Shown one piece after another: positions 1 to 50,340 of a DNA stretch of 50,340 nt; positions within the stretch are counted from its first letter, which is position 1, and every line of letters begins with the position of its first letter. Both the position numbers and the translations under genes were made by a program. The notes below the pieces were generated by a model. It saw nothing but the letters and a program-made list of their open reading frames with translations. It ran no database searches and was not told where the DNA came from. Source of the DNA: Emiliania huxleyi CCMP1516. Lineage: Eukaryota. Where the stretch lies: assembly GCF_000372725.1 (NCBI RefSeq), contig NW_005201231.1, forward strand, positions 244,679 through 295,018. Direction: 5' to 3'.

Positions 1-16
1 CACAGATGCACGCCAC

Positions 17-833
17 TCACAGCCCTCTCCGCATCATCTCGCCCTCCAAAATCTCGAGCAACCACGCACGGTCCGCCGCGGGTGGGATCTCGCAGCCAAG
101 CTTGCGCAGCTTGGCGATGAGATCTCGGACCCCAACCTTGGTATCGATCACGAGGCTGGGGTCCTGCAGCACGAGCAACCCAAACCTAGAAATACGCAGG
201 CTGTGAGTGTGCACCGAGCAGCACACCGGAATAAGCATTAGTCGGGCGTGAGTAGCGAAACGACAGGAGTGCGCATTCTCAGCATCTTTCCTCCCATACC
301 CAGCCGACGGGGAGAACCGCTCCGAGCACGAGAGGAGCAGCTCGTGCTTCTTTGTCCGCACAGCGAGGTTGCGCAGCCCGCCTGGCGCGCCCACCGCCTC
401 GGCGGCCGACATGGCCCGGAGCAGGAGCTGGCAGGCCCCCGGGACATGCCTCGCCGCCTCAGACGGCGAGAGCGTCGACTTGAGCACAGTGCCGTCGCCG
501 CGAAAAACCTACCAGGTAGGGCCGCCATCCAGCAAAGCTGCTCGGCGGCGGTGAAAGTGGTGCGATGGAGGAGAGGCGCATCTAGAGGCCTCTCACGACC
601 GTGCCAAGCACGCCGTGGACTGACTGCATCCGGTCGACGGTGGCCTCCATTGCCCGCTCCGATTCACCCGCCCTCTCCACGAGGTCGTTGTGATGCGCTG
701 CATGCCCATTCTCAGCGGGCCCCACAGCGCTGGTGTGCGCTGTCGCCGCGTCCTCGCCGTGGCTGGGTGCGCCCATCTCGTCTTGCTGTCCAGCCTCGTT
801 GTGGAAGCCATTCTCATACGCTTCGCTCGTCAT
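17..833 (-). CDS. Hypothetical protein, probably spliced (ORFs 582-833 and 17-487)
   Basis: Two same-strand ORFs with protein-like composition; no recognisable domain; exon structure not resolved. Confidence 0.3.
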
Positions 834-1035
834 TGAAATCGCCACCGGCGCAGGCAGCCACCGTCTGTTCGATTCGGGAGGCTGGTGGCGGGCTGGGCGC
901 GGGGGGGCCGTGGCGAACTCGAGCTCGGCGCGCTTTGGCCGCCCGACCGAACGCTTCGTTACAGTATACTCCACCCCACACACACACAAACAAAACAAAC
1001 ACACAGTGCGGGATACTCCTCTCCTCATAGGTTAG

Positions 1036-1297
1036 AACTAGGAGAGCGCAACCAGTAGGAGGCCCGCGCCTGCCCCCGTGCCGCCGGGTGCAACCTGTCC
1101 TATACGAGAGAGGAATCCCTGGGACCCTGTCGTGTGGGTGAACCCTGCCCAGCCCCCCTCCGTGTCGCGATGCGCTCCCCGCTCCCGTTCCCCTGTGTCC
1201 CTGATCGTCCTTACAAGATCCTGCTCGTGCAGGTGGGGACCCTGTCCTTCTCCCACCCCTCGTTTGGCGTGCCCGTTTTATTTATTTATTTATTTAT
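1036..1297 (+). mobile_element. 5'-truncated retroposon fragment with (TTTA)n tail
   Basis: Ends in a TTTA run (~1277-1297) and is flanked by the 11-bp direct repeat TCATAGGTTAG (1025-1035, 1298-1308). Confidence 0.7.
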
Positions 1298-1308
1298 TCA
1301 TAGGTTAG

Positions 1309-1390
1309 GTTAGGTAGAAAGGTGAAGAACAGCCAGGCTCGGACTGGACACCAACGCGGTATGGGTGGACGCTAGACAGATGATGACGAC
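1309..1390 (-). mobile_element. Short retroposon 3'-end fragment; second copy at 45362-45454
   Basis: AAGGTGAAGAACAGCCAGGCTCGGACTGGACACCAAYGCGGTATGGGTGGA...GACAGATGATGACG is near-identical at both sites, each next to a short-unit microsatellite. Confidence 0.6.
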
Positions 1391-1501
1391 ACGCACGAGC
1401 GACACACAGACACAAACAGGCCCGCACGAATTCTTTAAATCCATTTTGGCTTTCCGCCGGGCGCCTCAATTTCGGCCTGAACTCACTCTCTGCCGGCCCC
1501 G

Positions 1502-2568
1502 ATGCCGAAGCGCGCGGCTCCTGCCCTCGACAGACAGCTACCCTCGATGGTCGTGCACGGACGCTACTTACGGCAGCCCGACAAGGGCTCGTACGTGAGG
1601 CCGGCGGTCCCGAGCGGCGAAGCCGTGTCGGTGAGCGAGACTGGCTTCGACGCCGGCGGCCTTCTTGACTGGAGCGTCACTCGCGTCGCCGCCGGCAGGC
1701 TGAGCCGGCAGGACGTGAAGGACCGCGCGCTGCTGATGATCTCCGGCGAGACCATCGCACGGCTGAAGGCGGACGCCGCCAGCCTCCCGTTGCGACAGCC
1801 GCTCGAGCAGAGCAGTCTCCGAGGCGGCAACTTTGCGGAGAACATCTTTGTGAGCGCGGCGGCCGGCGCCGACTCGCCCTGTCCCGACTCGCTCTGCGTG
1901 GGCGACGTGCTCGCCGTCGTCGCGCCGCGCGGCAGCAAGCGCCGCTGCGCGTCGAGTGCCGCAGCCGAGTCGCCAACCCTGCGGCTGCAGGTGAGCTCGC
2001 CTCGCCGGCCGTGCTCCAAGATCGACGCGCGCTTCGGGCGCACGTGGAACGGCGGCGGGGTCCGAGCTTTGTGCGCGCGGACCGGTCTGTCGGGCTGGTT
2101 CGTGCGCGTGCTCGCTCCGGGAGAGCTGCGCGACGGCGACGGGCTTGGAGCCACGCGCCTGCCGTCGGCCTGCGGACGGCGTCTCTTCACGGTAGCAGTT
2201 TGCGTGAGCAGGCGACGAGCTGCGCGTCGTCGAACGGCCGCACCCGCAGTGGAGCCTCGGCCGCGTCTCTCGGCTGCTCTACGGCATGGAGGGCGCCTGC
2301 GACCCGCCAGGCGGCTACGCGCTGCCCACGACGCGCGAGCAGGCGAGCCGAGCAGCACATGGAGACAACGAGAGAGAAAGGTCCGCTAGCGGTCGCCCGG
2401 TCGTCCCGCGCGCGCGAGCAGGTGCTGAGCCGGTGGCAAGGGACACTCGGCGAGCTGCGAGAGCTCGCGGGCATGCCGGAGCTCGCTCGGTACGAATATC
2501 GTCGCGAGCTCGAGCGGCTGTCCGCCGCTGTCGACGAGGAGCCGCGGCGGTCGTGCGCTGTGATGTAA
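1502..2568 (+). CDS. MOSC-domain (YiiM-like) protein, ~303 aa; predicted GC-AG introns 2136-2211 and 2343-2421
   Basis: MOSC motifs NFAENIFV, LCVGDVL, LQVSSPRRPCSKI, TGLSGWFVRVLAPGELRDGDEL, ERPHPQWSL join in frame after removing the two introns. Confidence 0.85.
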
Positions 2569-3016
2569 TTGGGGCTGTGCTTTTCCGCGCCTCGAATCAG
2601 TGCATATTGGCCATTGGTGCCACTCGAGTCTCGACCACCTTAAACTTGTACTTAGTCCGTTAGAGTGCCTCCCCCCTCTTCTTGTCGCTCGCGGCCGCGG
2701 CGCGGCAGTGTTTAAAATTAAAACGTAGCTCGTAGGATTTGTTAAGCGTTTCGCAAAAATTAATTGGATTAAGAGCACACACGGGCCGATCACGGGGGTG
2801 CACGCGCCGAAAACGACCTCTGGCTCTATAATGGTTAATGCTGCGTGCTGTTCGCAGTGACTCTCGGAGACCCTCACACGCCGACGGAGAGGGCGGAGGG
2901 GTGGGCGAGAACCGCCGCCGCGCCGAACGTCTCGTTGTTTATAAAATGAACTCGGGGGCACGTCTCGTTGTTTTGCGATCAGTGACTCGAAAAACACACT
3001 CACACGCTGGAGACAA

Positions 3017-3036
3017 GGGTGGTGTTTAGAAACACC
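3017..3036 (-). promoter_or_regulatory. Histone mRNA 3' stem-loop
   Basis: Minus strand reads GGTGTT-TCTA-AACACC-ACCC about 20 nt after the H2B stop: 6-bp stem, 4-nt loop and ACCC flank, as in the canonical element. Confidence 0.8.
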
Positions 3037-3055
3037 GGGGGGGGTGGCGCGCCGC

Positions 3056-3415
3056 TTAGGCGTTCGACGTGTACTTGGTGACGGCCTTGGTGCCCTCCGA
3101 GACGGCGTGCTTGGCGAGCTCGCCGGGGAGGATGAGGCGGACGGCGGTCTGGATCTCGCGCGACGAGAGGGTGCCCTTCTTGTTGTAGCGCACGAGCTTG
3201 CCCGCCTCGACGGCGATGCGCTCGAACGCGTCGTTGATGAACGAGTTCATGATGGACATGGCCTTGGAGGAGATGCCCGTGTCGGGGTGCACCTGCTTGA
3301 GCACCTTGTAGATGTAGGACGAGTACGACTCGACCCGCTTCTTCTTGCGCTTCTTCTCGCCGCCCGAGGGCTTCTTGGCGGACTTCTTGGCGGGGGTCTT
3401 CTTGGCGGGCGGCAT
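3056..3415 (-). CDS. H2B: Histone H2B, intronless
   Basis: [40 protein letters not shown]...[30 protein letters not shown]. Confidence 0.99.
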
Positions 3416-3548
3416 GTTGTTTTGGAGTTGGTTGGGTGGGTCTCAATTTCGAGGGCAGGTTGCCTCGGGCTCGGCCTCACCCGCAGTTCCCGCGCCGCTG
3501 CAGAGTACTGATTGCGCCCGTCGCTGCCCGTCGCTGAGTGGCATCACG

Positions 3549-4779
3549 ATGTCAGAGAGCGAGGACGATTTCGCTACCGAGGAGGAGGAGGACGCCAGCG
3601 AGGACGACTTCCCTGCCGAGGAGGTGGAGGACGCTGGCGACGCGTTGCCGGAGGAGTTAGCAGAGCGCTTCCGGCAGATCCGAGAGGAACAGGAGCGGCA
3701 TCTAGCCCAAGAGGCTGCCGCGGCGCGGCAGCGAGAGCTCGAGGAGCAGCGGCAGCGACAGCTCAACGAGGGGCTCGAGGAGAGCAAGCGGCGACGGGTG
3801 CACTGCCAGCTTGGCAAGGTCAACGTGCCCGCGCTGCTTCGGCACGTCCGCACACGGCTGCCTCTCAAGGGCCCCTTCGATCTGGCGGCCGAGGGCCCGG
3901 CTGCTCTCCGGAGGCTGGTGTGCCATGCGCGCGAGATGATCATCCCTTGGGACGACGATTTTGATGCAATGATGGAGGCCTTGCGAGGAGCCTTGCGAGG
4001 AGTTTCGGTGGCTCCCGACTTTCGGCCAGCACGCCACGCCGCCCTCCTCGAAGCACATTGGGTGCGTTGGGCATCCGATGACAACAACACCCTCTACTGG
4101 CTTATGACCGGGGGCTCCACTGGCAGCACCGGCGCCGGTCCACCCAAGCAGCTCGCAGATCTCAAGGCATGGGTTGCGACAGTAAGGGCGTCTACGCCCT
4201 TAGCGCCAGCCGCCACTACGTGGGACAACTCTCGCCGCTTTCGCGCCTACGTCCAATGCGTCCAGCGCGCCGCCGCGAGATGGGACGGTAAGCCCCCCCC
4301 CCCCCCCCCCCCACCTCCGTCGCGGAAACGACACTCCCACGACATGCCTCCCGCCTCCAACGCCCCCAGGTGAGTACCTTCGTTTGCCAGAGCTGTACGT
4401 GGTGCAGCTGAGCACCGCCTTTGTCCACCTCAGCTTTCACGCGGCGCCGCTCACGGCCGGCTCCGAGGAGCGCAGCCGGCTCCGCATGCTCGCGGTGTCG
4501 CGGCGGCACGAGCTCGTCGAGCGCGGCTTCCTCAACCTTCCCGAGGCGGCAGAGTGGCTGCGCACGCTCACGCTGCTCGGCGCAAAGTTTGGACTCCACT
4601 CGCACCCGGGCGACTTCCCCTTCGTCGCCGCACTCATGGAGGCGTTTGTGGCCGCGGACCCCGTGCTGTGGCACCAGTACATCGACGACCCCCAACTGGG
4701 ACTGGGACTGCCGCGCCCACCTGCATCTCGGGGCACGGGTGGCAGCAGCGGCTCGGGGCACACCTCAAATGACGTGTGA
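3549..4779 (+). CDS. Uncharacterised protein, ~382 aa, acidic/coiled-coil N-terminus; predicted intron 4288-4369
   Basis: A GTAAG...CAG intron joins ORF 3549-4287 in frame to 4370-4779 (RWDG-EYLRLPELY). Divergent from H2B. Confidence 0.65.
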
Positions 4780-4949
4780 CTTCTGGGGTTTGGCGATGCC
4801 GCCTACTACCAGAGCAACTAGAGGCCGACGATTGGCGGTGGGGCTCCTCTCAGGGCTCCTCGGCACAAGGCGCGCCCCGGGGGCGATACTGACTTGGACT
4901 TGCGACACTGCATGCAATGTAAATGGCTCGTGAAGTCGCAGGTGGTTAA

Positions 4950-6280
4950 CCCCTAAACGGCTACCGAAACGGGGTGCCCGGAAGGGCGATATCACGGCGG
5001 CCTAACTGTGCCTCCGTGCGCTCGCCACATACCCCCTGCTGCCCGAGGGTCGTGTTAGTACTTTATTGGGCACATACAGAGGCGGTGGGAAGCCACCACG
5101 TTCCCTTCAAATTTTCCGCCACAGAGCTCCGGAGCGCGCTCTGCACGAGCTCCTGGGACGCGGTTTCGTCTTTCGATCCCAGACGGTCGTCGCACGTCGG
5201 CGCCCCTGAGGTCCGCTGTCATAGGTGTAGCACGCTACTAGATACACTGCCTCCAAGTTGAGCGGTGGAAAATTGTGACGAAGCCACGCACCGAAGCGCC
5301 GGCGTCCCTCTGGCAATCTGCCACCGACAGCAACACGCCTTTGATCACCGGCTGCTTGCGCTCCGCATACTCTCCAGAAGCTGTTGGTTGTGTGGCTGGT
5401 GCTACTTCTATCAGCCTTCCTCATGCACAATGTTGCCGTTGAGCTACGAGGCTTCACCCCGTCGTCATTTGAGTTTGCTGCCAGCCACACACAGCGCGTT
5501 CCTGCTGCACGAATGGTTGGACAGGTGTGAACAACACCTCGTGGGGGCGGCACCGCAGGCGTCCATTGAGGGGTCCAGGTGATAGCCCTGGGCGGGCAAT
5601 CCATACGCCTAGTTGGGCTTCAGATCGCCCGATCGCGTCCCGGTGAACTGACGTCGGATTTGTGACGCCGCCGCACCGCGCCGCGGCCGGGGGCCCTCTG
5701 GAGGCTGAGGATGGCCGTGGCGGACCTAGACGAGCTCTGGGAGGTAAAGTGTTAGTGTATATATTGTAGAGGCTGACCACGTGCACAATATCTCTCACTC
5801 TAGCTAAGCCAGGGGAGGCTATTCTGGGCGTCCACACGGCTTGCACCGGTGACCCTCGCGACAAAGCGAGCGCGTCCGGCAGAGCGACTGAAGAATCGAG
5901 GACAGAGTCACAAATCCCGCTTGTTGTGCATGTTTTGAGGTCGGACAGTGCTGCTGTCTTCTCCACGCAGCAGCCGACGCCACCAGGCCTCGGTAGCTGA
6001 GCAGCAGGAGCCTCCTCGCTGCTGGCAGAGTTGCGCCTCTGTTTGCCGCCGCTAAGAGATCGCTGTTGCGGGAATCCAGGGAATCTAAAGGAATCTAGAA
6101 TCTGTGGGTCCGAGATTCGATCTGGGACCTGAGCCGCTCGGGACCAGCTGCACATGACCGGGGCCACTGCCATGTCGCAGAGACGACTGCTGGATCGGCC
6201 GTCGCTACGACCAGCCGTCCTGCAAAGGAATAAAATAACACCCGGTTCCCGTCAGTACTGACGGGAACGCCGTTTAGGGG
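4950..6280. mobile_element. piggyBac-like non-autonomous DNA transposon
   Basis: TTAA (4946-4949) + CCCCTAAACGGC ... GCCGTTTAGGGG + TTAA (6281-6284): perfect 12-bp TIRs with TTAA duplication; no transposase recognised. Confidence 0.75.
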
Positions 6281-6337
6281 TTAAGCTACCAAAGGGGGAT
6301 AGCCCAGGCTGCTGGTAAAGCTGTCTTTTAGAGTAAA

Positions 6338-6603
6338 CGAAAAAGAAAACAGAAACGGGAAACCCCCAACAGAGGGAGAGGGGAGGGGATGGGAGGACGG
6401 CACGCCCGCCACGCAGGGAGTTTAAAAGAGAGGAGTGTGGGCTCGAGCAGCCGTAAAAAGAAAGAAGCGAGCCAGCCCAAGGGAGGGATGGGAGGACGGC
6501 ACGCCGCCACCACACAGGGATTTTAAGGAGAGGTGTGTGATGCGCTAGCCGTCGCCCACCCTAGGGAGTCTGCCTCTTCCTATCGAGCAGCCGTCGCCCT
6601 CTA
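6338..6603 (-). mobile_element. Nested pair of related retroposon 3' ends with (TTTC)n-type tails
   Basis: Inner copy 6455-6582 is flanked by the 12-bp TSD TCGAGCAGCCGT (6443-6454, 6583-6594) inside a more diverged copy; the core GGGATGGGAGGACGGCACGCC recurs at ~22870, ~36490 and ~37380. Confidence 0.7.
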
Positions 6604-6668
6604 GTAAAAGCGTGGCGAAATTCTTTATTTGTAAAATTCTTTATTTCCCGCCAACCAAACTCCCCTGC

Positions 6669-9600
6669 ATGCCGGCCTCGCAAGGCCCACTGGTCTTTGC
6701 TCCGCAGCGCGGCGTCCCAAATCCCTCGGCGGTGCGCGAGCTGAAATCCCTCTCGTCCACACATTACGCGCTGTGGCTGCACGGCGGACTTCCTCTCGCC
6801 GAGTACCTGACCCGCAACCGCCTCGCGTTGACGTCCCCACTCGAGCTTCCGGCCCTGCGGGTGTCTGTCACGCCGCTGCCCGCTGCAAGGCCCGCCCCTC
6901 GGGAGGGCCGAGGAATCGAGCTTGGGAGCCGCACGCCCGTCACGGGCGCGGCGCCTCGCTTCGAGGCGCGATCGACCGGCGGAGAGTGGGCGAATGTGCA
7001 GCCGCGCCAGTTGTCGCAGCAGCTCAGCTCTGTGCCTTCGGCCTCATCCCAGGACGCACCAACCACCTCCGCGCCGGCGTGGGGCCAGTCGCAGCAGCAC
7101 CAGTCGTTCCAGAGCTTTGCCCTCGCGCCGCTGCAGGAGCCGCCGCCGCCAGGACGCAGGGGCGAGAGTGAGGCGGGAGGAGGCGCCACCGCCGCTGCTT
7201 CGGCGGAGGCCACGCCGTGGCCGAGGACCCTTTTACCGACGGGCGAGCGAGCGTCCGCCCCGGCCGCTTCCGCCCCTGCTGCTTCCCTCCCGGCTGCGTC
7301 CGCATCTCTTGCCGCCGCCGCCTCGCCTGCCGCCGCCTCGCCGCGTCCGGGCGTGTACTACTTCAAGAAGCAGCGCCGCGCGAGCTTCGGCGAGGCGCAC
7401 CCGCAGGCTACCTGCCGCGCGCCCCCTCGCGACGCGTCCGTCCAGCATACGCGAGGCGTTGCAGGGACGGATTCACATCGATGGCTCGTAGGAGGGCCCG
7501 CGCGAACTCGTGCTGCGGATGGAGCTCGCATACGCAAGCCTCTCGCCGCTCCAGCGCCGCCCCTTCGAGGAGGCCGCGTCGGCCGCTGCGGCCGCCCCGA
7601 CCGCCTCGGCATTCACTTCTGGTGAGACGGACTCGGACTGCCACGCCGCCGCCGCTGCCGCTGCTGCATCTGCTGCCGCTGCACCTGCTGCTGCCGCGGC
7701 TGCTGCAACCGCTGCTGCCGCCGCTGCCGCCGCTGCTGCCGCCGCTGCCTTTGCACCCGCTGGTGATGCCGCCGCGACTACCTCCGCCGAGGCTGGCCGC
7801 GTGGCCGCGCGGGGCTTCATTGATTGCTCATTGATCAGTTAGTTGATGGTCAATTGATAGGCTGGCCGCGCCTCTGCTCGATCGCAGCAGCAACCGTCGC
7901 AGCAGCAACCGTCGCAGCAGCGAACGTCGCAGCAGCAACGGTCGCAGCCGCCGCCGCAGCCGCCGCCGCAGCCGCCCTCGTCTCAGTCCTCTCTTTGCGG
8001 CTGGATGGGCCTGCCGAGCGAGCCTTCGCAAGGGACGGCGGCGGGCGTGCGGCCGCCGCCGGCCAGCGCGAGCCAAGGCGGCGCTCGCTCGGCAGCGGCG
8101 ACTCCGCGGCGCGAGTGGGGTGGCAGCAAGGTGACCAAGCGGCGGCTGGAGGAGGAGGGGGCGCTCCTCGCGCGGGGCTTGCTGGCCTAGAAGCGGAACA
8201 CGGGCTCTCGTACTCCAACCAGCGCTCGAGAGGACACGTACTCAACTGTACTCGGCCGAATTCCGCCGTACTCATATTGTATCTGTGTCGCCCGTATTCA
8301 CGCAGCACTCTGAAGACACTGCACAAGGCCGTCCTCCCGAGGCTGGCGTACTCAGCACGTAGGTCTGCGGGCGATGGAGGCGCTCATACAGCCGGCAACT
8401 TCCACGCAGCTCGACTGTCTCAAGGCGGCGGACGGCGCCGTCCTCGTCTGGCTGTACGAGGACGGCTCGACCTCGGCCAGGCCGAGCCTGCGCCAGAACG
8501 ACTCGCAGCAGCAGGCGGCCGCGGTCATCGGCGCGTCGCTCCTCGTCCAGAGCCGAGCCGCCGCCGGCGGAGGAGGCGGGGTATGCCATGTTGCCTCGGC
8601 CGGTTGCGAGCCGTGTCTCTCCACGAGGGGCATTGTGAGGACAGGCGGGGGACAGGCGTTCCTGCACCTCGACTTGCGCGGCGCAGAAGGCGCGGGCGGG
8701 AGAGGCGCACTCCGCCGCCTCCTCCTGCGCAAGAAGGGAGTCGACGGAGGCGGCGGAGGCGGCGGAGGCGGCGGAGGCGGGGGGCATGGCGGCGGAGGCG
8801 GGGGGCATGGCGGCGGAGGCGGGGGGCATGGCGGCGGAGGCGGGGGGCATGGCGGCGGAGGCGGAGGCGGGGCGGTGTCGCTGGTCTGCCCCAATGCACA
8901 GGTGGTGCTGCTCCCCATATCTCCCCATATCTCCCCATATCTCCCCATATCTCGAGCCCCAATGTACAGGTGGTGCTGCGCTCCGCCCTCTTCACTCTCG
9001 ATGGAGTGAGTTCGGCGCTCGAGATCGAGACGGGCCTGTGGGTCGTCTTGCGGGCGGCTCGCGCGGCTCGAGGCTGTGAACGGCGCCTCTTCACACTCTC
9101 CAGCCGTGAGTAGGTCGACCCGGTGCTGATGGCGTGGCTCGAGGCTGTGAACGGCGCCTCTTCACACTCTCCAGCCGTGAGTAGGTCGACCCGGTGCTGA
9201 TGGCGTGGCTCGAGGCTGTGAACGGCGCCTCTTCACACTCTCCAGCCGTGAGTAGGTCGACCCGGTGCTGATGGCGTGGCTCGAGGCTGTGAACGGCGCC
9301 TCTTCACACTCTCCAGCCGTGAGCAGGTCGACCCGGTGCTGATGGCGTGGCTCGAGGCTGTGAACGGCGCCTCTTCACACTCTCCAGCCGTGAGCAGGTC
9401 GACCCGGTGCTGATGGCGTGGCTCGCCGAGCCCGACTCCACCGAGGCGGAGCTGGCGCTGCCCGCGCTCTACAGCCGCTACATGGTCGGCGCTGGCGCGG
9501 GGGGGGCGGCGGCGGCGGGCCACGCAGCCCTCGGTGCGGAGCCTGGTGGCGCCGAGCAGCTCGAGGCCGACTTGCGCGCGTGCTGGGCCCTGTGCGGGCA

Positions 9601-10830
9601 GCTGTGCGGCGTGCTCAAGGCGTCTCATGGGCCGGCGGGCGTGGCTGTGATGCAGCGCGAGCTCACCGTGGCGCAGGTGCTCACCGACATGGAGCTGCAC
9701 GGACTTCCCCTCCACCTCCCGACCCTGCGCCGCCCGCTCGGCGAGGTCCAGCGGCGGTGCGAGGCGCTGTCGCGCGAGGCAGAGGCGCTGCTTGGAGGAC
9801 CGCTCAACCTCGGCTCGCCGCAGCAGGTCTCCGAGGCGCTCTACGCCCGGCTCACTCTCTGCTGACTAGTTGGCTCGTGCCCATAGGCTCGCCGCAGCAG
9901 GTCTCCGAGGCGCTCTACGCCCGGCTCACTCTCTGCTGACTAGTTGGCTCGTGCCCATAGGCTCGCCGCAGCAGGTCTCCGAGGCGCTCTACGCCCGGCT
10001 CACTCTCTGCTGACTAGTTGGCTCGTGCCCATAGGCTCGCCGCAGCAGGTCTCCGAGGCGCTCTACGCCCGGCTCACTCTCTGCTGACTAGTTGGTTCGT
10101 GCCCATAGGCTCGCCGCAACAGGTCTCCGAGGCGCTCTACGCCCGGCTGCGCCTGCCGCCGCCGCCCGTTCCGGCGGGGGCGGCGGCGAGGTCCGGGCAC
10201 GGCTCCACCAATGAGGCCCACCTCGCCAGGCTCGAGATATGGGGAGATATGGGGAGATAGGGGGAGATGTGGCACGGCTCCACCAATGAGGCCACCCTCG
10301 CCAGGCTCGAGATATGGGGAGATAGGGGGAGATAGGGGGAGATGTGGCACGGCTCCACCAATGAGGCCCACCTCGCCAGGCTCGAGATATGGGGAGATAG
10401 GGGGAGATAGGGGGAGATGTGGCACGGCTCCACCAATGAGGCCCACCTCGCCAGGCTCGAGATATGGGGAGATAGGGGGAGATAGGGGGAGATGTGGCAC
10501 GGCTCCACCAATGAGGCCCCTCGCCAGGCTGGCCGCCTCGCGGCCTGACTGCGCGCTGCCCGCCATCGTGCTCGAGTACCGCCACCTCCGCAAGGCGGCC
10601 GCACTGAGCTAGCTAGTGTACACCCATGCATCACCCGACTGATGAAGTGACGAATCGCAAGGCGACCGACGCCTTCCTCGAGCCCCTCCTCGCCAAGGCG
10701 GTCTCCCCACACACATCTCCTCATATCTCCCCATATCTCCCCATATCTCGAGCTTCTCCTCGCCAAGGCGGTGCCCGACTGCCGTCCAGCCGGCGCCGGC
10801 GCCGGCGAGGGCGGGGGCGACGGCGAGGGC

Positions 10831-10862
<32 letters not shown>

Positions 10863-12378
10863 GGGCGAGGGCGAGGGCGAGGGCGAGGAGGGCGCGGGGC
10901 GAGCCGCGGACGCGCGCATCTACACGAGCTGGCAGCTGCTCGCCACCGGCACCGGCCGCGTCGCCTCGCGCAACCCGAACGTGCAGCAGGTGCCTCGCGC
11001 GTCGCCGGAGCCGGTTCCCGGCGCTGCGAGCGGAGGGGCGAGCGAGGTGCGCGTGTGCGTGCGGTCCGCCATGCGACGGCTCAGTCGCCAGGCATGTCTC
11101 ACTCAACCACTCACCCACAGGTGCGCGTGTGCGTGCGGTCCGCCTTTGTCGCCTCGGCAGGGGCTGTCCTCGTCTCTGCAGACTACCGGCGACAAGAGAC
11201 GTGCTTTGCCCATCGCCCCTCCTCTCCCGGTCTCCGAGCCTCCCCGTAGCCGTGCCGCAGGCAGCTGGAGATGCGCCTGCTCGCCGCCTTCTCCGAGGCT
11301 CGAGATATGGGAGATATGGGGGTATATGGGGAGATGCGCCTGCTCGCCGCCTTCTCCGAGGCCGGCTCGCATGCCGCGCGCGCGCTGAGGGCGGCGGCGT
11401 CTCTTCACACCTGCGCCGGCCGGTGAGCAGGACCCGCTCCTGGCCCGGATGCTCCACTCGAACGAGGACCTCTTCCGCTCGATCGCCGCCGCCTTCTTCA
11501 AGCGAGAGGTCGGCGCCGTCTCCGCCGCGGAGCGCGAGAAGACCAAGCAGCTCTGCTACGCTCTCTGCTACGGGCTCGGGCCAGAGCAGCTCGGAGGCCA
11601 CCTCAAGATCAGCACGCCGGAGGCGCGGCGGCTCAAGGAGGACTTCCTTCGCTGCTTCGGCGGCATGGGGGCGCCGCCGTGGAGCACGCCACGGCGCGAG
11701 CGGCGCCTCGTCACGCGCGCAGCTGTGAGCAGGCATGCGCGCGTTCATGGAGAAGGTCAAGGCGCGCGCGCGGAGGTGCGGCAGGACGACGACCATCGGG
11801 GGGCGCATCCGGCAGCTCGCAGACATCAACTCGCGCGACTTCACCGCCCGTGCGCGAGCCGAGCGCCAGGCGAGCGGCTCTCGGTGGCCAAAGCACTTGG
11901 CCACAGGCGCCCAGCTGAACAACGGAGCGAGGCGCAACTGTTCAGGCGATCAACTCGACGATCCAGGGCTCCGCGGCAGACATCGCCAAGGAGGCGATGA
12001 TCCGCTGCTGCGAGGAGCTGTCTGCCCACAACCTCCCCGCGCGGCTGATTGCGCAGATCCACGACGAGCTGTTGCTCGAGGTGCGTGAATGAAGAACAAT
12101 GTGTACCGATAATTGATGATGATGATAATAATTACGACGAGCTGCTCGAGGTGCTCCCCATCTCTCCTCATCTCTCCCCATATCTCCCCATATCTCCCCG
12201 TATCTCGCTCCTGCTCGAGGTGCGTGACGAGGCGCTCGCGCAGACCGTCACGAGCGTCCGACGCGCCATGGAGGAGATGCAGGGCGTGTTCGCCGCCTTC
12301 CCGCTGCCGCGGCTGCCTGCCGAGGTGCGGGTCGGTCGCGACTGGGCGCACATGCGCCCCTTTGACGAGCAAGCGTGA
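6669..12378 (+). CDS. Family A DNA polymerase (Pol theta/Pol nu-like, no helicase domain seen); 15 predicted introns: 7407-7491, 7792-7860, 8177-8362, 8902-8969, 9006-9397, 9813-10108, 10230-10527, 10595-10661, 10698-10767, 11047-11120, 11189-11260, 11298-11430, 11663-11732, 11870-11945, 12081-12219
   Basis: The spliced product contains NLGSPQQVSEALY, TGTGRVASRNPNVQQVPR, motif A ADYRQLEMRLLA, motif B REKTKQLCYALCYG, RQAINSTIQGSAADIAK and motif C QIHDELLLEV. The 5' exon structure is less certain than the catalytic part. Confidence 0.9.
9067..9421 (+). repeat. Five tandem 71-bp copies of an intron acceptor plus exon start
   Basis: Unit CTCGAGGCTGTGAACGG...GATGGCGTGG starts at 9067, 9138, 9209, 9280 and 9351. 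Confidence 0.95.
9813..10108 (+). repeat. Four tandem 74-bp units (40 nt exon copy + 34 nt filler) forming one predicted intron
   Basis: GCTCGCCGCAGCAGG...GCCCATAG x4 = 296 nt, followed by the true exon copy. Confidence 0.95.
10230..10527 (+). repeat. Four tandem ~75-bp units (GGGGAGATAT filler + upstream exon copy) forming one predicted intron
   Basis: GCTCGAGATATGGGGAG...CCTCGCCAG x4 = 298 nt. Confidence 0.95.
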
Positions 12379-13107
12379 GGCCGAGGGTAGCTCTTGAGGG
12401 AAAGAGGGACACCGCCCGGACTTGCGCGCCCCTTGCGGGTCATGGCGCCGGCGCGCTTGAGAGGGTCTCTCCTCTGGAGCGCGCGTGGCGGGACAGGGCT
12501 CGCGAAGGCGCTGGAGCGTGGCGGATGGCGGCGGGGTACTGTACGGTTGCATACACGTATGGGCGGACTCGCCGGATTCACACACGCTCTGCTCGCGTCC
12601 GTGTCGAGACGAGCGCGTCGTCCGTGACCAGTCTCCGTATCTACATACATACGCAGAGAAATTTGCGCCCGGTCCCCGGAGAGTCTATTCACACACCACG
12701 CAGACCGCCACCAGCGGAAACAACGGTACCTTTAAGGTACGCAGACAGGCGACAGGGCAGGTGGTGGTGGTGGTCTGGTGGTGGTGTAAAATAAGGGAGA
12801 CGGCGCGTTTGGCCGCGAACGGAGCCTTGCTAGACGAGTAGGCCATGCTCTGGCGGCGGCTCGCGAGCGGCGCTGCACGCGCGGTACAAGCCCGGCCGGG
12901 GCGCTGGGAGCCTATTCACAGAGGGCCCAACGGGGATTTCTCGCTCGAGATTTTTCGCTTCGCTGCGCGGCCTGGGAATTGGTAGGTAGGTGGGGGGCAC
13001 GGAGCCTGGCGGTTGGCGCCCGCGCCGCGGGGTTTTTTTTCGGAGCCGCCCGCCGCTCTCTCCTCCTCTCGCCGCCGCTCTCCTCCTCTCGCTGGCCTCT
13101 CTCCTCG

Positions 13108-16100
13108 ATGGCCGGCATCTCCGCCGATGACGAGCTCCTTCACGCCGCCGCCACACCCGACGATGAGCTCCGTGCGGCCACCGAGGCACGGGCGCCGCCC
13201 GCCAACGAGCACAACTCGTCGGATGAGGGCGTCACCGACGACCACGGCTCCGATGATGAAGGTAGCTACGACGTTTCGCCTGGCGCGTGGATCGTGCTCC
13301 ACAGCCTACAGGGGAAGCCTGCACTCAACGGCATGGTCGGCTTTGCCCTGGAAGCCACCAGCGGTGCCGGTGGCGAGAGCCGGTGGCTGGTCCAGCTCAT
13401 GCCCTCCTGCGAGCGTCTCAAGGTGAAGCCCGCGAACTTTCAAGTGGTCGCCCCCGCCGATTGGAAGCAGGGGTCCGAGCCCGAAAGGGCGGCCGCCGAG
13501 CGCTTCGCGCGATGCATCCTCGAGGCCTTCGCCGACAGCAGCGGCCCGGCGAAGCTAGCCTTTCCGATTTGCGAGAGTCACCACAACAAATCGCGCAGCG
13601 TCGTCCACGGGGTGGCTCGCGACATGCCGGACCTCTTCTACGAGACGCGGTCGACGGGGCCCAAGGATAACCGGCAGCTGGTCGTGGAGCGGATCGAGAA
13701 GCCGCCGCTCGCGCTGCCGCCACCGAGCGACGCTGCGGGCGCCTCCGACGACCTGTCCCTCTCCAAGTTTGACGAGCTCTGCTTGCTGCTCAACGCCATG
13801 GATGCGGTGCCGAACGAGACGGGGGCAATAGAAAAGCGCAAGCGCATGAGCGCAAGGTTCTGGCGCGGCCTGGCGCCTTCGGGACGCGCGCGGCCGCGGC
13901 ATGCGAGACCCGGCCTCTTCGCCGTCATGCGTCTGCTGGTGCCTCACCACGACTCTCGGCGGTATGGCCTCTCCACGGAGAGGCTGGCCGCCACGTTTGC
14001 GGAGGGGCTGGGGATCGGCAAGCCGCGCGCCAAGGGGATCGGCAAGGCGTGGATGCTCGACGAGAGCGTGGCGCTCGGAGTCACGGGCGACGTCTCGCTG
14101 GTGCTGGAGGCGCTCGCAGTGGAGCGGATCGACCCGCGGCGCGATACGATCCTCACCGTCGGCGCCGTCAACAAGGCTCTCGACGCGATGCAGAATGCCG
14201 GCAAGGTTGATCTGCTGCTGGGCCTGGCGGCGCGGGTCGCCAAGCCGCGCGAGATCAAGTGGCTGACGCGCATTGTGCTGCGTGACCTGCGGATTGGCTC
14301 GCGCCCGAGCAATCCCGTGCCGCAGAAGGGACGCCCCTTCGCGCGTACTCAGTAAGTGATATCTTCCACACACGTACCCCAGCCCCTCTGTCCAAGCTAG
14401 GCGAGTACCCCAAGCTCGTCATGGACGGCCTCTGCCGCGCCAAGGGGCGGCTCGGCAAGCCCTCCGACCAGAGCGCGGGCTCGCCGCCCATGATGTACGC
14501 GACGCTGCGCTACCAGAACAACTTGGAGCGCGTGTGCGAGGCGGCGGAGCGCGGCGTGCTTCCGCGAGCCTACCCGCCACCAGTGCAGCTCGGCATACAC
14601 GTAAGAGCGCAGCTGAGCGTGCCGTGCCCCAACCTCGATGCCGCCGCGCGGCAGCTCGGCACCAACGACGTCTTCATCGAGACGAAGTTCGATGGGTTCC
14701 GATTTCAGTTGCACTGGCACGGGCGCGACAGGCAAATGCGCTGTTTCTACCGCAGCGGCGTCGAGTGCACGGCCGACGTCGGCGACCTGCTCCCGGCGGT
14801 GGAGCTGGCGCTTGGCGGCGATCCCGAGCAGGTGCTGCGCCGCGACGCTACCGACGAGGCGACGCGCTTGCGTTTCACGTGGCTCGAAAAGGCGTGGGCG
14901 AAGGTCACGCCGGAGCAGCGCGCGGCTTTCACGCACAACACGGCGGACCTCGTGCTCGACGGCGAACTGCTCGTATACGACGAGTCGATGACACCAAAGG
15001 GCCTCTACGACGAGCTCGGCACGCGATCCGGCATCGCCGCCTTTGGCACCAACTTTTGGGTGCGGCAGACGGCCGACGGCAAGCCGTCAGGCTACTCGCG
15101 GGAGGACGCGCGCCGCCACTACCTTGTCAAGGTGTTTGACGTGCTGCGGTGCGGCAACACTTCCGAGAGGCTTCCGAGACGCTTCCGAGACACCTCCGAG
15201 ACACTTCCGAGACACCTCCGCAGGTACAACGGCGAGGAGATTCTGCGCCGGCCGCTGCACGAGCGGCGCGAGCTGCTCGAGTCGGGCCGCTGCTTCATCG
15301 CCCTACCGCACTACTTGGAGCTGACGCAGAGCGATCGCGTCGACCTGGCCTCGCCGGAGGGACCGCTGCAGGCCGCCTTTGACGAGGCGCGGGCGGCGCA
15401 GGCCGAGGGCTTGATGGTCAAGGCGGCGCACCAGCCTTACGTGCCAAACGGCCGCACCAATGTGCTCAAGTGTAAGGTCGAGTTCATACCTGGCCTCGGC
15501 GACACCGTCACACTGCTGCTGCTGGGGGCGCGTGTGCCGCGAACGCTCGGCGCCGGCGACGAGGCGAGCATGCTGGTGGAGTTCGCCATTGGCGCGCGCG
15601 AGTCGGATGCGGCAGCTGCGCCACTTGTGTGGCTCTTCAACACTTCGGCGCTGCCTTGGCGCGGCTCCTCGCTGACCCAGCCGATGCTCAAGCGGCTCTA
15701 CTTATGCCTGACTGAGGGCTGGGGGCACCGGCCCGCCCTAATGAACCGGCTAGGCGTGGACGAGCCGCCACCGGCATGGATGCGGCAGTGCCCCACAAGC
15801 ACGATGGCGCGGCCCCATTGGGTGCTGCTGGATCCCGAAAGCGCGCCCGTCGTCGAGGTGATGGGCTCGCGCTTCTTGCGGCGGTACAACCAGGACCAGG
15901 ACGCGTCGTCCAACCGGTCGCTCCCGTGGACGATCCGCTTCCCGCGCGTGGCGAGGTGGTTCGAGGAGACGGACGGCGTGGTCGTGGACACCGTCGCGAG
16001 CTTCCGCGCCAAGGCGGTCGCCGCGTTCAGCTCGAGCGGCCCGCAGGACGACGACGACGACGGCGCAGAGGAGGAGGCGCCCGCCGAGCCGCTGGTTCCG

Positions 16101-16592
16101 CTGAAGCCGCTCACGTGGCACCTCGCCCCACCATCGGTGCCCGTCGAGATGCCCGAGACCAGTCGGTGGCAGGCGGAGCTGCGCGACGCCGCGCCGCCCA
16201 CCCCCGCCTCGTCCAGCTCGTCCATGCCGTCGATGCGTTCGCCCAGAGGGCCGGCCGCGAGGCGATCCGGCTACCCCGGGGACGCAGCGAGCAAGGCCAA
16301 GCAGCAGCCCTTCACCGAGGTGCCGCCAACCACTACGCTGCTCGACGTGGACGAGGCGACGAGGCAGCTGCACAAGGCTAAGACGGCGATCGTGCAGTGC
16401 TCCGACGGCACGCTGTACTACTTGCGGGGCATCGACGCGGGCGGGGCTGTCGTGCAGCCTCTGCACGACGGCGGCGAGCGGACACACCCTCTCTCGAGAC
16501 TCCGACAGCTCACCGGCTACGACAGCGACGAAGTCGGGCTGTTGGATGACCCGCGAGTGAGCCTTGCAAAGCGCCAACGCAGAGGGGCGTGA
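13108..16592 (+). CDS. ATP-dependent DNA ligase with N-terminal SH3/KOW-like and R3H-like domains; predicted introns ~14345-14400 and 15149-15223
   Basis: Motif I IETKFDGFR, III LVLDGEL, IIIa VFDVL, IV EGLMVK, V LKCKVEFIPGLGD, VI IRFPRV; ligase DNA-binding-domain features (MRLLVP, GDVS, LTVGAVNKALD, EIKWLTRIVLRDL). Confidence 0.92.
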
Positions 16593-16804
16593 GGTCTCTG
16601 GATCTCCCGTCTGTGCGCTCACGATGCGGCGGCGGCGAAGCTTAGTACACTATATACGTAGAAGCGTGTACTTACCACGCAAGGCTCTAGCGTCTAGCGC
16701 GGGTCGTCTACTCTCGTGCGTCTGATGCGTTGCTGAGCGCCGCTATCTTGTGAGCGTAAATACACACACGCACGCATATGTACTGTGTACAGCTGTACAG
16801 CTCA

Positions 16805-17563
16805 TGTCTCACAAGATGATGCACAACGGCCAAGACGATGGCGAGGACGAGGAGACACGGGACGACGGCAGGCGAGACGAGGAGGACGGAGGCGAGGGCA
16901 GAGACAGCGCCGCAGTCGACGGAGGCGACAACGATGGAGAAGGGGAGGGAACGAAAAAGCGCACAGAGGATGAGGATATAAACTGGGACGACGCAGCGGA
17001 GGGGATAGACGAGGGAATCGAGGGACCGGAGGGCTTTCGCGACAGCGACGATGACGACGAAGTAGGGGGAGAAGACGGAGGGGCGACACGCAGGAGGAGC
17101 AAAATCGCGAACGGCCCGAGCAGAGAGGGCGACGGCGGAGCACGAGGGGGCAGCGGAAACGCTACCAATGACGCGAACCGAGGCACGGGCGACGGCGGGG
17201 ACGGGGAGGGCGACAGCGACGTCGAGGTTGACGCAACGGTATCGAGAGCGCCACCCAAAAGGAGCCGGACAGCCATGGAGGTCACCGAATGGAGGGCGAA
17301 CGGCACAATACGAAAAGGCAGGGCGAGGCGGATGGAGAAAGAAGTGCCGAGAAGGCCATGGTGGAGGGGAGGGACGGGAGGACGAAAGAAGGGCGAGGAG
17401 GACGAGCGGCCCGCACAGGCCGCGAGCAGACAGCGCCTGCTGGCCATCTCGAGACATTCGCAAAGAACGCTAGCTACATGGGAGGGCTTCGTGAAGGATG
17501 GATTGAAACACATTCGAACAAAGAAGAGGCGACGGGAGGAACCGGCAGAGGATGCAGTGACGT

Positions 17564-17565
<2 letters not shown>
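16805..17565 (+). CDS. Acidic/basic low-complexity ORF ending at a (CA)n tract; possibly a retroelement 3' end
   Basis: About 250 open codons; stop codon abuts the microsatellite; no domain recognised. Confidence 0.25.

Positions 17566-17650
<85 letters not shown>
17565..17650. repeat. (CA)n microsatellite
   Basis: About 43 perfect AC units. Confidence 0.98.
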
Positions 17651-17651
<1 letters not shown>

Positions 17652-17967
17652 GCTCACGCACGCGCACCGGGCCTTGCACTTTAAATGCCGTGGGGCTCCT
17701 GTCGTTAGACGTGGAGACGCGAGGGTTGCCCCCCCTTGCCCCACCACCTCGTGTGTGTGGAGAAGTTTACCTTACCTTACCTTACCTGATGCATGATTGC
17801 AATTTCTGGATCTCGTGTCGGGCATGAGTGTTTGCGTTGAGCGGGGTGGGGTGCGCCCCAAGCCCGCAGACCCACGCCCTCCCCCTTCTTTGCTATAAGC
17901 GGATTCGCCGAGCGAGACTCGCACACGGAATCGCTCGACACTTGCACGGTCGCGCACAAAAGACCTA

Positions 17968-18135
17968 AACGTGCACAACACTGGGCACGTCAGGGCACGT
18001 GACACTGCTCACTGGGCACGTATAAACTGGGCACGTGACACTGGCACGTGCGTGACTTGCGCACCGGCACCAATTTGCACAACACCGGACTTGCGCACCA
18101 CTGGCACGGGACTTGCGCACCGGGACGTGCAAGTT
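17968..18135. repeat. Cluster of short GGCACGTG / GACTTGCGCACC direct repeats
   Basis: At least five GGCACGT and three GACTTGCGCACC copies; resembles transposon subterminal repeats. Confidence 0.6.
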
Positions 18136-19018
18136 GCTCAACACGCTGCTGTGCCTGCTCAGCACGCAGCCGCGCTGCATGCGCAAGTGCTGTGAAAGCA
18201 TCGCCTTCCGCAACCCATCCGCCGCATATCGCGTCCGCCATATCAGCCATACCCGTCGCCCCATCGGCCAGCCCGAGGTTGAAATGCACGCGAGCCAGAT
18301 AACGGTCGCGCACAGCGTGGAGCGCGAGCTGCTGCTGCGTCAAAGATGCCTCCTGCTGTAGCCTGGCCGTCTCGCTCTCAAACTCGTTGTGGAGGCTCTG
18401 CTCGCGCATCGCGTCGGTGACGATGAAAGCACCGTGCCTACGATGGTGTAATCCAACTCAGCGCTGTACGAGTGGCGCGGCACAAGAGCTGAGACCGCCC
18501 GCGGCAGGCGCTCTTGGCGTCTGTCTCAGGGCCTGCGAGGCGGACTTCACGGCCATCGCGCACACAGCGGGGAGATGGCTTCGCTACGCCGCGACGTTGC
18601 CTCGCCGCCTCGCTCATGCAGCACCCGTTGCGCCTGCAGCGATCGGCACTACGGTCAGGAACTGCCACACGTGCCTTTGGGGAATCAGCTGGGACCAATG
18701 AGATCAGCTACCTCTCTCTCTCTCTTTCTCTCTCCCGTGCGGTTGTGAGGAGCTTTGCGATTTACCACCGAGCTTCACGGGAGTCGCGTTCGGATGACCG
18801 CTCGGCTTCGTTCATGCAGACCTCGTCGGAGAATGCTGCGAGGAAGTCGTCCAGCCTCTGCAGACCCCTGCGGCGTTTCACGCGTGGCTCGTGCGACATA
18901 TTTCCTCCTCTTGGTCGCCTGGCCGCAAGGCAAAGCGACGTTGTCCACGCTGCGCTGATGTCACCGCGAGGCTGCGACCCTATCAAGGTCGCGCTCGGAA
19001 CCAGCGCGGCATTTCATG

Positions 19019-20147
19019 GTGAGTCTATCAGTAAGCGCCGGGTTAGCGTGGGTTCCACCGGGTTAGTGCTCCACTAACCCAGCACGGGTCAGCACGGGTT
19101 AGAACGGGTTACCATAACCCGACGCTAACCCGGCACTAACCCGGCACTAACCCATCCTAACGTATGCCCCCGAGCAGCGCGGGTTAGCGCCGGGTTAGTC
19201 TCGGGTTAGTCTCGGGTTAGTCTCGGGTTAGGTTTGGGTTAGAGCTCTACGGCTCGTTCCGCCCCTCTCTCGTGCGTTCACTCACTCGCCACACCACAAA
19301 AACAACTCTCTCCACACCACAGGCAGCGTCGGTCGCCTTGGCACAGGTGGCGGCCACAGCAGCCGCGTGCAGCGGCGCGCGAGCGCGCTCGGCCTGGTTG
19401 CTCTCTTCGGCAGCCGATGCCGCCTGGGCAGCCACTGCCGCGGCAGCCTTGGCGCTCGCCGCCGCAAAGATTTGAGCCGACGAAGGCCGGGGACGAAACT
19501 CAGCCGGTCGCTGCCCGTTGGAGGATGAACAGACGCAGCGCTACGAGCTGGCACGCTCGTGCCAAAGGCAAAGTTGCTCGTGCGATGTGCCGCCGCTTCC
19601 CTCAAGTGACGATCGTACTGGTGCTTCGATACACCGAGCGGAAAGAGCATGCCGCACGAGTCTTTGGCGCACGTGTAGCCGACGGCCTTAGCAAGCGCCT
19701 TGGACCCGTCCGAACTGCGCACGCGGGTGTTCTTCTCAATGAGCAGCTTGGCATCCACGGCCTTCTGCAGCCAAGGCTCCATCGCGGAGGTCGGCTCGGG
19801 TGCCCGCCGCAGCCGTTTCATACACACCGTGCCCTCGCAGTCCGAATCGTGGCGCCCGCCTTATTTGGTGGGCGTAACGGTCGCGGGACGGACCAAAATC
19901 ACCCTCGAGGTCTTGCGGTTCATCTCGCCAACCAGCTCTAACCCGGGGTGCGCTGCACTAACCCGGCCCTAACCCACCCCTAACCCGGCGCAGACCCATG
20001 CTGACGTATGCCCCCCAGTCGCACGGGTTAGTGCCGGGTTAGTGCCGGGTTAGTGCCGGGTTATGGTAACCCATTCTGACCCGTGCTAACCCGTGCCGGG
20101 TTAGTGAGCACTAACCCGCGCTAACCCGCGCTTACTGATAGACTCAC
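19019..20147. mobile_element. Non-autonomous TIR element with ~220-bp TAACCC-rich TIRs and 6-bp TSD
   Basis: Termini GTGAGTCTATCAGTAAGCGC / GCGCTTACTGATAGACTCAC; arms 19019-19246 and 19934-20147; TTCATG at 19013-19018 and 20148-20153; internal minus-strand ORF with C-x4-C...H-x6-H. Confidence 0.85.
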
Positions 20148-20273
20148 TTCATGCTCGTCGTCTAGGTACTTGTAGCACCTTTGCGACTCAAGGGGCGGCG
20201 GTGGGGCCTGGTAGCAAAGTTTGCAAGGGGACATCCAAGGTGTCAAAGAAGGCAGGGTCGAGGACAGGTAGGG

Positions 20274-20670
20274 CAAAGCAAAGGCATGGCGAAGACAAAG
20301 ACATAGCTTAGCAAAGACAAAGACATCAAAGACATACATAGCTTAGCTTAGCAAAGACAAAGCTACATAGCTTAGCTTAGCAAAGACAAAGACAAAGACA
20401 TACATAGCGTAGCTTAGCAAAGACATACACAGCTTAGCAAAGACAAAGACATACAGCTTAGTAGCTTAGCAAAGACAAAGACATACATAGCTAGCTTAGC
20501 AAAGACAAAGACATACATAGCTTAGCAAAGACATACATAGCTTAGTAGCAAAGACAAAGACATACATAGCTTAGCTTAGCAAGCTTAGCAAAGACATCAT
20601 AGCAGCAAAGACATCATAGGAGACACATCATAGGTTCATAGCCTAGGAGACATCATAGGAGACATCATAG
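20274..20670. repeat. AT-rich degenerate satellite (GCTTA / GCAAAGACAAAGACATACATA units grading into GACATCATAGGA)
   Basis: Directly visible tandem repetition. Confidence 0.9.
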
Positions 20671-20958
20671 CCTACAGTGGGTTGCGGGCATTAAGAAAAC
20701 AGGATTCGGCGGCACGCCGCCGTTTCTAAGCCTTTCCACAGCCCTCATCCACCCCACGCCGTGGTTTCTTAGCTCCGGCCGGCACTCAGGCCAGAGCCGC
20801 CCCCCTAAGGATTTTAGGTAAGAGGTAAGCTGCGGTCCGCGAGGGCGATGCCAGAGTCTGCCGCCGAGTCGGCTCTCTGGATGACGGGAAGACGCACACA
20901 CGCCTCCATCTCCACTCCACTCAGAACACCGTAGACTTGGAAAGTGACAAGTGCGCGC

Positions 20959-21291
20959 CTAGGAGGGTTGGGCTAGGAGGGTTGGGCTAGGAGGGTTGGG
21001 CTAGGAGGGTTGGGCTAGGAGGGTTGGGCTAGGAGGGTTGGGCTAGGAGGGTTGGGCTAGGAGGGTTGGGCTAGGAGGGTTGGGCTAGGAGGGTTGGGCT
21101 AGGAGGGTTGGGCTAGGAGGGTTGGGCTAGGAGGGTTGGGCTAGGAGGGTTGGGCTAGGAGGGTTGGGCTAGGAGGGTTGGGCTAGGAGGGTTGGGCTAG
21201 GAGGGTTGGGCTAGGAGGGTTGGGCTAGGAGGGTTGGGCTAGGAGGGTTGGGCTAGGAGGGTTGGGCTAGGAGGGTTGGGCTAGGAGGGTT
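20959..21291. repeat. Perfect 14-bp tandem repeat (CTAGGAGGGTTGGG), ~24 copies
   Basis: Directly visible; abuts the stop codon at 21292. Confidence 0.98.
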
Positions 21292-22099
21292 TCAGATCTC
21301 ATTCGCGCCGAGCGTCTGGATGGTGACGTTGCACCGCCCGGCATGGGCTACTAGATAGTTGATCGTCTTTTGGAACGCAGCCGGCACCTTGTAGCGGTTC
21401 TCGATATCTCTGTGCCTTGTTGACGCGTCGTGATACTCCAGAAAGACGGCGTCGAGCTGACAGAGCACGCCATGCGCGAGCATATTGGGCAGCACGTTGT
21501 ACTCCTCGCCCTCGACATCGAGCTTCATCACGACAGCGGGGGGCAGCGCTGCCGACCGCCTCTTGCTGTGTGGCTTCGGTGCTCGGCGGAGCACCTCCCT
21601 GTGCGTCCACCGCGCGAGGTCGACGGTGCGAATGTCGACGTGGCCGCGATCGGCGCTGCTCCCGCCGGCCCGGTCGAGGAGGGAGGAGCCCCACTCATGA
21701 TACATCGGATGCGAACCTAGGATGAAGAAGGGCTGCGTGCCGTCGCGGTTGGAGGCAGCAGTGCCATTCAGGACCAAGATCCTGGCGGGCGCGTACCGCC
21801 GCTTCAGGCCCCGCAGCACATCCGCGTGGTGCGGGTTAGGCTCCATTACCACTGAGCACACAAGCTCAGCGCGGTAAGAGGCGGTCGAAGGTTGGCTTCA
21901 TCCGCGAATTCTTTCCCTCGTAGACGTTTGTGATCTGCACACCGACGTTCGAGCCGATGTCCAGGAAAACGTGATGGCATCCGTTTAACGCAGATTGCTC
22001 TGGCTGGACTGTGCCCATGGCATCGAGGCCAAGCGCGAAGCCGATTGACCCGAACGCCACCAGTGCCGCCGCCGCCGTGGTTGTCGATAGCACACACAT
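21292..22099 (-). pseudogene. FkbM-like SAM-dependent methyltransferase with one frameshift near 21870 (pseudogene or sequence error)
   Basis: HVFLDIGSNVG in ORF 21866-22099; MEPNPHH, VDLARW, VVMKLDVEGEEYNVL and FLEYH in ORF 21292-21861, a different frame. Confidence 0.7.
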
Positions 22100-22525
22100 T
22101 CGTACTCGTCGCCGTGGCGAATGGTTGGGGCAGCTGACCCGTGTGCGGGGTAACCCGCGCGCGGGGAAGCTTCACGGGTTCGAGTCGTCAAACATTGAGC
22201 AGGAGGTGTGCCGAGGGGGACCGGGAGGCGGTAAGCCGTCGTCGCCCGGCGCTGCTTGCAGCACCATGGCGAGGGCGCTAAGAGGTTCCTCTTTTCCGCG
22301 CCCCCCCCGCAAGGCGCGCGATACACCATAGTCAGGGCACGATGCCGGCGTGAACACGACTAACTGACGGATCCGCTCCTGACAGTGGCATGCACCGCGC
22401 TGCGGCCACTGTCTTTGTTTGAAATTAAAAGTCGAATCAGAGCGGCGTCGGCGTTGCCCTGAGTTTTCTCCCCCGGAGCGCCCGTCCGGGACCGCTCCGG
22501 GACGCACGCCGGCGAAGCACCATCC

Positions 22526-22707
22526 CGCGGCGCGGTGCGGCGGCGTCACAAATCCGACGGCAGAGCACCGGGACGCGGGCGAGTGATCTGAGGTCCAACT
22601 AGGCGTATGCATTGCTCATCCAGGGCTATCACCTGGACCTATCAACAGGCGCCTGCGGCGCCGTGGTCAGGAGGTGTTGTTCACACCTGCCCAACCATTC
22701 ATACAGC
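22526..22707. repeat. Dispersed repeat, inverted homolog of ~5505-5687
   Basis: Shared blocks CCGCGGCGCGGTGCGGCGGCGTCACAAATCCGACG, CCAACTAGGCGTATG, CCAGGGCTATCACCTGGACC and GAGGTGTTGTTCACACCTG. Confidence 0.8.
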
Positions 22708-22833
22708 ACAGTATACCAGCACATGTACAGGGTTGCGATTGGGATGTGGAGATCTCATTTTTTGAGCTAGATCTAGCCTTCGTATGAAACAAAAGCAAGG
22801 CGGACATGGCAGATCGCTCTCGGGCCCACAGAC

Positions 22834-22930
22834 GGCTAGCACCACACTCCTCTCCTTAAAATCCCTGTGTGGTGGCGGCGTGCCGTCCTCCCATCCCTCC
22901 TTCGGGTTGTCTGTTTTCTTTCTTTCTTTT
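22834..22930 (+). mobile_element. 5'-truncated retroposon with (TTTC)n tail
   Basis: 16-bp TSD TCTCGGGCCCACAGAC (22818-22833, 22931-22946); same family as 6455-6582. Confidence 0.85.
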
Positions 22931-24411
22931 TCTCGGGCCCACAGACATCCCGCACACCCGCCGCCCCCGCGCGCGCCCCACCCCGGCCGGGAGAAAGGGG
23001 AGTGACAGTTTGGGACGGCGACAGACGAGATACCTCGCACTCCAGAGAACGCAGAGAAAGTCCGGCTCATGCGCCCCAAGCTGACCATCTACCGCACTGC
23101 ACACTTCCGCCCCCTCGCTCCCAACCCATCCACCTCGCCGAGTCTGCACCCGGCCGCCAAGCGAAAAATTCTTTTCTCGGATCGTGTTGCAAGTCCCAAA
23201 AAGGCACGTGTGGGTCGTGAACTGGCCGGAAGGTCCCAGTCATTGGAAAAAGAAACAAACCGGCGCCGCGCAGTCGAGCACAGTGCGGGGTGTGGACCCT
23301 GAGTTGACCAGGGGTTGTGCGCTGGGCTCTCCTGCTCGGCTCCAGCCAGTAGACAAGTCTTGTCATCAACAGAGTAGAAGGATCTGACCTCGGGGCCGAT
23401 GTGACCAAGCGCTGGTAGCGTGGTTTAACCTCACACCCATGGTCTCACAGTGTGCCGGCAGTCGCCGAGCAGTGTCGCTCACACAAGCCGCAGCACAAGT
23501 GACTGAAGGCCAGTGAGGGCGAGCCCATCGCTGTCACAGCTGTGGCAGCCGCACAGTAGGCTGTGTCAACTGTGCAGAGTGTGTGAACAGCAGAGGAGCT
23601 GCTCTCCAAGCCAAAGAGCTGCATGCCGCCGATGGGAGGCGCTGTCGAGGTTCGCCGAGCGCGGCGCAGGTTGGAGGACACCGTCACCGACGAGCGCGTT
23701 GGACTTTTCACTCCGGACAAAAAACGCGGCACAGCGGACGGTGCGGGGCGTGCCGCAAACTTAGCGGCGAGGCGCGGGACCGTCTGTGGCGAAGTGGGTC
23801 GCGTCCTCCGATTTCCTCAACTCACGGTCCACTCCCTATCTCTGTCCCTCGTTTCGGTTGTTGGTTTTCTTTTTAAATTCTTCTTTTTCGGGAGAGGCTT
23901 CTCCGACCTTGGTTGGTGTACGTGCGCGCCCCGTAGTCCCCGTGGTGCGTGGATTCGGTCTCACTACACCGTGCGTGAGTTCTTGAGCACTCCAAGTAAA
24001 AAAGTAAAAAAAAAGTGCTCCCTAACCTAAGTGCTCCATCCAACATCTCTACAGGGTACAGCGCTGTACACTCTACACCCTCTACACCCCCCCTCAGGGC
24101 TCGACTGCGTGACTGAACTCGTGGCTGGGACCACTAGACAAGCGGCGCGGCGTGTGCTTGCCGCCAAACATACAGCCCAGGCGCACAGACAGGTCAGCTA
24201 GCGAACGGGCTGGCTGGCTGGCTGGCCCAATCACAGCTATCACCTCGACCCAGCTCGACCGTCATGTTGAGGTCGCCAGGCACATGCTGCTAGTGGGTGA
24301 CGGGGTGTGGGTCGGTACCAAGTGTGCAACAGCGACTAGACGTCGCCGGGGAGCAAGACTCCATCGACCCTAGACAGAGGTCTAAATCGCAACCGCGCCC
24401 TCGCTCGACTC

Positions 24412-26072
24412 TCAGTTCTTGTCCTCGTTGTCGGGGTCCCAAGGGTCCAGGTAGACGTTCCAGTTAATGGCGTTGCCCCACTCGTCGTGCGAGGCCTTCT
24501 TGTTCGCCTTCTCGACCTGCAGCTTGCGGCGGCGGTCCTCGTTGCATCCGGTCAGCCAGCCCTTGTGCTCGCAGAAGGACTCCGAGAAGCGGCAGATGCT
24601 CTTGCAGACGTCGGTCTCCTCCTTGTAGGCCTCAAAGTTCCAGATGGCGCGGTCGGGCATCGGGTCGTCCATCATGTACGGCGGAATGTACGGCTCCAAG
24701 CCGAAGTCGGTGGGCACGTGCTGGCTAGACGAGCTAGGGTCGCAGGCCGAGGCGAGCCCGGGCTCACGGCCCGGCGGGAAGGGCGGGCCGTCGGCTGTGT
24801 TGACCTCAGGGCAGGTCTCGACGGTCCAGCCCTCGTAGTAAGAGGCGGGGCAGCGCGTGCGGCCCTCGAAGGCGGACTTGATCGCCATCTCGTTTGGCCG
24901 AATCGAGAGGATCTCCTTGATCGGCTCGTACTCCTGGATGGCCGCGCCCACCGCGAAGTTGAGGTAGTCCTTAAACGGCAGCGCTGTGAGGGTCGCGTAC
25001 GCGCCGGCGATCGTCCCGCCGTGCGTGTGCATGCAGGGCATCTCCTTCATGTAGTCCATAACAAAGGTCTGGGGGGGGGGGGGGGGGGGGAACCCCCTGG
25101 GCATTTTTTCGAACGGGAACCCCCCCTAACTCATCACCTGGGGGACCACCGGGGAAGGGACTTTCTTCTTTCTCTTTTAAAAAAAGAATTTGCCCTACAA
25201 AGGCGGCTCCTCCGGGATTTGGGGGGGGGCCCTCCTCCCAAAGGGGATGCACATGAGCGGACCCTTGGACTCGCCGGCGGCAAGCAGCTCGTCGTACTCG
25301 GCGGCGGTGGTGAGGGCCGAGTCGTAGAGTGGCGTCGTCACAAAGGCGAGGTAGGGGTCGAACTCCTCAAGGCGCTCCTTGAAGGCGGTCACGACCGTCA
25401 CGCAGCTGACGGTCTTGCTCTGGATGAGCGAGGCGAGATCGGTCAACGGCATGTAGTAAAGGTCCGAGGGCCCGGTGTACGCCACTGCGGTGGGCAGGTC
25501 GAAGGTGACGTCCTCCGGCGAGTTGGACGTGGTTGGGAAGTCGATCATCTCCTTCACCAGCGTCAGGTCGTCGTTGCGGTAGAGGTAGGAGGTGGCCTCG
25601 GGCGACACGGCGTTGTAGATGGTCTCGGTGATCTTGTCAATCTTCACCGTCTCGGTCACGTGCCACGAATCCTCGTCCCAGAACTTTGAGATGAGGGCGT
25701 CTGTCCAGAAACGGGCAGCCGCGCGTGAGCAGCAGGTACGATCTAGGCTCATGGTAGGACGTCGTGGGGTTTAAGATCTAGTATCGCGGTACCATTCGGC
25801 GGGACGCCCGTGCGCCACGCCTCCATTCCTGTCATGTGCGACATGATCTTGAGAACATACGAGTTCAGCTCTGGAGTGCTGTTGATCACCGCCTTGGCGA
25901 CGGTCTCAACGCTGTCCTCGCCGAAATTGGCGCTCACAGCAGCAAAGTCTTCGATGAGCCCGCTAACCATACGAGCGGTCATGTCCTCCAGCGTGTTCGG
26001 CGCGCTGGCAAAGGCATCGACGTTGGCGATGCCCAACAGGCCGAGTAGGAGGGGCGTGCGTGCGACGAACAT
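24412..26072 (-). CDS. Secreted amidase-signature family protein; catalytic core missing or garbled at ~25070-25240; predicted intron 25701-25792
   Basis: Signal-peptide-like start MFVARTPLLLGLLG; amidase N-terminus LASLIQSKTVSCVTVV...ALTTAAEYDELLAAGESKGPLMCIPFG; then homopolymer-rich low-quality sequence and a C-terminal ORF. Confidence 0.65.
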
Positions 26073-26324
26073 CTGTGCGCCGCAAGCGCACGAAGGGTGA
26101 CTTGGATGGGGGTACAGAGGGGTGCAACTCACAAGACGCTGAACACAAAAGAATTCAACAAACAGAACTCTCTCGCACAGCACACAGGTTCGACACAGGT
26201 ACCAAAAGAGGCACAGCCTGCGACGGACCTTTAGAAGGCGCCGTCGTCCTCATGGAGGTGGGCACGATCGGGGGGACAGTCGAATCCGCGAGCACCGTAG
26301 TGCTCGCCGAAAAGACCATCCCCA

Positions 26325-27140
26325 TCATCCCAACCCCCGGCGACCCCCTCGCCGCTTGCCCCGCCAGCGGGCACTGCGCGACCCACCCCCGCGCCCTCGA
26401 CCGCGCCCCCCGCCAGGAGCATATCGCATCACCACCGCCCGATCCTCGTCGAAGAGCAGAATCTTTCCCGCCTTCACCAGCTCCTTCCACCCCTCCGTGT
26501 CCTGCAACGTCGTGGCGCCAGCCCATAGCTCCGGCCCTCCGTCGCAACATCCCGGCCCCTGTTCCGGCATAGCGTCCAAAGCCGCCCTAACCCTAGGGCA
26601 GCGCGCCGCGTCCCATGCCGCCTTCTCAGCCGCCTGGATAGCCGCCCACTGGGCAACCGAGTAGTGGGAGGGGCGAGATTGGCGAGCAGTGGGAGGGCCG
26701 TCCGGCTCGGCGCCGCGCGCCGCGCCCGAAACCGCCCCCGCTGCCTCCTCCTCGACCTCCTCGTCGGTTGCCGTGCCCACCGCATGCTCCTGGGACCTCG
26801 CAAAAGAAGAATGAGTCCAGACTCCGACCCCCGCCGCAACGTTCGGAGACTGCGGTGTGGGTTCTCGCGCAGCTGCGCGTGCGGGTAGTCCGCACGCTCA
26901 GCCTCGCTCGCAGCCGCCGCCGCAGCCTTCTCCGCCTTGTTCGCCTTCTGCCGGGCCTTTTTGGCCCTGCGAGCCGCGGCCCGAGCATCCTTCTGCTCCT
27001 CCGTCAGCTCCTCCTTCCGCGGCGCGGTGCGCTCGACGAACGAGCGCTCCGCCGCCTGCACCGGCTCGCGGTCGCCCGCGGCCTTCTCGTGCTTCAGGTC
27101 GAAGGTCGCCGTCCCGTAGCCAGGGACCTCATACCTGAGC
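26325..27140 (-). CDS. Hypothetical protein fragments (basic helical region; RGG-rich C-terminus)
   Basis: ORFs 26474-27193 and 26325-26780 have protein-like segments; no domain recognised. Confidence 0.3.
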
Positions 27141-28030
27141 TGCGACACATGCCTAAAAAAACCCAGGCAGGCAGGCAGGCCAGTAATAACCAAGCTTTTT
27201 TTCAGTGTATGTAGCTCTTACGTACATTCCCGGAGGAGGACTGCTGACGGGGTTTGCGATGAGGAGCGATCCGAACGTGGTATTCGGGTGATCAGATCAC
27301 TACCGCCGAAACGCAAGAGCACTGCGACGCATCGGGCTCATGCTAGCATCCACCTCGCGAGCCGACCGTCTGGCTCAGCGAGGCTGCTGCGGAGCACTCG
27401 CGGGCCGATTTCTGGCCCCCAGCGAGGCCGCTCGGTTCGCTCCTCAACGCAAACCCGGTCGAGTGAGCTTTTTTTGCGAAACCTTCTCCATCCAGCACCT
27501 CCTTACCACAGCTAGAGTAAGAGAACTAAAAGGGAACCCGTAGTGGTGATATACACAAACGGAAACAGGAAAACACTGCGGGGTTGTGCTTGTGGGGCTG
27601 AAAATGGGAACCGAACGGCCGCGAGCGTGTGGGAGTGCGTTGCGCTTGCCGAGCCTACTGTACGAGCTACGAGCTACGACGGGTTGCGACCAGAACAGTG
27701 GCCAGATACGCGGGGTCGCCGACAATCACAAGAGCTCTTTCGTAAAGCCGTAGGGGGGGCACTTGACCGGACTTGACCTGACGGTCACGTGCCCCCCCCC
27801 TTTGGTGGGGGGCTAGCTACTGCGAGGTCCACCATCTGTGCACGCAATCCATGACGGTTTCACAGCTATCACCGCTAGCTCTAGCGCAGCTACTGCGGGG
27901 TCCACCGTCTGTGCACTGTTGCGAGGACAGCGAAGAGGCACTGGCACTGGGGCACTGCACTGAGCTCTGTGCACTCGAGTCGCTTAGGCGTTGGCGGCTG
28001 TCCAGTGCCCGACGACTGCCCAGTGCAGTG

Positions 28031-29670
28031 TCAGCTGAACTTGACCGTCGCCGCTCCGGGCGCCTAGAAAAGGACGGTGCGGACGATAAGGAAGAAGCGT
28101 GTGTGAAGAGGTGTCCCCCCGCCGCGCCGCCTCGCGCGCCGCGGCGAGCAGCGCGTCCAGCACCGGCTGTGAGGCGTGGTGGAAGACGGCGAGGTGGAAG
28201 GGAAAACTGCCCGTGTGCTCGTCCTGCCGTGGCCAGCGGCAGGCGTGGGCAGGAGAGGGCAGAAGGGAGTGGTGGCCCCGTGCGTGCGCGTCCTGCTGCG
28301 CAGCGCTCGGCTCGCGCGCTATCAGACTCAGCGCCGCCTCCTCGCCTGCCGCACCTAGCGACCACGCAATCTGGGGTGAGCTCGCCCAACCGACGAGGAC
28401 GCCCCGTCCACCTCCTCGCCCGCCGCGCCCAACCGCAGCAGCTGCGGCAGCGTCCAGCTCCCGTCGCCGCGGGGCGGGTGCGCCTTGGAGAGCAGGCCCG
28501 CCACTTACAAGCGCTGTTCAGCTACTATTACTGCTACTACTGTCATTATTGTGCGCCTCGGAGAGCAGGGCCGCCACTTATTGGAATCGCTGTGATTATT
28601 CTGCTACTGTTCCTATTCCCATTGTGCGCCTCGGAGAGCAGGGCCGCCACCGCAGGCACTCGGCCACCCGCGCGCCTCGCCTCGCCCCCGCCGGCGCCCG
28701 CCTGGCCGCTGTCGCCGTGGCTCGCGTAGTGCAGAGGGAGGGAGAACGTGCGGTCCTCGGTCGAGGCGGCGGCGGGCAGGGCCGAGAGCCTACGTGCTGA
28801 ATACGCCGACCTCAGGGCGGGAGGACGGTATTGTGCAGTGTGTTCAGAGCACCGCGTGAATACAACGGAGACGAATACAGTGAATCCGTATTCCGCTTCT
28901 AGGGCCGAGAGCAGCGCGCGCACGACGGCGGTGGGCGAGGCGTGGAGTGCGGCGAGGTGGAGGGGCAGCTTCCCGTCCTTCCGCGGCGCGGCGGCGCTCT
29001 GAGGCGCGGACTGCAGCAACAGCTTCACCGCGTGCACGCTCGCGCGCGCAGACGCGGCGGCGAGGTGCAGCGGCGTGCTGCCGTCGTGCGTCCTCGCGGC
29101 GGCGGAGGTAGTGTCCGCCTCTAGCAGCCGCTGCAGCAGGTCGAGCGGCGCCGCGTGGTTCGCCGCCGCACAGTGCAGCGGTAGCCTCGCCCCTTTCCCG
29201 GCAGACCTCGCCGCCGCCGGGTGCGCCTCGAGCAGAGCGCTACACACCCCGGCGCTCGCGCCGGCCACTGCAGCGACATGCAACGGCAGAAGGCGGCCGG
29301 GACCCCAGGTGCGCGGCGCGGCGGCGTTCGCCTGGACGATGGCCCGCACCGTCGCCTCCGACGCCCGCCGCTGCAGCGCGACGTGCAGCAACAGCCGGCC
29401 CGCCGCATCGGGCTCGGCCGCCTCTGACGGAGCAGCGCGCAGGCGAGTCGCAATCGCGCGCGCAGGTGCGCGGTGCTCGAGCAACACGTCGCACGGCACG
29501 GCGGCTTGCCACGCGCTCGACGACAGCACGTTCCGCGCGGCGAGGCGCCAGGCTCGTGCGACGCGGCGGACCGCCAGCACCGTGCCGATCGGCAGAAGAG
29601 CGATGACGGCCTCCAGCGGGTCGCCCTCGAGAAGCACACGGTCATTAATTGCCTCAATCGAAGCCTCCAT
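28031..29670 (-). CDS. F-box-like / ankyrin-repeat protein; predicted introns 28790-28912, 28484-28629, 28346-28419, 28224-28292, 28064-28139
   Basis: N-terminal LEAVIALLP...VRRVARAWR (F-box-like); ankyrin motifs LLHVAL, LPLHVAA, LPLHCAA, TPLHLAA, LPLHLAA, LPLHYA, FPFHLA; frame is maintained through the predicted junctions. Confidence 0.75.
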
Positions 29671-31006
29671 GGTACAGCTTGGGCGATTGCACAGCGGGCG
29701 CGGGGTGGAAGCTTGGGTAAACGGGCTCAACGGGCTTGAAGCCAGCGAACGCCCGGTTTGTCTTGTGCGTGCTGGGCTGTGTGTGGCACTACCTCCGCGC
29801 CGATTTTCTTTTTTCAGGGTGTGCGTTGAAGTAAACTTAGGTGTATTGTTGGCAGACAAGACTCAGAGCTCACACAGAATCACAGCGGGAGGAAAGCGGC
29901 GAGTCGCAATTCCAGGGGTCGTTGTGGCGGGCCACCCTGTCCAGAGAGGCATGGATGCCAATCTGGGGTCTCTCGACCGAGTCTGATTTCGCCTCGCCGC
30001 CTCCCGGTGGTGGCTGTAGAGCCAAAGCGGCGGAGATGGCGGGGGAGGGCGGGGGATCGAGGAAAGCACGACTCGCACCGACCCTTCACGAACCGAAAGG
30101 CTGCACCCGGGGAAGGCACAGTAATCCCCGGGCACGTGTTGGGCGCCCCGTTCCGTCTGGGGCTAGGTCGGCTCAGGGCCCCGTAAAAAGAATTGAAATG
30201 CACTCTCTCTCCCTGTCGACATTGTCCCGATTTGCTGCTCTGGCTCATTCCCTGCGTCGCGAAGGGGCTCCTGGTAGGTTTTCGCCACAGCGCCGCCCTT
30301 CGGCTTGGCGAATATGGCGACCGTGCTTGACGGTCCGCAAATGTTCCTTCTCCCGCTGCGCGACATCGAGGCGGGTGAGGAGCTCACGCATTACTACAAT
30401 TTGGGTTCCCTCCTCCGCCACGTGCGTGAAGAGAAGAATAGGATGTAGCGTTGAATGAGTATAGGATGTAGCGCTATGTAGCGCTGAATATTTATGATAA
30501 TGAGAAAATGGTGACCACGCGTTATATTGTCGGAAACTCATTGTCGGAGCCAACCCTCGGAGAGTATTCTCATCATATACATCATACTAGCTAGTGTCGT
30601 GTCCACTAGCTCCGAGTAGGTGCGTTCTGCTGCTAGGGGAAACTCAGAGCGCGGTATACTTACTATCTATCCCTCGGAGACCGTGTTATGGATGGCCCTG
30701 CGACTGCGCACCCCCCCCCTAGGGCTAGGGCTCTCTAGCCCGTAACCCGATGCCAATCGTCTGGCCCGCTGGGTGCGCTTCTTAGCTCCCCCCGGCCCTG
30801 GGCGTGCGGTTAAATGACTGCACTCCAAGTGCTCCAAGTCTCCGGCGCGACCGCGTGCGCTTTAGAGCGCAATTAGAGAAGGCTGCAAAGTATTTTACGC
30901 AACGAAGGCCTCTCTAGCCGTCAGTGAGAACTATTCTCGAGGTCTCGAGGGATTAAAATACGGTTTCGCCGGCGCCGTTACGCGTTCCCTCACGGTGTGT
31001 TGGGCC

Positions 31007-32848
31007 ATGCCGTCTGCAAAGGTCGCTCCTTCACTGCCTGGAGATGCGCCGGCTGCTGAGGATGAGTGCACCTTCAACTTCATCAACGCCCAGTTTCTCC
31101 GCGACTACGGCGGGAAGAACCTGCCATTCTTCCAAGAGCTTCGGGCGAGGCACAAGGACCAGATAGTCGAGCAGACGATGACGTATACCGACGTCGTGCA
31201 GGGCAAGTTCCGCGACGACCTGTTGTCCGTCTCGCATCGTTGGATGCAGGGGGACGAGCCTGATCCAGATGGTGAGCAGCTCAAGGCCATCCAGGAGTTC
31301 CTGCGCGAGGATCCAAAGGGAAAGGAGATAAAGTACGTGTGGATGGACTCGGTGAGTATGCCGCAAGACCAGCCCAAGGGCACCATCAAAGACGCTGATA
31401 AGACGGCGTTCAAGAAGATGCTCGCGGAGGTGTGCGCTGTGCGCGCGCGCAATGGCACCGCGGTTCCATGGGACTGACTCGGATCACGGCCACCCTCGCC
31501 GCAGGTCAACATGCTGTACCTCGGCACGACTGTCCTCATCCTCCTCGACCGCTCGTACACCTCGCGCTTCTGGACGCAGTTCGAGGCGTGGCTCTCCATG
31601 CAGCAGGCGTTGCCAGGAGGACTCAGGTCGAGTGTTGGAACGCAGGGTGAGCGCTTCCACATCAAGTGCATTCAGAACGCCGTCGAGCAGGCGGATCAGC
31701 ACGCGCAGACGCTCAAAAACGACTGGGCGAATAAGACGCCAGACGACGCACATGCCATCCTCTCGAAGCCCGACATTAGTGTCACCAACCAAAAGGACAA
31801 GGATGGCCAGCTGCCTAAGATCAAGGCCCTCAACACGACGGTGCAGGCCGCCTTTATCCGTATCAAGCAGCAGAGGGACAAGGTGGAGCGAGAGGCGAGG
31901 GACGCTGAGACGGCGCTGGACGACGCGGCGGCGGACCTTGAGGCGTGCATGCAGAAATTGAAGACCGAGAAGCTGGAGCACGAGCGCCTCGCGGCCGCTG
32001 TGCAACAGGCAAAGGAGGAGCTGGAGGCCTGCAAGAAGCACGGGTGTGCCACGGACCTTCCTCGGCTGAAAGAGGAGATGGCCAAAGCGGTCAAGGAAGA
32101 GGACTACGACAGAAAGGATGTCCTGAAGGAGAAGATCAGCGCCATCTCCGGTATCGAGCCCGCAGCCGCGAAGGTTGAGAAGGCCGAGGCGGAGCTTTCC
32201 GAGCAGCGGAAAACGTTGGATCAGGCGGAGGACGAGAAGGCGGATCTCCAGATTGCGCACCGCGCCTCTTCCCGGCGGCTCACGGAGGCGCAGAACGAGG
32301 CAGCCAAGGTCCGCAAAGAAGCGGAGCAGCAGCAGACGACGTCCGGGCTGGCTACTAAGCCCGTGCCAGCGCGCAAGCTCGCTCCCGACGCCCGCTCGGA
32401 CGACCAATCGAATGGGCAGCCTGCTCCCGCAAAGATGATGCGCGACGATCTCGACCCCGTGCGTCAGAGCAAAGGGCTGCACATGGAGGCGGACGGCGAG
32501 TTCCCGGGCATGATCTCTGCCGAGAAGCTCGACGGGTGCTGGTGGTCGGCGATGCCCTTCCCACCGTTCATCATCCCGCATATGTGCATCAACCGCGTGT
32601 CGCAGGGACCGCACGAGTACAAGCAGTTTATCTGCATGCACGTGGTGGGCCCCATCTTCATCCCGATCAACAACGTGCGCCGGCGCAAGAAGAAGAGCAA
32701 CGACTTCGCGCTGGTAGGAAACGCCGAGTACAGCGTGGTTAAAATGGACGATTTCGACCACTCGACCAGCTCGTGGTGTGGCACGTGGGCCGGCGGGGCT
32801 TTCTTCCAGATCAAGCTTTGCGGGAAGGACCCGCCGCCGCGCTACTAA
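31007..32848 (+). CDS. HET-domain-like protein with coiled coil and UVR-like motif; predicted intron 31430-31504
   Basis: LSVSHRW...PDPDG, YVWMDSVSMPQ, VNMLY and YTSRFWTQFE match HET-domain motifs; EMAKAVKEEDYD resembles the UvrB/C motif. Confidence 0.75.
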
Positions 32849-33881
32849 AGTGCTCGTAGAGCGTAGTTTTTGCATACGCCGCAGTGTATGTTTCTCGGCG
32901 CCACACGCGAATTGCGCGCAGCGACGCGGTGGTAGCTGGTACGTTACGTCACTAAAAGGCACGCTCACGCTGCTCAGAGCTCACACAGCTCGCAGCCTGC
33001 GCCTCGACGGCGCGCACGCGGCACGGGCGGCTTCGGGCTTCGCTCGCTCGGCCTGCTCGCCCGCCCCCCGCTTCTCCCAGCAAGCCCCACCGCCCTGCCC
33101 GCCCCTCGCGCCTCGGAGCCCTCCTCCACTGCTCCTTTTGTGTTTCCCCTCCTGCTCGATCGGCGTAGGCCCGGTCAATCACAGACCGTGGGTCCCCACG
33201 CCACCCCCTCGGCCGGCGTGTCGAGCCGGGTTGCGCACGCCCTCTCAGTTGTCCCTCTGGCCATCCACGTAGGCGCAGCAGAGGCCGCCGCAGAGCCGCG
33301 GGAAGAAGGTGCAGGTCTGCCAACAGTCGGCGGGGCCGAAGGAGCTGCAGCAGCTCTTGAGGCAGCCTAGAAGCGGTGAGCCGCGGCACGAGATCACCCG
33401 AGATTGCCCGAGAGAGAGAGAGCACGCGTCACCCGGCGCTGCGGGTCTTGAGGGTGCCTCCAAGCAGGTTGCCTATAGCCTCTTCGGACCCCATGCTTCG
33501 CTCATGCTTACCTGTGAATCACGCCCGCTGTGAAAACATTTTGCGGGGGATTTTTTCGCCAGTCAATAGAGCATGAAAATACCTTTCAAACGGTACCTTT
33601 CTGTCCTCCAGAGTCGAAGAACTCGTCCGGTGGCTGGCCGCCAAAGTGCTGGACGCGCACACTGGTGAGCGCGGAGCACACTGAGGGAGCTGTCCTCGGC
33701 GCAGCCGATCGGCTCCCGCGGCCTGGATGGTGGCAGTGGCACTCTCTGAGGCTCCCTGATTTTTTCTGGTATTTGTTGAGCACTCTCTGGTCACCTTCGC
33801 CGGGCGAGCCTGGCTCTCGCTGCACAGCGGCGCGACCCGCGGTGAGGCTGCCGATCATCGAACTGAGAGACCGCATGTAGG

Positions 33882-34030
33882 GCGCGGCGGGCACGTCGGG
33901 GCTGCTCGCCTCGAGCCTTTGGCCTGAGGCCGTCTCTAGCTGTGAACAGCAAATTCCATCTTTATTTTTTCTCAACTCCCGTCCCGTCGAAAAGGCCTCG
34001 GGCCGGCTTTCCCGTGCTGCCGGCCGCCGC
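33882..34030. repeat. Dispersed repeat; empty-site homolog of 45301-45540
   Basis: GCGCGGCGGGCACGTCGGGGCTGCTCGCCTCGAGCCTTTGGCCTG...CTCTAGCTGTGAA...CCCGTGCTGCCGGCCGCCGC is present at both loci. Confidence 0.85.
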
Positions 34031-34309
34031 ATCCCGCCGCCCATCTTCGGCCACGCGTATTCTTTTTCCTATTTGCAAAATTCTTTTTCTCCGCCTTCGG
34101 CAACACCGAGGCGTTCTACCGGAACATGGTCGAGGGGCATGGCGCATGGGCCCTACCGCGCGGAGGGAGAGGGAGGCGAGGGGGAGGGGGAGGGGGATGG
34201 AGGGGAGTGTGAGGGGTATGGGGGCGAGGGAATGGAGGGAGAGAGGAAGAGCCAAGGAAGGGCGAGAGGGGGAAGGGGACTGGTCGATGGCATACTAGGG
34301 GGGGCAGGG

Positions 34310-34845
34310 TAGTGGGCGGCGATCGCCGCATACCGTCCTATGGCGGCGAGTATCGCTACGCCAGGGAGGACAAGGACGTCGACGTGCGGCTGCTGCTGTT
34401 CGAGTCGTTCGGTGGGTTTGGGAAGGGGGTCGGCGAGATCCTCTGGGGGGCGGCGAACGTGCTGCAGAACAAGCTGACGCGGGCCCAGTACCTCGATGAG
34501 GTGACTTGGACCACAAAGAGCTGGCTGGGGCTGCAGAAACAGCGCATCTCAGTCGTTCTTCACACGGCCATCGCAGAGCAGATTGTGAATGAGCTTGCCT
34601 GCGGCGAGGGCGGTCGAGTGCACGGAGCTAAGTGCCTCGCCGTCCTCGCGGGAGTCGCTTAGGCGGCTCCAGTGGTGTACCTGTGTTAGTGCCAGTGCGC
34701 GCCAGTCCCGTGCTTAGTGTTGTGCGAGGGAGTTTTGTGAGTGAGTATTCTTGATACGAAACCACGACGACGCACACCAGTCGACTCGCATCGGTTGCCT
34801 CCATTAACGGCGGAGCTATTCTCGCGCCCACACACACACACACAC
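34310..34845 (+). mobile_element. 3' fragment of a non-LTR retrotransposon (restriction-like endonuclease C-terminus, CRE/R2-type) with (CA)n tail
   Basis: ORF end LLFESFGGFG...QRISVVLHTAIA resembles RLE C-termini; the 3' UTR plus CA tail recurs inverted at 43001-43153. Confidence 0.65.
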
Positions 34846-34885
34846 GGGGGGAGGGCAGTTTTTTCGTTAAATTCTTTTCCTCGCG

Positions 34886-36307
34886 ATGTCAGCCCCGCGG
34901 CGCCGCTCGCGCCGCCTCGCCTCCGCCGCCGCCGCCGCACACTGCCCCCTCACCGACCTGCCCCTTGAGCTTCTCGCGCGCGTCATCTCCCGCTGCGACC
35001 CCGCCGACATCGCTCGCGTCGCGGCCGTCTCGCTGCTCTTCCACGCCTCGCTTGCGCTGGAGGGCATCCGCTTGCGCCTGCAAGAGGCCGGCTTCGAGCC
35101 GCCGGCGCAGCTAGAGGGCGAGAGCTGCGCCGTGCAGTGGCTGTGCTACTCGGCCTTGCTGCGCGAGTCCAACCCGCCGGCGAGGCTGGCGGCGGGCCTT
35201 CGGCACAGCGTCTTCATCGACGGCGAGGGGCGGCTCTCGTCGTGCGGCGCGGCAGCGGAGGGAGAGGAGGACGAGGAGGACGAGGAGGACGAGTTTCCAG
35301 GCCTTCTCGGTCACGGCGATGGCGTGCTGCAGCTGAAGACGCCGACCCGCCTCCCATCGCTAATTGGAGGCGAGCGCGCGATTGGTGTGGAGGCGTCACG
35401 ATACTTCAGCCTCGCTCTCTCCGCGGACGGCGCCGTTTGGTCCTGGGGCTGCGGTGAGCTGGGACACGGCGACCAGGAGGATCAGTGGCAGCCAAAGAAG
35501 ATCGAGGCCTTGGCGGGGCAGCGGGCCATCGCTGTGTCGGCTGGACTTAACCACAGCCTCGCCCTCACCGCCGACGGCTCCGTCTGGAGCTGGGGCGATG
35601 GACACTTTGGCCGGTTGGGCCACGGTGACGAGGAGAACCAGCTGCTGCCGAAGAAGATCGAGGCTTTGGCTGGCCAGCGCGTCGTCGCTGTGTCGGCTGG
35701 AGGGGGGCACAGCCTCGCCATCACCGCCGACGGCATTGTCTGGAGCTGGGGCTATGGATACTTGGGCCGGTTGGGCCACGGCGACCAGCAGAACCAGCTG
35801 CTGCCCAAGAAGGTTGAGGCCTTTGCTGCCCAGCGTGTCGTCGCAGTGTCGGCTGAAGGCGGGCACAGCATCGCCATCACCGCCGACGGCGCCGTCTGGA
35901 GCTGGGGCGTTGGCTACTTTGGCCGGCTGGGCCACGGCGACGAGCAGCACCAGCTGCTGCCCAAGAAGATCGAGGCTTTGGCTGGCCAGCGCGTCATCGC
36001 TGTGTCTACTGGAGGGGCTCACAACCTTGCCATCACCGCCGACGGAGCCGTCTGGAGCTGGGGCTATGGAGCCTCTGGCAATCTGGGCCACGGAGACGGG
36101 CAGGGCCAGCTGCTGCCCAAGAAGGTCGAGGCCTTTGCTGGCCAGCGCGTCGTCGCTGTGTCGGCAGGGGAAGACCACAGCCTCGCCCTCGCCGCCGACG
36201 GCGCCGTCTTTACCTGGGGCGGGGGCGAGAGCAGCTGCCTAGGCCATGGAGAGGACCTGTCCAACCAGCTGCAGCCCAAGAAGATCGAGGTCTGGTCGCA
36301 GGAGTGA
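34886..36307 (+). CDS. F-box-like + 7 RCC1-repeat protein, paralog A, intronless
   Basis: LTDLPLELLARVI (F-box-like); 52-aa repeats SAGxxHSLAITADGAVWSWGxGxxGRLGHGD...LLPKKIEA. Confidence 0.93.
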   Translation: MSAPRRRSRRLASAAAAAHCPLTDLPLELLARVISRCDPADIARVAAVSLLFHASLALEGIRLRLQEAGFEPPAQLEGESCAVQWLCYSALLRESNPPARLAAGLRHSVFIDGEGRLSSCGAAAEGEEDEEDEEDEFPGLLGHGDGVLQLKTPTRLPSLIGGERAIGVEASRYFSLALSADGAVWSWGCGELGHGDQEDQWQPKKIEALAGQRAIAVSAGLNHSLALTADGSVWSWGDGHFGRLGHGDEENQLLPKKIEALAGQRVVAVSAGGGHSLAITADGIVWSWGYGYLGRLGHGDQQNQLLPKKVEAFAAQRVVAVSAEGGHSIAITADGAVWSWGVGYFGRLGHGDEQHQLLPKKIEALAGQRVIAVSTGGAHNLAITADGAVWSWGYGASGNLGHGDGQGQLLPKKVEAFAGQRVVAVSAGEDHSLALAADGAVFTWGGGESSCLGHGEDLSNQLQPKKIEVWSQE

Positions 36308-37339
36308 GAGGGGGGCAAGGGGCGCGTGGCTGATAGGAGTACGACCGACTCGGGAGAGGCCAAGATTCGGATGGGGTGGGAGGGCTGGCCAAGCGGAAGC
36401 GCTAGTTCCCTAGAGCTACCGATCTGAGTCGCGCTAAAAAATTCTTTTTCTGCGATGAAGAAAGAAAGAAAACAGACAGGCCAAGGGAGGGATGGGAGGA
36501 GCCAGTCAGTCAGTCAGTCTTACACACCTCCAAGCAAGGAGGACGGGCCCACACGCACACACACGCTGCACACGATTGGCTCGGGAGCCGACACGAGGCA
36601 CGCTGTCACCGGCCGTAGCACTGGGTCCGGACTGCTGGACGCACAACACACAGCTCACAGGACAGCTCACGAGGTGGCGCTGTATAGTGGGGTTCTCAGG
36701 GACCGACACGGGAGAAGAAGGTGGAGCACAGGGACGGGGACACAGAACTCACGAACTGATATCCCACCCCGCGCCGGGGGCGGTGGCGCGCGCGAGCGCC
36801 GGGGTATTTGGACCCGCAGTCTGGCAGGCGCCAGGCCACAGATCCGCCGGCAGAGCCTTCAAGCCGCATCCGCGATCCGCGCCGGCTCTCAGAAGAGATC
36901 CGGCGCGGTGCTGACCGCGTCCTCGCAGCGGACCACCGAGTTCACGATGATGTCCGAGGAGAAGCGGTGCAGCTGCGGCACGATGCGGTAGTCGCACAAT
37001 GCCGCATTGCGGTTTGCGGCACTCCTGCTGCAACGCGCGCGCGGCGGTGAGGAGAGCGCGAGCCCTTGAGCTGCTGGAGTCAGTCCATCGCCCGCGCATG
37101 CGCGCTGGCCTTGAGGTGGTTCCACCAACAACTGGCCCAGGGGTTGTGACCCTGCGCAAAGCGCAGGAATTTGCCGAGCGCGCCCTTGGTCCTAGGGCCC
37201 CGCTCGGGGAGTTGAAGGCGGCCGCCGTGGTGCGCGTAAGGGTTCCGGAGAACCTCTTGGCACCACGCGAGTGGCGGCCGCCACTCCGACGCGCCGCCGG
37301 TGGCGCCGCGCAGAGCGCGCAACACCACCAGCTCGTGAT

Positions 37340-37500
37340 AAAAAGAAAGAAAGAAAGAAAACACACAACCCAAGGGAGGGATGGGAGAACGGCACGCCGC
37401 CACCACACAGGGATTTTAAGGAGAGGAGAGTGTGATGCGCTAGCCGTCGCCCACCCTGGGGAGTAGTCTGCCTCTTCGTATCTCTTTTCGCAGTCTCTCG
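37340..37500 (-). mobile_element. Retroposon 3' end with (TTTC)n tail; shorter copy at ~36456-36500
   Basis: Homologous to 6455-6582 and 22834-22930; 5' boundary unclear. Confidence 0.7.
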
Positions 37501-37663
37501 CCGCTTCTCGCTGCAACCTTCATGCCACCTCGCGGCCGTCCCACTCTCGTCGTTCTCTCCCTTGTCACTTCCTCTGATAGAATTTAGACAAAACAACTCT
37601 CTCTCACAGCAGACAGGCTTCTGATAGAATAGGAAGGCGCAGCGCGGAATTCTTTTCCTCGCG

Positions 37664-39106
37664 ATGTCTGCCCCGCGGCGCCGCTCGCGCCGCCTCGCCG
37701 CCACCGCCGCCCCCTCGCCAATCACGCCGCCGCCCTATCGCCTCCTCGATCTCCCCACGGACCTCCTTGTGCGCGCCGTCTCTCGCTGCGACCCCGCCGA
37801 CATCGCTCGCGTCGCGGCCGTCTCGCTGCTCTTCAACGCTTCTCTCGCGCTGGAGGGCATCCGCTTGTGGGCGCAAGAGCGCGGCTTCGAGCTGCCGGCG
37901 CAGCCAGAGGGCGAGAGCTGCGCCGTGCGGTGGCTGTGCTTCTATGCCTTGCTGCGCGAGGCCAACCCGCCGGCGAGGCTGGCGGCGGGCCTTCGGCACA
38001 GCGTCTTCATCGACGGCGAGGGGCGGCTCTCGTCGTGCGGCGCGGCAGCGGAGGGAGAGGAGGACGAGGAGGACTGGCAGGAGTTTCCAGGCCTTCTCGG
38101 CCACGGCGAGGGCGTGCTGCAGCTTAAGACGCCGACCCGCCTCCCATCGCTAATTGGAGGCGAACGCGCGATTGGTGTGGCGGCGTCATTTTACTTCAGC
38201 CTCGCTCTCTCCGCGCACGGCGCCCTTTGGTCCTGGGGCTGTGGCTACTCTGGCCAGCTGGGCCACGGCGACACGCAGCACCAGCTGCTGCCCAAGAAGA
38301 TCGAGGCCTTTGCTGGCCAGCGCGTCATCGCTGTGTCGGCTGGAGGCGGCCACAGCATCGCCATCACCGCCGACGGTGCCGTGTGGAGCTGGGGCAGTGG
38401 AGGCGATGGCAAGTTGGGCCACGGCGACCTGCAGAACCAGCTGCTGCCGAAGAAGATCGAGGCCTTTGCTGGCCAGCGCGTCATCGCTGTGTCGGCTGGA
38501 GGCGGCCACAGTCTCGCCATCACCGCCGACGGAGCCGTCTGGAGCTGGGGCATGGGTAGCAGTGGCCGGTTGGGCCACGGCGACGGGCAGGAGCAGCTGC
38601 TGCCCAAGAAGATCGAGGCTTTGGCTGGGCAGCGCGTCGTCGCTGTCTCAGCTGGAGCTTACCACAGCATCGCCCGCACCGCCGACGGCGCTGTCTTGAC
38701 CTGGGGCAATGGAGGCGTTGGCAGGCTGGGCCACGGCGACCAGCAGAACCAACTGCTGCCGAAGAAGATCGAGGCCTTGGCTGACTTGCGCGTCGTCGCT
38801 GTGTCGGCTGGACAGTACCACAGCCTCGCCATCACCGCCGACGGCACCGTCTGGAGCTGGGGCTATGGAGACTATGGCACGTCGGGCCACGGCGACGAGC
38901 AGGACCAGCTGCTGCCCAAGAAGATCGAGGCCTTTGCTGACTTGCGCGTCGTCGCTGTGTCGGCTGGAGCGTACCACAGCCTCGCCATTACCGCCGACGG
39001 CGCCGTCTTTACCTGGGGCAAGGGCGAGAGCGGCTGCCTGGGCCACGGAGAGGACCTGTCGAACCAGCTGCTGCCCAAGAAGATCGAGGTGTGGTCGCAG
39101 GAGTGA
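37664..39106 (+). CDS. F-box-like + 7 RCC1-repeat protein, paralog B, intronless
   Basis: Same architecture as paralog A; DNA homology spans ~34870-36420 vs ~37648-39211. Confidence 0.93.
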   Translation: MSAPRRRSRRLAATAAPSPITPPPYRLLDLPTDLLVRAVSRCDPADIARVAAVSLLFNASLALEGIRLWAQERGFELPAQPEGESCAVRWLCFYALLREANPPARLAAGLRHSVFIDGEGRLSSCGAAAEGEEDEEDWQEFPGLLGHGEGVLQLKTPTRLPSLIGGERAIGVAASFYFSLALSAHGALWSWGCGYSGQLGHGDTQHQLLPKKIEAFAGQRVIAVSAGGGHSIAITADGAVWSWGSGGDGKLGHGDLQNQLLPKKIEAFAGQRVIAVSAGGGHSLAITADGAVWSWGMGSSGRLGHGDGQEQLLPKKIEALAGQRVVAVSAGAYHSIARTADGAVLTWGNGGVGRLGHGDQQNQLLPKKIEALADLRVVAVSAGQYHSLAITADGTVWSWGYGDYGTSGHGDEQDQLLPKKIEAFADLRVVAVSAGAYHSLAITADGAVFTWGKGESGCLGHGEDLSNQLLPKKIEVWSQE

Positions 39107-40302
39107 GAGGGGGGCGAGGGGCGTGGCTGATATAGGAGTGCGACCGGCTCGGGAGAGGCCAAGATCCGGATAGGGTGGGAGGGCTGGCCAAGCGCTAGAC
39201 CCTAGAGCTACAGATACTGTGGTGGCTGGGGAGCTGGATGACGTGAGTCGTGACGATCTCAGCCAGCATGTAAAATTCTTTTTCCATAAATTCTTTTGTG
39301 TACCCCCTTGGACCATCCGCGATCCCTGGGAGCGAAGTCAGCTCGCGAGGCATGTCCGTCTTGCCGCCTCTGCTAGCTCCTCTGCCGCGCCCACAACCAC
39401 CGTGAGCTTCGCGCACTGGAACCCGCGCACTACGTCTACGAGTGCTTCCTCAAGGAGCCGACGTGCAGGCGCAACGCCACGGCGGCAGAAGGGGCGGCGG
39501 CGAGGGAGAGGACTGGGGAAGCGGCGGCGGGGGGGAAGGTGACGGGGGTAGGAGGGGGAACGGCGATGGGGGCGGTGGAGGTGGCGGGGGGGCGAGGGGG
39601 GGGGGGCGGTAGGGGGGATGGCGAAGTTGGGAGGGAGGGGGCGATAAAGGAAGAGGCAGCTGAGGAGAAGGCGGGCCAAGAAGATCGAGGCGTGGGGTCC
39701 GGGGCAGTGAGGGAAAGGGCGAAGGGCGCACAGGAGCGTGCGGCCTATTCTTCACAGGCACGCCCGAGGTGCACAGGAACGTATCCGAGAGGTGAACCGG
39801 GACGACCGGGCGTGCCCTCCTCCACCTCGCGCTTCGCCTCTGTTCTCGTCCGCATCGGGTGGTGCGGTGGGTAGTCGAGGTCTCTGAGGGTAAATTATGT
39901 GGCATGTCGCATGTGGTCATCAGCGGGCCTTGGTGTGTGCTCAGCTCTGCTCAGCCACAGGCTACTCTCTCGTGTAATGGACGAGTTCGTGTGTTCGTCG
40001 GTCGTGGGAGGTGCCGAACAGAAGTTTGAGAACAGACACCCCACCCCGAGCGGGGGGCGCCGGTGTGGGGGGTGTCGATGTGGCGAGGCGCGGCACGAGC
40101 GCGCGTCCGCGCCCCAGTCCGGTGAGCGGTGTCCGCTCGGGCCTCGGGGCACATATACGCGATACGCCACACGACGGGCCACGCGCACGCTCCAGCACAC
40201 CCGTGATGCTCGCGGGTCGCGCGGCTGTCGCGTTGGCTTTTCTAGATCTCGCCTGCGCTGAGCGTGCGGGTGCCGCTCGGCGATTCATGAAGTGTAAAAA
40301 CA

Positions 40303-42606
40303 CTAAGCAGAGCCGCCGCGCCCCGCGCCCCGCCCGCCCCGCCCACCCCGCCCGCCCCGCCCGCCCCGTCCACGCCCCCCTCTCCCCCCTCGCCTACCGA
40401 CCGCCGCCGTGGCGCCCACGGGCTGAGCCTGGGGCGCGGGGCGCGAGGGCGGCTGGTGAACAAACGTCGTCTGCGCCGCCACCAGCCGCCCAGTTGCGGC
40501 GATGGGCAGCGCCGGCTGGCGGCAGGCCGGGCAGTTGCTGTCGCGCTCCAGCACGCGCGGCGCACACGTCTCGCAGTACAGCGCGTGGCCACACGCAAAG
40601 CGGACCGATCGAGGGGCGTCCCAGCAGAGGTCACACAGGCGCTCCTCGGCCCCAGCCGTCTCCTCCACCTCCCCCGCCGCCTCGACTAGCGCCTCCAGCC
40701 GCGGCAGCGCCTCTGCGAGCGGCATCCGCCTCTTCTTCCTCACGAGAGCCAGCCCAACCACCAGCCGCGCCAGCTCCTCGGCCTGCGCCGCTGACCAGCC
40801 CGCGTCGGCCGCCGCGATGCTCTCCGCCGTGTCGGGCTCCTCCAGCGCGTCGTCGCACGCGTTGAGCAAGCCGACGGCGCCGCGGCCGGTCAGGGCGACG
40901 AGAAGCGTGATGCCGAGCGCAAAGCCATCAGTGAGCTGCGAAGCCTGGTTGTCCAGCGAGATGATCGGGTCCATGTAGCCGGGCTTTCCAAAGATACGCT
41001 GCGTCGACAAGTGCGAGACCTGCTGGCTGCCGCCGGCCGTCGCCTCTGCCGCGCGCGCGAGGCCCACGTCGGCGAGGTAGCCGTTGCCGCGCTCGTCGAG
41101 CAGGATGTTGCCCGCCGAGACGTCGCGGTGCAGGATCATCGGAGAGAGCGTGTGCAGGTAGTGCAGCGCGCTCGCTGCGTCGCGCAGCACGCGGAGCCGT
41201 GCAGCGGAGGAGAGCGGCGGAGGCGGCGACTCGAAGCCGAGCATGCGGAGCCGCTGCAGTGCGGCTGGCGAGCGGTAGAGGCGGTCCTCGGCATCGATCT
41301 CGGCGTGGCCCTTCTCCTTGGCCAGCTGCAGCGCCGTCTTGCCGCTCGCACTGCGCGCCGTCGCATCTGCGCCAGCCCGCAGCAAGCGCCGCACGACGGC
41401 GAGTTGGTTGAAGACGGCGGCGTACATCAGCGCGGTGCCGCGTTTGCTGGTCTGCAGGTTGATCTCCGCGCCGTGCCGCAGCAGCAGCTCGACCACCCGC
41501 TCGTGGCCGCAGTTGGCGGCGGCCATCAGCGCGGTGATGCCGAGGCTGTCCTGCTTGTTGATCTCCGCGCCGTGCTGCAGCAGCAGCTCGACCACCCGCT
41601 CGTGGCCGTGCTCGGCGGCGCCCATCAGCAGCGTGATGCCGCTCACGATGCCTCTCTCGTACGTCGCGTCGACCCGCCCGCCTTCCTCAAGCCACGCCAG
41701 CACCGCCTCCTCGTCGCCTCGCCCAGCCGCTGCCACGACCGCATCGGAGACTGCCACGCCACCGCTCGGCGCCGCCGCCGCCGGCGACAGATTACCCGGC
41801 CGCACCCGCACGCTCTCGCCGCCGCCCTCGAGCGCCACCGCGTACCGCCCGCCCTCGAAGCTCCCCGCCACGCCCCGCTGCCCGTTCAGCTCGGGGCGGG
41901 AAGAGAGCCCGCCGAGCTCGACTCGCTGGCCGAGCAGCGGCGCGTCCACAGCTGCCGCTGCCGCGCCCGAGGAAGCTCCGCCCGGCCCCGCCCGGCCGTC
42001 TGCAGCCGCCGCCGCCTCAGCCAAGACCTTGACGCACTCGGCGTGGCCCTTCTCCTTGGCCAGCTGCAGCGCCGTCTTGCCGCTCGTGGCTCGCACCGCC
42101 CAATCCGCGCCCGCCCGCAGCAAGCGCCGCACGACGGCGGGATGGTTCAAGAGGGCGGCGTACATCAGCGCGGTGTGGCCGCCGCTGTCCCGCAAGTTGA
42201 CCTCAGCGCGCTGTAGCAACTCGACCACCCGCTCGTGGCCGAATCCGGCGGCAGCCATCAGCGCGGTGTAGCCGCCACTGTCCTGCAGGTTGACCTCAGC
42301 GCCGTGCCGAATCAGCAATTCGACCACCCGCTCGTGGCCGTGGCGGGCGGCGTACATCAGCGCGGTGCCGCCGACGCTGTCCTGCAGGTTGATCTTCGCC
42401 CCGCGCCGCAGCAGCAGCTCAATCACCCGCTCGTGGCCTTGGTTGGCGGCGCCCATCATCAGCGTGATGCCGCTAATCTTGCCTCTCTCGTACGTCGCGT
42501 CGGCCCGCCCGCCGCCCTCAAGCCACGCCAACACTGCCTCCTCCTCGCCTCGCTCCGCCGCTAGCACGGCCGCGTCGAAGCGGCTCTGGGAATCTGCACT
42601 CACCAT
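40303..42606 (-). CDS. Ankyrin repeats - SH3/KOW-like - ankyrin repeats - partial IRAK/Pelle-like kinase - C3HC4 RING - RGG tail, intronless
   Basis: TALMxAAxxGHERVVELL repeats; LHYLH, HRDVSAGNILLD, DVGLAR, GKPGYMDP; CDLC...CGHALYCETC...CPAC. Start assigned to the ATG at 42606. Confidence 0.85.
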   Translation of the reverse strand: MVSADSQSRFDAAVLAAERGEEEAVLAWLEGGGRADATYERGKISGITLMMGAANQGHERVIELLLRRGAKINLQDSVGGTALMYAARHGHERVVELLIRHGAEVNLQDSGGYTALMAAAGFGHERVVELLQRAEVNLRDSGGHTALMYAALLNHPAVVRRLLRAGADWAVRATSGKTALQLAKEKGHAECVKVLAEAAAAADGRAGPGGASSGAAAAAVDAPLLGQRVELGGLSSRPELNGQRGVAGSFEGGRYAVALEGGGESVRVRPGNLSPAAAAPSGGVAVSDAVVAAAGRGDEEAVLAWLEEGGRVDATYERGIVSGITLLMGAAEHGHERVVELLLQHGAEINKQDSLGITALMAAANCGHERVVELLLRHGAEINLQTSKRGTALMYAAVFNQLAVVRRLLRAGADATARSASGKTALQLAKEKGHAEIDAEDRLYRSPAALQRLRMLGFESPPPPLSSAARLRVLRDAASALHYLHTLSPMILHRDVSAGNILLDERGNGYLADVGLARAAEATAGGSQQVSHLSTQRIFGKPGYMDPIISLDNQASQLTDGFALGITLLVALTGRGAVGLLNACDDALEEPDTAESIAAADAGWSAAQAEELARLVVGLALVRKKRRMPLAEALPRLEALVEAAGEVEETAGAEERLCDLCWDAPRSVRFACGHALYCETCAPRVLERDSNCPACRQPALPIAATGRLVAAQTTFVHQPPSRPAPQAQPVGATAAVGRRGGRGGRGRGGRGGRGGRGGRGAGRGGSA

Positions 42607-42684
42607 CGTCTCGGTGCCCAGCGAATTCTTTTTCCCGGTCGCCAATTCTTTTTCTCCCTTCACAGCCGGCTCGAGGGCGCTTGC

Positions 42685-42942
42685 GCCGGCCGCCGCGGCC
42701 GCCACCCATGACCAAGGAGAAGCTCCGCGCCAACCTGCGTGGCCTCAAGGCCAGGGTCATCGACACGTCGGCGCTCATCGCGCGCCACGTCGAGCTCAAG
42801 GCGCAGCTTGAGGCGGCAGTCGCCGAGCGGCGCCGCATGGGCGAGGAGAAGGCGGCGGCGGAGAGCACGGCGGCGCTGCGCTCGGCGGCGGAGGCCGCGG
42901 TCAAGCAGCAGCTCGAGGCGGCGCGCGGCGAGGTCCAGCAGC
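42685..42942 (+). pseudogene. Truncated 258-bp copy of the 5' end of the gene starting at 45552
   Basis: Nearly identical to 45529-45786 (MTKEKLRANLRGLK...). Confidence 0.85.
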
Positions 42943-42995
42943 CCCCTTTGGTACCCTTTAGTGGGGTAGGAAGCGTCGGGATGTAAGCGGGGCGG

Positions 42996-43000
<5 letters not shown>

Positions 43001-43043
<43 letters not shown>

Positions 43044-43153
43044 TGTGGTGTGGGCGCGAGAATAGCTCCGCCGTTCATGGAGGCAACCGATACGAGTCGA
43101 CTGGTGTGTGTCGTCGGTGGTTTTTCGTATCAAGAATACTCACTCACTCACAC
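43001..43153 (-). mobile_element. 5'-truncated copy of the (CA)n-tailed non-LTR element
   Basis: 10-bp TSD GGCGGGTTTG (42991-43000, 43154-43163); homologous to ~34735-34845. Confidence 0.85.
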
Positions 43154-44487
43154 GGCGGGTTTGCTGCTGCGGGGTCCCCCGCTGTCGCCCGGGGTCATGC
43201 GAGGGGTGGGCACGACCAGTAGGGACCCCCCCCGGGCCCCGCTCTCTACAGTTGGGGCCTCCGCGGCCGAGTGGGAGATATTGGATGGGAAACGGGTCGA
43301 TTTGCAAAGTGGGGCGCCGGGCCCGGCCGGGCCCGATCGCGGTCTCAGCCCTACCTGGCCATTCTAGATTATAGAATGGCATCCTTACATCTAGAATGGC
43401 GTCTCGCGCGCGCTCACCCGGCCGCCTCGCAGCCCCAGCGGCCGGGGGGCGCTTGCCGGGGTTGGGGCTGGTCACACACAGGCGCCACTTTAACGCGGCG
43501 AGCCAGAGGAGTCACACAGGAGAGCCCCCAACATGCCACATTTTCAGCAGCAGACGGGCCGCGGTGAGGGCCCATTCTGTATCGAAGAATGGGGTCCGCC
43601 GCCGTCCCCCACGGCCTTCTCACGCCCCCAGCGGCGGCGTGCCGCTCGGCCAGACTGGTGGGGTTCGCGCACAAGCCCCAGTTCAACACAGGGAGCCCAA
43701 CAGTCCGCAAATGAGAGTCCTCCCCCCGCCCCCAAACTAGAGCAGACGCCGGGGGGTGCGCCACGTATGGCAAAAGCAAACGCACGATGGCCGCCGGCGG
43801 CCGTTGAGCGCTGCCGCCGTTCGAGCCTTGGATGTCAGTCCGTCGCCGCCTGTGGCGAGGGCAGTGGAGGTGTGAGATTTGTGCTCGCAAGTGGTGGGCG
43901 GGCGAAAGGGTCGGGCGGCGAAAGAGAGCAGACAGCAGACAGCGCGAAATGCGGACTACTCGTGTCACATCTACTCCTCGTGTCACCTAGTCATGGTCGT
44001 CGCTTCCCTGGCCGGTCTCCGAGTCCTGCTCCTCGCCCGAGTCCTCGTCCAAGTTCGAGTAGTCTTCCTCCTCTTCGTCCTCTTCGTCGATCTCGTCGAG
44101 CCGGCTCCTGGCCCGACGCCCGTGACGCTGGGGCCGACTTGCTACGCGCGCTGCGACCCGGACCGCCACCTCTGCTGCCGCCTGTGCTACCCGTAGTCCT
44201 TGCCGGCGAGCGAGTGCCTTTTGCGGGGCTGTCGCCAGAGCGGGTGTCGCCACGGCCGTCTTCTGATCTGTTTTGTGGTCTGCGGACTGCGCGCTGCGCT
44301 GCGCTGCGCGTCTCGAGGCGCGCCGCAACACAGCCCGTGTAAATGGGGTAATGGATAAACCAAGCATCCCCGATGGCCGGGGGGATGTCCCATGGCCCCG
44401 GGGTGGCCGTGGGCACGCAGGGGGCACCGCTACGGGCCGCTGCGGCGCCCATTCTACTTCGAAGAATGCCATTCTTGAAACTAGAAT

Positions 44488-44860
44488 CTAGGTCTGAGAC
44501 CGTCCGTGCCGGGCCCGGCTCGGGCCCGTGCCGGGCCCGGCCCGCGCGCTTTGCCGGGCCCGGCTTTGCCACTCCCGGGCCGAAGCGCCCAAATCAGCAG
44601 GTCGAGGAGCGAGGCGGGCCCGGCGAGGAGAAAACGGGCCCGGCAAACCGTCTGTCCTGCCCGGGCCCGTCTGCGGCACATCGACCGGCCCGCTCACTCA
44701 CAGCCGGGCCCGGGCAGGAGGGTTTGCCGGGCCCGTTTTGCGCGAGGCGGGGCCGGGCGAGGAGAAAACCGGCCCGGCTAAAGCACGCTCGGCGGCCCGG
44801 GAGCGGCCACTTTTGACCCGCCCGGGCCCGCCCCACTTACGTCCGGGGCCCCAGTTAGCT
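44488..44860. repeat. GGGCCCGG-rich array, probable DNA-transposon end
   Basis: Many CCGGGCCCG copies and a duplicated GGCGAGGAGAAAAC; starts with TAGGTCTGAGACCG, whose near-inverse is at ~43340-43353. Confidence 0.5.
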
Positions 44861-45361
44861 CTGCAGACAGCCAGACAGCTCCGCGAGGTCGGACCGACTT
44901 TTTCAGACTACTATTCTGGTACCAAGGATATGTGCTGCTAGATCTCACTGAGCTGAGCTCATATCTGCCTTTGGTAAGCAGTTTTGAGTTCGGGCATGTC
45001 TCCGGTAAGCTGTTTCCGTGTACGGAGGGCCGCGCGTCCGGACGCGCATGACGTCGGCCGGGACCCCCCGTGCGGGGGCCTTCTCTCGGACTCAGGGAAA
45101 CTCGAGAGTTGCCAGAATGGAGCACCAAACACCCTCTGGTTTCCCTGGAAATTTCCGGAAACGAAAAGTGCTGGGGGACCCTCTCGCACTTGGAGCCCTC
45201 TCGTTTCCTTTTTGGTTTCCGGAAACATGGGTACAGGCCAAGGAGGAGGAGGACGACGATGGCGACATCGACATGCTCGCCGAGACGGGCGGCGGCGGCG
45301 GCGCGGCGGGCACGTCGGGGCTGCTCGCCTCGAGCCTTTGGCCTGGAGGCCGTCTCTAGCT

Positions 45362-45454
45362 ATGTATGTATGTATGTATGTAGGAAGGTGAAGAACAGCC
45401 AGGCTCGGACTGGACACCAATGCGGTATGGGTGGAAGCTGGACAGATGATGACG
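45362..45454 (-). mobile_element. Short retroposon insertion with (CATA)n tail
   Basis: Absent from the paralogous locus at 33882-34030; homologous to 1309-1390. Confidence 0.75.
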
Positions 45455-45551
45455 GCTGTGAATAGCAAATTCGATTTTTTTTCTCAACACCCGGCTCGCG
45501 GCGGCCTCGGGCCGGCTTTGCCCGTGCTGCCGGCCGCCGCGGCCGCCACCC

Positions 45552-48500
45552 ATGACCAAGGAGAAGCTCCGCGCCAACCTGCGTGGCCTCAAGGCCAGGG
45601 TCATCGACACGTCGGCGCTCATCGCGCGCCACGTCGAGCTCAAGGCGCAGCTTGAGGCGGCAGTCGCCGAGCGGCGCCGCATGGGCGAGGAGAAGGCGGC
45701 GGCGGAGAGCACGGCGGCGCTGCGCTCGGCGGCGGAGGCCGCGGTCAAGCAGCAGCTCGAGGCGGCGCGCGGCGAGGTGCAGCAGCACAAGACGGAGAGC
45801 GCGCGGCTGCGCACGCGCCTCTCCGACCTCGAGGCGGTGCTGCTGAGCGAGCGCTCGGCGGCGTCGAGCGCGTCGCAGGCGGCGGTGAAGGTCTCGCTGG
45901 CGGAGCAGGGCGCCACGACGCGCGAGGCCGCCGTGCTCGAGAGGGCGCGAGAGCCGAGGCGGCCAGGACGCGCAGCGCGCTCGGACGGACGTTCTCGGAC
46001 CCTTCTTCTAGGAGCGGGAGCTCGAGGCGGCGATCGCCGAGGCGCAGGCGGAGCGAGAGGAGGCGGCCAAGCAGCGGCGCGAGGCGGCGGAGGAGCGAGC
46101 CACCTTCCAGACGACGATCGCCGCCGTGGAGCGCCGCGCGCAAGCCTAGATGCTTCCTATCTCGGCCTATCTCGGCCAGATCTCCCCACACCTCCCCAAA
46201 TCTCCCCAAATCTCGCCGTGCGCGACGGCGTGGCGCTCGAGAGGTCACGGACTCTTAGACCCTCGCACTCCCGTCTTGACTTGGCCACTCACAAGGCGCA
46301 GGCGCCAGAGCAGCGGCGGAGGAGAGCAGCCGCGCCGGCGCTGCTGCCAACCTCGCTCGGGGTCTGCTCACACCTTCAGCTGTGAACAGGAGAGCAGCCG
46401 CGCGAGGGCGGCGCTCGAGGAGGCGGTGGCGAAGGCGCGGAGCGAAGGGGTGGAGGAGGGCAGGGCGGCGATGCAGACGTGCCGCGACGCGACGGCGGAG
46501 GCCGAGGCGCGGGCGGCGCGCGCAGCGGCGGCGGCGGAGGCGCTGCAAGCTCGGGTGGCGGAGCTGGAGGCGGCGAGGGAGGAGCCGCAGGCGGCGAGGG
46601 AGGAGGAGGGCGGCGCGGTGGGCGGCGGCCCATCCCTGATTGGAGCTCACCCACTGCGCATGGGGGCGGCGGTGGCGGTCGCTCTCGGCGCGGCCGTGAA
46701 GAGTCCGCCCGGCTGCGCCTTCGCCGTCGACGCCCCTTCGCCGCCGTGCCGCGGCCGGGGAAGCAGCGCGCAAGCTTCGCCCGCCTCATTGGGCCGGGGA
46801 AGCAGCGCGCAAGCTTCGCCCGCCTCCCGCGGCCGCCCGCCGCCAGCGTCGCTGTCCGAGTCGGCGCAGCGGGGGGCGCGGGCGGTGCGCATGGCACGAG
46901 ATCGGCGCAGATCAGGCGAGATGAGCCGAGCATAGGCTGCGCAGCTTGGGCGCGGGCTGGCGCACGAGCTGCCGTCTCCAGCCCGCTGCAGCTCGCGCTT
47001 CTCTCCCGCTCGCTGCGCCTCGCAGGCCTCTCCTGCCTGCGACGGCCAAAGGAGCGGTCAGCCGTCTCCAGCACGCAGAGCAGAGCCGCCACCGGCCCGC
47101 GTGAGTGTGAGGAGCGGGGGCTGCAGCGCGCAGCCGTCGCCAGCAGCTAAGTCGCCAGCAGCGGCTAAGTCGCCAGCGGCTAGGTCGCCAGCAGCTAAGT
47201 CGCCAGTAGCGGCTAAGTCCCCAGCGGCTAGGTCGCCAGCGGCGAAGTCGCCATCGGGTAGGTCGGCGGCGGTTCCGTCGCCAGCTGCGCCTTGCGAGCC
47301 GGGCGCGGCATCGTGGGACGAGCTTGACGACGAGGATTGGGAGGAGGGGCCTGCGGCGCCAGACTTGCCTGACCTGCTCCCGGACCCGCTGCCAGAGCGA
47401 GCCGCTTCGCCGCCATGGCCGGCTGCGACAGAGGAGGCGGAGGAGGCGGAGGAGGCGAGGGAGGAGGCGGAGGAGGCGAGGGAGGAGGCGGAGGAGGCGA
47501 GGGAGGAGGCGGAGGAGGCGAGGGAGGAGGCGGAGGAAGCGAGGGAGGAGGCGGAGGAGGCGGAGGAGGCGAGGGGGGAGGCGGAGGAGGCGAGGGAGGA
47601 GGAGAGGGAGGAGGCGAGGGAGGAGGCGCAGAGGGAGGTTTCCGGTGTCGCCGAGTCGCGTCGCTGTGCTCCCGCCGCTGCTACTGCTGCTGCACTTTCC
47701 GCCGCTACTGCTACTGCTGCTCCTGCTGCTGCCGCAGCGGCTGCGACCGGCACCGGCGCCGGCGCCGGTAAGCGAGCCTCTGGCCGGCGCAGCGTCGGCA
47801 GCCCCGTGGCGGGCCCAAACCCGAAGCGGAGGAGGCATCAAAAGGAGCGGTCTGCCGCCCCGCCGGCACGGGCCACGCGAGGCGGCGCGGCGGCCGCGGC
47901 CGCGGTGAGGACGACCACCGGCAGTGCGGCTTTCCCAACGCTGGAGGGTCGGGGGCTTGGGCTTGCCGCCGCGGCGGCGGCGCCCTCAGCCGCCGCGCTT
48001 GCGCCTGCTGCCGCCGCCGCGGCGCCCGCTGCTGCTGCCCCGGCGCGTGTTGCTGCTGCGGCGAGGCCCCTCGGACGACGCAGCGTTGTGCACCAGCCAA
48101 GCGCGGCCGCGGCGGCCGCCGCTACCGCGGCGGCGAGAGGCTTCGGAGCGGAGAGCGTTGGTGCAGGTGCTTCCACCTCTCTCTACGTGCTGCCGGCCCC
48201 GCCCAAGCCGAAAGGACGGGCCAGTCGTTCGCGGGGGCCTCCAGCTGCTGGGACATCGGCATCCGCTGCTGCTGGGACATCGGCATCTGCTGCTGCTGGG
48301 ACATCGGCATCTGCTGCTGCTGGGACATCGGCATCCGCTGCTGCTGGGACATCGGCATCCGCTGCTGCTGGGACATCGGCATCTGCTGCTGCTGAGACGG
48401 CATCCGCTGCTTCCGATCCTCCCGCCAGCAGCAGCGGATGCGCCTCACCGGCGAGCCGCGGCGGTGCGGCGGCCTTGCCGTCCTCCAAGCGGCCGCGGCA

Positions 48501-48552
48501 GTGCAAGGCGGCGAGCCCCGCCTGCGCGTCTGCTGCCCCGCCATACCCGTGA
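45552..48552 (+). CDS. Multi-exon coiled-coil / low-complexity protein (AAKSP, EEAREEA, AAAGTSAS repeats); structure unresolved
   Basis: Successive plus-strand ORFs with helical composition, separated by intron-like segments; coding minisatellites at ~47140-47255, 47431-47630 and 48244-48410. Confidence 0.5.
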
Positions 48553-48958
48553 ACGGCGTCTCTTCACACCTCGGGCTGTGAATAGGCGAGCCCCGCCTCC
48601 GCGTCTGCAGCCGCCGCGTCGAGTCGCAGCGGCGGCGGCGGCGGCGGCGGAGGCGGAGGTGGAGGCGGTGGCGGCGGCGGAGGCGGAGGCGGTGGCTGCT
48701 AGCAGTTTGCTGCCTCCTCTTGATTGTTAACTCCACCCCGCGTGCATGTGAGCGGGTAGGCGGTGGGAGCAAGGCAGCTCGGCCGCGCTGCGGCAGTCCT
48801 CTCCCCTCATTCGTCGAGTCGCTCGAGGCGCGGCCTCTAGATGAGGGGGGAGGGGGGGAGGGGGGGCGGGAGGAGGGGCGGCAGCAAGCTCCCGGTGGCA
48901 AATACTCGCCATACAGTCCAAGATGGACGCTCGCGTCCCCGGGCGTGCTCTGGTGTGT

Positions 48959-49268
48959 NNNNNNNNNNNNNNNNNNNNNNNNNNNNNNNNNNNNNNNNNN
49001 NNNNNNNNNNNNNNNNNNNNNNNNNNNNNNNNNNNNNNNNNNNNNNNNNNNNNNNNNNNNNNNNNNNNNNNNNNNNNNNNNNNNNNNNNNNNNNNNNNNN
49101 NNNNNNNNNNNNNNNNNNNNNNNNNNNNNNNNNNNNNNNNNNNNNNNNNNNNNNNNNNNNNNNNNNNNNNNNNNNNNNNNNNNNNNNNNNNNNNNNNNNN
49201 NNNNNNNNNNNNNNNNNNNNNNNNNNNNNNNNNNNNNNNNNNNNNNNNNNNNNNNNNNNNNNNNNNNN
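48959..49268. other. Assembly gap (N run)
   Basis: 310 N bases. Confidence 1.
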
Positions 49269-49806
49269 GGTCTGTGGCGGGGAGGGGCGGGAGGGGCGGG
49301 AGGGGCGGGAGGGCGGCGACGGCGGGGTCGGCAGTGGCTGCGGTAGCAGCGGCGGCGGCGGCGACAGAGGCGGCGGTGGCGGCAGCAGCGGCGGCGGCGG
49401 TGTCTGCGCCTCCCGCGCCGCGTGGTGGGATTCGCTCCTCCATTTCCTCGGGGGGCGGCTGGTTGTAATTGGGGTTGCGGCTGCTGCTGCGGCGACGCCG
49501 CCAGGCCGTTGGGCATTTACCCCGGGGGAGGAGGAGGAGGAGCAGCCGCCGCCTCTGCGGCCGCCGCCGGGCGGGTGCCTGGGGGGAAGCCTCGGGCATT
49601 TTTTGGCCGTTTTTTGCCGCTTCGGGCGGGAGACTTGCGATCCACAGCCCTTTTTTTGCCCTTTTTTTATCCTCGGGGCACAGCCGTTTTCCACTCCCCC
49701 CCCCCCCCCCGTCCCGGCCCGCGCCCCGCTTTGCATGAGCCTTCTTTGTTTTGGTCACCGGTTGCGCTGTTGTGCAGGTGTGCGAGCTTTCCCGCGTGAT
49801 CGTCCT

Positions 49807-49882
49807 CTCCCCATATCTCCCCATATCTCCCCATATCTCCCCACATCTCCCCATGTCTCCCCATATCTCCCCATATCTCCCC
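49807..49882 (+). repeat. (ATCTCCCCAT)n minisatellite ending at a CAG acceptor
   Basis: Same unit as in the polymerase introns. Confidence 0.9.
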
Positions 49883-50340
49883 GCAGGTCGGAGCCCTCCC
49901 GCGTTGTTGTCCTCGCCGCCGACGTTTGCCGCTACGCCTCTCCGACGCGCCTCGCCTCGGCCGCATCGCCCGCCGCCGTGATCGCGGCGCTGGCGGCGGC
50001 GCCGCTTGAGCCGCCGCGGCGGCCGGAAGGCTCCCTGCCCCGTCCCGGAAGCTTCTCGGAAGTTTCTTGCCGTAGGCCTGGCCGGAGCCGCTGCGGTTCG
50101 ACGCGCCGCGCGCCGGCGCGCGCCTCGCCCCGTCGCTAGCGGCGGCGGATGCGTGGGCGGAGGCGGGGGGGCCCTAGAAGCGGAAGCGCAGCTCCTGTAT
50201 TCCAGCGAAAGCTCGAGAGGACACGCACTCCGCGGCGTCGAGGCTGTACTCGCAGCCCGTGGGCTCGCGCGGTGATCTGGGTATACGCTGCACACACCCT
50301 TCCGTATGCCCGCCTGGTGTTGGTGTGTCCCGCACGGAGG

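Follow-up and report, generated by a model that had tools for sequence, protein, structure and literature searches.

Introns composed of duplicated exon sequence and filler in a family-A DNA polymerase gene of Emiliania huxleyi

Results

A family-A DNA polymerase gene with 15 introns

The window, that is, the whole stretch of 50,340 nt from Emiliania huxleyi CCMP1516 that we analysed, carries on its forward strand a gene for a family-A DNA polymerase of the theta/nu type. Its modelled part (7702..12378) is based on an open frame, a match to PF00476 and RNA; the best PDB matches were Pol theta first and Pol nu second, and RNA pieces extend 5' beyond the model, to about 6665. Once 15 introns are taken out, the gene reads as a single open frame of 877 codons plus stop with the catalytic motifs present, while the unspliced form has stops and disrupted conserved motifs. 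All 15 introns have GY-AG ends (11 GC and 4 GT donors), as in U2-type introns. RNA contigs join four of the junctions directly and fit three others by exact spacing, whereas the support for the remaining eight is indirect; all read evidence used here comes from assembled contigs and not from raw reads. These data bear out the proposal of the initial annotation that splicing restores the coding sequence. A protein search with exon 11431-11661 matched one unspliced read-through protein, and a search with exon 9398-9811 gave no match.

The first intron (7792-7860; 69 nt, GC-AG) has a 12-nt duplication and AT-rich filler, and an RNA contig alignment starts at 7859, with 72 more letters upstream. 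An 8-nt duplication is found at 8576-8644 (69 nt, GC-AG), where an RNA alignment stops at 8573. At 8902-8969 (68 nt, GT-AG), a 24-nt duplication with one mismatch straddles the junction, and the filler is a 10-mer satellite in its C-rich sense. RNA support is indirect for this intron, as it is for 10595-10661 (67 nt, GC-AG), which combines a 9-nt exact duplication with unique filler containing short palindromes, and for 10698-10767 (70 nt, GC-AG), whose duplication is exact over 17 nt, reaches 26 nt with mismatches and accompanies satellite filler; the latter intron is also present in L124. The 26-nt duplication at 11047-11120 (74 nt, GT-AG) is perfect, and three RNA contigs have there the 105-nt spacing expected from the model.

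Four further introns have a decayed or non-significant duplication. The 186-nt intron 8177-8362 (GC-AG), joined directly by RNA contigs of X11 and X13 (8175 to 8362), has no significant duplication, and its filler belongs to a repeated family that also occurs at 28790-28912, near 50175 and in metagenome loci. Inside polymerase motif A, intron 11189-11260 (72 nt, GC-AG) shows a decayed duplication at most (p = 0.028). Intron 11663-11732 (70 nt, GC-AG), with direct RNA joins in X12 and X15, holds a decayed copy of about 40 nt of the next exon start together with filler of a hairpin family, in which an internal inverted repeat is visible by eye. The 7-nt overlap at 11870-11945 (76 nt, GC-AG; direct RNA join in X15) is not significant (p = 0.056). 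Polymerase introns with just 2-7 nt of junction overlap are likewise spliced out. Within the window, the hairpin and 186/123-nt filler families lie in gene sense.

The introns of 296, 298 and 356 nt are tandem amplifications of one module, and their copy number differs between samples. The 356-nt intron (9042-9397; GT-AG, RNA alignments starting at 9397) consists of one 72-nt unit, in which a copy of the following exon's start survives in decayed form, and four 71-nt tandem units; two DNA runs contain a single-unit allele (X2 and X5 skip 284 nt). At 9813-10108, the 296 nt correspond to 4 x 74 nt, each unit being an exon duplication of about 40 nt plus 34 nt of filler; loop contigs are found in the DNA runs, and an RNA contig of X13 departs from the genome at 9823. 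The unit of 10230-10527 (298 nt, approximately 4 x 75; RNA support indirect) joins an exon copy of about 34 nt to satellite in the G-rich sense. Introns of 133, 139 and 146 nt are instead stacks of different modules. Thus, 11298-11430 (133 nt) comprises a 63-nt satellite module (11298-11360) with a 33-nt duplication and a 70-nt hairpin-family intron, its outer ends showing no significant similarity. Just after motif C, 12081-12219 (139 nt; direct RNA join in X15) is made of a 70-nt AT-rich module, which carries a 29-nt deletion in X1, and a 69-nt satellite module, with a 16-nt duplication. The long introns had been described as multiples of a unit length; they are indeed near-multiples, but for two separate reasons, tandem amplification and stacking.

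Junction duplications exceed chance in the window

All nine duplications listed in the initial annotation are present, where it had placed them or within a few bases, and our model adds six introns (8177-8362, 8576-8644, 9042-9397, 11189-11260, 11663-11732 and 11870-11945). A clear junction duplication was found in 10 of the 15 polymerase introns, above chance: the mean exact overlap at the junction is 10.1 nt in the 15 introns against 3.6 nt in 210 cross-paired junctions. With two tests per intron and 250 control sites each, boundary similarity reached p ≤ 0.016 in nine of the 15 introns and in the inner module at 11298, and p < 0.05 in 12 of 15. Over 43,320 nt of the window, from which protein-repeat genes and intergenic satellites were removed, 19 of 43 direct repeats had a spacing of 60-79 nt; each of 20 shuffles gave 0-2 such repeats.

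The pattern extends to two other genes, in both of which removal of the predicted introns restores the frame. A MOSC gene (PF03473) on the forward strand has predicted introns at 2136-2211 (76 nt, 11-nt duplication) and 2343-2421 (79 nt, 12-nt duplication). On the reverse strand, a gene with ankyrin Pfam matches (28064..28912) has five predicted introns. Their lengths are 123, 146 (2 x 73), 74, 69 (GA donor) and 67 nt, and their duplications measure 12, 27, 16, 13 and 5 nt, respectively. The latter gene had been called F-box-ankyrin, but Pfam recognised ankyrin repeats only and no F-box. Because unrelated genes carry the same modules, we treat the theta/nu-like identity of the host polymerase as a coincidence.

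Modules in metagenome contigs

We then compared modules of the window's organism (group 1) with those of a second organism represented by metagenome loci (group 2). The pattern is found genome-wide: of 208 satellite tracts in marine metagenome contigs, 160 lie between direct repeats, compared with 46 of 1500 controls with swapped flanks. Their duplications vary continuously from 10 to 42 nt with a median of about 24, in a scan that is blind to duplications below approximately 10 nt, and no helical periodicity of 8-12 nt was detected in their length. Within this satellite class, the duplications are therefore long and variable, as initially described, and do not match an introner with a fixed target-site duplication (TSD). 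Among the tight duplications, 75 of 140 are perfect, with 125 mismatches in 3498 nt overall. The duplicate also supplies the splice sites, in agreement with the initial annotation: GY..AG lies in register in 109 of 140 modules, against 44% for random targets, and the module period modulo 3 is even (47/44/49). Microhomology of at least 3 nt occurs at 22/108 left and 30/108 right joints, compared with 4.5% in simulation; overall, its length is similar on the two sides (1.62 vs 1.76 nt, p = 0.41). The satellite scan gave 0 matches in viral contigs and nothing relevant in prokaryote genomes (4 unrelated matches). Altogether, the 200 kb of DNA sampled here show a legible footprint at considerably more than a hundred sites.

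A constant module size, of 67-76 nt, does not hold. Modules of 63 and 186 nt occur in the polymerase gene and others of 79, 123 and about 110 nt elsewhere, and the 140 modules range from 35 to 178 nt, so that the size is a mode and not a constant. The median is 68.5 nt in group 1 and 85 nt in group 2, where the mode is also near 85 nt. Duplication and filler compensate each other mainly in spliceable modules of the window's organism (rho -0.53 in 47 modules with a C-sense site vs -0.12 in 24 without), in line with the suggested size selection behind the mode of about 70 nt. For non-satellite fillers the duplication/filler slope is -1.21 (n = 49). Compensation is weak across all 140 modules (rho -0.14, p = 0.095), and the variance test in group 1 gave p = 0.066.

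Fillers are of mixed types: 10-mer satellite, telomeric repeats, AT-rich DNA and repeated intron families. A duplication score of at least 15 was obtained for 47 of 191 telomeric-repeat fillers, against 36 of 800 in the comparison set; a further 116 fillers of other kinds include 40 spaced 60-79 nt, whereas a shuffle gives 7-14 repeats in all. Telomeric fillers are found in 36 of 44 group-2 loci, in two of 81 group-1 loci and nowhere in the window, and a G-rich tract followed directly by a C-rich tract was seen 14 times, the reverse order never. Many non-satellite fillers are unique AT-rich DNA. Apart from the two recurrent families, the satellite, telomeric and AT-rich fillers have no shared element sequence from end to end, and neither a shared element body nor poly(A) was found in 140 satellite fillers. 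The recurrent families could themselves be mobile elements. Since 24 of 92 group-1 modules have no splice sites and satellite filler occurs in both senses (47 C-rich and 28 G-rich sites), the insertion event likely acts at the DNA level.

Age of the intron positions

No empty allele was found among the matches listed from the four DNA runs, nor in L123 and L124, and the polymerase introns look fixed. Gain therefore has to be inferred from distant relatives, of 35-52% identity, in which the introns may also have been lost. A related open frame of 1031 aa, from a 30.6-kb contig, runs through all 15 intron positions, and an exon-bounded related frame crosses nine. In one cluster of relatives, homology is lost precisely where intron 12081-12219 sits, at position 826/0; this position is possibly common to a relative, either as an old position or through parallel gain. 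Among 56 testable coding-like candidate modules, 27 have coding sequence on both sides in the same frame, and 26 adjoin an older intron and therefore create no new intron position. A cruder exon-internal test gave frame congruence in 39 of 130 cases against 374 of 2000 in the null, with low power, as it recovered 10 of 15 true junctions.

Discussion

These are genuine spliceosomal introns that consist of a duplicated target plus filler. Our results suggest that they were probably left by end-joining of staggered breaks, with filler that was newly synthesised or captured, and that the exonic ones were probably kept only when splicing at the usual intron size of the organism was possible. Two nicks on opposite strands, 10-42 nt apart, would create 3' overhangs of the same sequence. 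An end would then be extended with filler taken from abundant repeats, other introns or slippage, the ends would be joined via 1-5 nt of microhomology in a polymerase-theta-type reaction, and fill-in would duplicate the target. As the anatomy of the modules indicates, where the duplicate contains G|GC or AG|GT, this site can serve as donor, and often as acceptor, in register; therefore, excising exactly one period restores the message, a step that the organism's use of GC donors would aid. Exonic modules would persist when near 70 nt, consistent with the statistics above. As the arrays and stacks show, the flanking direct repeats drive tandem amplification in turn, and later events pile up at the same junction; the duplicates decay with age. 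The staggered-break route, already raised in the initial annotation, fits the data best, even though we infer it and no empty allele appeared among the matches listed. Repaired breaks filtered for spliceable size are likely a large source of new introns. More speculatively, and in our opinion improbably, a break-filling route of haptophytes, based on a polymerase-theta-like or telomerase-like enzyme, would use intron RNA or satellites as templates for filling staggered breaks, so that existing introns would give rise to new ones without a transposon; this route would be the main source of haptophyte introns and GC donors.

Several other explanations share part of this footprint. Target-primed reverse transcription by non-LTR machinery would insert RNA-derived pieces, such as repeat tails or excised intron RNA, with a long and variable target duplication, its geometry being that of a staggered break. 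The variable duplication length, the recurrent filler families and the gene sense of two of them in the window speak for it, as does the listing of five introner families for E. huxleyi, two averaging 70 nt and four with undetermined TSD (PMC9860276 supplement). We nevertheless regard it as unlikely, since a common element body and poly(A) are lacking in the 140 satellite fillers, many fillers are unique AT-rich DNA, and the symmetric microhomology does not show the bias that priming predicts. Still less likely is a renewal of old introns, in which their exon boundary is duplicated by slippage and the introns later collapse, without any gain of position. The arrays at 9042, 9813 and 10230, with their varying copy number, resemble such a process, 26 of the 56 candidates adjoin an older intron, and position 826/0 is possibly common to a relative. 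However, the duplications that straddle the splice sites at 8902, 10595, 10698 and 12081 would need two events, the satellite exactly fills the gap and leaves no trace of an earlier intron in the 27 exon-internal candidates, and related open frames cross the intron positions.

As has been proposed for interstitial telomeric sequences of mammals, the staggered breaks might also be healed by telomerase, or a telomerase-like enzyme, which would then supply the fillers. This possibility is favoured by the telomeric fillers that carry target duplications in group 2 and by the constant order of G-rich and C-rich tracts, but selection for a pyrimidine-rich 3' end could produce the same polarity, telomeric fillers are rare in group 1 and absent from the window, the end phases at head-to-head joints look enriched by eye yet are not when counted (8/34), and no priming-side bias was seen (13 and 18 joints, p = 0.59). 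We therefore consider it very improbable as a general route and able to account for a subclass at most. Finally, the duplications could come from misassembly, or the splicing could be mimicked by template switching between direct repeats during cDNA synthesis; direct repeats reportedly produce false introns in cDNA in this way (PMC8240250), and our read evidence comes from contigs. This explanation seems to us hardly credible: the modules recur in a metagenome contig and in four DNA runs that are independent of each other, which largely answers the concern about assembly artefacts raised at the outset, GY-AG ends are in register in all 15 introns, those with 2-7 nt of overlap are removed too, and the retained form contains stops and disrupts conserved motifs. 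Replitrons were also considered and rejected, as the cited text describes no case in Emiliania and, for most families, no TSD (PMC10288648).

The break-repair model that we favour has one of its closest precedents in the neointrons of Daphnia pulex, for which the cited passages report junction repeats of 4-12 bp, with 33 cases among 90 introns (PMC4202315). There too, an insert lies between direct repeats of the adjacent exon and is ascribed to staggered breaks (PMC4202315; model in PMC3020277), with repeated events at one site and AT-rich fillers (PMC4202315). Two features of break-repair gain, an above-chance direct repeat of the adjacent exon and microhomology at the joints, were found here. 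Unlike in that account of Daphnia, duplications here measure 10-42 nt (median about 24) in roughly three quarters of the satellite tracts, fillers include satellite, telomeric and intron-family sequence, and, where the Daphnia gains are polymorphic, no empty allele was found among the matches listed from four DNA runs. Introners, by comparison, have reported TSDs of 3-9 bp, fixed per class, and a shared element (PMC9860276, PMC12130899, PMC11282704, bioRxiv 10.1101/2020.10.14.339549). As described there, they resemble our modules in recruiting splice sites from the target duplication, in inserting in either orientation and in using GC donors, and differ from them in that our duplications are long and variable and our fillers heterogeneous. 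The 653 introner elements listed for E. huxleyi fall into five families (PMC9860276), to which some of the recurrent fillers may belong.

In mammalian interstitial telomeric sequences, a simple repeat likewise sits at a break, with in-register microhomology and staggered-break duplication (PMC7215372). In the cited portion of that work, duplication is the sole change in 3 of 66 horse loci and the insertions are not described as making introns, whereas here duplication is the rule and most fillers are non-telomeric. The 'mirages' of amphioxus, as presented in PMC3087553, repeat an exon-intron boundary in tandem, in an unstable number of copies and without harm to splicing, which fits the arrays at 9042, 9813 and 10230; tandem boundary copies in variable number were found in 3 of the 15 introns. 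In contrast to mirages, the unit here is one intron-sized module from a duplication-plus-filler precursor, and the common form is a single module with foreign filler. Similarly, the tandem-duplication gains of fission yeast turn a proto-splice site in a duplicated exon piece into an intron, although the cited cases are rare and without foreign filler (PMC3629103), whereas our introns consist mostly of filler.

The origin of new introns has long been in question; introners apart, few mechanisms offer many clear cases. A footprint that combines a long target duplication with filler and microhomology, a size filter, a decay series, and stacking and amplification makes intron gain by break repair testable at the genome scale, in bloom-forming algae that are cultured and sequenced. 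It may also explain the majority of GC donors, because the exon sequence from which donors would be recruited is GC-rich. Repeats of 10-11 bp in introns are reportedly mentioned in the genome paper of E. huxleyi, whose supplement may already cover part of the pattern.

Gene models and assemblies of these algae are prone to error at such junctions, and the array copy numbers in the assembly may be wrong. Contigs of the 74-nt unit have a depth of 813 against 8-15 in X5 and of 176 against about 57 in X1; these depths, which are not copy numbers, hint at large arrays.

The polymerase gene and its introns

The window is eukaryotic (~65% GC), and public runs matching this stretch come from cultures and marine metagenomes. 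Its family-A DNA polymerase gene (PF00476; 7702..12378, +) has polymerase theta and then nu as nearest solved structures, and in a tree of 35 rows the protein groups with one from Prymnesium parvum inside an 11-member clade (98/91). Excision of 15 GY-AG segments between 7792 and 12219 yields a single 877-codon frame with all three polymerase motifs; stops are present in the unspliced frames. GC donors occur in 11/15 introns, in agreement with the 56-65% published for E. huxleyi (PMC4028052, available part). The source organism is thus a haptophyte, and we infer that the species is probably E. (Gephyrocapsa) huxleyi.

The RNA data were contigs, not raw reads, from four runs of three studies, with joints judged among those listed. 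We found direct joins from 8175 to 8362, 11661 to 11732, 11866 to 11943 and 12071 to 12211. In three RNA contigs the span from 11044 to 11429 is exactly 105 letters, which equals the model minus introns 11047, 11189 and 11298 (named by their starts), so that exact spacing supports these three. Contig alignments also begin at 7859 and 9397 and end at 8573 and 9823, with extra letters beyond each, and one contig continues 260 letters past 9823, consistent with excision of 9813, 10230, 10595 and 10698. The 15 junctions are thus matched by four direct joins, three exact spacings and eight indirect fits, and the polymerase introns are real. Upstream of them, RNA contigs are interrupted at 7342 and picked up at 7490, with 92 letters unplaced; 7343-7491 is probably one further ~70-nt intron. 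Immediately 3' of the polymerase, an ATP-dependent DNA ligase gene (12790-16592, +) contains an R3H-like stretch and candidate introns near 14330-14400, 14588-14653 and 15149-15223 (+).

Junction duplications and long introns

The initial annotation also claimed that exon sequence is duplicated at the junctions, with the same pattern in the MOSC and ankyrin genes. Both claims hold. Exact junction overlap averaged 10.1 nt in the 15 introns vs 3.6 nt in 210 cross-pairs, and an anchored boundary alignment scored against 250 exon sites gave p<=0.016 for 9/15 introns, plus the inner module (duplication and filler) of 11298. This alignment revealed decayed copies at 9042 and 11663 and, against the same 250 sites, gave no signal at 8177, 11870 and the outer ends of 11298. 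The duplications form an age series, from perfect (26/26, 33/33) down to ~70% alike. In the MOSC and ankyrin genes the same modules are present, and excising the predicted introns restores both frames. A predicted intron at 28224-28292 (-) has a GA donor and a 13-nt duplication.

The long introns, proposed to be near multiples of the module length, have two separate origins. In 9042-9397, 9813-10108 and 10230-10527 one module is repeated in tandem; 11298-11430 and 12081-12219 each hold two unlike modules back to back. At the 9042 array, a single-unit bridge (284-nt skip) was found in 2/4 DNA runs and the other two break at the array; unit number is therefore polymorphic, which resembles amphioxus mirages (PMC3087553, available part). 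In one DNA run the first module of intron 12081 lacks 29 nt, and no intron-free allele was found among the joints listed from four DNA runs. The same polymerase introns are also present in two metagenome contig loci (L123 and L124). In sequencing run X5, the loop contig of the 74-nt unit of 9813-10108 is ~70x deeper than its flanks, a ratio that is not a copy number and that hints at a very large array of this unit in the sample.

Spread beyond the window

A 10-mer satellite scan of marine metagenome contigs gave at least 128 stretches (126 loci), in a sample skewed to satellite-rich short contigs and with modules known from DNA sequence alone. Its 223 tracts with 60-nt flanks became 208 once duplicates were removed, and a direct repeat (score >=10) brackets 160/208 vs 46/1500 swapped pairs. 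Where the repeat abuts the tract (n=140), duplications measure 10-42 nt (median 24; 75 perfect), periods (duplication plus filler) are 35-178 nt (median 71.5) and spread evenly over reading frames, and 109/140 modules have an in-register GY..AG vs 44% of random targets. When repeats were scanned for without bias over 200 kb, leaving out five duplicate or unrelated loci, 318 were detected vs 7-14 per shuffle, the fillers being telomeric, other satellite or unique AT-rich; telomeric tracts were bracketed in 47/191 vs 36/800. Based on these sequences, the module pattern appears to be genome-wide.

A coding model found 15/15 true junctions congruent, in a check that is partly circular, its non-coding side having been trained on window introns. 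Coding-like downstream sequence was present in 56/124 strand-site candidates, and upstream of these 56, 27 were coding in the same frame and 26 non-coding. About half thus resemble new introns that interrupt a continuous exon, and about half resemble additions to older introns. Among related protein frames, P0166 (1031 aa, longest contig 30.6 kb) crosses all 15 polymerase positions without insertion, P0167 (12.1 kb) all 12 that it covers, and the exon-bounded P0008 nine; contig size, or abrupt homology loss, suggests that these frames are genomic in origin. Homology of the P0003 cluster ends at position 826/0, where intron 12081 sits, which counts against gain there. The relatives are 35-52% identical, so that they may have lost introns.

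Module size

The loci fall into two groups. Group 1 has 81 loci in two contig sets, one of them including the locus of the window itself; group 2 has 44 loci, telomeric tracts in 36, and is probably a different organism. The median period is 68.5 nt in the first and 85 nt in the second. Within group 1, duplication length offsets filler length in 47 modules that carry a sense splice site (rho -0.53, quartiles 67-75.5) and, with a slope of -1.21, in 49 non-satellite modules <=110 nt (13 longer excluded). Compensation is absent in 24 group-1 modules without splice sites (rho -0.12) and weak when pooled (rho -0.14, p 0.095), and window introns with little duplication are likewise 69-76 nt. These data are explained better by filtering for the intron size that the organism prefers than by a ruler built into the mechanism. 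The size selection proposed initially is therefore favoured, but the constant module size is not, as periods vary widely and between groups. We observed no helical periodicity in duplication length.

Mechanism and relation to known systems

We propose that a module would arise in one single event, when a break whose staggered ends carry 3' overhangs is closed over filler. This would account for duplications straddling the splice site, for fillers of any kind and in both senses, for modules without splice sites and for microhomology at both joints. Among the 108 tightest-joint modules, microhomology >=3 nt occurs at 22/108 left and 30/108 right joints vs 4.5% simulated, with no side bias. Templated inserts are a general basis for invoking theta-type joining, and we infer joining of this type here. 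Retroelement priming would leave identical geometry, but no element body or tail was seen in the 140 satellite fillers, and the joints show no side bias. A subclass of group-2 modules may be due to telomerase: a G-rich tract stands directly before a C-rich tract 14 times and the opposite order 0 times, and such head-to-head tracts, G-rich then C-rich, lie within genes at group-2 loci L006, L009, L016, L026, L039, L047, L050, L070, L081 and L128. However, selection on splicing could also produce this polarity, and telomerase end phases show no enrichment.

Known systems differ from these modules in their duplications. Daphnia break-repair introns have junction repeats of 4-12 bp (PMC4202315, available part), shorter than those of the metagenome satellite modules. 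For introners, TSDs of 3-9 bp with one length per class are given in the available parts of PMC9860276 and bioRxiv 10.1101/2020.10.14.339549, whereas duplications of the satellite class here are longer and variable, in line with the initial view that this is not a classic introner. Mammalian telomeric inserts rarely duplicate their target (PMC7215372, available part), unlike the mostly repeat-bracketed satellite tracts. For E. huxleyi, the available part of the introner survey gives five families, of which four have an undetermined TSD and one has none (PMC9860276); in that of a long-read paper, the sole related mention is of wrong intron boundaries (PMC10290126). Full-text literature searches (the 2013 genome paper and bioRxiv supplements being outside their scope) returned no report of long target duplications at haptophyte introns. 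Proto-splice sites alone can imitate short duplications (bioRxiv 051292, available part); the chance controls (cross-pairs, exon sites, swapped pairs, shuffles) address this mimicry. We consider the feature real and, read as a form of break-repair intron gain, new and unusual in the length of its duplications and in its scale.

Other features of the window

A 110-180-nt intron filler family recurs at 8177-8362, 28790-28912 and near 50175, and in L020, L036, L044, L063 and L077; its 5' end is often itself hit by satellite insertions, and it may correspond to one of the introner families listed for E. huxleyi. A hairpin-like intron 3' half recurs at 2170-2211, 9073-9397, 11390-11430, 11700-11732, 46350-46389 and 48545-48586 (10 motif matches vs 0.44 expected), in gene sense in every window case. 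A 200-nt inverted repeat pair (telomere-like 11-mers), a complex AT-rich satellite and a perfect 14-mer array, at 19019-20147, 20276-20670 and 20959-21291, possibly form a non-autonomous element. No modules were seen in the long frames at 34871-39103 (+) and 40306-42744 (-), which hold two intron-poor F-box-RCC1 paralogs and an ankyrin-kinase-RING gene. An assembly gap of 310 N lies at 48959-49268. A 258-nt gene-start copy (42685-42942 and 45529-45786, 99.6% identical) is a truncated duplicate, and the sequence at ~2950-3300 (-) resembles, by eye, a histone H2B gene.

Follow-up and report, generated by a model that had tools for sequence, protein, structure and literature searches.

The same sequence appears to occupy introns of unrelated genes in a stretch of Emiliania huxleyi DNA, which raises the question of whether a mobile element can become a spliceosomal intron upon insertion. 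We addressed this question using the whole stretch of 50,340 nt (the window), which is eukaryotic and intron-rich, with a GC content of 60-74% in most 1-kb bins, and using related copies retrieved from metagenome contigs. A profile search located three element copies in the window, at 8186-8363 (+), 28903-28789 (-) and 50173-50340 (+). The profile was seeded with 14 copies, which included copies 1 and 2, copy 3 being outside the seed. Scores reached 161 bits for copy 1, 94+12 for copy 2 and 64 for copy 3, compared to a maximum of 7.9 bits in 20 locally shuffled windows. The original prediction had claimed homology between the copy in the polymerase gene and that in the ankyrin gene, as well as a third copy starting at position 50173. 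Both claims were confirmed: copies 1 and 2 share a 5' motif and are 81% identical over 75 nt (E 8e-16), and copy 3 is 78% identical to copy 1 over 58 nt (E 1e-7) and is complete to position 50340. The only other match in the window, a weak one of 25 nt to the element interior (46231-46255, E 0.06), probably reflects chance.

Copy 1 is a 178-bp element with the ends CCTA...TAGG (8186-8363, +), and its site is also present in metagenome locus L012. It lies in a predicted GC...AG intron of 186 nt (8177-8362, +) composed of a donor G, the first copy of an 8-bp target duplication and the element minus its last G. The acceptor AG is at 8361-8362, and the following exon opens with the terminal G at 8363. 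The reading frame is the same on either side of this predicted intron, which would introduce two stops if kept in the message. Comparison of the flanks indicated that copy 1, and not only copy 2, is bordered by a duplication, although a decayed one: the intronic 8-mer (8178-8185) matches the exonic 8-mer (8364-8371) at 5/8 positions. A DNA polymerase family A domain (11428-11664, +; Pfam PF00476, E 4.5e-13) is found 3 kb downstream and likely belongs to the same gene. The polymerase gene is directly followed by an ATP-dependent DNA ligase gene (11389-16589, +, for the two). It also contains tandem units of an exon fragment plus a short intron at 9070-9420, 9813-10130 and 10200-10520 (periods of 71, 74 and ~70 nt), which are either real repeats or assembly artefacts. 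Elsewhere in the window, we observed two RCC1-repeat genes (34871-39103) and an ankyrin-kinase-RING gene (40306-42744).

Copy 2 (28789-28903, -) has been shortened to 115 bp by an internal deletion and is the copy nearest to the family majority, with 7% divergence. Its site was recovered in metagenome locus L017. The corresponding GC...AG intron of 123 nt (28790-28912, -) interrupts a gene (28034-29670, -) that was identified by domain search and transcriptome proteins as encoding an ankyrin-repeat protein of 383 aa once spliced. Here the target duplication is perfect, since the first copy (28904-28911, -) matches the exonic copy identified by flank comparison (28788-28781) at 8/8 positions. 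A 12-nt duplication had been proposed for this junction. It is present in the sequence, where G plus 8 nt correspond to the family pattern, but the last 3 bases match the element start by chance, and a 12-bp duplication was not above the null for the family. Copy 3 (50173-50340, +) is a diverged but complete element of 168 bp that ends with the last base of the window, its downstream duplication falling outside. GAG instead of TAG precedes its final G, and the likely donor, AG|GC at 50163, is shifted outward by one base from the usual position.

We then sampled the family from metagenome contigs with a pattern shared by the 5' ends of the three window copies. This search gave 42 matches, of which four (L005, L019, L024 and L036) were discarded as chance, whereas the other 38 are family copies, which comparison of their upstream flanks sorted into 30 groups. 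Of these, two correspond to window sites 1 and 2, and two may each conceal two sites; the family thus occupies at least 30 sites. Searching these contigs with the profile added 7 further copies, located in five of them, none of which fits the 5' pattern, indicating that the pattern catches only part of the family. The host genes are non-paralogous and encode, among others, ankyrin, ABC1 kinase, 3-hydroxyacyl-CoA dehydrogenase, L7/L12-like, RCC1, RING/TRAF, protein kinase and sulfatase proteins, in agreement with the idea of one intron family in unrelated genes. Most copies are surrounded by coding-like DNA in this sample of metagenome contigs, which favour genic DNA. No true copy was found in a viral collection, in which three matches to the 5' pattern and two to the 3' pattern were all due to chance, and the element had no match in prokaryote genomes or in Rfam.

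The densities of copies (7 extra copies in 57 kb of contigs, and 3 in the 50-kb window) suggest an estimated hundreds to thousands of copies genome-wide. Recapture of two of the three window sites among ~30 argues for the lower end of this range or for clustering. Some loci indeed hold several copies, suggesting local clustering: L039 (843-418) has a head-to-tail array of three copies, with nothing but the 8-bp duplication between the first and the second, and L006, L011, L033 and L045 each have two or three copies within 1-2 kb. Other dispersed repeats of ~90-130 bp are shared between the window and the metagenome (6480-6584 and 37373-37500 with L028:1966-2091; 1328-1418 with L021:2598-2688), and in L033 (1200-1260) a short intron is filled with another sequence, a tandem array of an 11-nt unit, which likewise runs from CCTA to TAGG. 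Scanning the window for other families by exact duplications was too noisy for counting.

The anatomy of the element was determined on 34 complete copies, namely window copies 1 and 2 and 32 copies from metagenome loci. This set omits copies that are truncated or partial and counts a repeatedly sampled site once; the pairs L027/L035 and L039a/b are non-independent within it. The 3' end was taken as the first AGG near the profile end and was set by hand for L016 and L043. Element length ranges from 98 to 213 bp, with a mode of ~180 bp. All 34 copies start with CC, 33 have a terminal G, and 33 have AG at -3/-2, so that the predicted possession of an own acceptor holds, the donor being taken from the exon instead. 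In L043 (466) and L016 (363), the acceptor AG (lost in L043) or the terminal G is missing and another short intron-like repeat follows, making shifted or nested splicing possible at these two loci. The ends CCTA...TAGG form an imperfect 17-bp inverted repeat, with complementary majority bases at 13/17 positions. Moreover, the flanks carry a target duplication of fixed length: matching at k=8 was 0.673, compared to 0.357 for shuffled pairing (z 11.5), and no other length between 2 and 14 exceeded shuffled pairing. Three copies have a perfect 8/8 duplication. The hexamer GTAYTC is spread through the element, with an average of 4.0 occurrences on one strand of a copy and 0.5 on the other. The intron as a whole had no stable fold beyond that of shuffles (z -0.07), and a hidden reverse-strand coding frame was rejected, as 23/102 reverse frames were free of stops versus 49/102 forward frames. 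The element is thus short, noncoding and multicopy, as a MITE (a nonautonomous transposon with terminal inverted repeats) is, and its inverted ends and fixed 8-bp duplication make a nonautonomous cut-and-paste DNA transposon the likely element type.

The family is old and probably derived from a single burst, as judged from sequence divergence: copies are 81% identical to one another and 18% diverged from the column majority (medians), and the tree is star-like, with terminal branches of 4.85 and internal branches of 0.83. Against expectation, since both ought to age together, more diverged elements did not have more mismatches in their duplication (rho 0.01, n = 24, 8 bases per copy).

At the splice junctions, the base preceding the first 8-mer is G in 26/34 copies, followed by C in 21, T in 4 and A in 1. 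G[C/T] at -9/-8 was thus found in 25/34 copies, against a background of 0.17 and 5/34 in the reverse reading. The donor consists of the exon G and the first duplicated base, and the acceptor AG lies within the element end. Since the last G of the element takes the place of the exon G that is spliced away, the message after removal is identical to that before insertion. By the definition in PMC9860276, introners are similar to one another up to no more than 10 intronic bases from each splice site, and similarity here begins 9 nt past the donor and extends through the acceptor in 25-26 of the 34 copies. Eight copies have no G at -9. By our own reading, three of them (L010, L040 and L045b) have a one-base indel in the intronic 8-mer; two (L006a and L014) have a microsatellite there, one (L007) is reversed, and L011a and L020 are unexplained. 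With 21 GC and 4 GT donors, the family resembles window coding DNA, in which GC makes up 0.795 of GC+GT (p 0.8 for a difference), as expected if donors were merely co-opted. GC, GT and GA donors have all been verified in E. huxleyi, with GC accounting for 56-65%, according to PMC4028052.

Evidence for removal from the message came mainly from the ankyrin gene. Its product is matched by four proteins of 383 aa, three of them from transcriptomes and the fourth another member of their cluster, and the near-identical proteins originate from MMETSP transcriptomes. In the full sequences of P0002 (transcriptome) and P0126, precisely the 41 residues that correspond to the 41 codons of intron 2 are missing, and P0124 and P0125 (transcriptome) have the same length. 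In contrast, the genomic gene calls P0001, P0121 and P0122 run into copy 2. P0002 is also devoid of the other introns of the gene, indicating that it represents a spliced message. These transcriptome-derived proteins thus suggest that copy 2 is spliced out, as an introner should be, but the absence of the 41 residues could instead reflect an empty allele in the transcribed strains. The nearest named orthologue is from Isochrysis galbana (57% identity), and in the Isochrysis-type orthologues P0003 and P0004, one of which bears this name, the site is uninterrupted and has no insert, which points to intron gain.

At two other loci, exon collinearity was exact and suggests removal. In L030, the exons join with a gap of 0 in 60 of the 66 ABC1-kinase homologues (75 examined) that have both exons aligned. 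In L026, they stop at residue 496 and restart at residue 498 of 6dv2_G, a chain of the human trifunctional enzyme, residue 497 being the split codon. A codon model read the joined flanks as sense in 26/34 copies; among the 18 copies whose two flanks were each called sense, the frame was consistent in 12, where chance is one third. The reversed copy L007, in a sulfatase gene, has a GT donor and uses the AG of the other element end as acceptor; PDB searches with its short exons around the insertion, and with window positions 9416-9850, were uninformative. Protein searches for a copy 1 transcript gave only the genomic read-through protein P0127, and the splicing of copies 1 and 3 is predicted.

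Taken together, these data led us to conclude, with a probability of about 0.85, that this ~180-bp family with inverted ends and an 8-bp duplication, found at intron positions of unrelated genes, represents an introner, namely the remains of a nonautonomous cut-and-paste DNA transposon whose spread took place in a single old burst. A transposase supplied by a partner element would insert the element through an 8-bp staggered cut. Where an exon G is followed by an 8-mer whose first base is C or T (rarely A), this pair of bases would be used as a donor, and the AG located three bases from the element end would serve as acceptor. Exon insertions would have survived where a donor could be co-opted. 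As both ends read TAG|G, the junction rule, in which the exon surrenders a G and the element returns one and the message is unchanged, could work in either orientation. A motif resembling a branch point is seen ~25 nt before the AG in one orientation only, and that orientation likely dominates the surviving copies because only it positions this putative branch point. The idea that a mobile element becomes a spliceosomal intron is therefore supported by the inverted ends, the fixed 8-bp duplication and exact removal, and the many copies, consistent ends and strong sense bias that it predicted were all found. Speaking against this explanation, the inverted repeat is imperfect and the element start differs from the hAT consensus: hAT ends begin with a pyrimidine followed by A, whereas the present ends begin with CC throughout. 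The frame consistency of only 12/18 copies and the sense reading of 26/34 joined flanks, the 8 copies that have no G at -9, the lost AG of L043 and the absence of joint ageing of duplication and element also count against it. We observed neither a transposase nor an autonomous copy nor an empty allele, and the 50 scanned frames of the window contained no autonomous partner.

Repair of staggered double-strand breaks, filled with copied intron or repeat DNA, would produce a duplication plus a filler without any transposase, and indeed no transposase was seen. About four other introns of the ankyrin gene (28063-28660, -) also agree with repair, as each opens with a degenerate repeat, of variable length (~9-27 nt), of the sequence that begins the following exon, around unrelated fillers; one of them apparently has a GA donor or an alternative shift. 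Whatever its cause, duplication at intron ends is thus common in this genome, and an exon-start copy at the intron start may be a genome-wide rule for the introns of this alga. However, repair fillers should vary in duplication length, terminal bases and end complementarity, and the family fits poorly, with its single duplication length of 8, its terminal bases that hardly vary between copies and its complementary ends. We thus consider repair improbable as the origin of the family.

The alternative of a common MITE that landed in pre-existing introns could account for L006a and L014, the 2/34 copies in which a microsatellite separates the likely donor from the element. We give this reading hardly any weight, since junction geometry largely refutes it: similarity reaches the acceptor on one side and stops 9 nt short of the donor on the other, most copies directly adjoin exons, and orthologues have no intron at the ankyrin site. 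The same introner could also be delimited differently, as an element terminating in the AG, with a Mutator-like duplication of 9 bp that starts with G. In the 25/34 copies with G both before the first 8-mer and at the element end, the 8-bp and 9-bp delimitations are indistinguishable. Nevertheless, all 8 copies without G at -9, including the reversed L007, still end in G, and the ends are symmetric only if the terminal G is part of the element, making the 9-bp version very unlikely. A Helitron, suggested by the CTAG end, was ruled out by the 8-bp duplication, as Helitrons leave no target duplication according to PMC12130899.

The transposon-derived introner that we favor would be a likely overlooked family in a major bloom-forming alga, and transposon-driven intron gain in haptophytes may be undercounted. 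The family also opens a way to test why GC is the first dinucleotide of most E. huxleyi introns. A more far-reaching version, which we regard as doubtful, would make it one of the main sources of coccolithophore introns, with thousands of copies from an undescribed transposase lineage having CCTA ends and 8-bp duplications, and with the GC-AG majority resulting largely from donors co-opted from GC-rich exons. Introner surveys begin from annotated introns (PMC9860276), and public E. huxleyi gene models under-call GC donors (PMC4028052), so a family with mostly GC donors may tend to be missed.

Introners of this logic are established, as the accounts in PMC9860276, PMC12130899 and PMC11282704 indicate. 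For E. huxleyi, Table 6 of PMC9860276 lists five families of 37 or 70 nt, and the dataset of PMC12130899 lists three families per assembly with 5-45 copies. One of the published families is listed as co-opting the 5' and carrying the 3' splice site, like the present family in what is likely the same host; compared to their 37-70 nt, the present elements have 98-213 bp (mode ~180) and an 8-bp duplication, although length is the only feature that sets them apart in these listings. The terminal motifs were absent from the searched portion of the supplement tables of PMC9860276, and the 5' motif from supplement file 8 of PMC12130899, tables with few or no sequences. Our literature search, which covered papers and survey tables, showed no description of a ~180-bp CCTA...TAGG family.

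With respect to target duplication, a length of 8 bp fits both hAT and Zisupton/KDZ elements, the latter having inverted ends (PMC12730594), and the present family has both the duplication and such ends. hAT elements also have repeated subterminal motifs, while the hexamer GTAYTC that recurs in the present family is spread through the element. The hAT-derived introners of Panicum virgatum (fam14) and Styela clava (fam1) likewise have 8-bp duplications and short inverted ends, the Panicum elements being close in length (~160-180 bp), and the unclassified Aureococcus fam9 also has an 8-bp duplication. However, these families are listed in PMC12130899 as co-opting both splice sites or as carrying the 5' and co-opting the 3' site, in contrast to the carried acceptor observed here. 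The introners of a Phaeocystis MAG (183-202 nt; PMC9860276, Table 6) share a haptophyte host and a similar length in a comparison by description only, but have nearly all GT donors, whereas those of the present family are mostly GC. The introners of the Micromonas pusilla type, as described in PMC9860276 and PMC11282704, are also short and nonautonomous, with inverted ends and a target duplication, and they also carry the acceptor, co-opt the donor and leave message length unchanged. Their duplication is 3-4 bp instead of 8 bp, and, unlike them, the present family uses a donor G just outside the duplication that is replaced by the terminal G of the element, has mostly GC donors, and is old and diverged. 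Thus, the ~180-bp family is apparently an unlisted example of a known introner process.

Follow-up and report, generated by a model that had tools for sequence, protein, structure and literature searches.

Two F-box-like RCC1 propeller genes of Emiliania huxleyi belong to a family with homogenised blades and eight diversifying codons per blade

The window analysed in this study, a stretch of 50,340 nucleotides from Emiliania huxleyi CCMP1516, carries two genes, here called A and B, each of which encodes an F-box-like domain followed by an RCC1 propeller (Table 1). The RCC1 matches were strong in both (Pfam PF00415, E 1e-88 and 1e-98), and TRF placed 156-bp arrays at 35458-36221 and 38257-39089 with 82% matches, in agreement with a first-pass annotation of the sequence that had described two genes built of 156-bp repeats. 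The same annotation had noted that both genes are intronless within an intron-rich region. Both are indeed single open reading frames, but the contrast carries little information, as the neighbour at 40303-42606 is likewise one long open reading frame. The T-rich motif that abuts both start codons occurred seven times in the window, in some cases away from the family, and flanked A and B on both sides; it is likely a general promoter-type element without family specificity. The N-terminal domains of A and B differed by a distance of 0.138, compared with a family mean of 0.10. Despite this divergence the two genes were 91-100% identical over 35151-35390, and they are mosaic relatives.

Table 1. 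Features of genes A and B and their surroundings (positions within the window)
Feature	Position	Strand	Basis or remark
Gene A, F-box-like domain and RCC1 propeller, 473 aa, intact single ORF	34886..36307	+	ORF and Pfam
Gene B, F-box-like domain and RCC1 propeller, 480 aa, intact single ORF	37664..39106	+	ORF, Pfam and model
F-box-like motif of A, aa 22-53	34949..35044	+	under the curated cut-offs (PF12937 E 4e-4, PF00646 E 1.5e-3)
F-box-like motif of B, aa 27-69	37742..37870	+	trimmed, 20.5 bits, equal to the PF00646 cut-off
Core blades of A, four homogenised units of 156 bp	35507..36130	+	variable codons 14, 15, 31, 33, 34, 36, 42 and 44 of each 52-codon unit
Core blades of B, four homogenised units of 156 bp	38306..38929	+	eight variable codons identical in position to those of A
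Acidic loop insert in the first blade of A, with a counterpart in B	35258..35293	+	4-23 aa long among the family classes listed
T-rich motif abutting the ATG of A	34869..34885	+	family homology starts here
T-rich motif abutting the ATG of B	37648..37663	+	same as that of A
Stretch of ~115 bp 3' of the stop of A	36308..36423	+	common to 39107-39215 after B
Remnant of a third family gene, 3' end	39676..39745	+	87% to locus L047 over 71 bp; 10 other loci match at its coding end

The core blades of the two genes were as similar between genes (83.7% DNA identity) as within a gene (83.5%; eight blades, A and B). At the protein level this similarity was confined to 44 framework positions, which were 86.6% identical among the same eight blades, compared with 20.1% at the eight variable positions. 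That the repeats resemble each other within and between genes yet differ at fixed positions had been proposed in the first-pass annotation, and the residues it listed for AG-XX-H and WG-X-G-XX-G-X agree with the translations of A and B; the variability it mentioned for GD-X-Q-X was likewise present at D-X-Q-X (positions 42 and 44). In the wider set of family blades described below, the combination of eight residues was different in every one of the 252 blades, and each variable site accommodated 14-20 residue types.

All 25 N-termini compared matched the F-box-like profile PF12937 and 21 of them matched PF00646 at E <= 0.1 (best 1e-7). Full-length A and B scored slightly below the Pfam cut-offs, and one member, L046, exceeded both. 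An L-x-D-L-P pattern and a downstream D-I-A-R...V pattern were near invariant in the 25 members, helices were predicted at residues 6-14, 18-31 and 33-46 of the domain, and distant relatives, whose blades appeared less uniform by eye, retained the F-box-like motif. Structure-based searches for an F-box returned only weak, non-significant rows in Foldseek (FBXL2, Skp2 and Fbs2, E 6-9) and a best Z of 6.2 in VIA, to unrelated helical domains; a sequence profile search of the PDB for an F-box retrieved nothing. As judged from the sequence, an F-box motif is present in the family, with A and B themselves borderline.

The structural model of B (pLDDT 81.6) was a closed seven-bladed RCC1-like propeller with UVR8 as its best Foldseek match (rmsd 1.6, target TM 0.94), and the RCC1-like domains of UVR8 and HERC2 were the closest sequence and fold matches to the family. 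Positions 14-15 lie between strands one and two of a blade and positions 31-44 in the long loop that precedes strand four. Using the 6XZM alignment, which was read by hand, numbered from its substitutions D96N, D107N and W285A and gives correspondence of residues and no measured distances, we assigned UVR8 R338, R234, R286 and D77 to position 15, D129 to position 14, R146 to position 31, R200, K304 and Q148 to position 33, and D44 and N149 to position 34. D107 aligned to position 44, and position 42 had no such anchor. The accessible part of PMC9020657 names 11 residues of UVR8 in COP1 interface II, which contact the side face of COP1, and all 11 align to positions 14, 15, 31, 33 or 34. The expectation that the variable loops lie on the ligand-binding face of RCC1/UVR8 propellers was thus confirmed at the level of the alignment, by which the variable positions map to one face that in UVR8 is partner-binding. 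Since the tryptophan and arginine positions of the UVR8 GWRHT motifs correspond to hypervariable positions 14 and 15 and the tryptophan triad is absent, the family can be dismissed as UV-B photoreceptors.

Selection was assessed on 252 gap-free blades of A, B and 71 loci (73 genes in total), with a core subset of 221 blades. Across the 252 blades, pN at the eight codons was 0.59, compared with a framework pS of 0.257 and a framework pN of 0.10. Among the 221 core blades of the 73 genes, diversity at the first and second bases of the eight codons was 0.617 versus 0.263 at 22 four-fold framework sites, a ratio of 2.34 (gene bootstrap CI 2.21-2.47), and the excess was repeated in subsets (0.62/0.27 and 0.62/0.26) as well as in the eight blades of A and B alone (0.61/0.22). 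A codon model with site-specific rates returned beta > alpha at all eight variable sites (p 7e-3 to 6e-58) and at only one of the 44 framework sites (position 20, p 0.04). The tree behind this model is unreliable under exchange, and we therefore gave more weight to the pairwise diversity figures. Third bases retained an ancestral state where the first two varied (T in 69% at codon 31, G in 93% at codon 36). The excess of amino-acid change per codon that the first-pass annotation had proposed to look for as dN/dS was thus observed as diversity at the eight codons above the silent level, and these codons evolve under diversifying selection, with amino-acid change outpacing silent change.

The blades carried no signal of their position. 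Among 109 blades of the three indices nearest the end, distances between genes were 0.1239 for the same index and 0.1244 for different indices, and the within-gene distance of 0.1159 was below all 300 permutations. For 148 blades the nearest neighbour was in the same gene in 14 cases, at the same index in 36 and elsewhere in 98. When common framework variants were taken in pairs, 362 of the 373 pairs contained all four gametes, and r2 fell to the level of independence beyond 10 bp. A first estimate of linkage decay proved to be an artefact because a distinct blade class had been mixed in and inflated it; without first-blade units and same-codon pairs the decay was mostly gone (86 of 2000 permutations). 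Adjacent variable codons co-occurred more often than in any of 1000 shuffles (14+15, 123 versus 72; 31-36, 13 versus 3; 42+44, 828 versus 614), and no co-occurrence above chance was found in these shuffles for codons 33+34 alone or for four more distant pairs. Five glycine codons at 30-40 had a silent diversity of 0.10 versus 0.31 elsewhere (p 0.003, in a post hoc comparison with codon preference uncontrolled), and the number of blades varied, with 5-9 GHG motifs per protein. The absence of a positional signal and the unlinked common variants, which bear on the earlier question of repeat exchange, fit short-patch conversion together with unequal crossing-over among blades; recurrent mutation on a star-like history, or epistasis, could also be a source of unlinked variants.

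The best 120 listed relatives of B were 64-77% identical to it, and the named ones among them were Emiliania huxleyi CCMP1516 proteins. The N-terminal 106 aa matched at least 172 clusters of near length plus 204 shorter ones, a search with a profile through 1.84 billion representatives returned 78 matches, and Atlas look-alikes with an F-box were mostly from Haptophyta. Among 141 relatives found in a metagenome scan we retained 80, with one assembly contributing 47, another 31 and other sources 2; the four near-duplicate loci L021, L031, L060 and L063, as well as L081, were left out before all counts. Repeats in the flanks of these relatives matched those of the window at up to 94%, and the metagenome loci therefore come from a close relative. 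In a locus set skewed towards intact copies, 56 of 76 loci had one frame and no stop, 16 were frameshifted and 4 were stop-flagged, in some cases by alignment overhang. Homology began approximately 15-20 bases upstream of the ATG and mostly ended shortly after the stop, and no neighbour genes recurred, the Pfam matches in 111 of 194 flanking open reading frames being to scattered housekeeping families; five locus open reading frames were scanned as well. These borders and non-recurring neighbours indicate a dispersed family, whose genes are located amid high-copy repeats common to the flanks of relatives; by sequence comparison it is a large, dispersed family of coccolithophore or haptophyte type.

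Several origins of this dispersal and diversity were considered and rejected. Retroposition with target-site duplications was not supported, as flank matches averaged 6.5 nt within a locus and 6.7 nt across loci (13 loci, one with an empty flank); old retrogene copies may have lost such duplications. A viral origin was dismissed on a single distant RCC1 array at 35% and an N-terminal profile without a match in viral contigs. Diversity-generating retroelements produce adenine-specific variation from a template repeat with the aid of a reverse transcriptase. The variable codons were not centred on A (the first base of codon 33 was A in 8% and G in 76%), framework AAG codons were stable, and no reverse transcriptase was present among the 111 flanking open reading frames.

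Among 120 listed short fragments of the family, 32 come from 'merc', and the family is thus probably transcribed. We take 'merc' to be the marine metatranscriptome catalogue of 10.1101/386110, which according to its accessible part was built from 775 marine metatranscriptomes. Six RNA runs contained a fraction of 0.20-0.33 of the words of the region, which includes high-copy repeats, so that these values are no proof that A or B is expressed.

Among the closest parallels are those in Podospora anserina and other fungi. According to the accessible parts of PMC4986451 and PMC12222747, the propeller repeats of Podospora HNWD and fungal NLRs are more than 80% identical, evolve in concert, vary in number and have few codons under diversifying selection, which lie on the interaction surface. 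The family of A and B shares with the HNWD NLRs (het-d, het-e) the homogenised propeller repeats and the few diversifying codons on a putative binding surface, and its internal repeat conservation (86.6% for framework residues, 83.5% for whole-blade DNA) agrees with the value of about 85% for HNWD-type receptors. On the other hand, it has RCC1 instead of WD40 repeats and eight instead of four variable codons, and HNWD repeats cluster mainly by gene, whereas few of the blades studied here were nearest to one of their own gene. No NACHT/NB-ARC domain, HET domain or N-terminal death effector was detected in A or B with Pfam; by analogy, A and B appear to work like an NLR without being one.

The Caenorhabditis F-box expansion (FTH/FBA) comprises hundreds of genes in which the F-box is conserved and the substrate domain is under positive selection, and for which an anti-pathogen role has been proposed (PMC8120010, accessible part). 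The substrate domain of the present family differs in being a tandem-repeat propeller with homogenised blades, and its diversity would therefore be combinatorial over seven blades. FBXO24, a mammalian F-box and RCC1 protein which is among the Atlas look-alikes, has the same domain order; in the accessible part of PMC10932545 it binds SKP1, CUL1 and RBX1, is highly conserved and has the host substrate MIWI. The hypervariable family described here differs in this respect, and the likeness is one of domain order, although FBXO24 illustrates that an F-box-RCC1 architecture can be an SCF subunit. We found no prior description of a diversifying haptophyte F-box-RCC1 family in the mostly open-access literature searched, and the accessible parts of PMC11685980 and 10.1101/2024.05.26.595999 do not describe one. 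The ingredients are known one by one, and it is their combination in a haptophyte F-box-RCC1 family that appears to be new.

The first-pass annotation had suggested SCF-type adaptors with shuffled binding surfaces, possibly for pathogen or virus recognition. The evolutionary half of this proposal is supported, with excess change at fixed codons, mapping to the UVR8 face and loss of blade position and linkage, and the functional half is still one that we infer. In the mechanism considered here, short gene-conversion patches and unequal crossing-over among blades and genes would keep the scaffold uniform and reshuffle the loops, the N-terminal motif would dock on Skp1-Cullin1, and each propeller would bind a different substrate and deliver it to the proteasome, the substrates being proteins of viruses or of other parasites living inside the cell. 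The analogy with nematode F-box genes and fungal NLR repeats is what suggests docking on Skp1, ubiquitination of specific substrates and targets of foreign origin. We consider the chances evenly balanced that the family members are SCF ubiquitin-ligase adaptors which differ in specificity and evolve under diversifying selection, probably directed at fast-changing foreign proteins; by the same analogies, the propellers likely represent an adaptor library that tags proteins for destruction, possibly against viruses.

Alternatively, the same adaptors under the same selection may serve an internal conflict, in which the targets would be proteins of transposons, selfish toxin-antidote or drive factors, or determinants of mating or of self/non-self. 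The selection signal would be identical, the genes lie amid the shared high-copy repeats, and Podospora HNWD repeats recognise a conspecific protein, HET-C (PMC12222747, accessible part). However, no partner gene recurred beside the family among the 111 flanking open reading frames, and many dispersed copies would suit many targets better than one partner, which makes this explanation unlikely. Still less probable is that the propellers are diversified binders with a decayed or repurposed F-box, acting by sequestering or signalling and not by ubiquitination. The sub-threshold F-box scores of A and B, the fold searches and an N-terminal pN/pS of 0.59 (30 sequences), which reflects merely moderate purifying selection, point in this direction, but the near-invariant N-terminal patterns, the scores of L046, the motif retained by distant relatives and the binding of SKP1 and CUL1 by FBXO24 argue against it.

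We regard it as slightly more improbable again that the eight positions are unconstrained surface loops, maybe hypermutated locally, and that the family expands with no adaptive diversification. These positions also vary among blades of ordinary RCC1 proteins such as UVR8, the codon model indicated raised silent rates at codons 14 and 15, conversion may lower silent diversity in the framework, and broken copies exist (20 of 76 loci flagged as frameshifted or stopped). Against this, six of the eight sites individually exceeded a conservative neutral simulation (0-58 of 2000), with only codons 36 and 42 not above it on their own (323 and 169 of 2000), and codons 31, 36, 42 and 44 combined a silent rate at or below that of the framework with amino-acid change 4-8 times it in the codon model. 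Finally, an artefact of assembly, with repeated genes joined into chimeric contigs, can be virtually dismissed: short-read unitigs over family genes are heavily fragmented and most loci are metagenome contigs, but the pattern holds in the blades of A and B and in proteins of the cultured strain CCMP1516, four loci recur at >98% identity in a second contig, and chimeras rejoin existing variants and cannot generate 14-20 residue types per site.

To our knowledge, few recognition receptors are known in coccolithophores, and bloom ecology still asks why their strains differ in resistance to viruses. A bolder and rather doubtful extension of the adaptor reading is that this bloom-forming coccolithophore possesses an antibody-like intracellular repertoire of dozens to hundreds of F-box-RCC1 adaptors, in which the binding loops would be exchanged in the form of short DNA modules set between uniform anchor words, under selection by giant viruses, and which would form the basis of strain-specific virus resistance. 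As it stands, the family unites within a single gene the expansion of F-box proteins and the concerted evolution of repeats, two known strategies of diversification, represents a naturally occurring randomised propeller scaffold for binders and provides concrete, testable candidates for recognition receptors with defined variable codons.

The F-box-RCC1 genes A and B are surrounded by repeats, candidate mobile elements and further genes (table below). The ORF within the high-copy repeat ending upstream of A, which had no Pfam match, resembles the C-terminus of a non-LTR retrotransposon of the restriction-endonuclease type. Because the tail of this repeat adjoins the T-rich motif upstream of the family genes at contig loci L013, L023 and L055, its placement suggests targeted insertion. 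Between A and B, positions 36950-37220 were matched in other runs by near-identical and very deep unitigs, which points to a young multi-copy element. The left edge of the (AAAG)n-headed interspersed repeat was sharp at 36458 in four DNA runs.

Features surrounding A and B in the window
Feature	Position	Strand	Structure
ATP-dependent DNA ligase gene	13108-16592	+	split over two ORFs
Two-part gene	31007-32848	+	N-terminal domain, then coiled coil
End of high-copy repeat	34291-34735	+	contains ORF
Interspersed repeat	6457-6584, 22831-22929, 36457-36500, 37340-37485		(AAAG)n at head
Ankyrin-kinase-RING gene	40303-42606	-	single ORF
Shared repeat units	42764-42893, 45608-45737	both +

The N-terminus of the two-part gene resembles a HET/TIR-like domain in its motifs, and no such family was matched by Pfam in this gene. 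The N-terminal part of the DNA ligase gene is R3H-like.

Family propellers are fused in frame with HMG boxes at L062:135-2594 and in protein P0313. Protein P0326 carries ankyrins, an F-box and RCC1 repeats. Among A, B and their family, an arginine-rich basic motif lies N-terminal to the F-box in 75 of 120 proteins, a possible nuclear signal. On a viral contig (L081:669-6817), four RCC1 genes with homogenised blades are arranged in tandem, with only 35% identity to B.

The 99-bp ankyrin repeats of the ankyrin-kinase-RING gene are near-identical, with variation at fixed positions, and this gene possibly represents a second diversifying family. The shared repeat units adjoining it are a local duplication. 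Protein P0273 joins an F-box of the A/B family type to ankyrins 49-55% identical to those of the ankyrin-kinase-RING gene.
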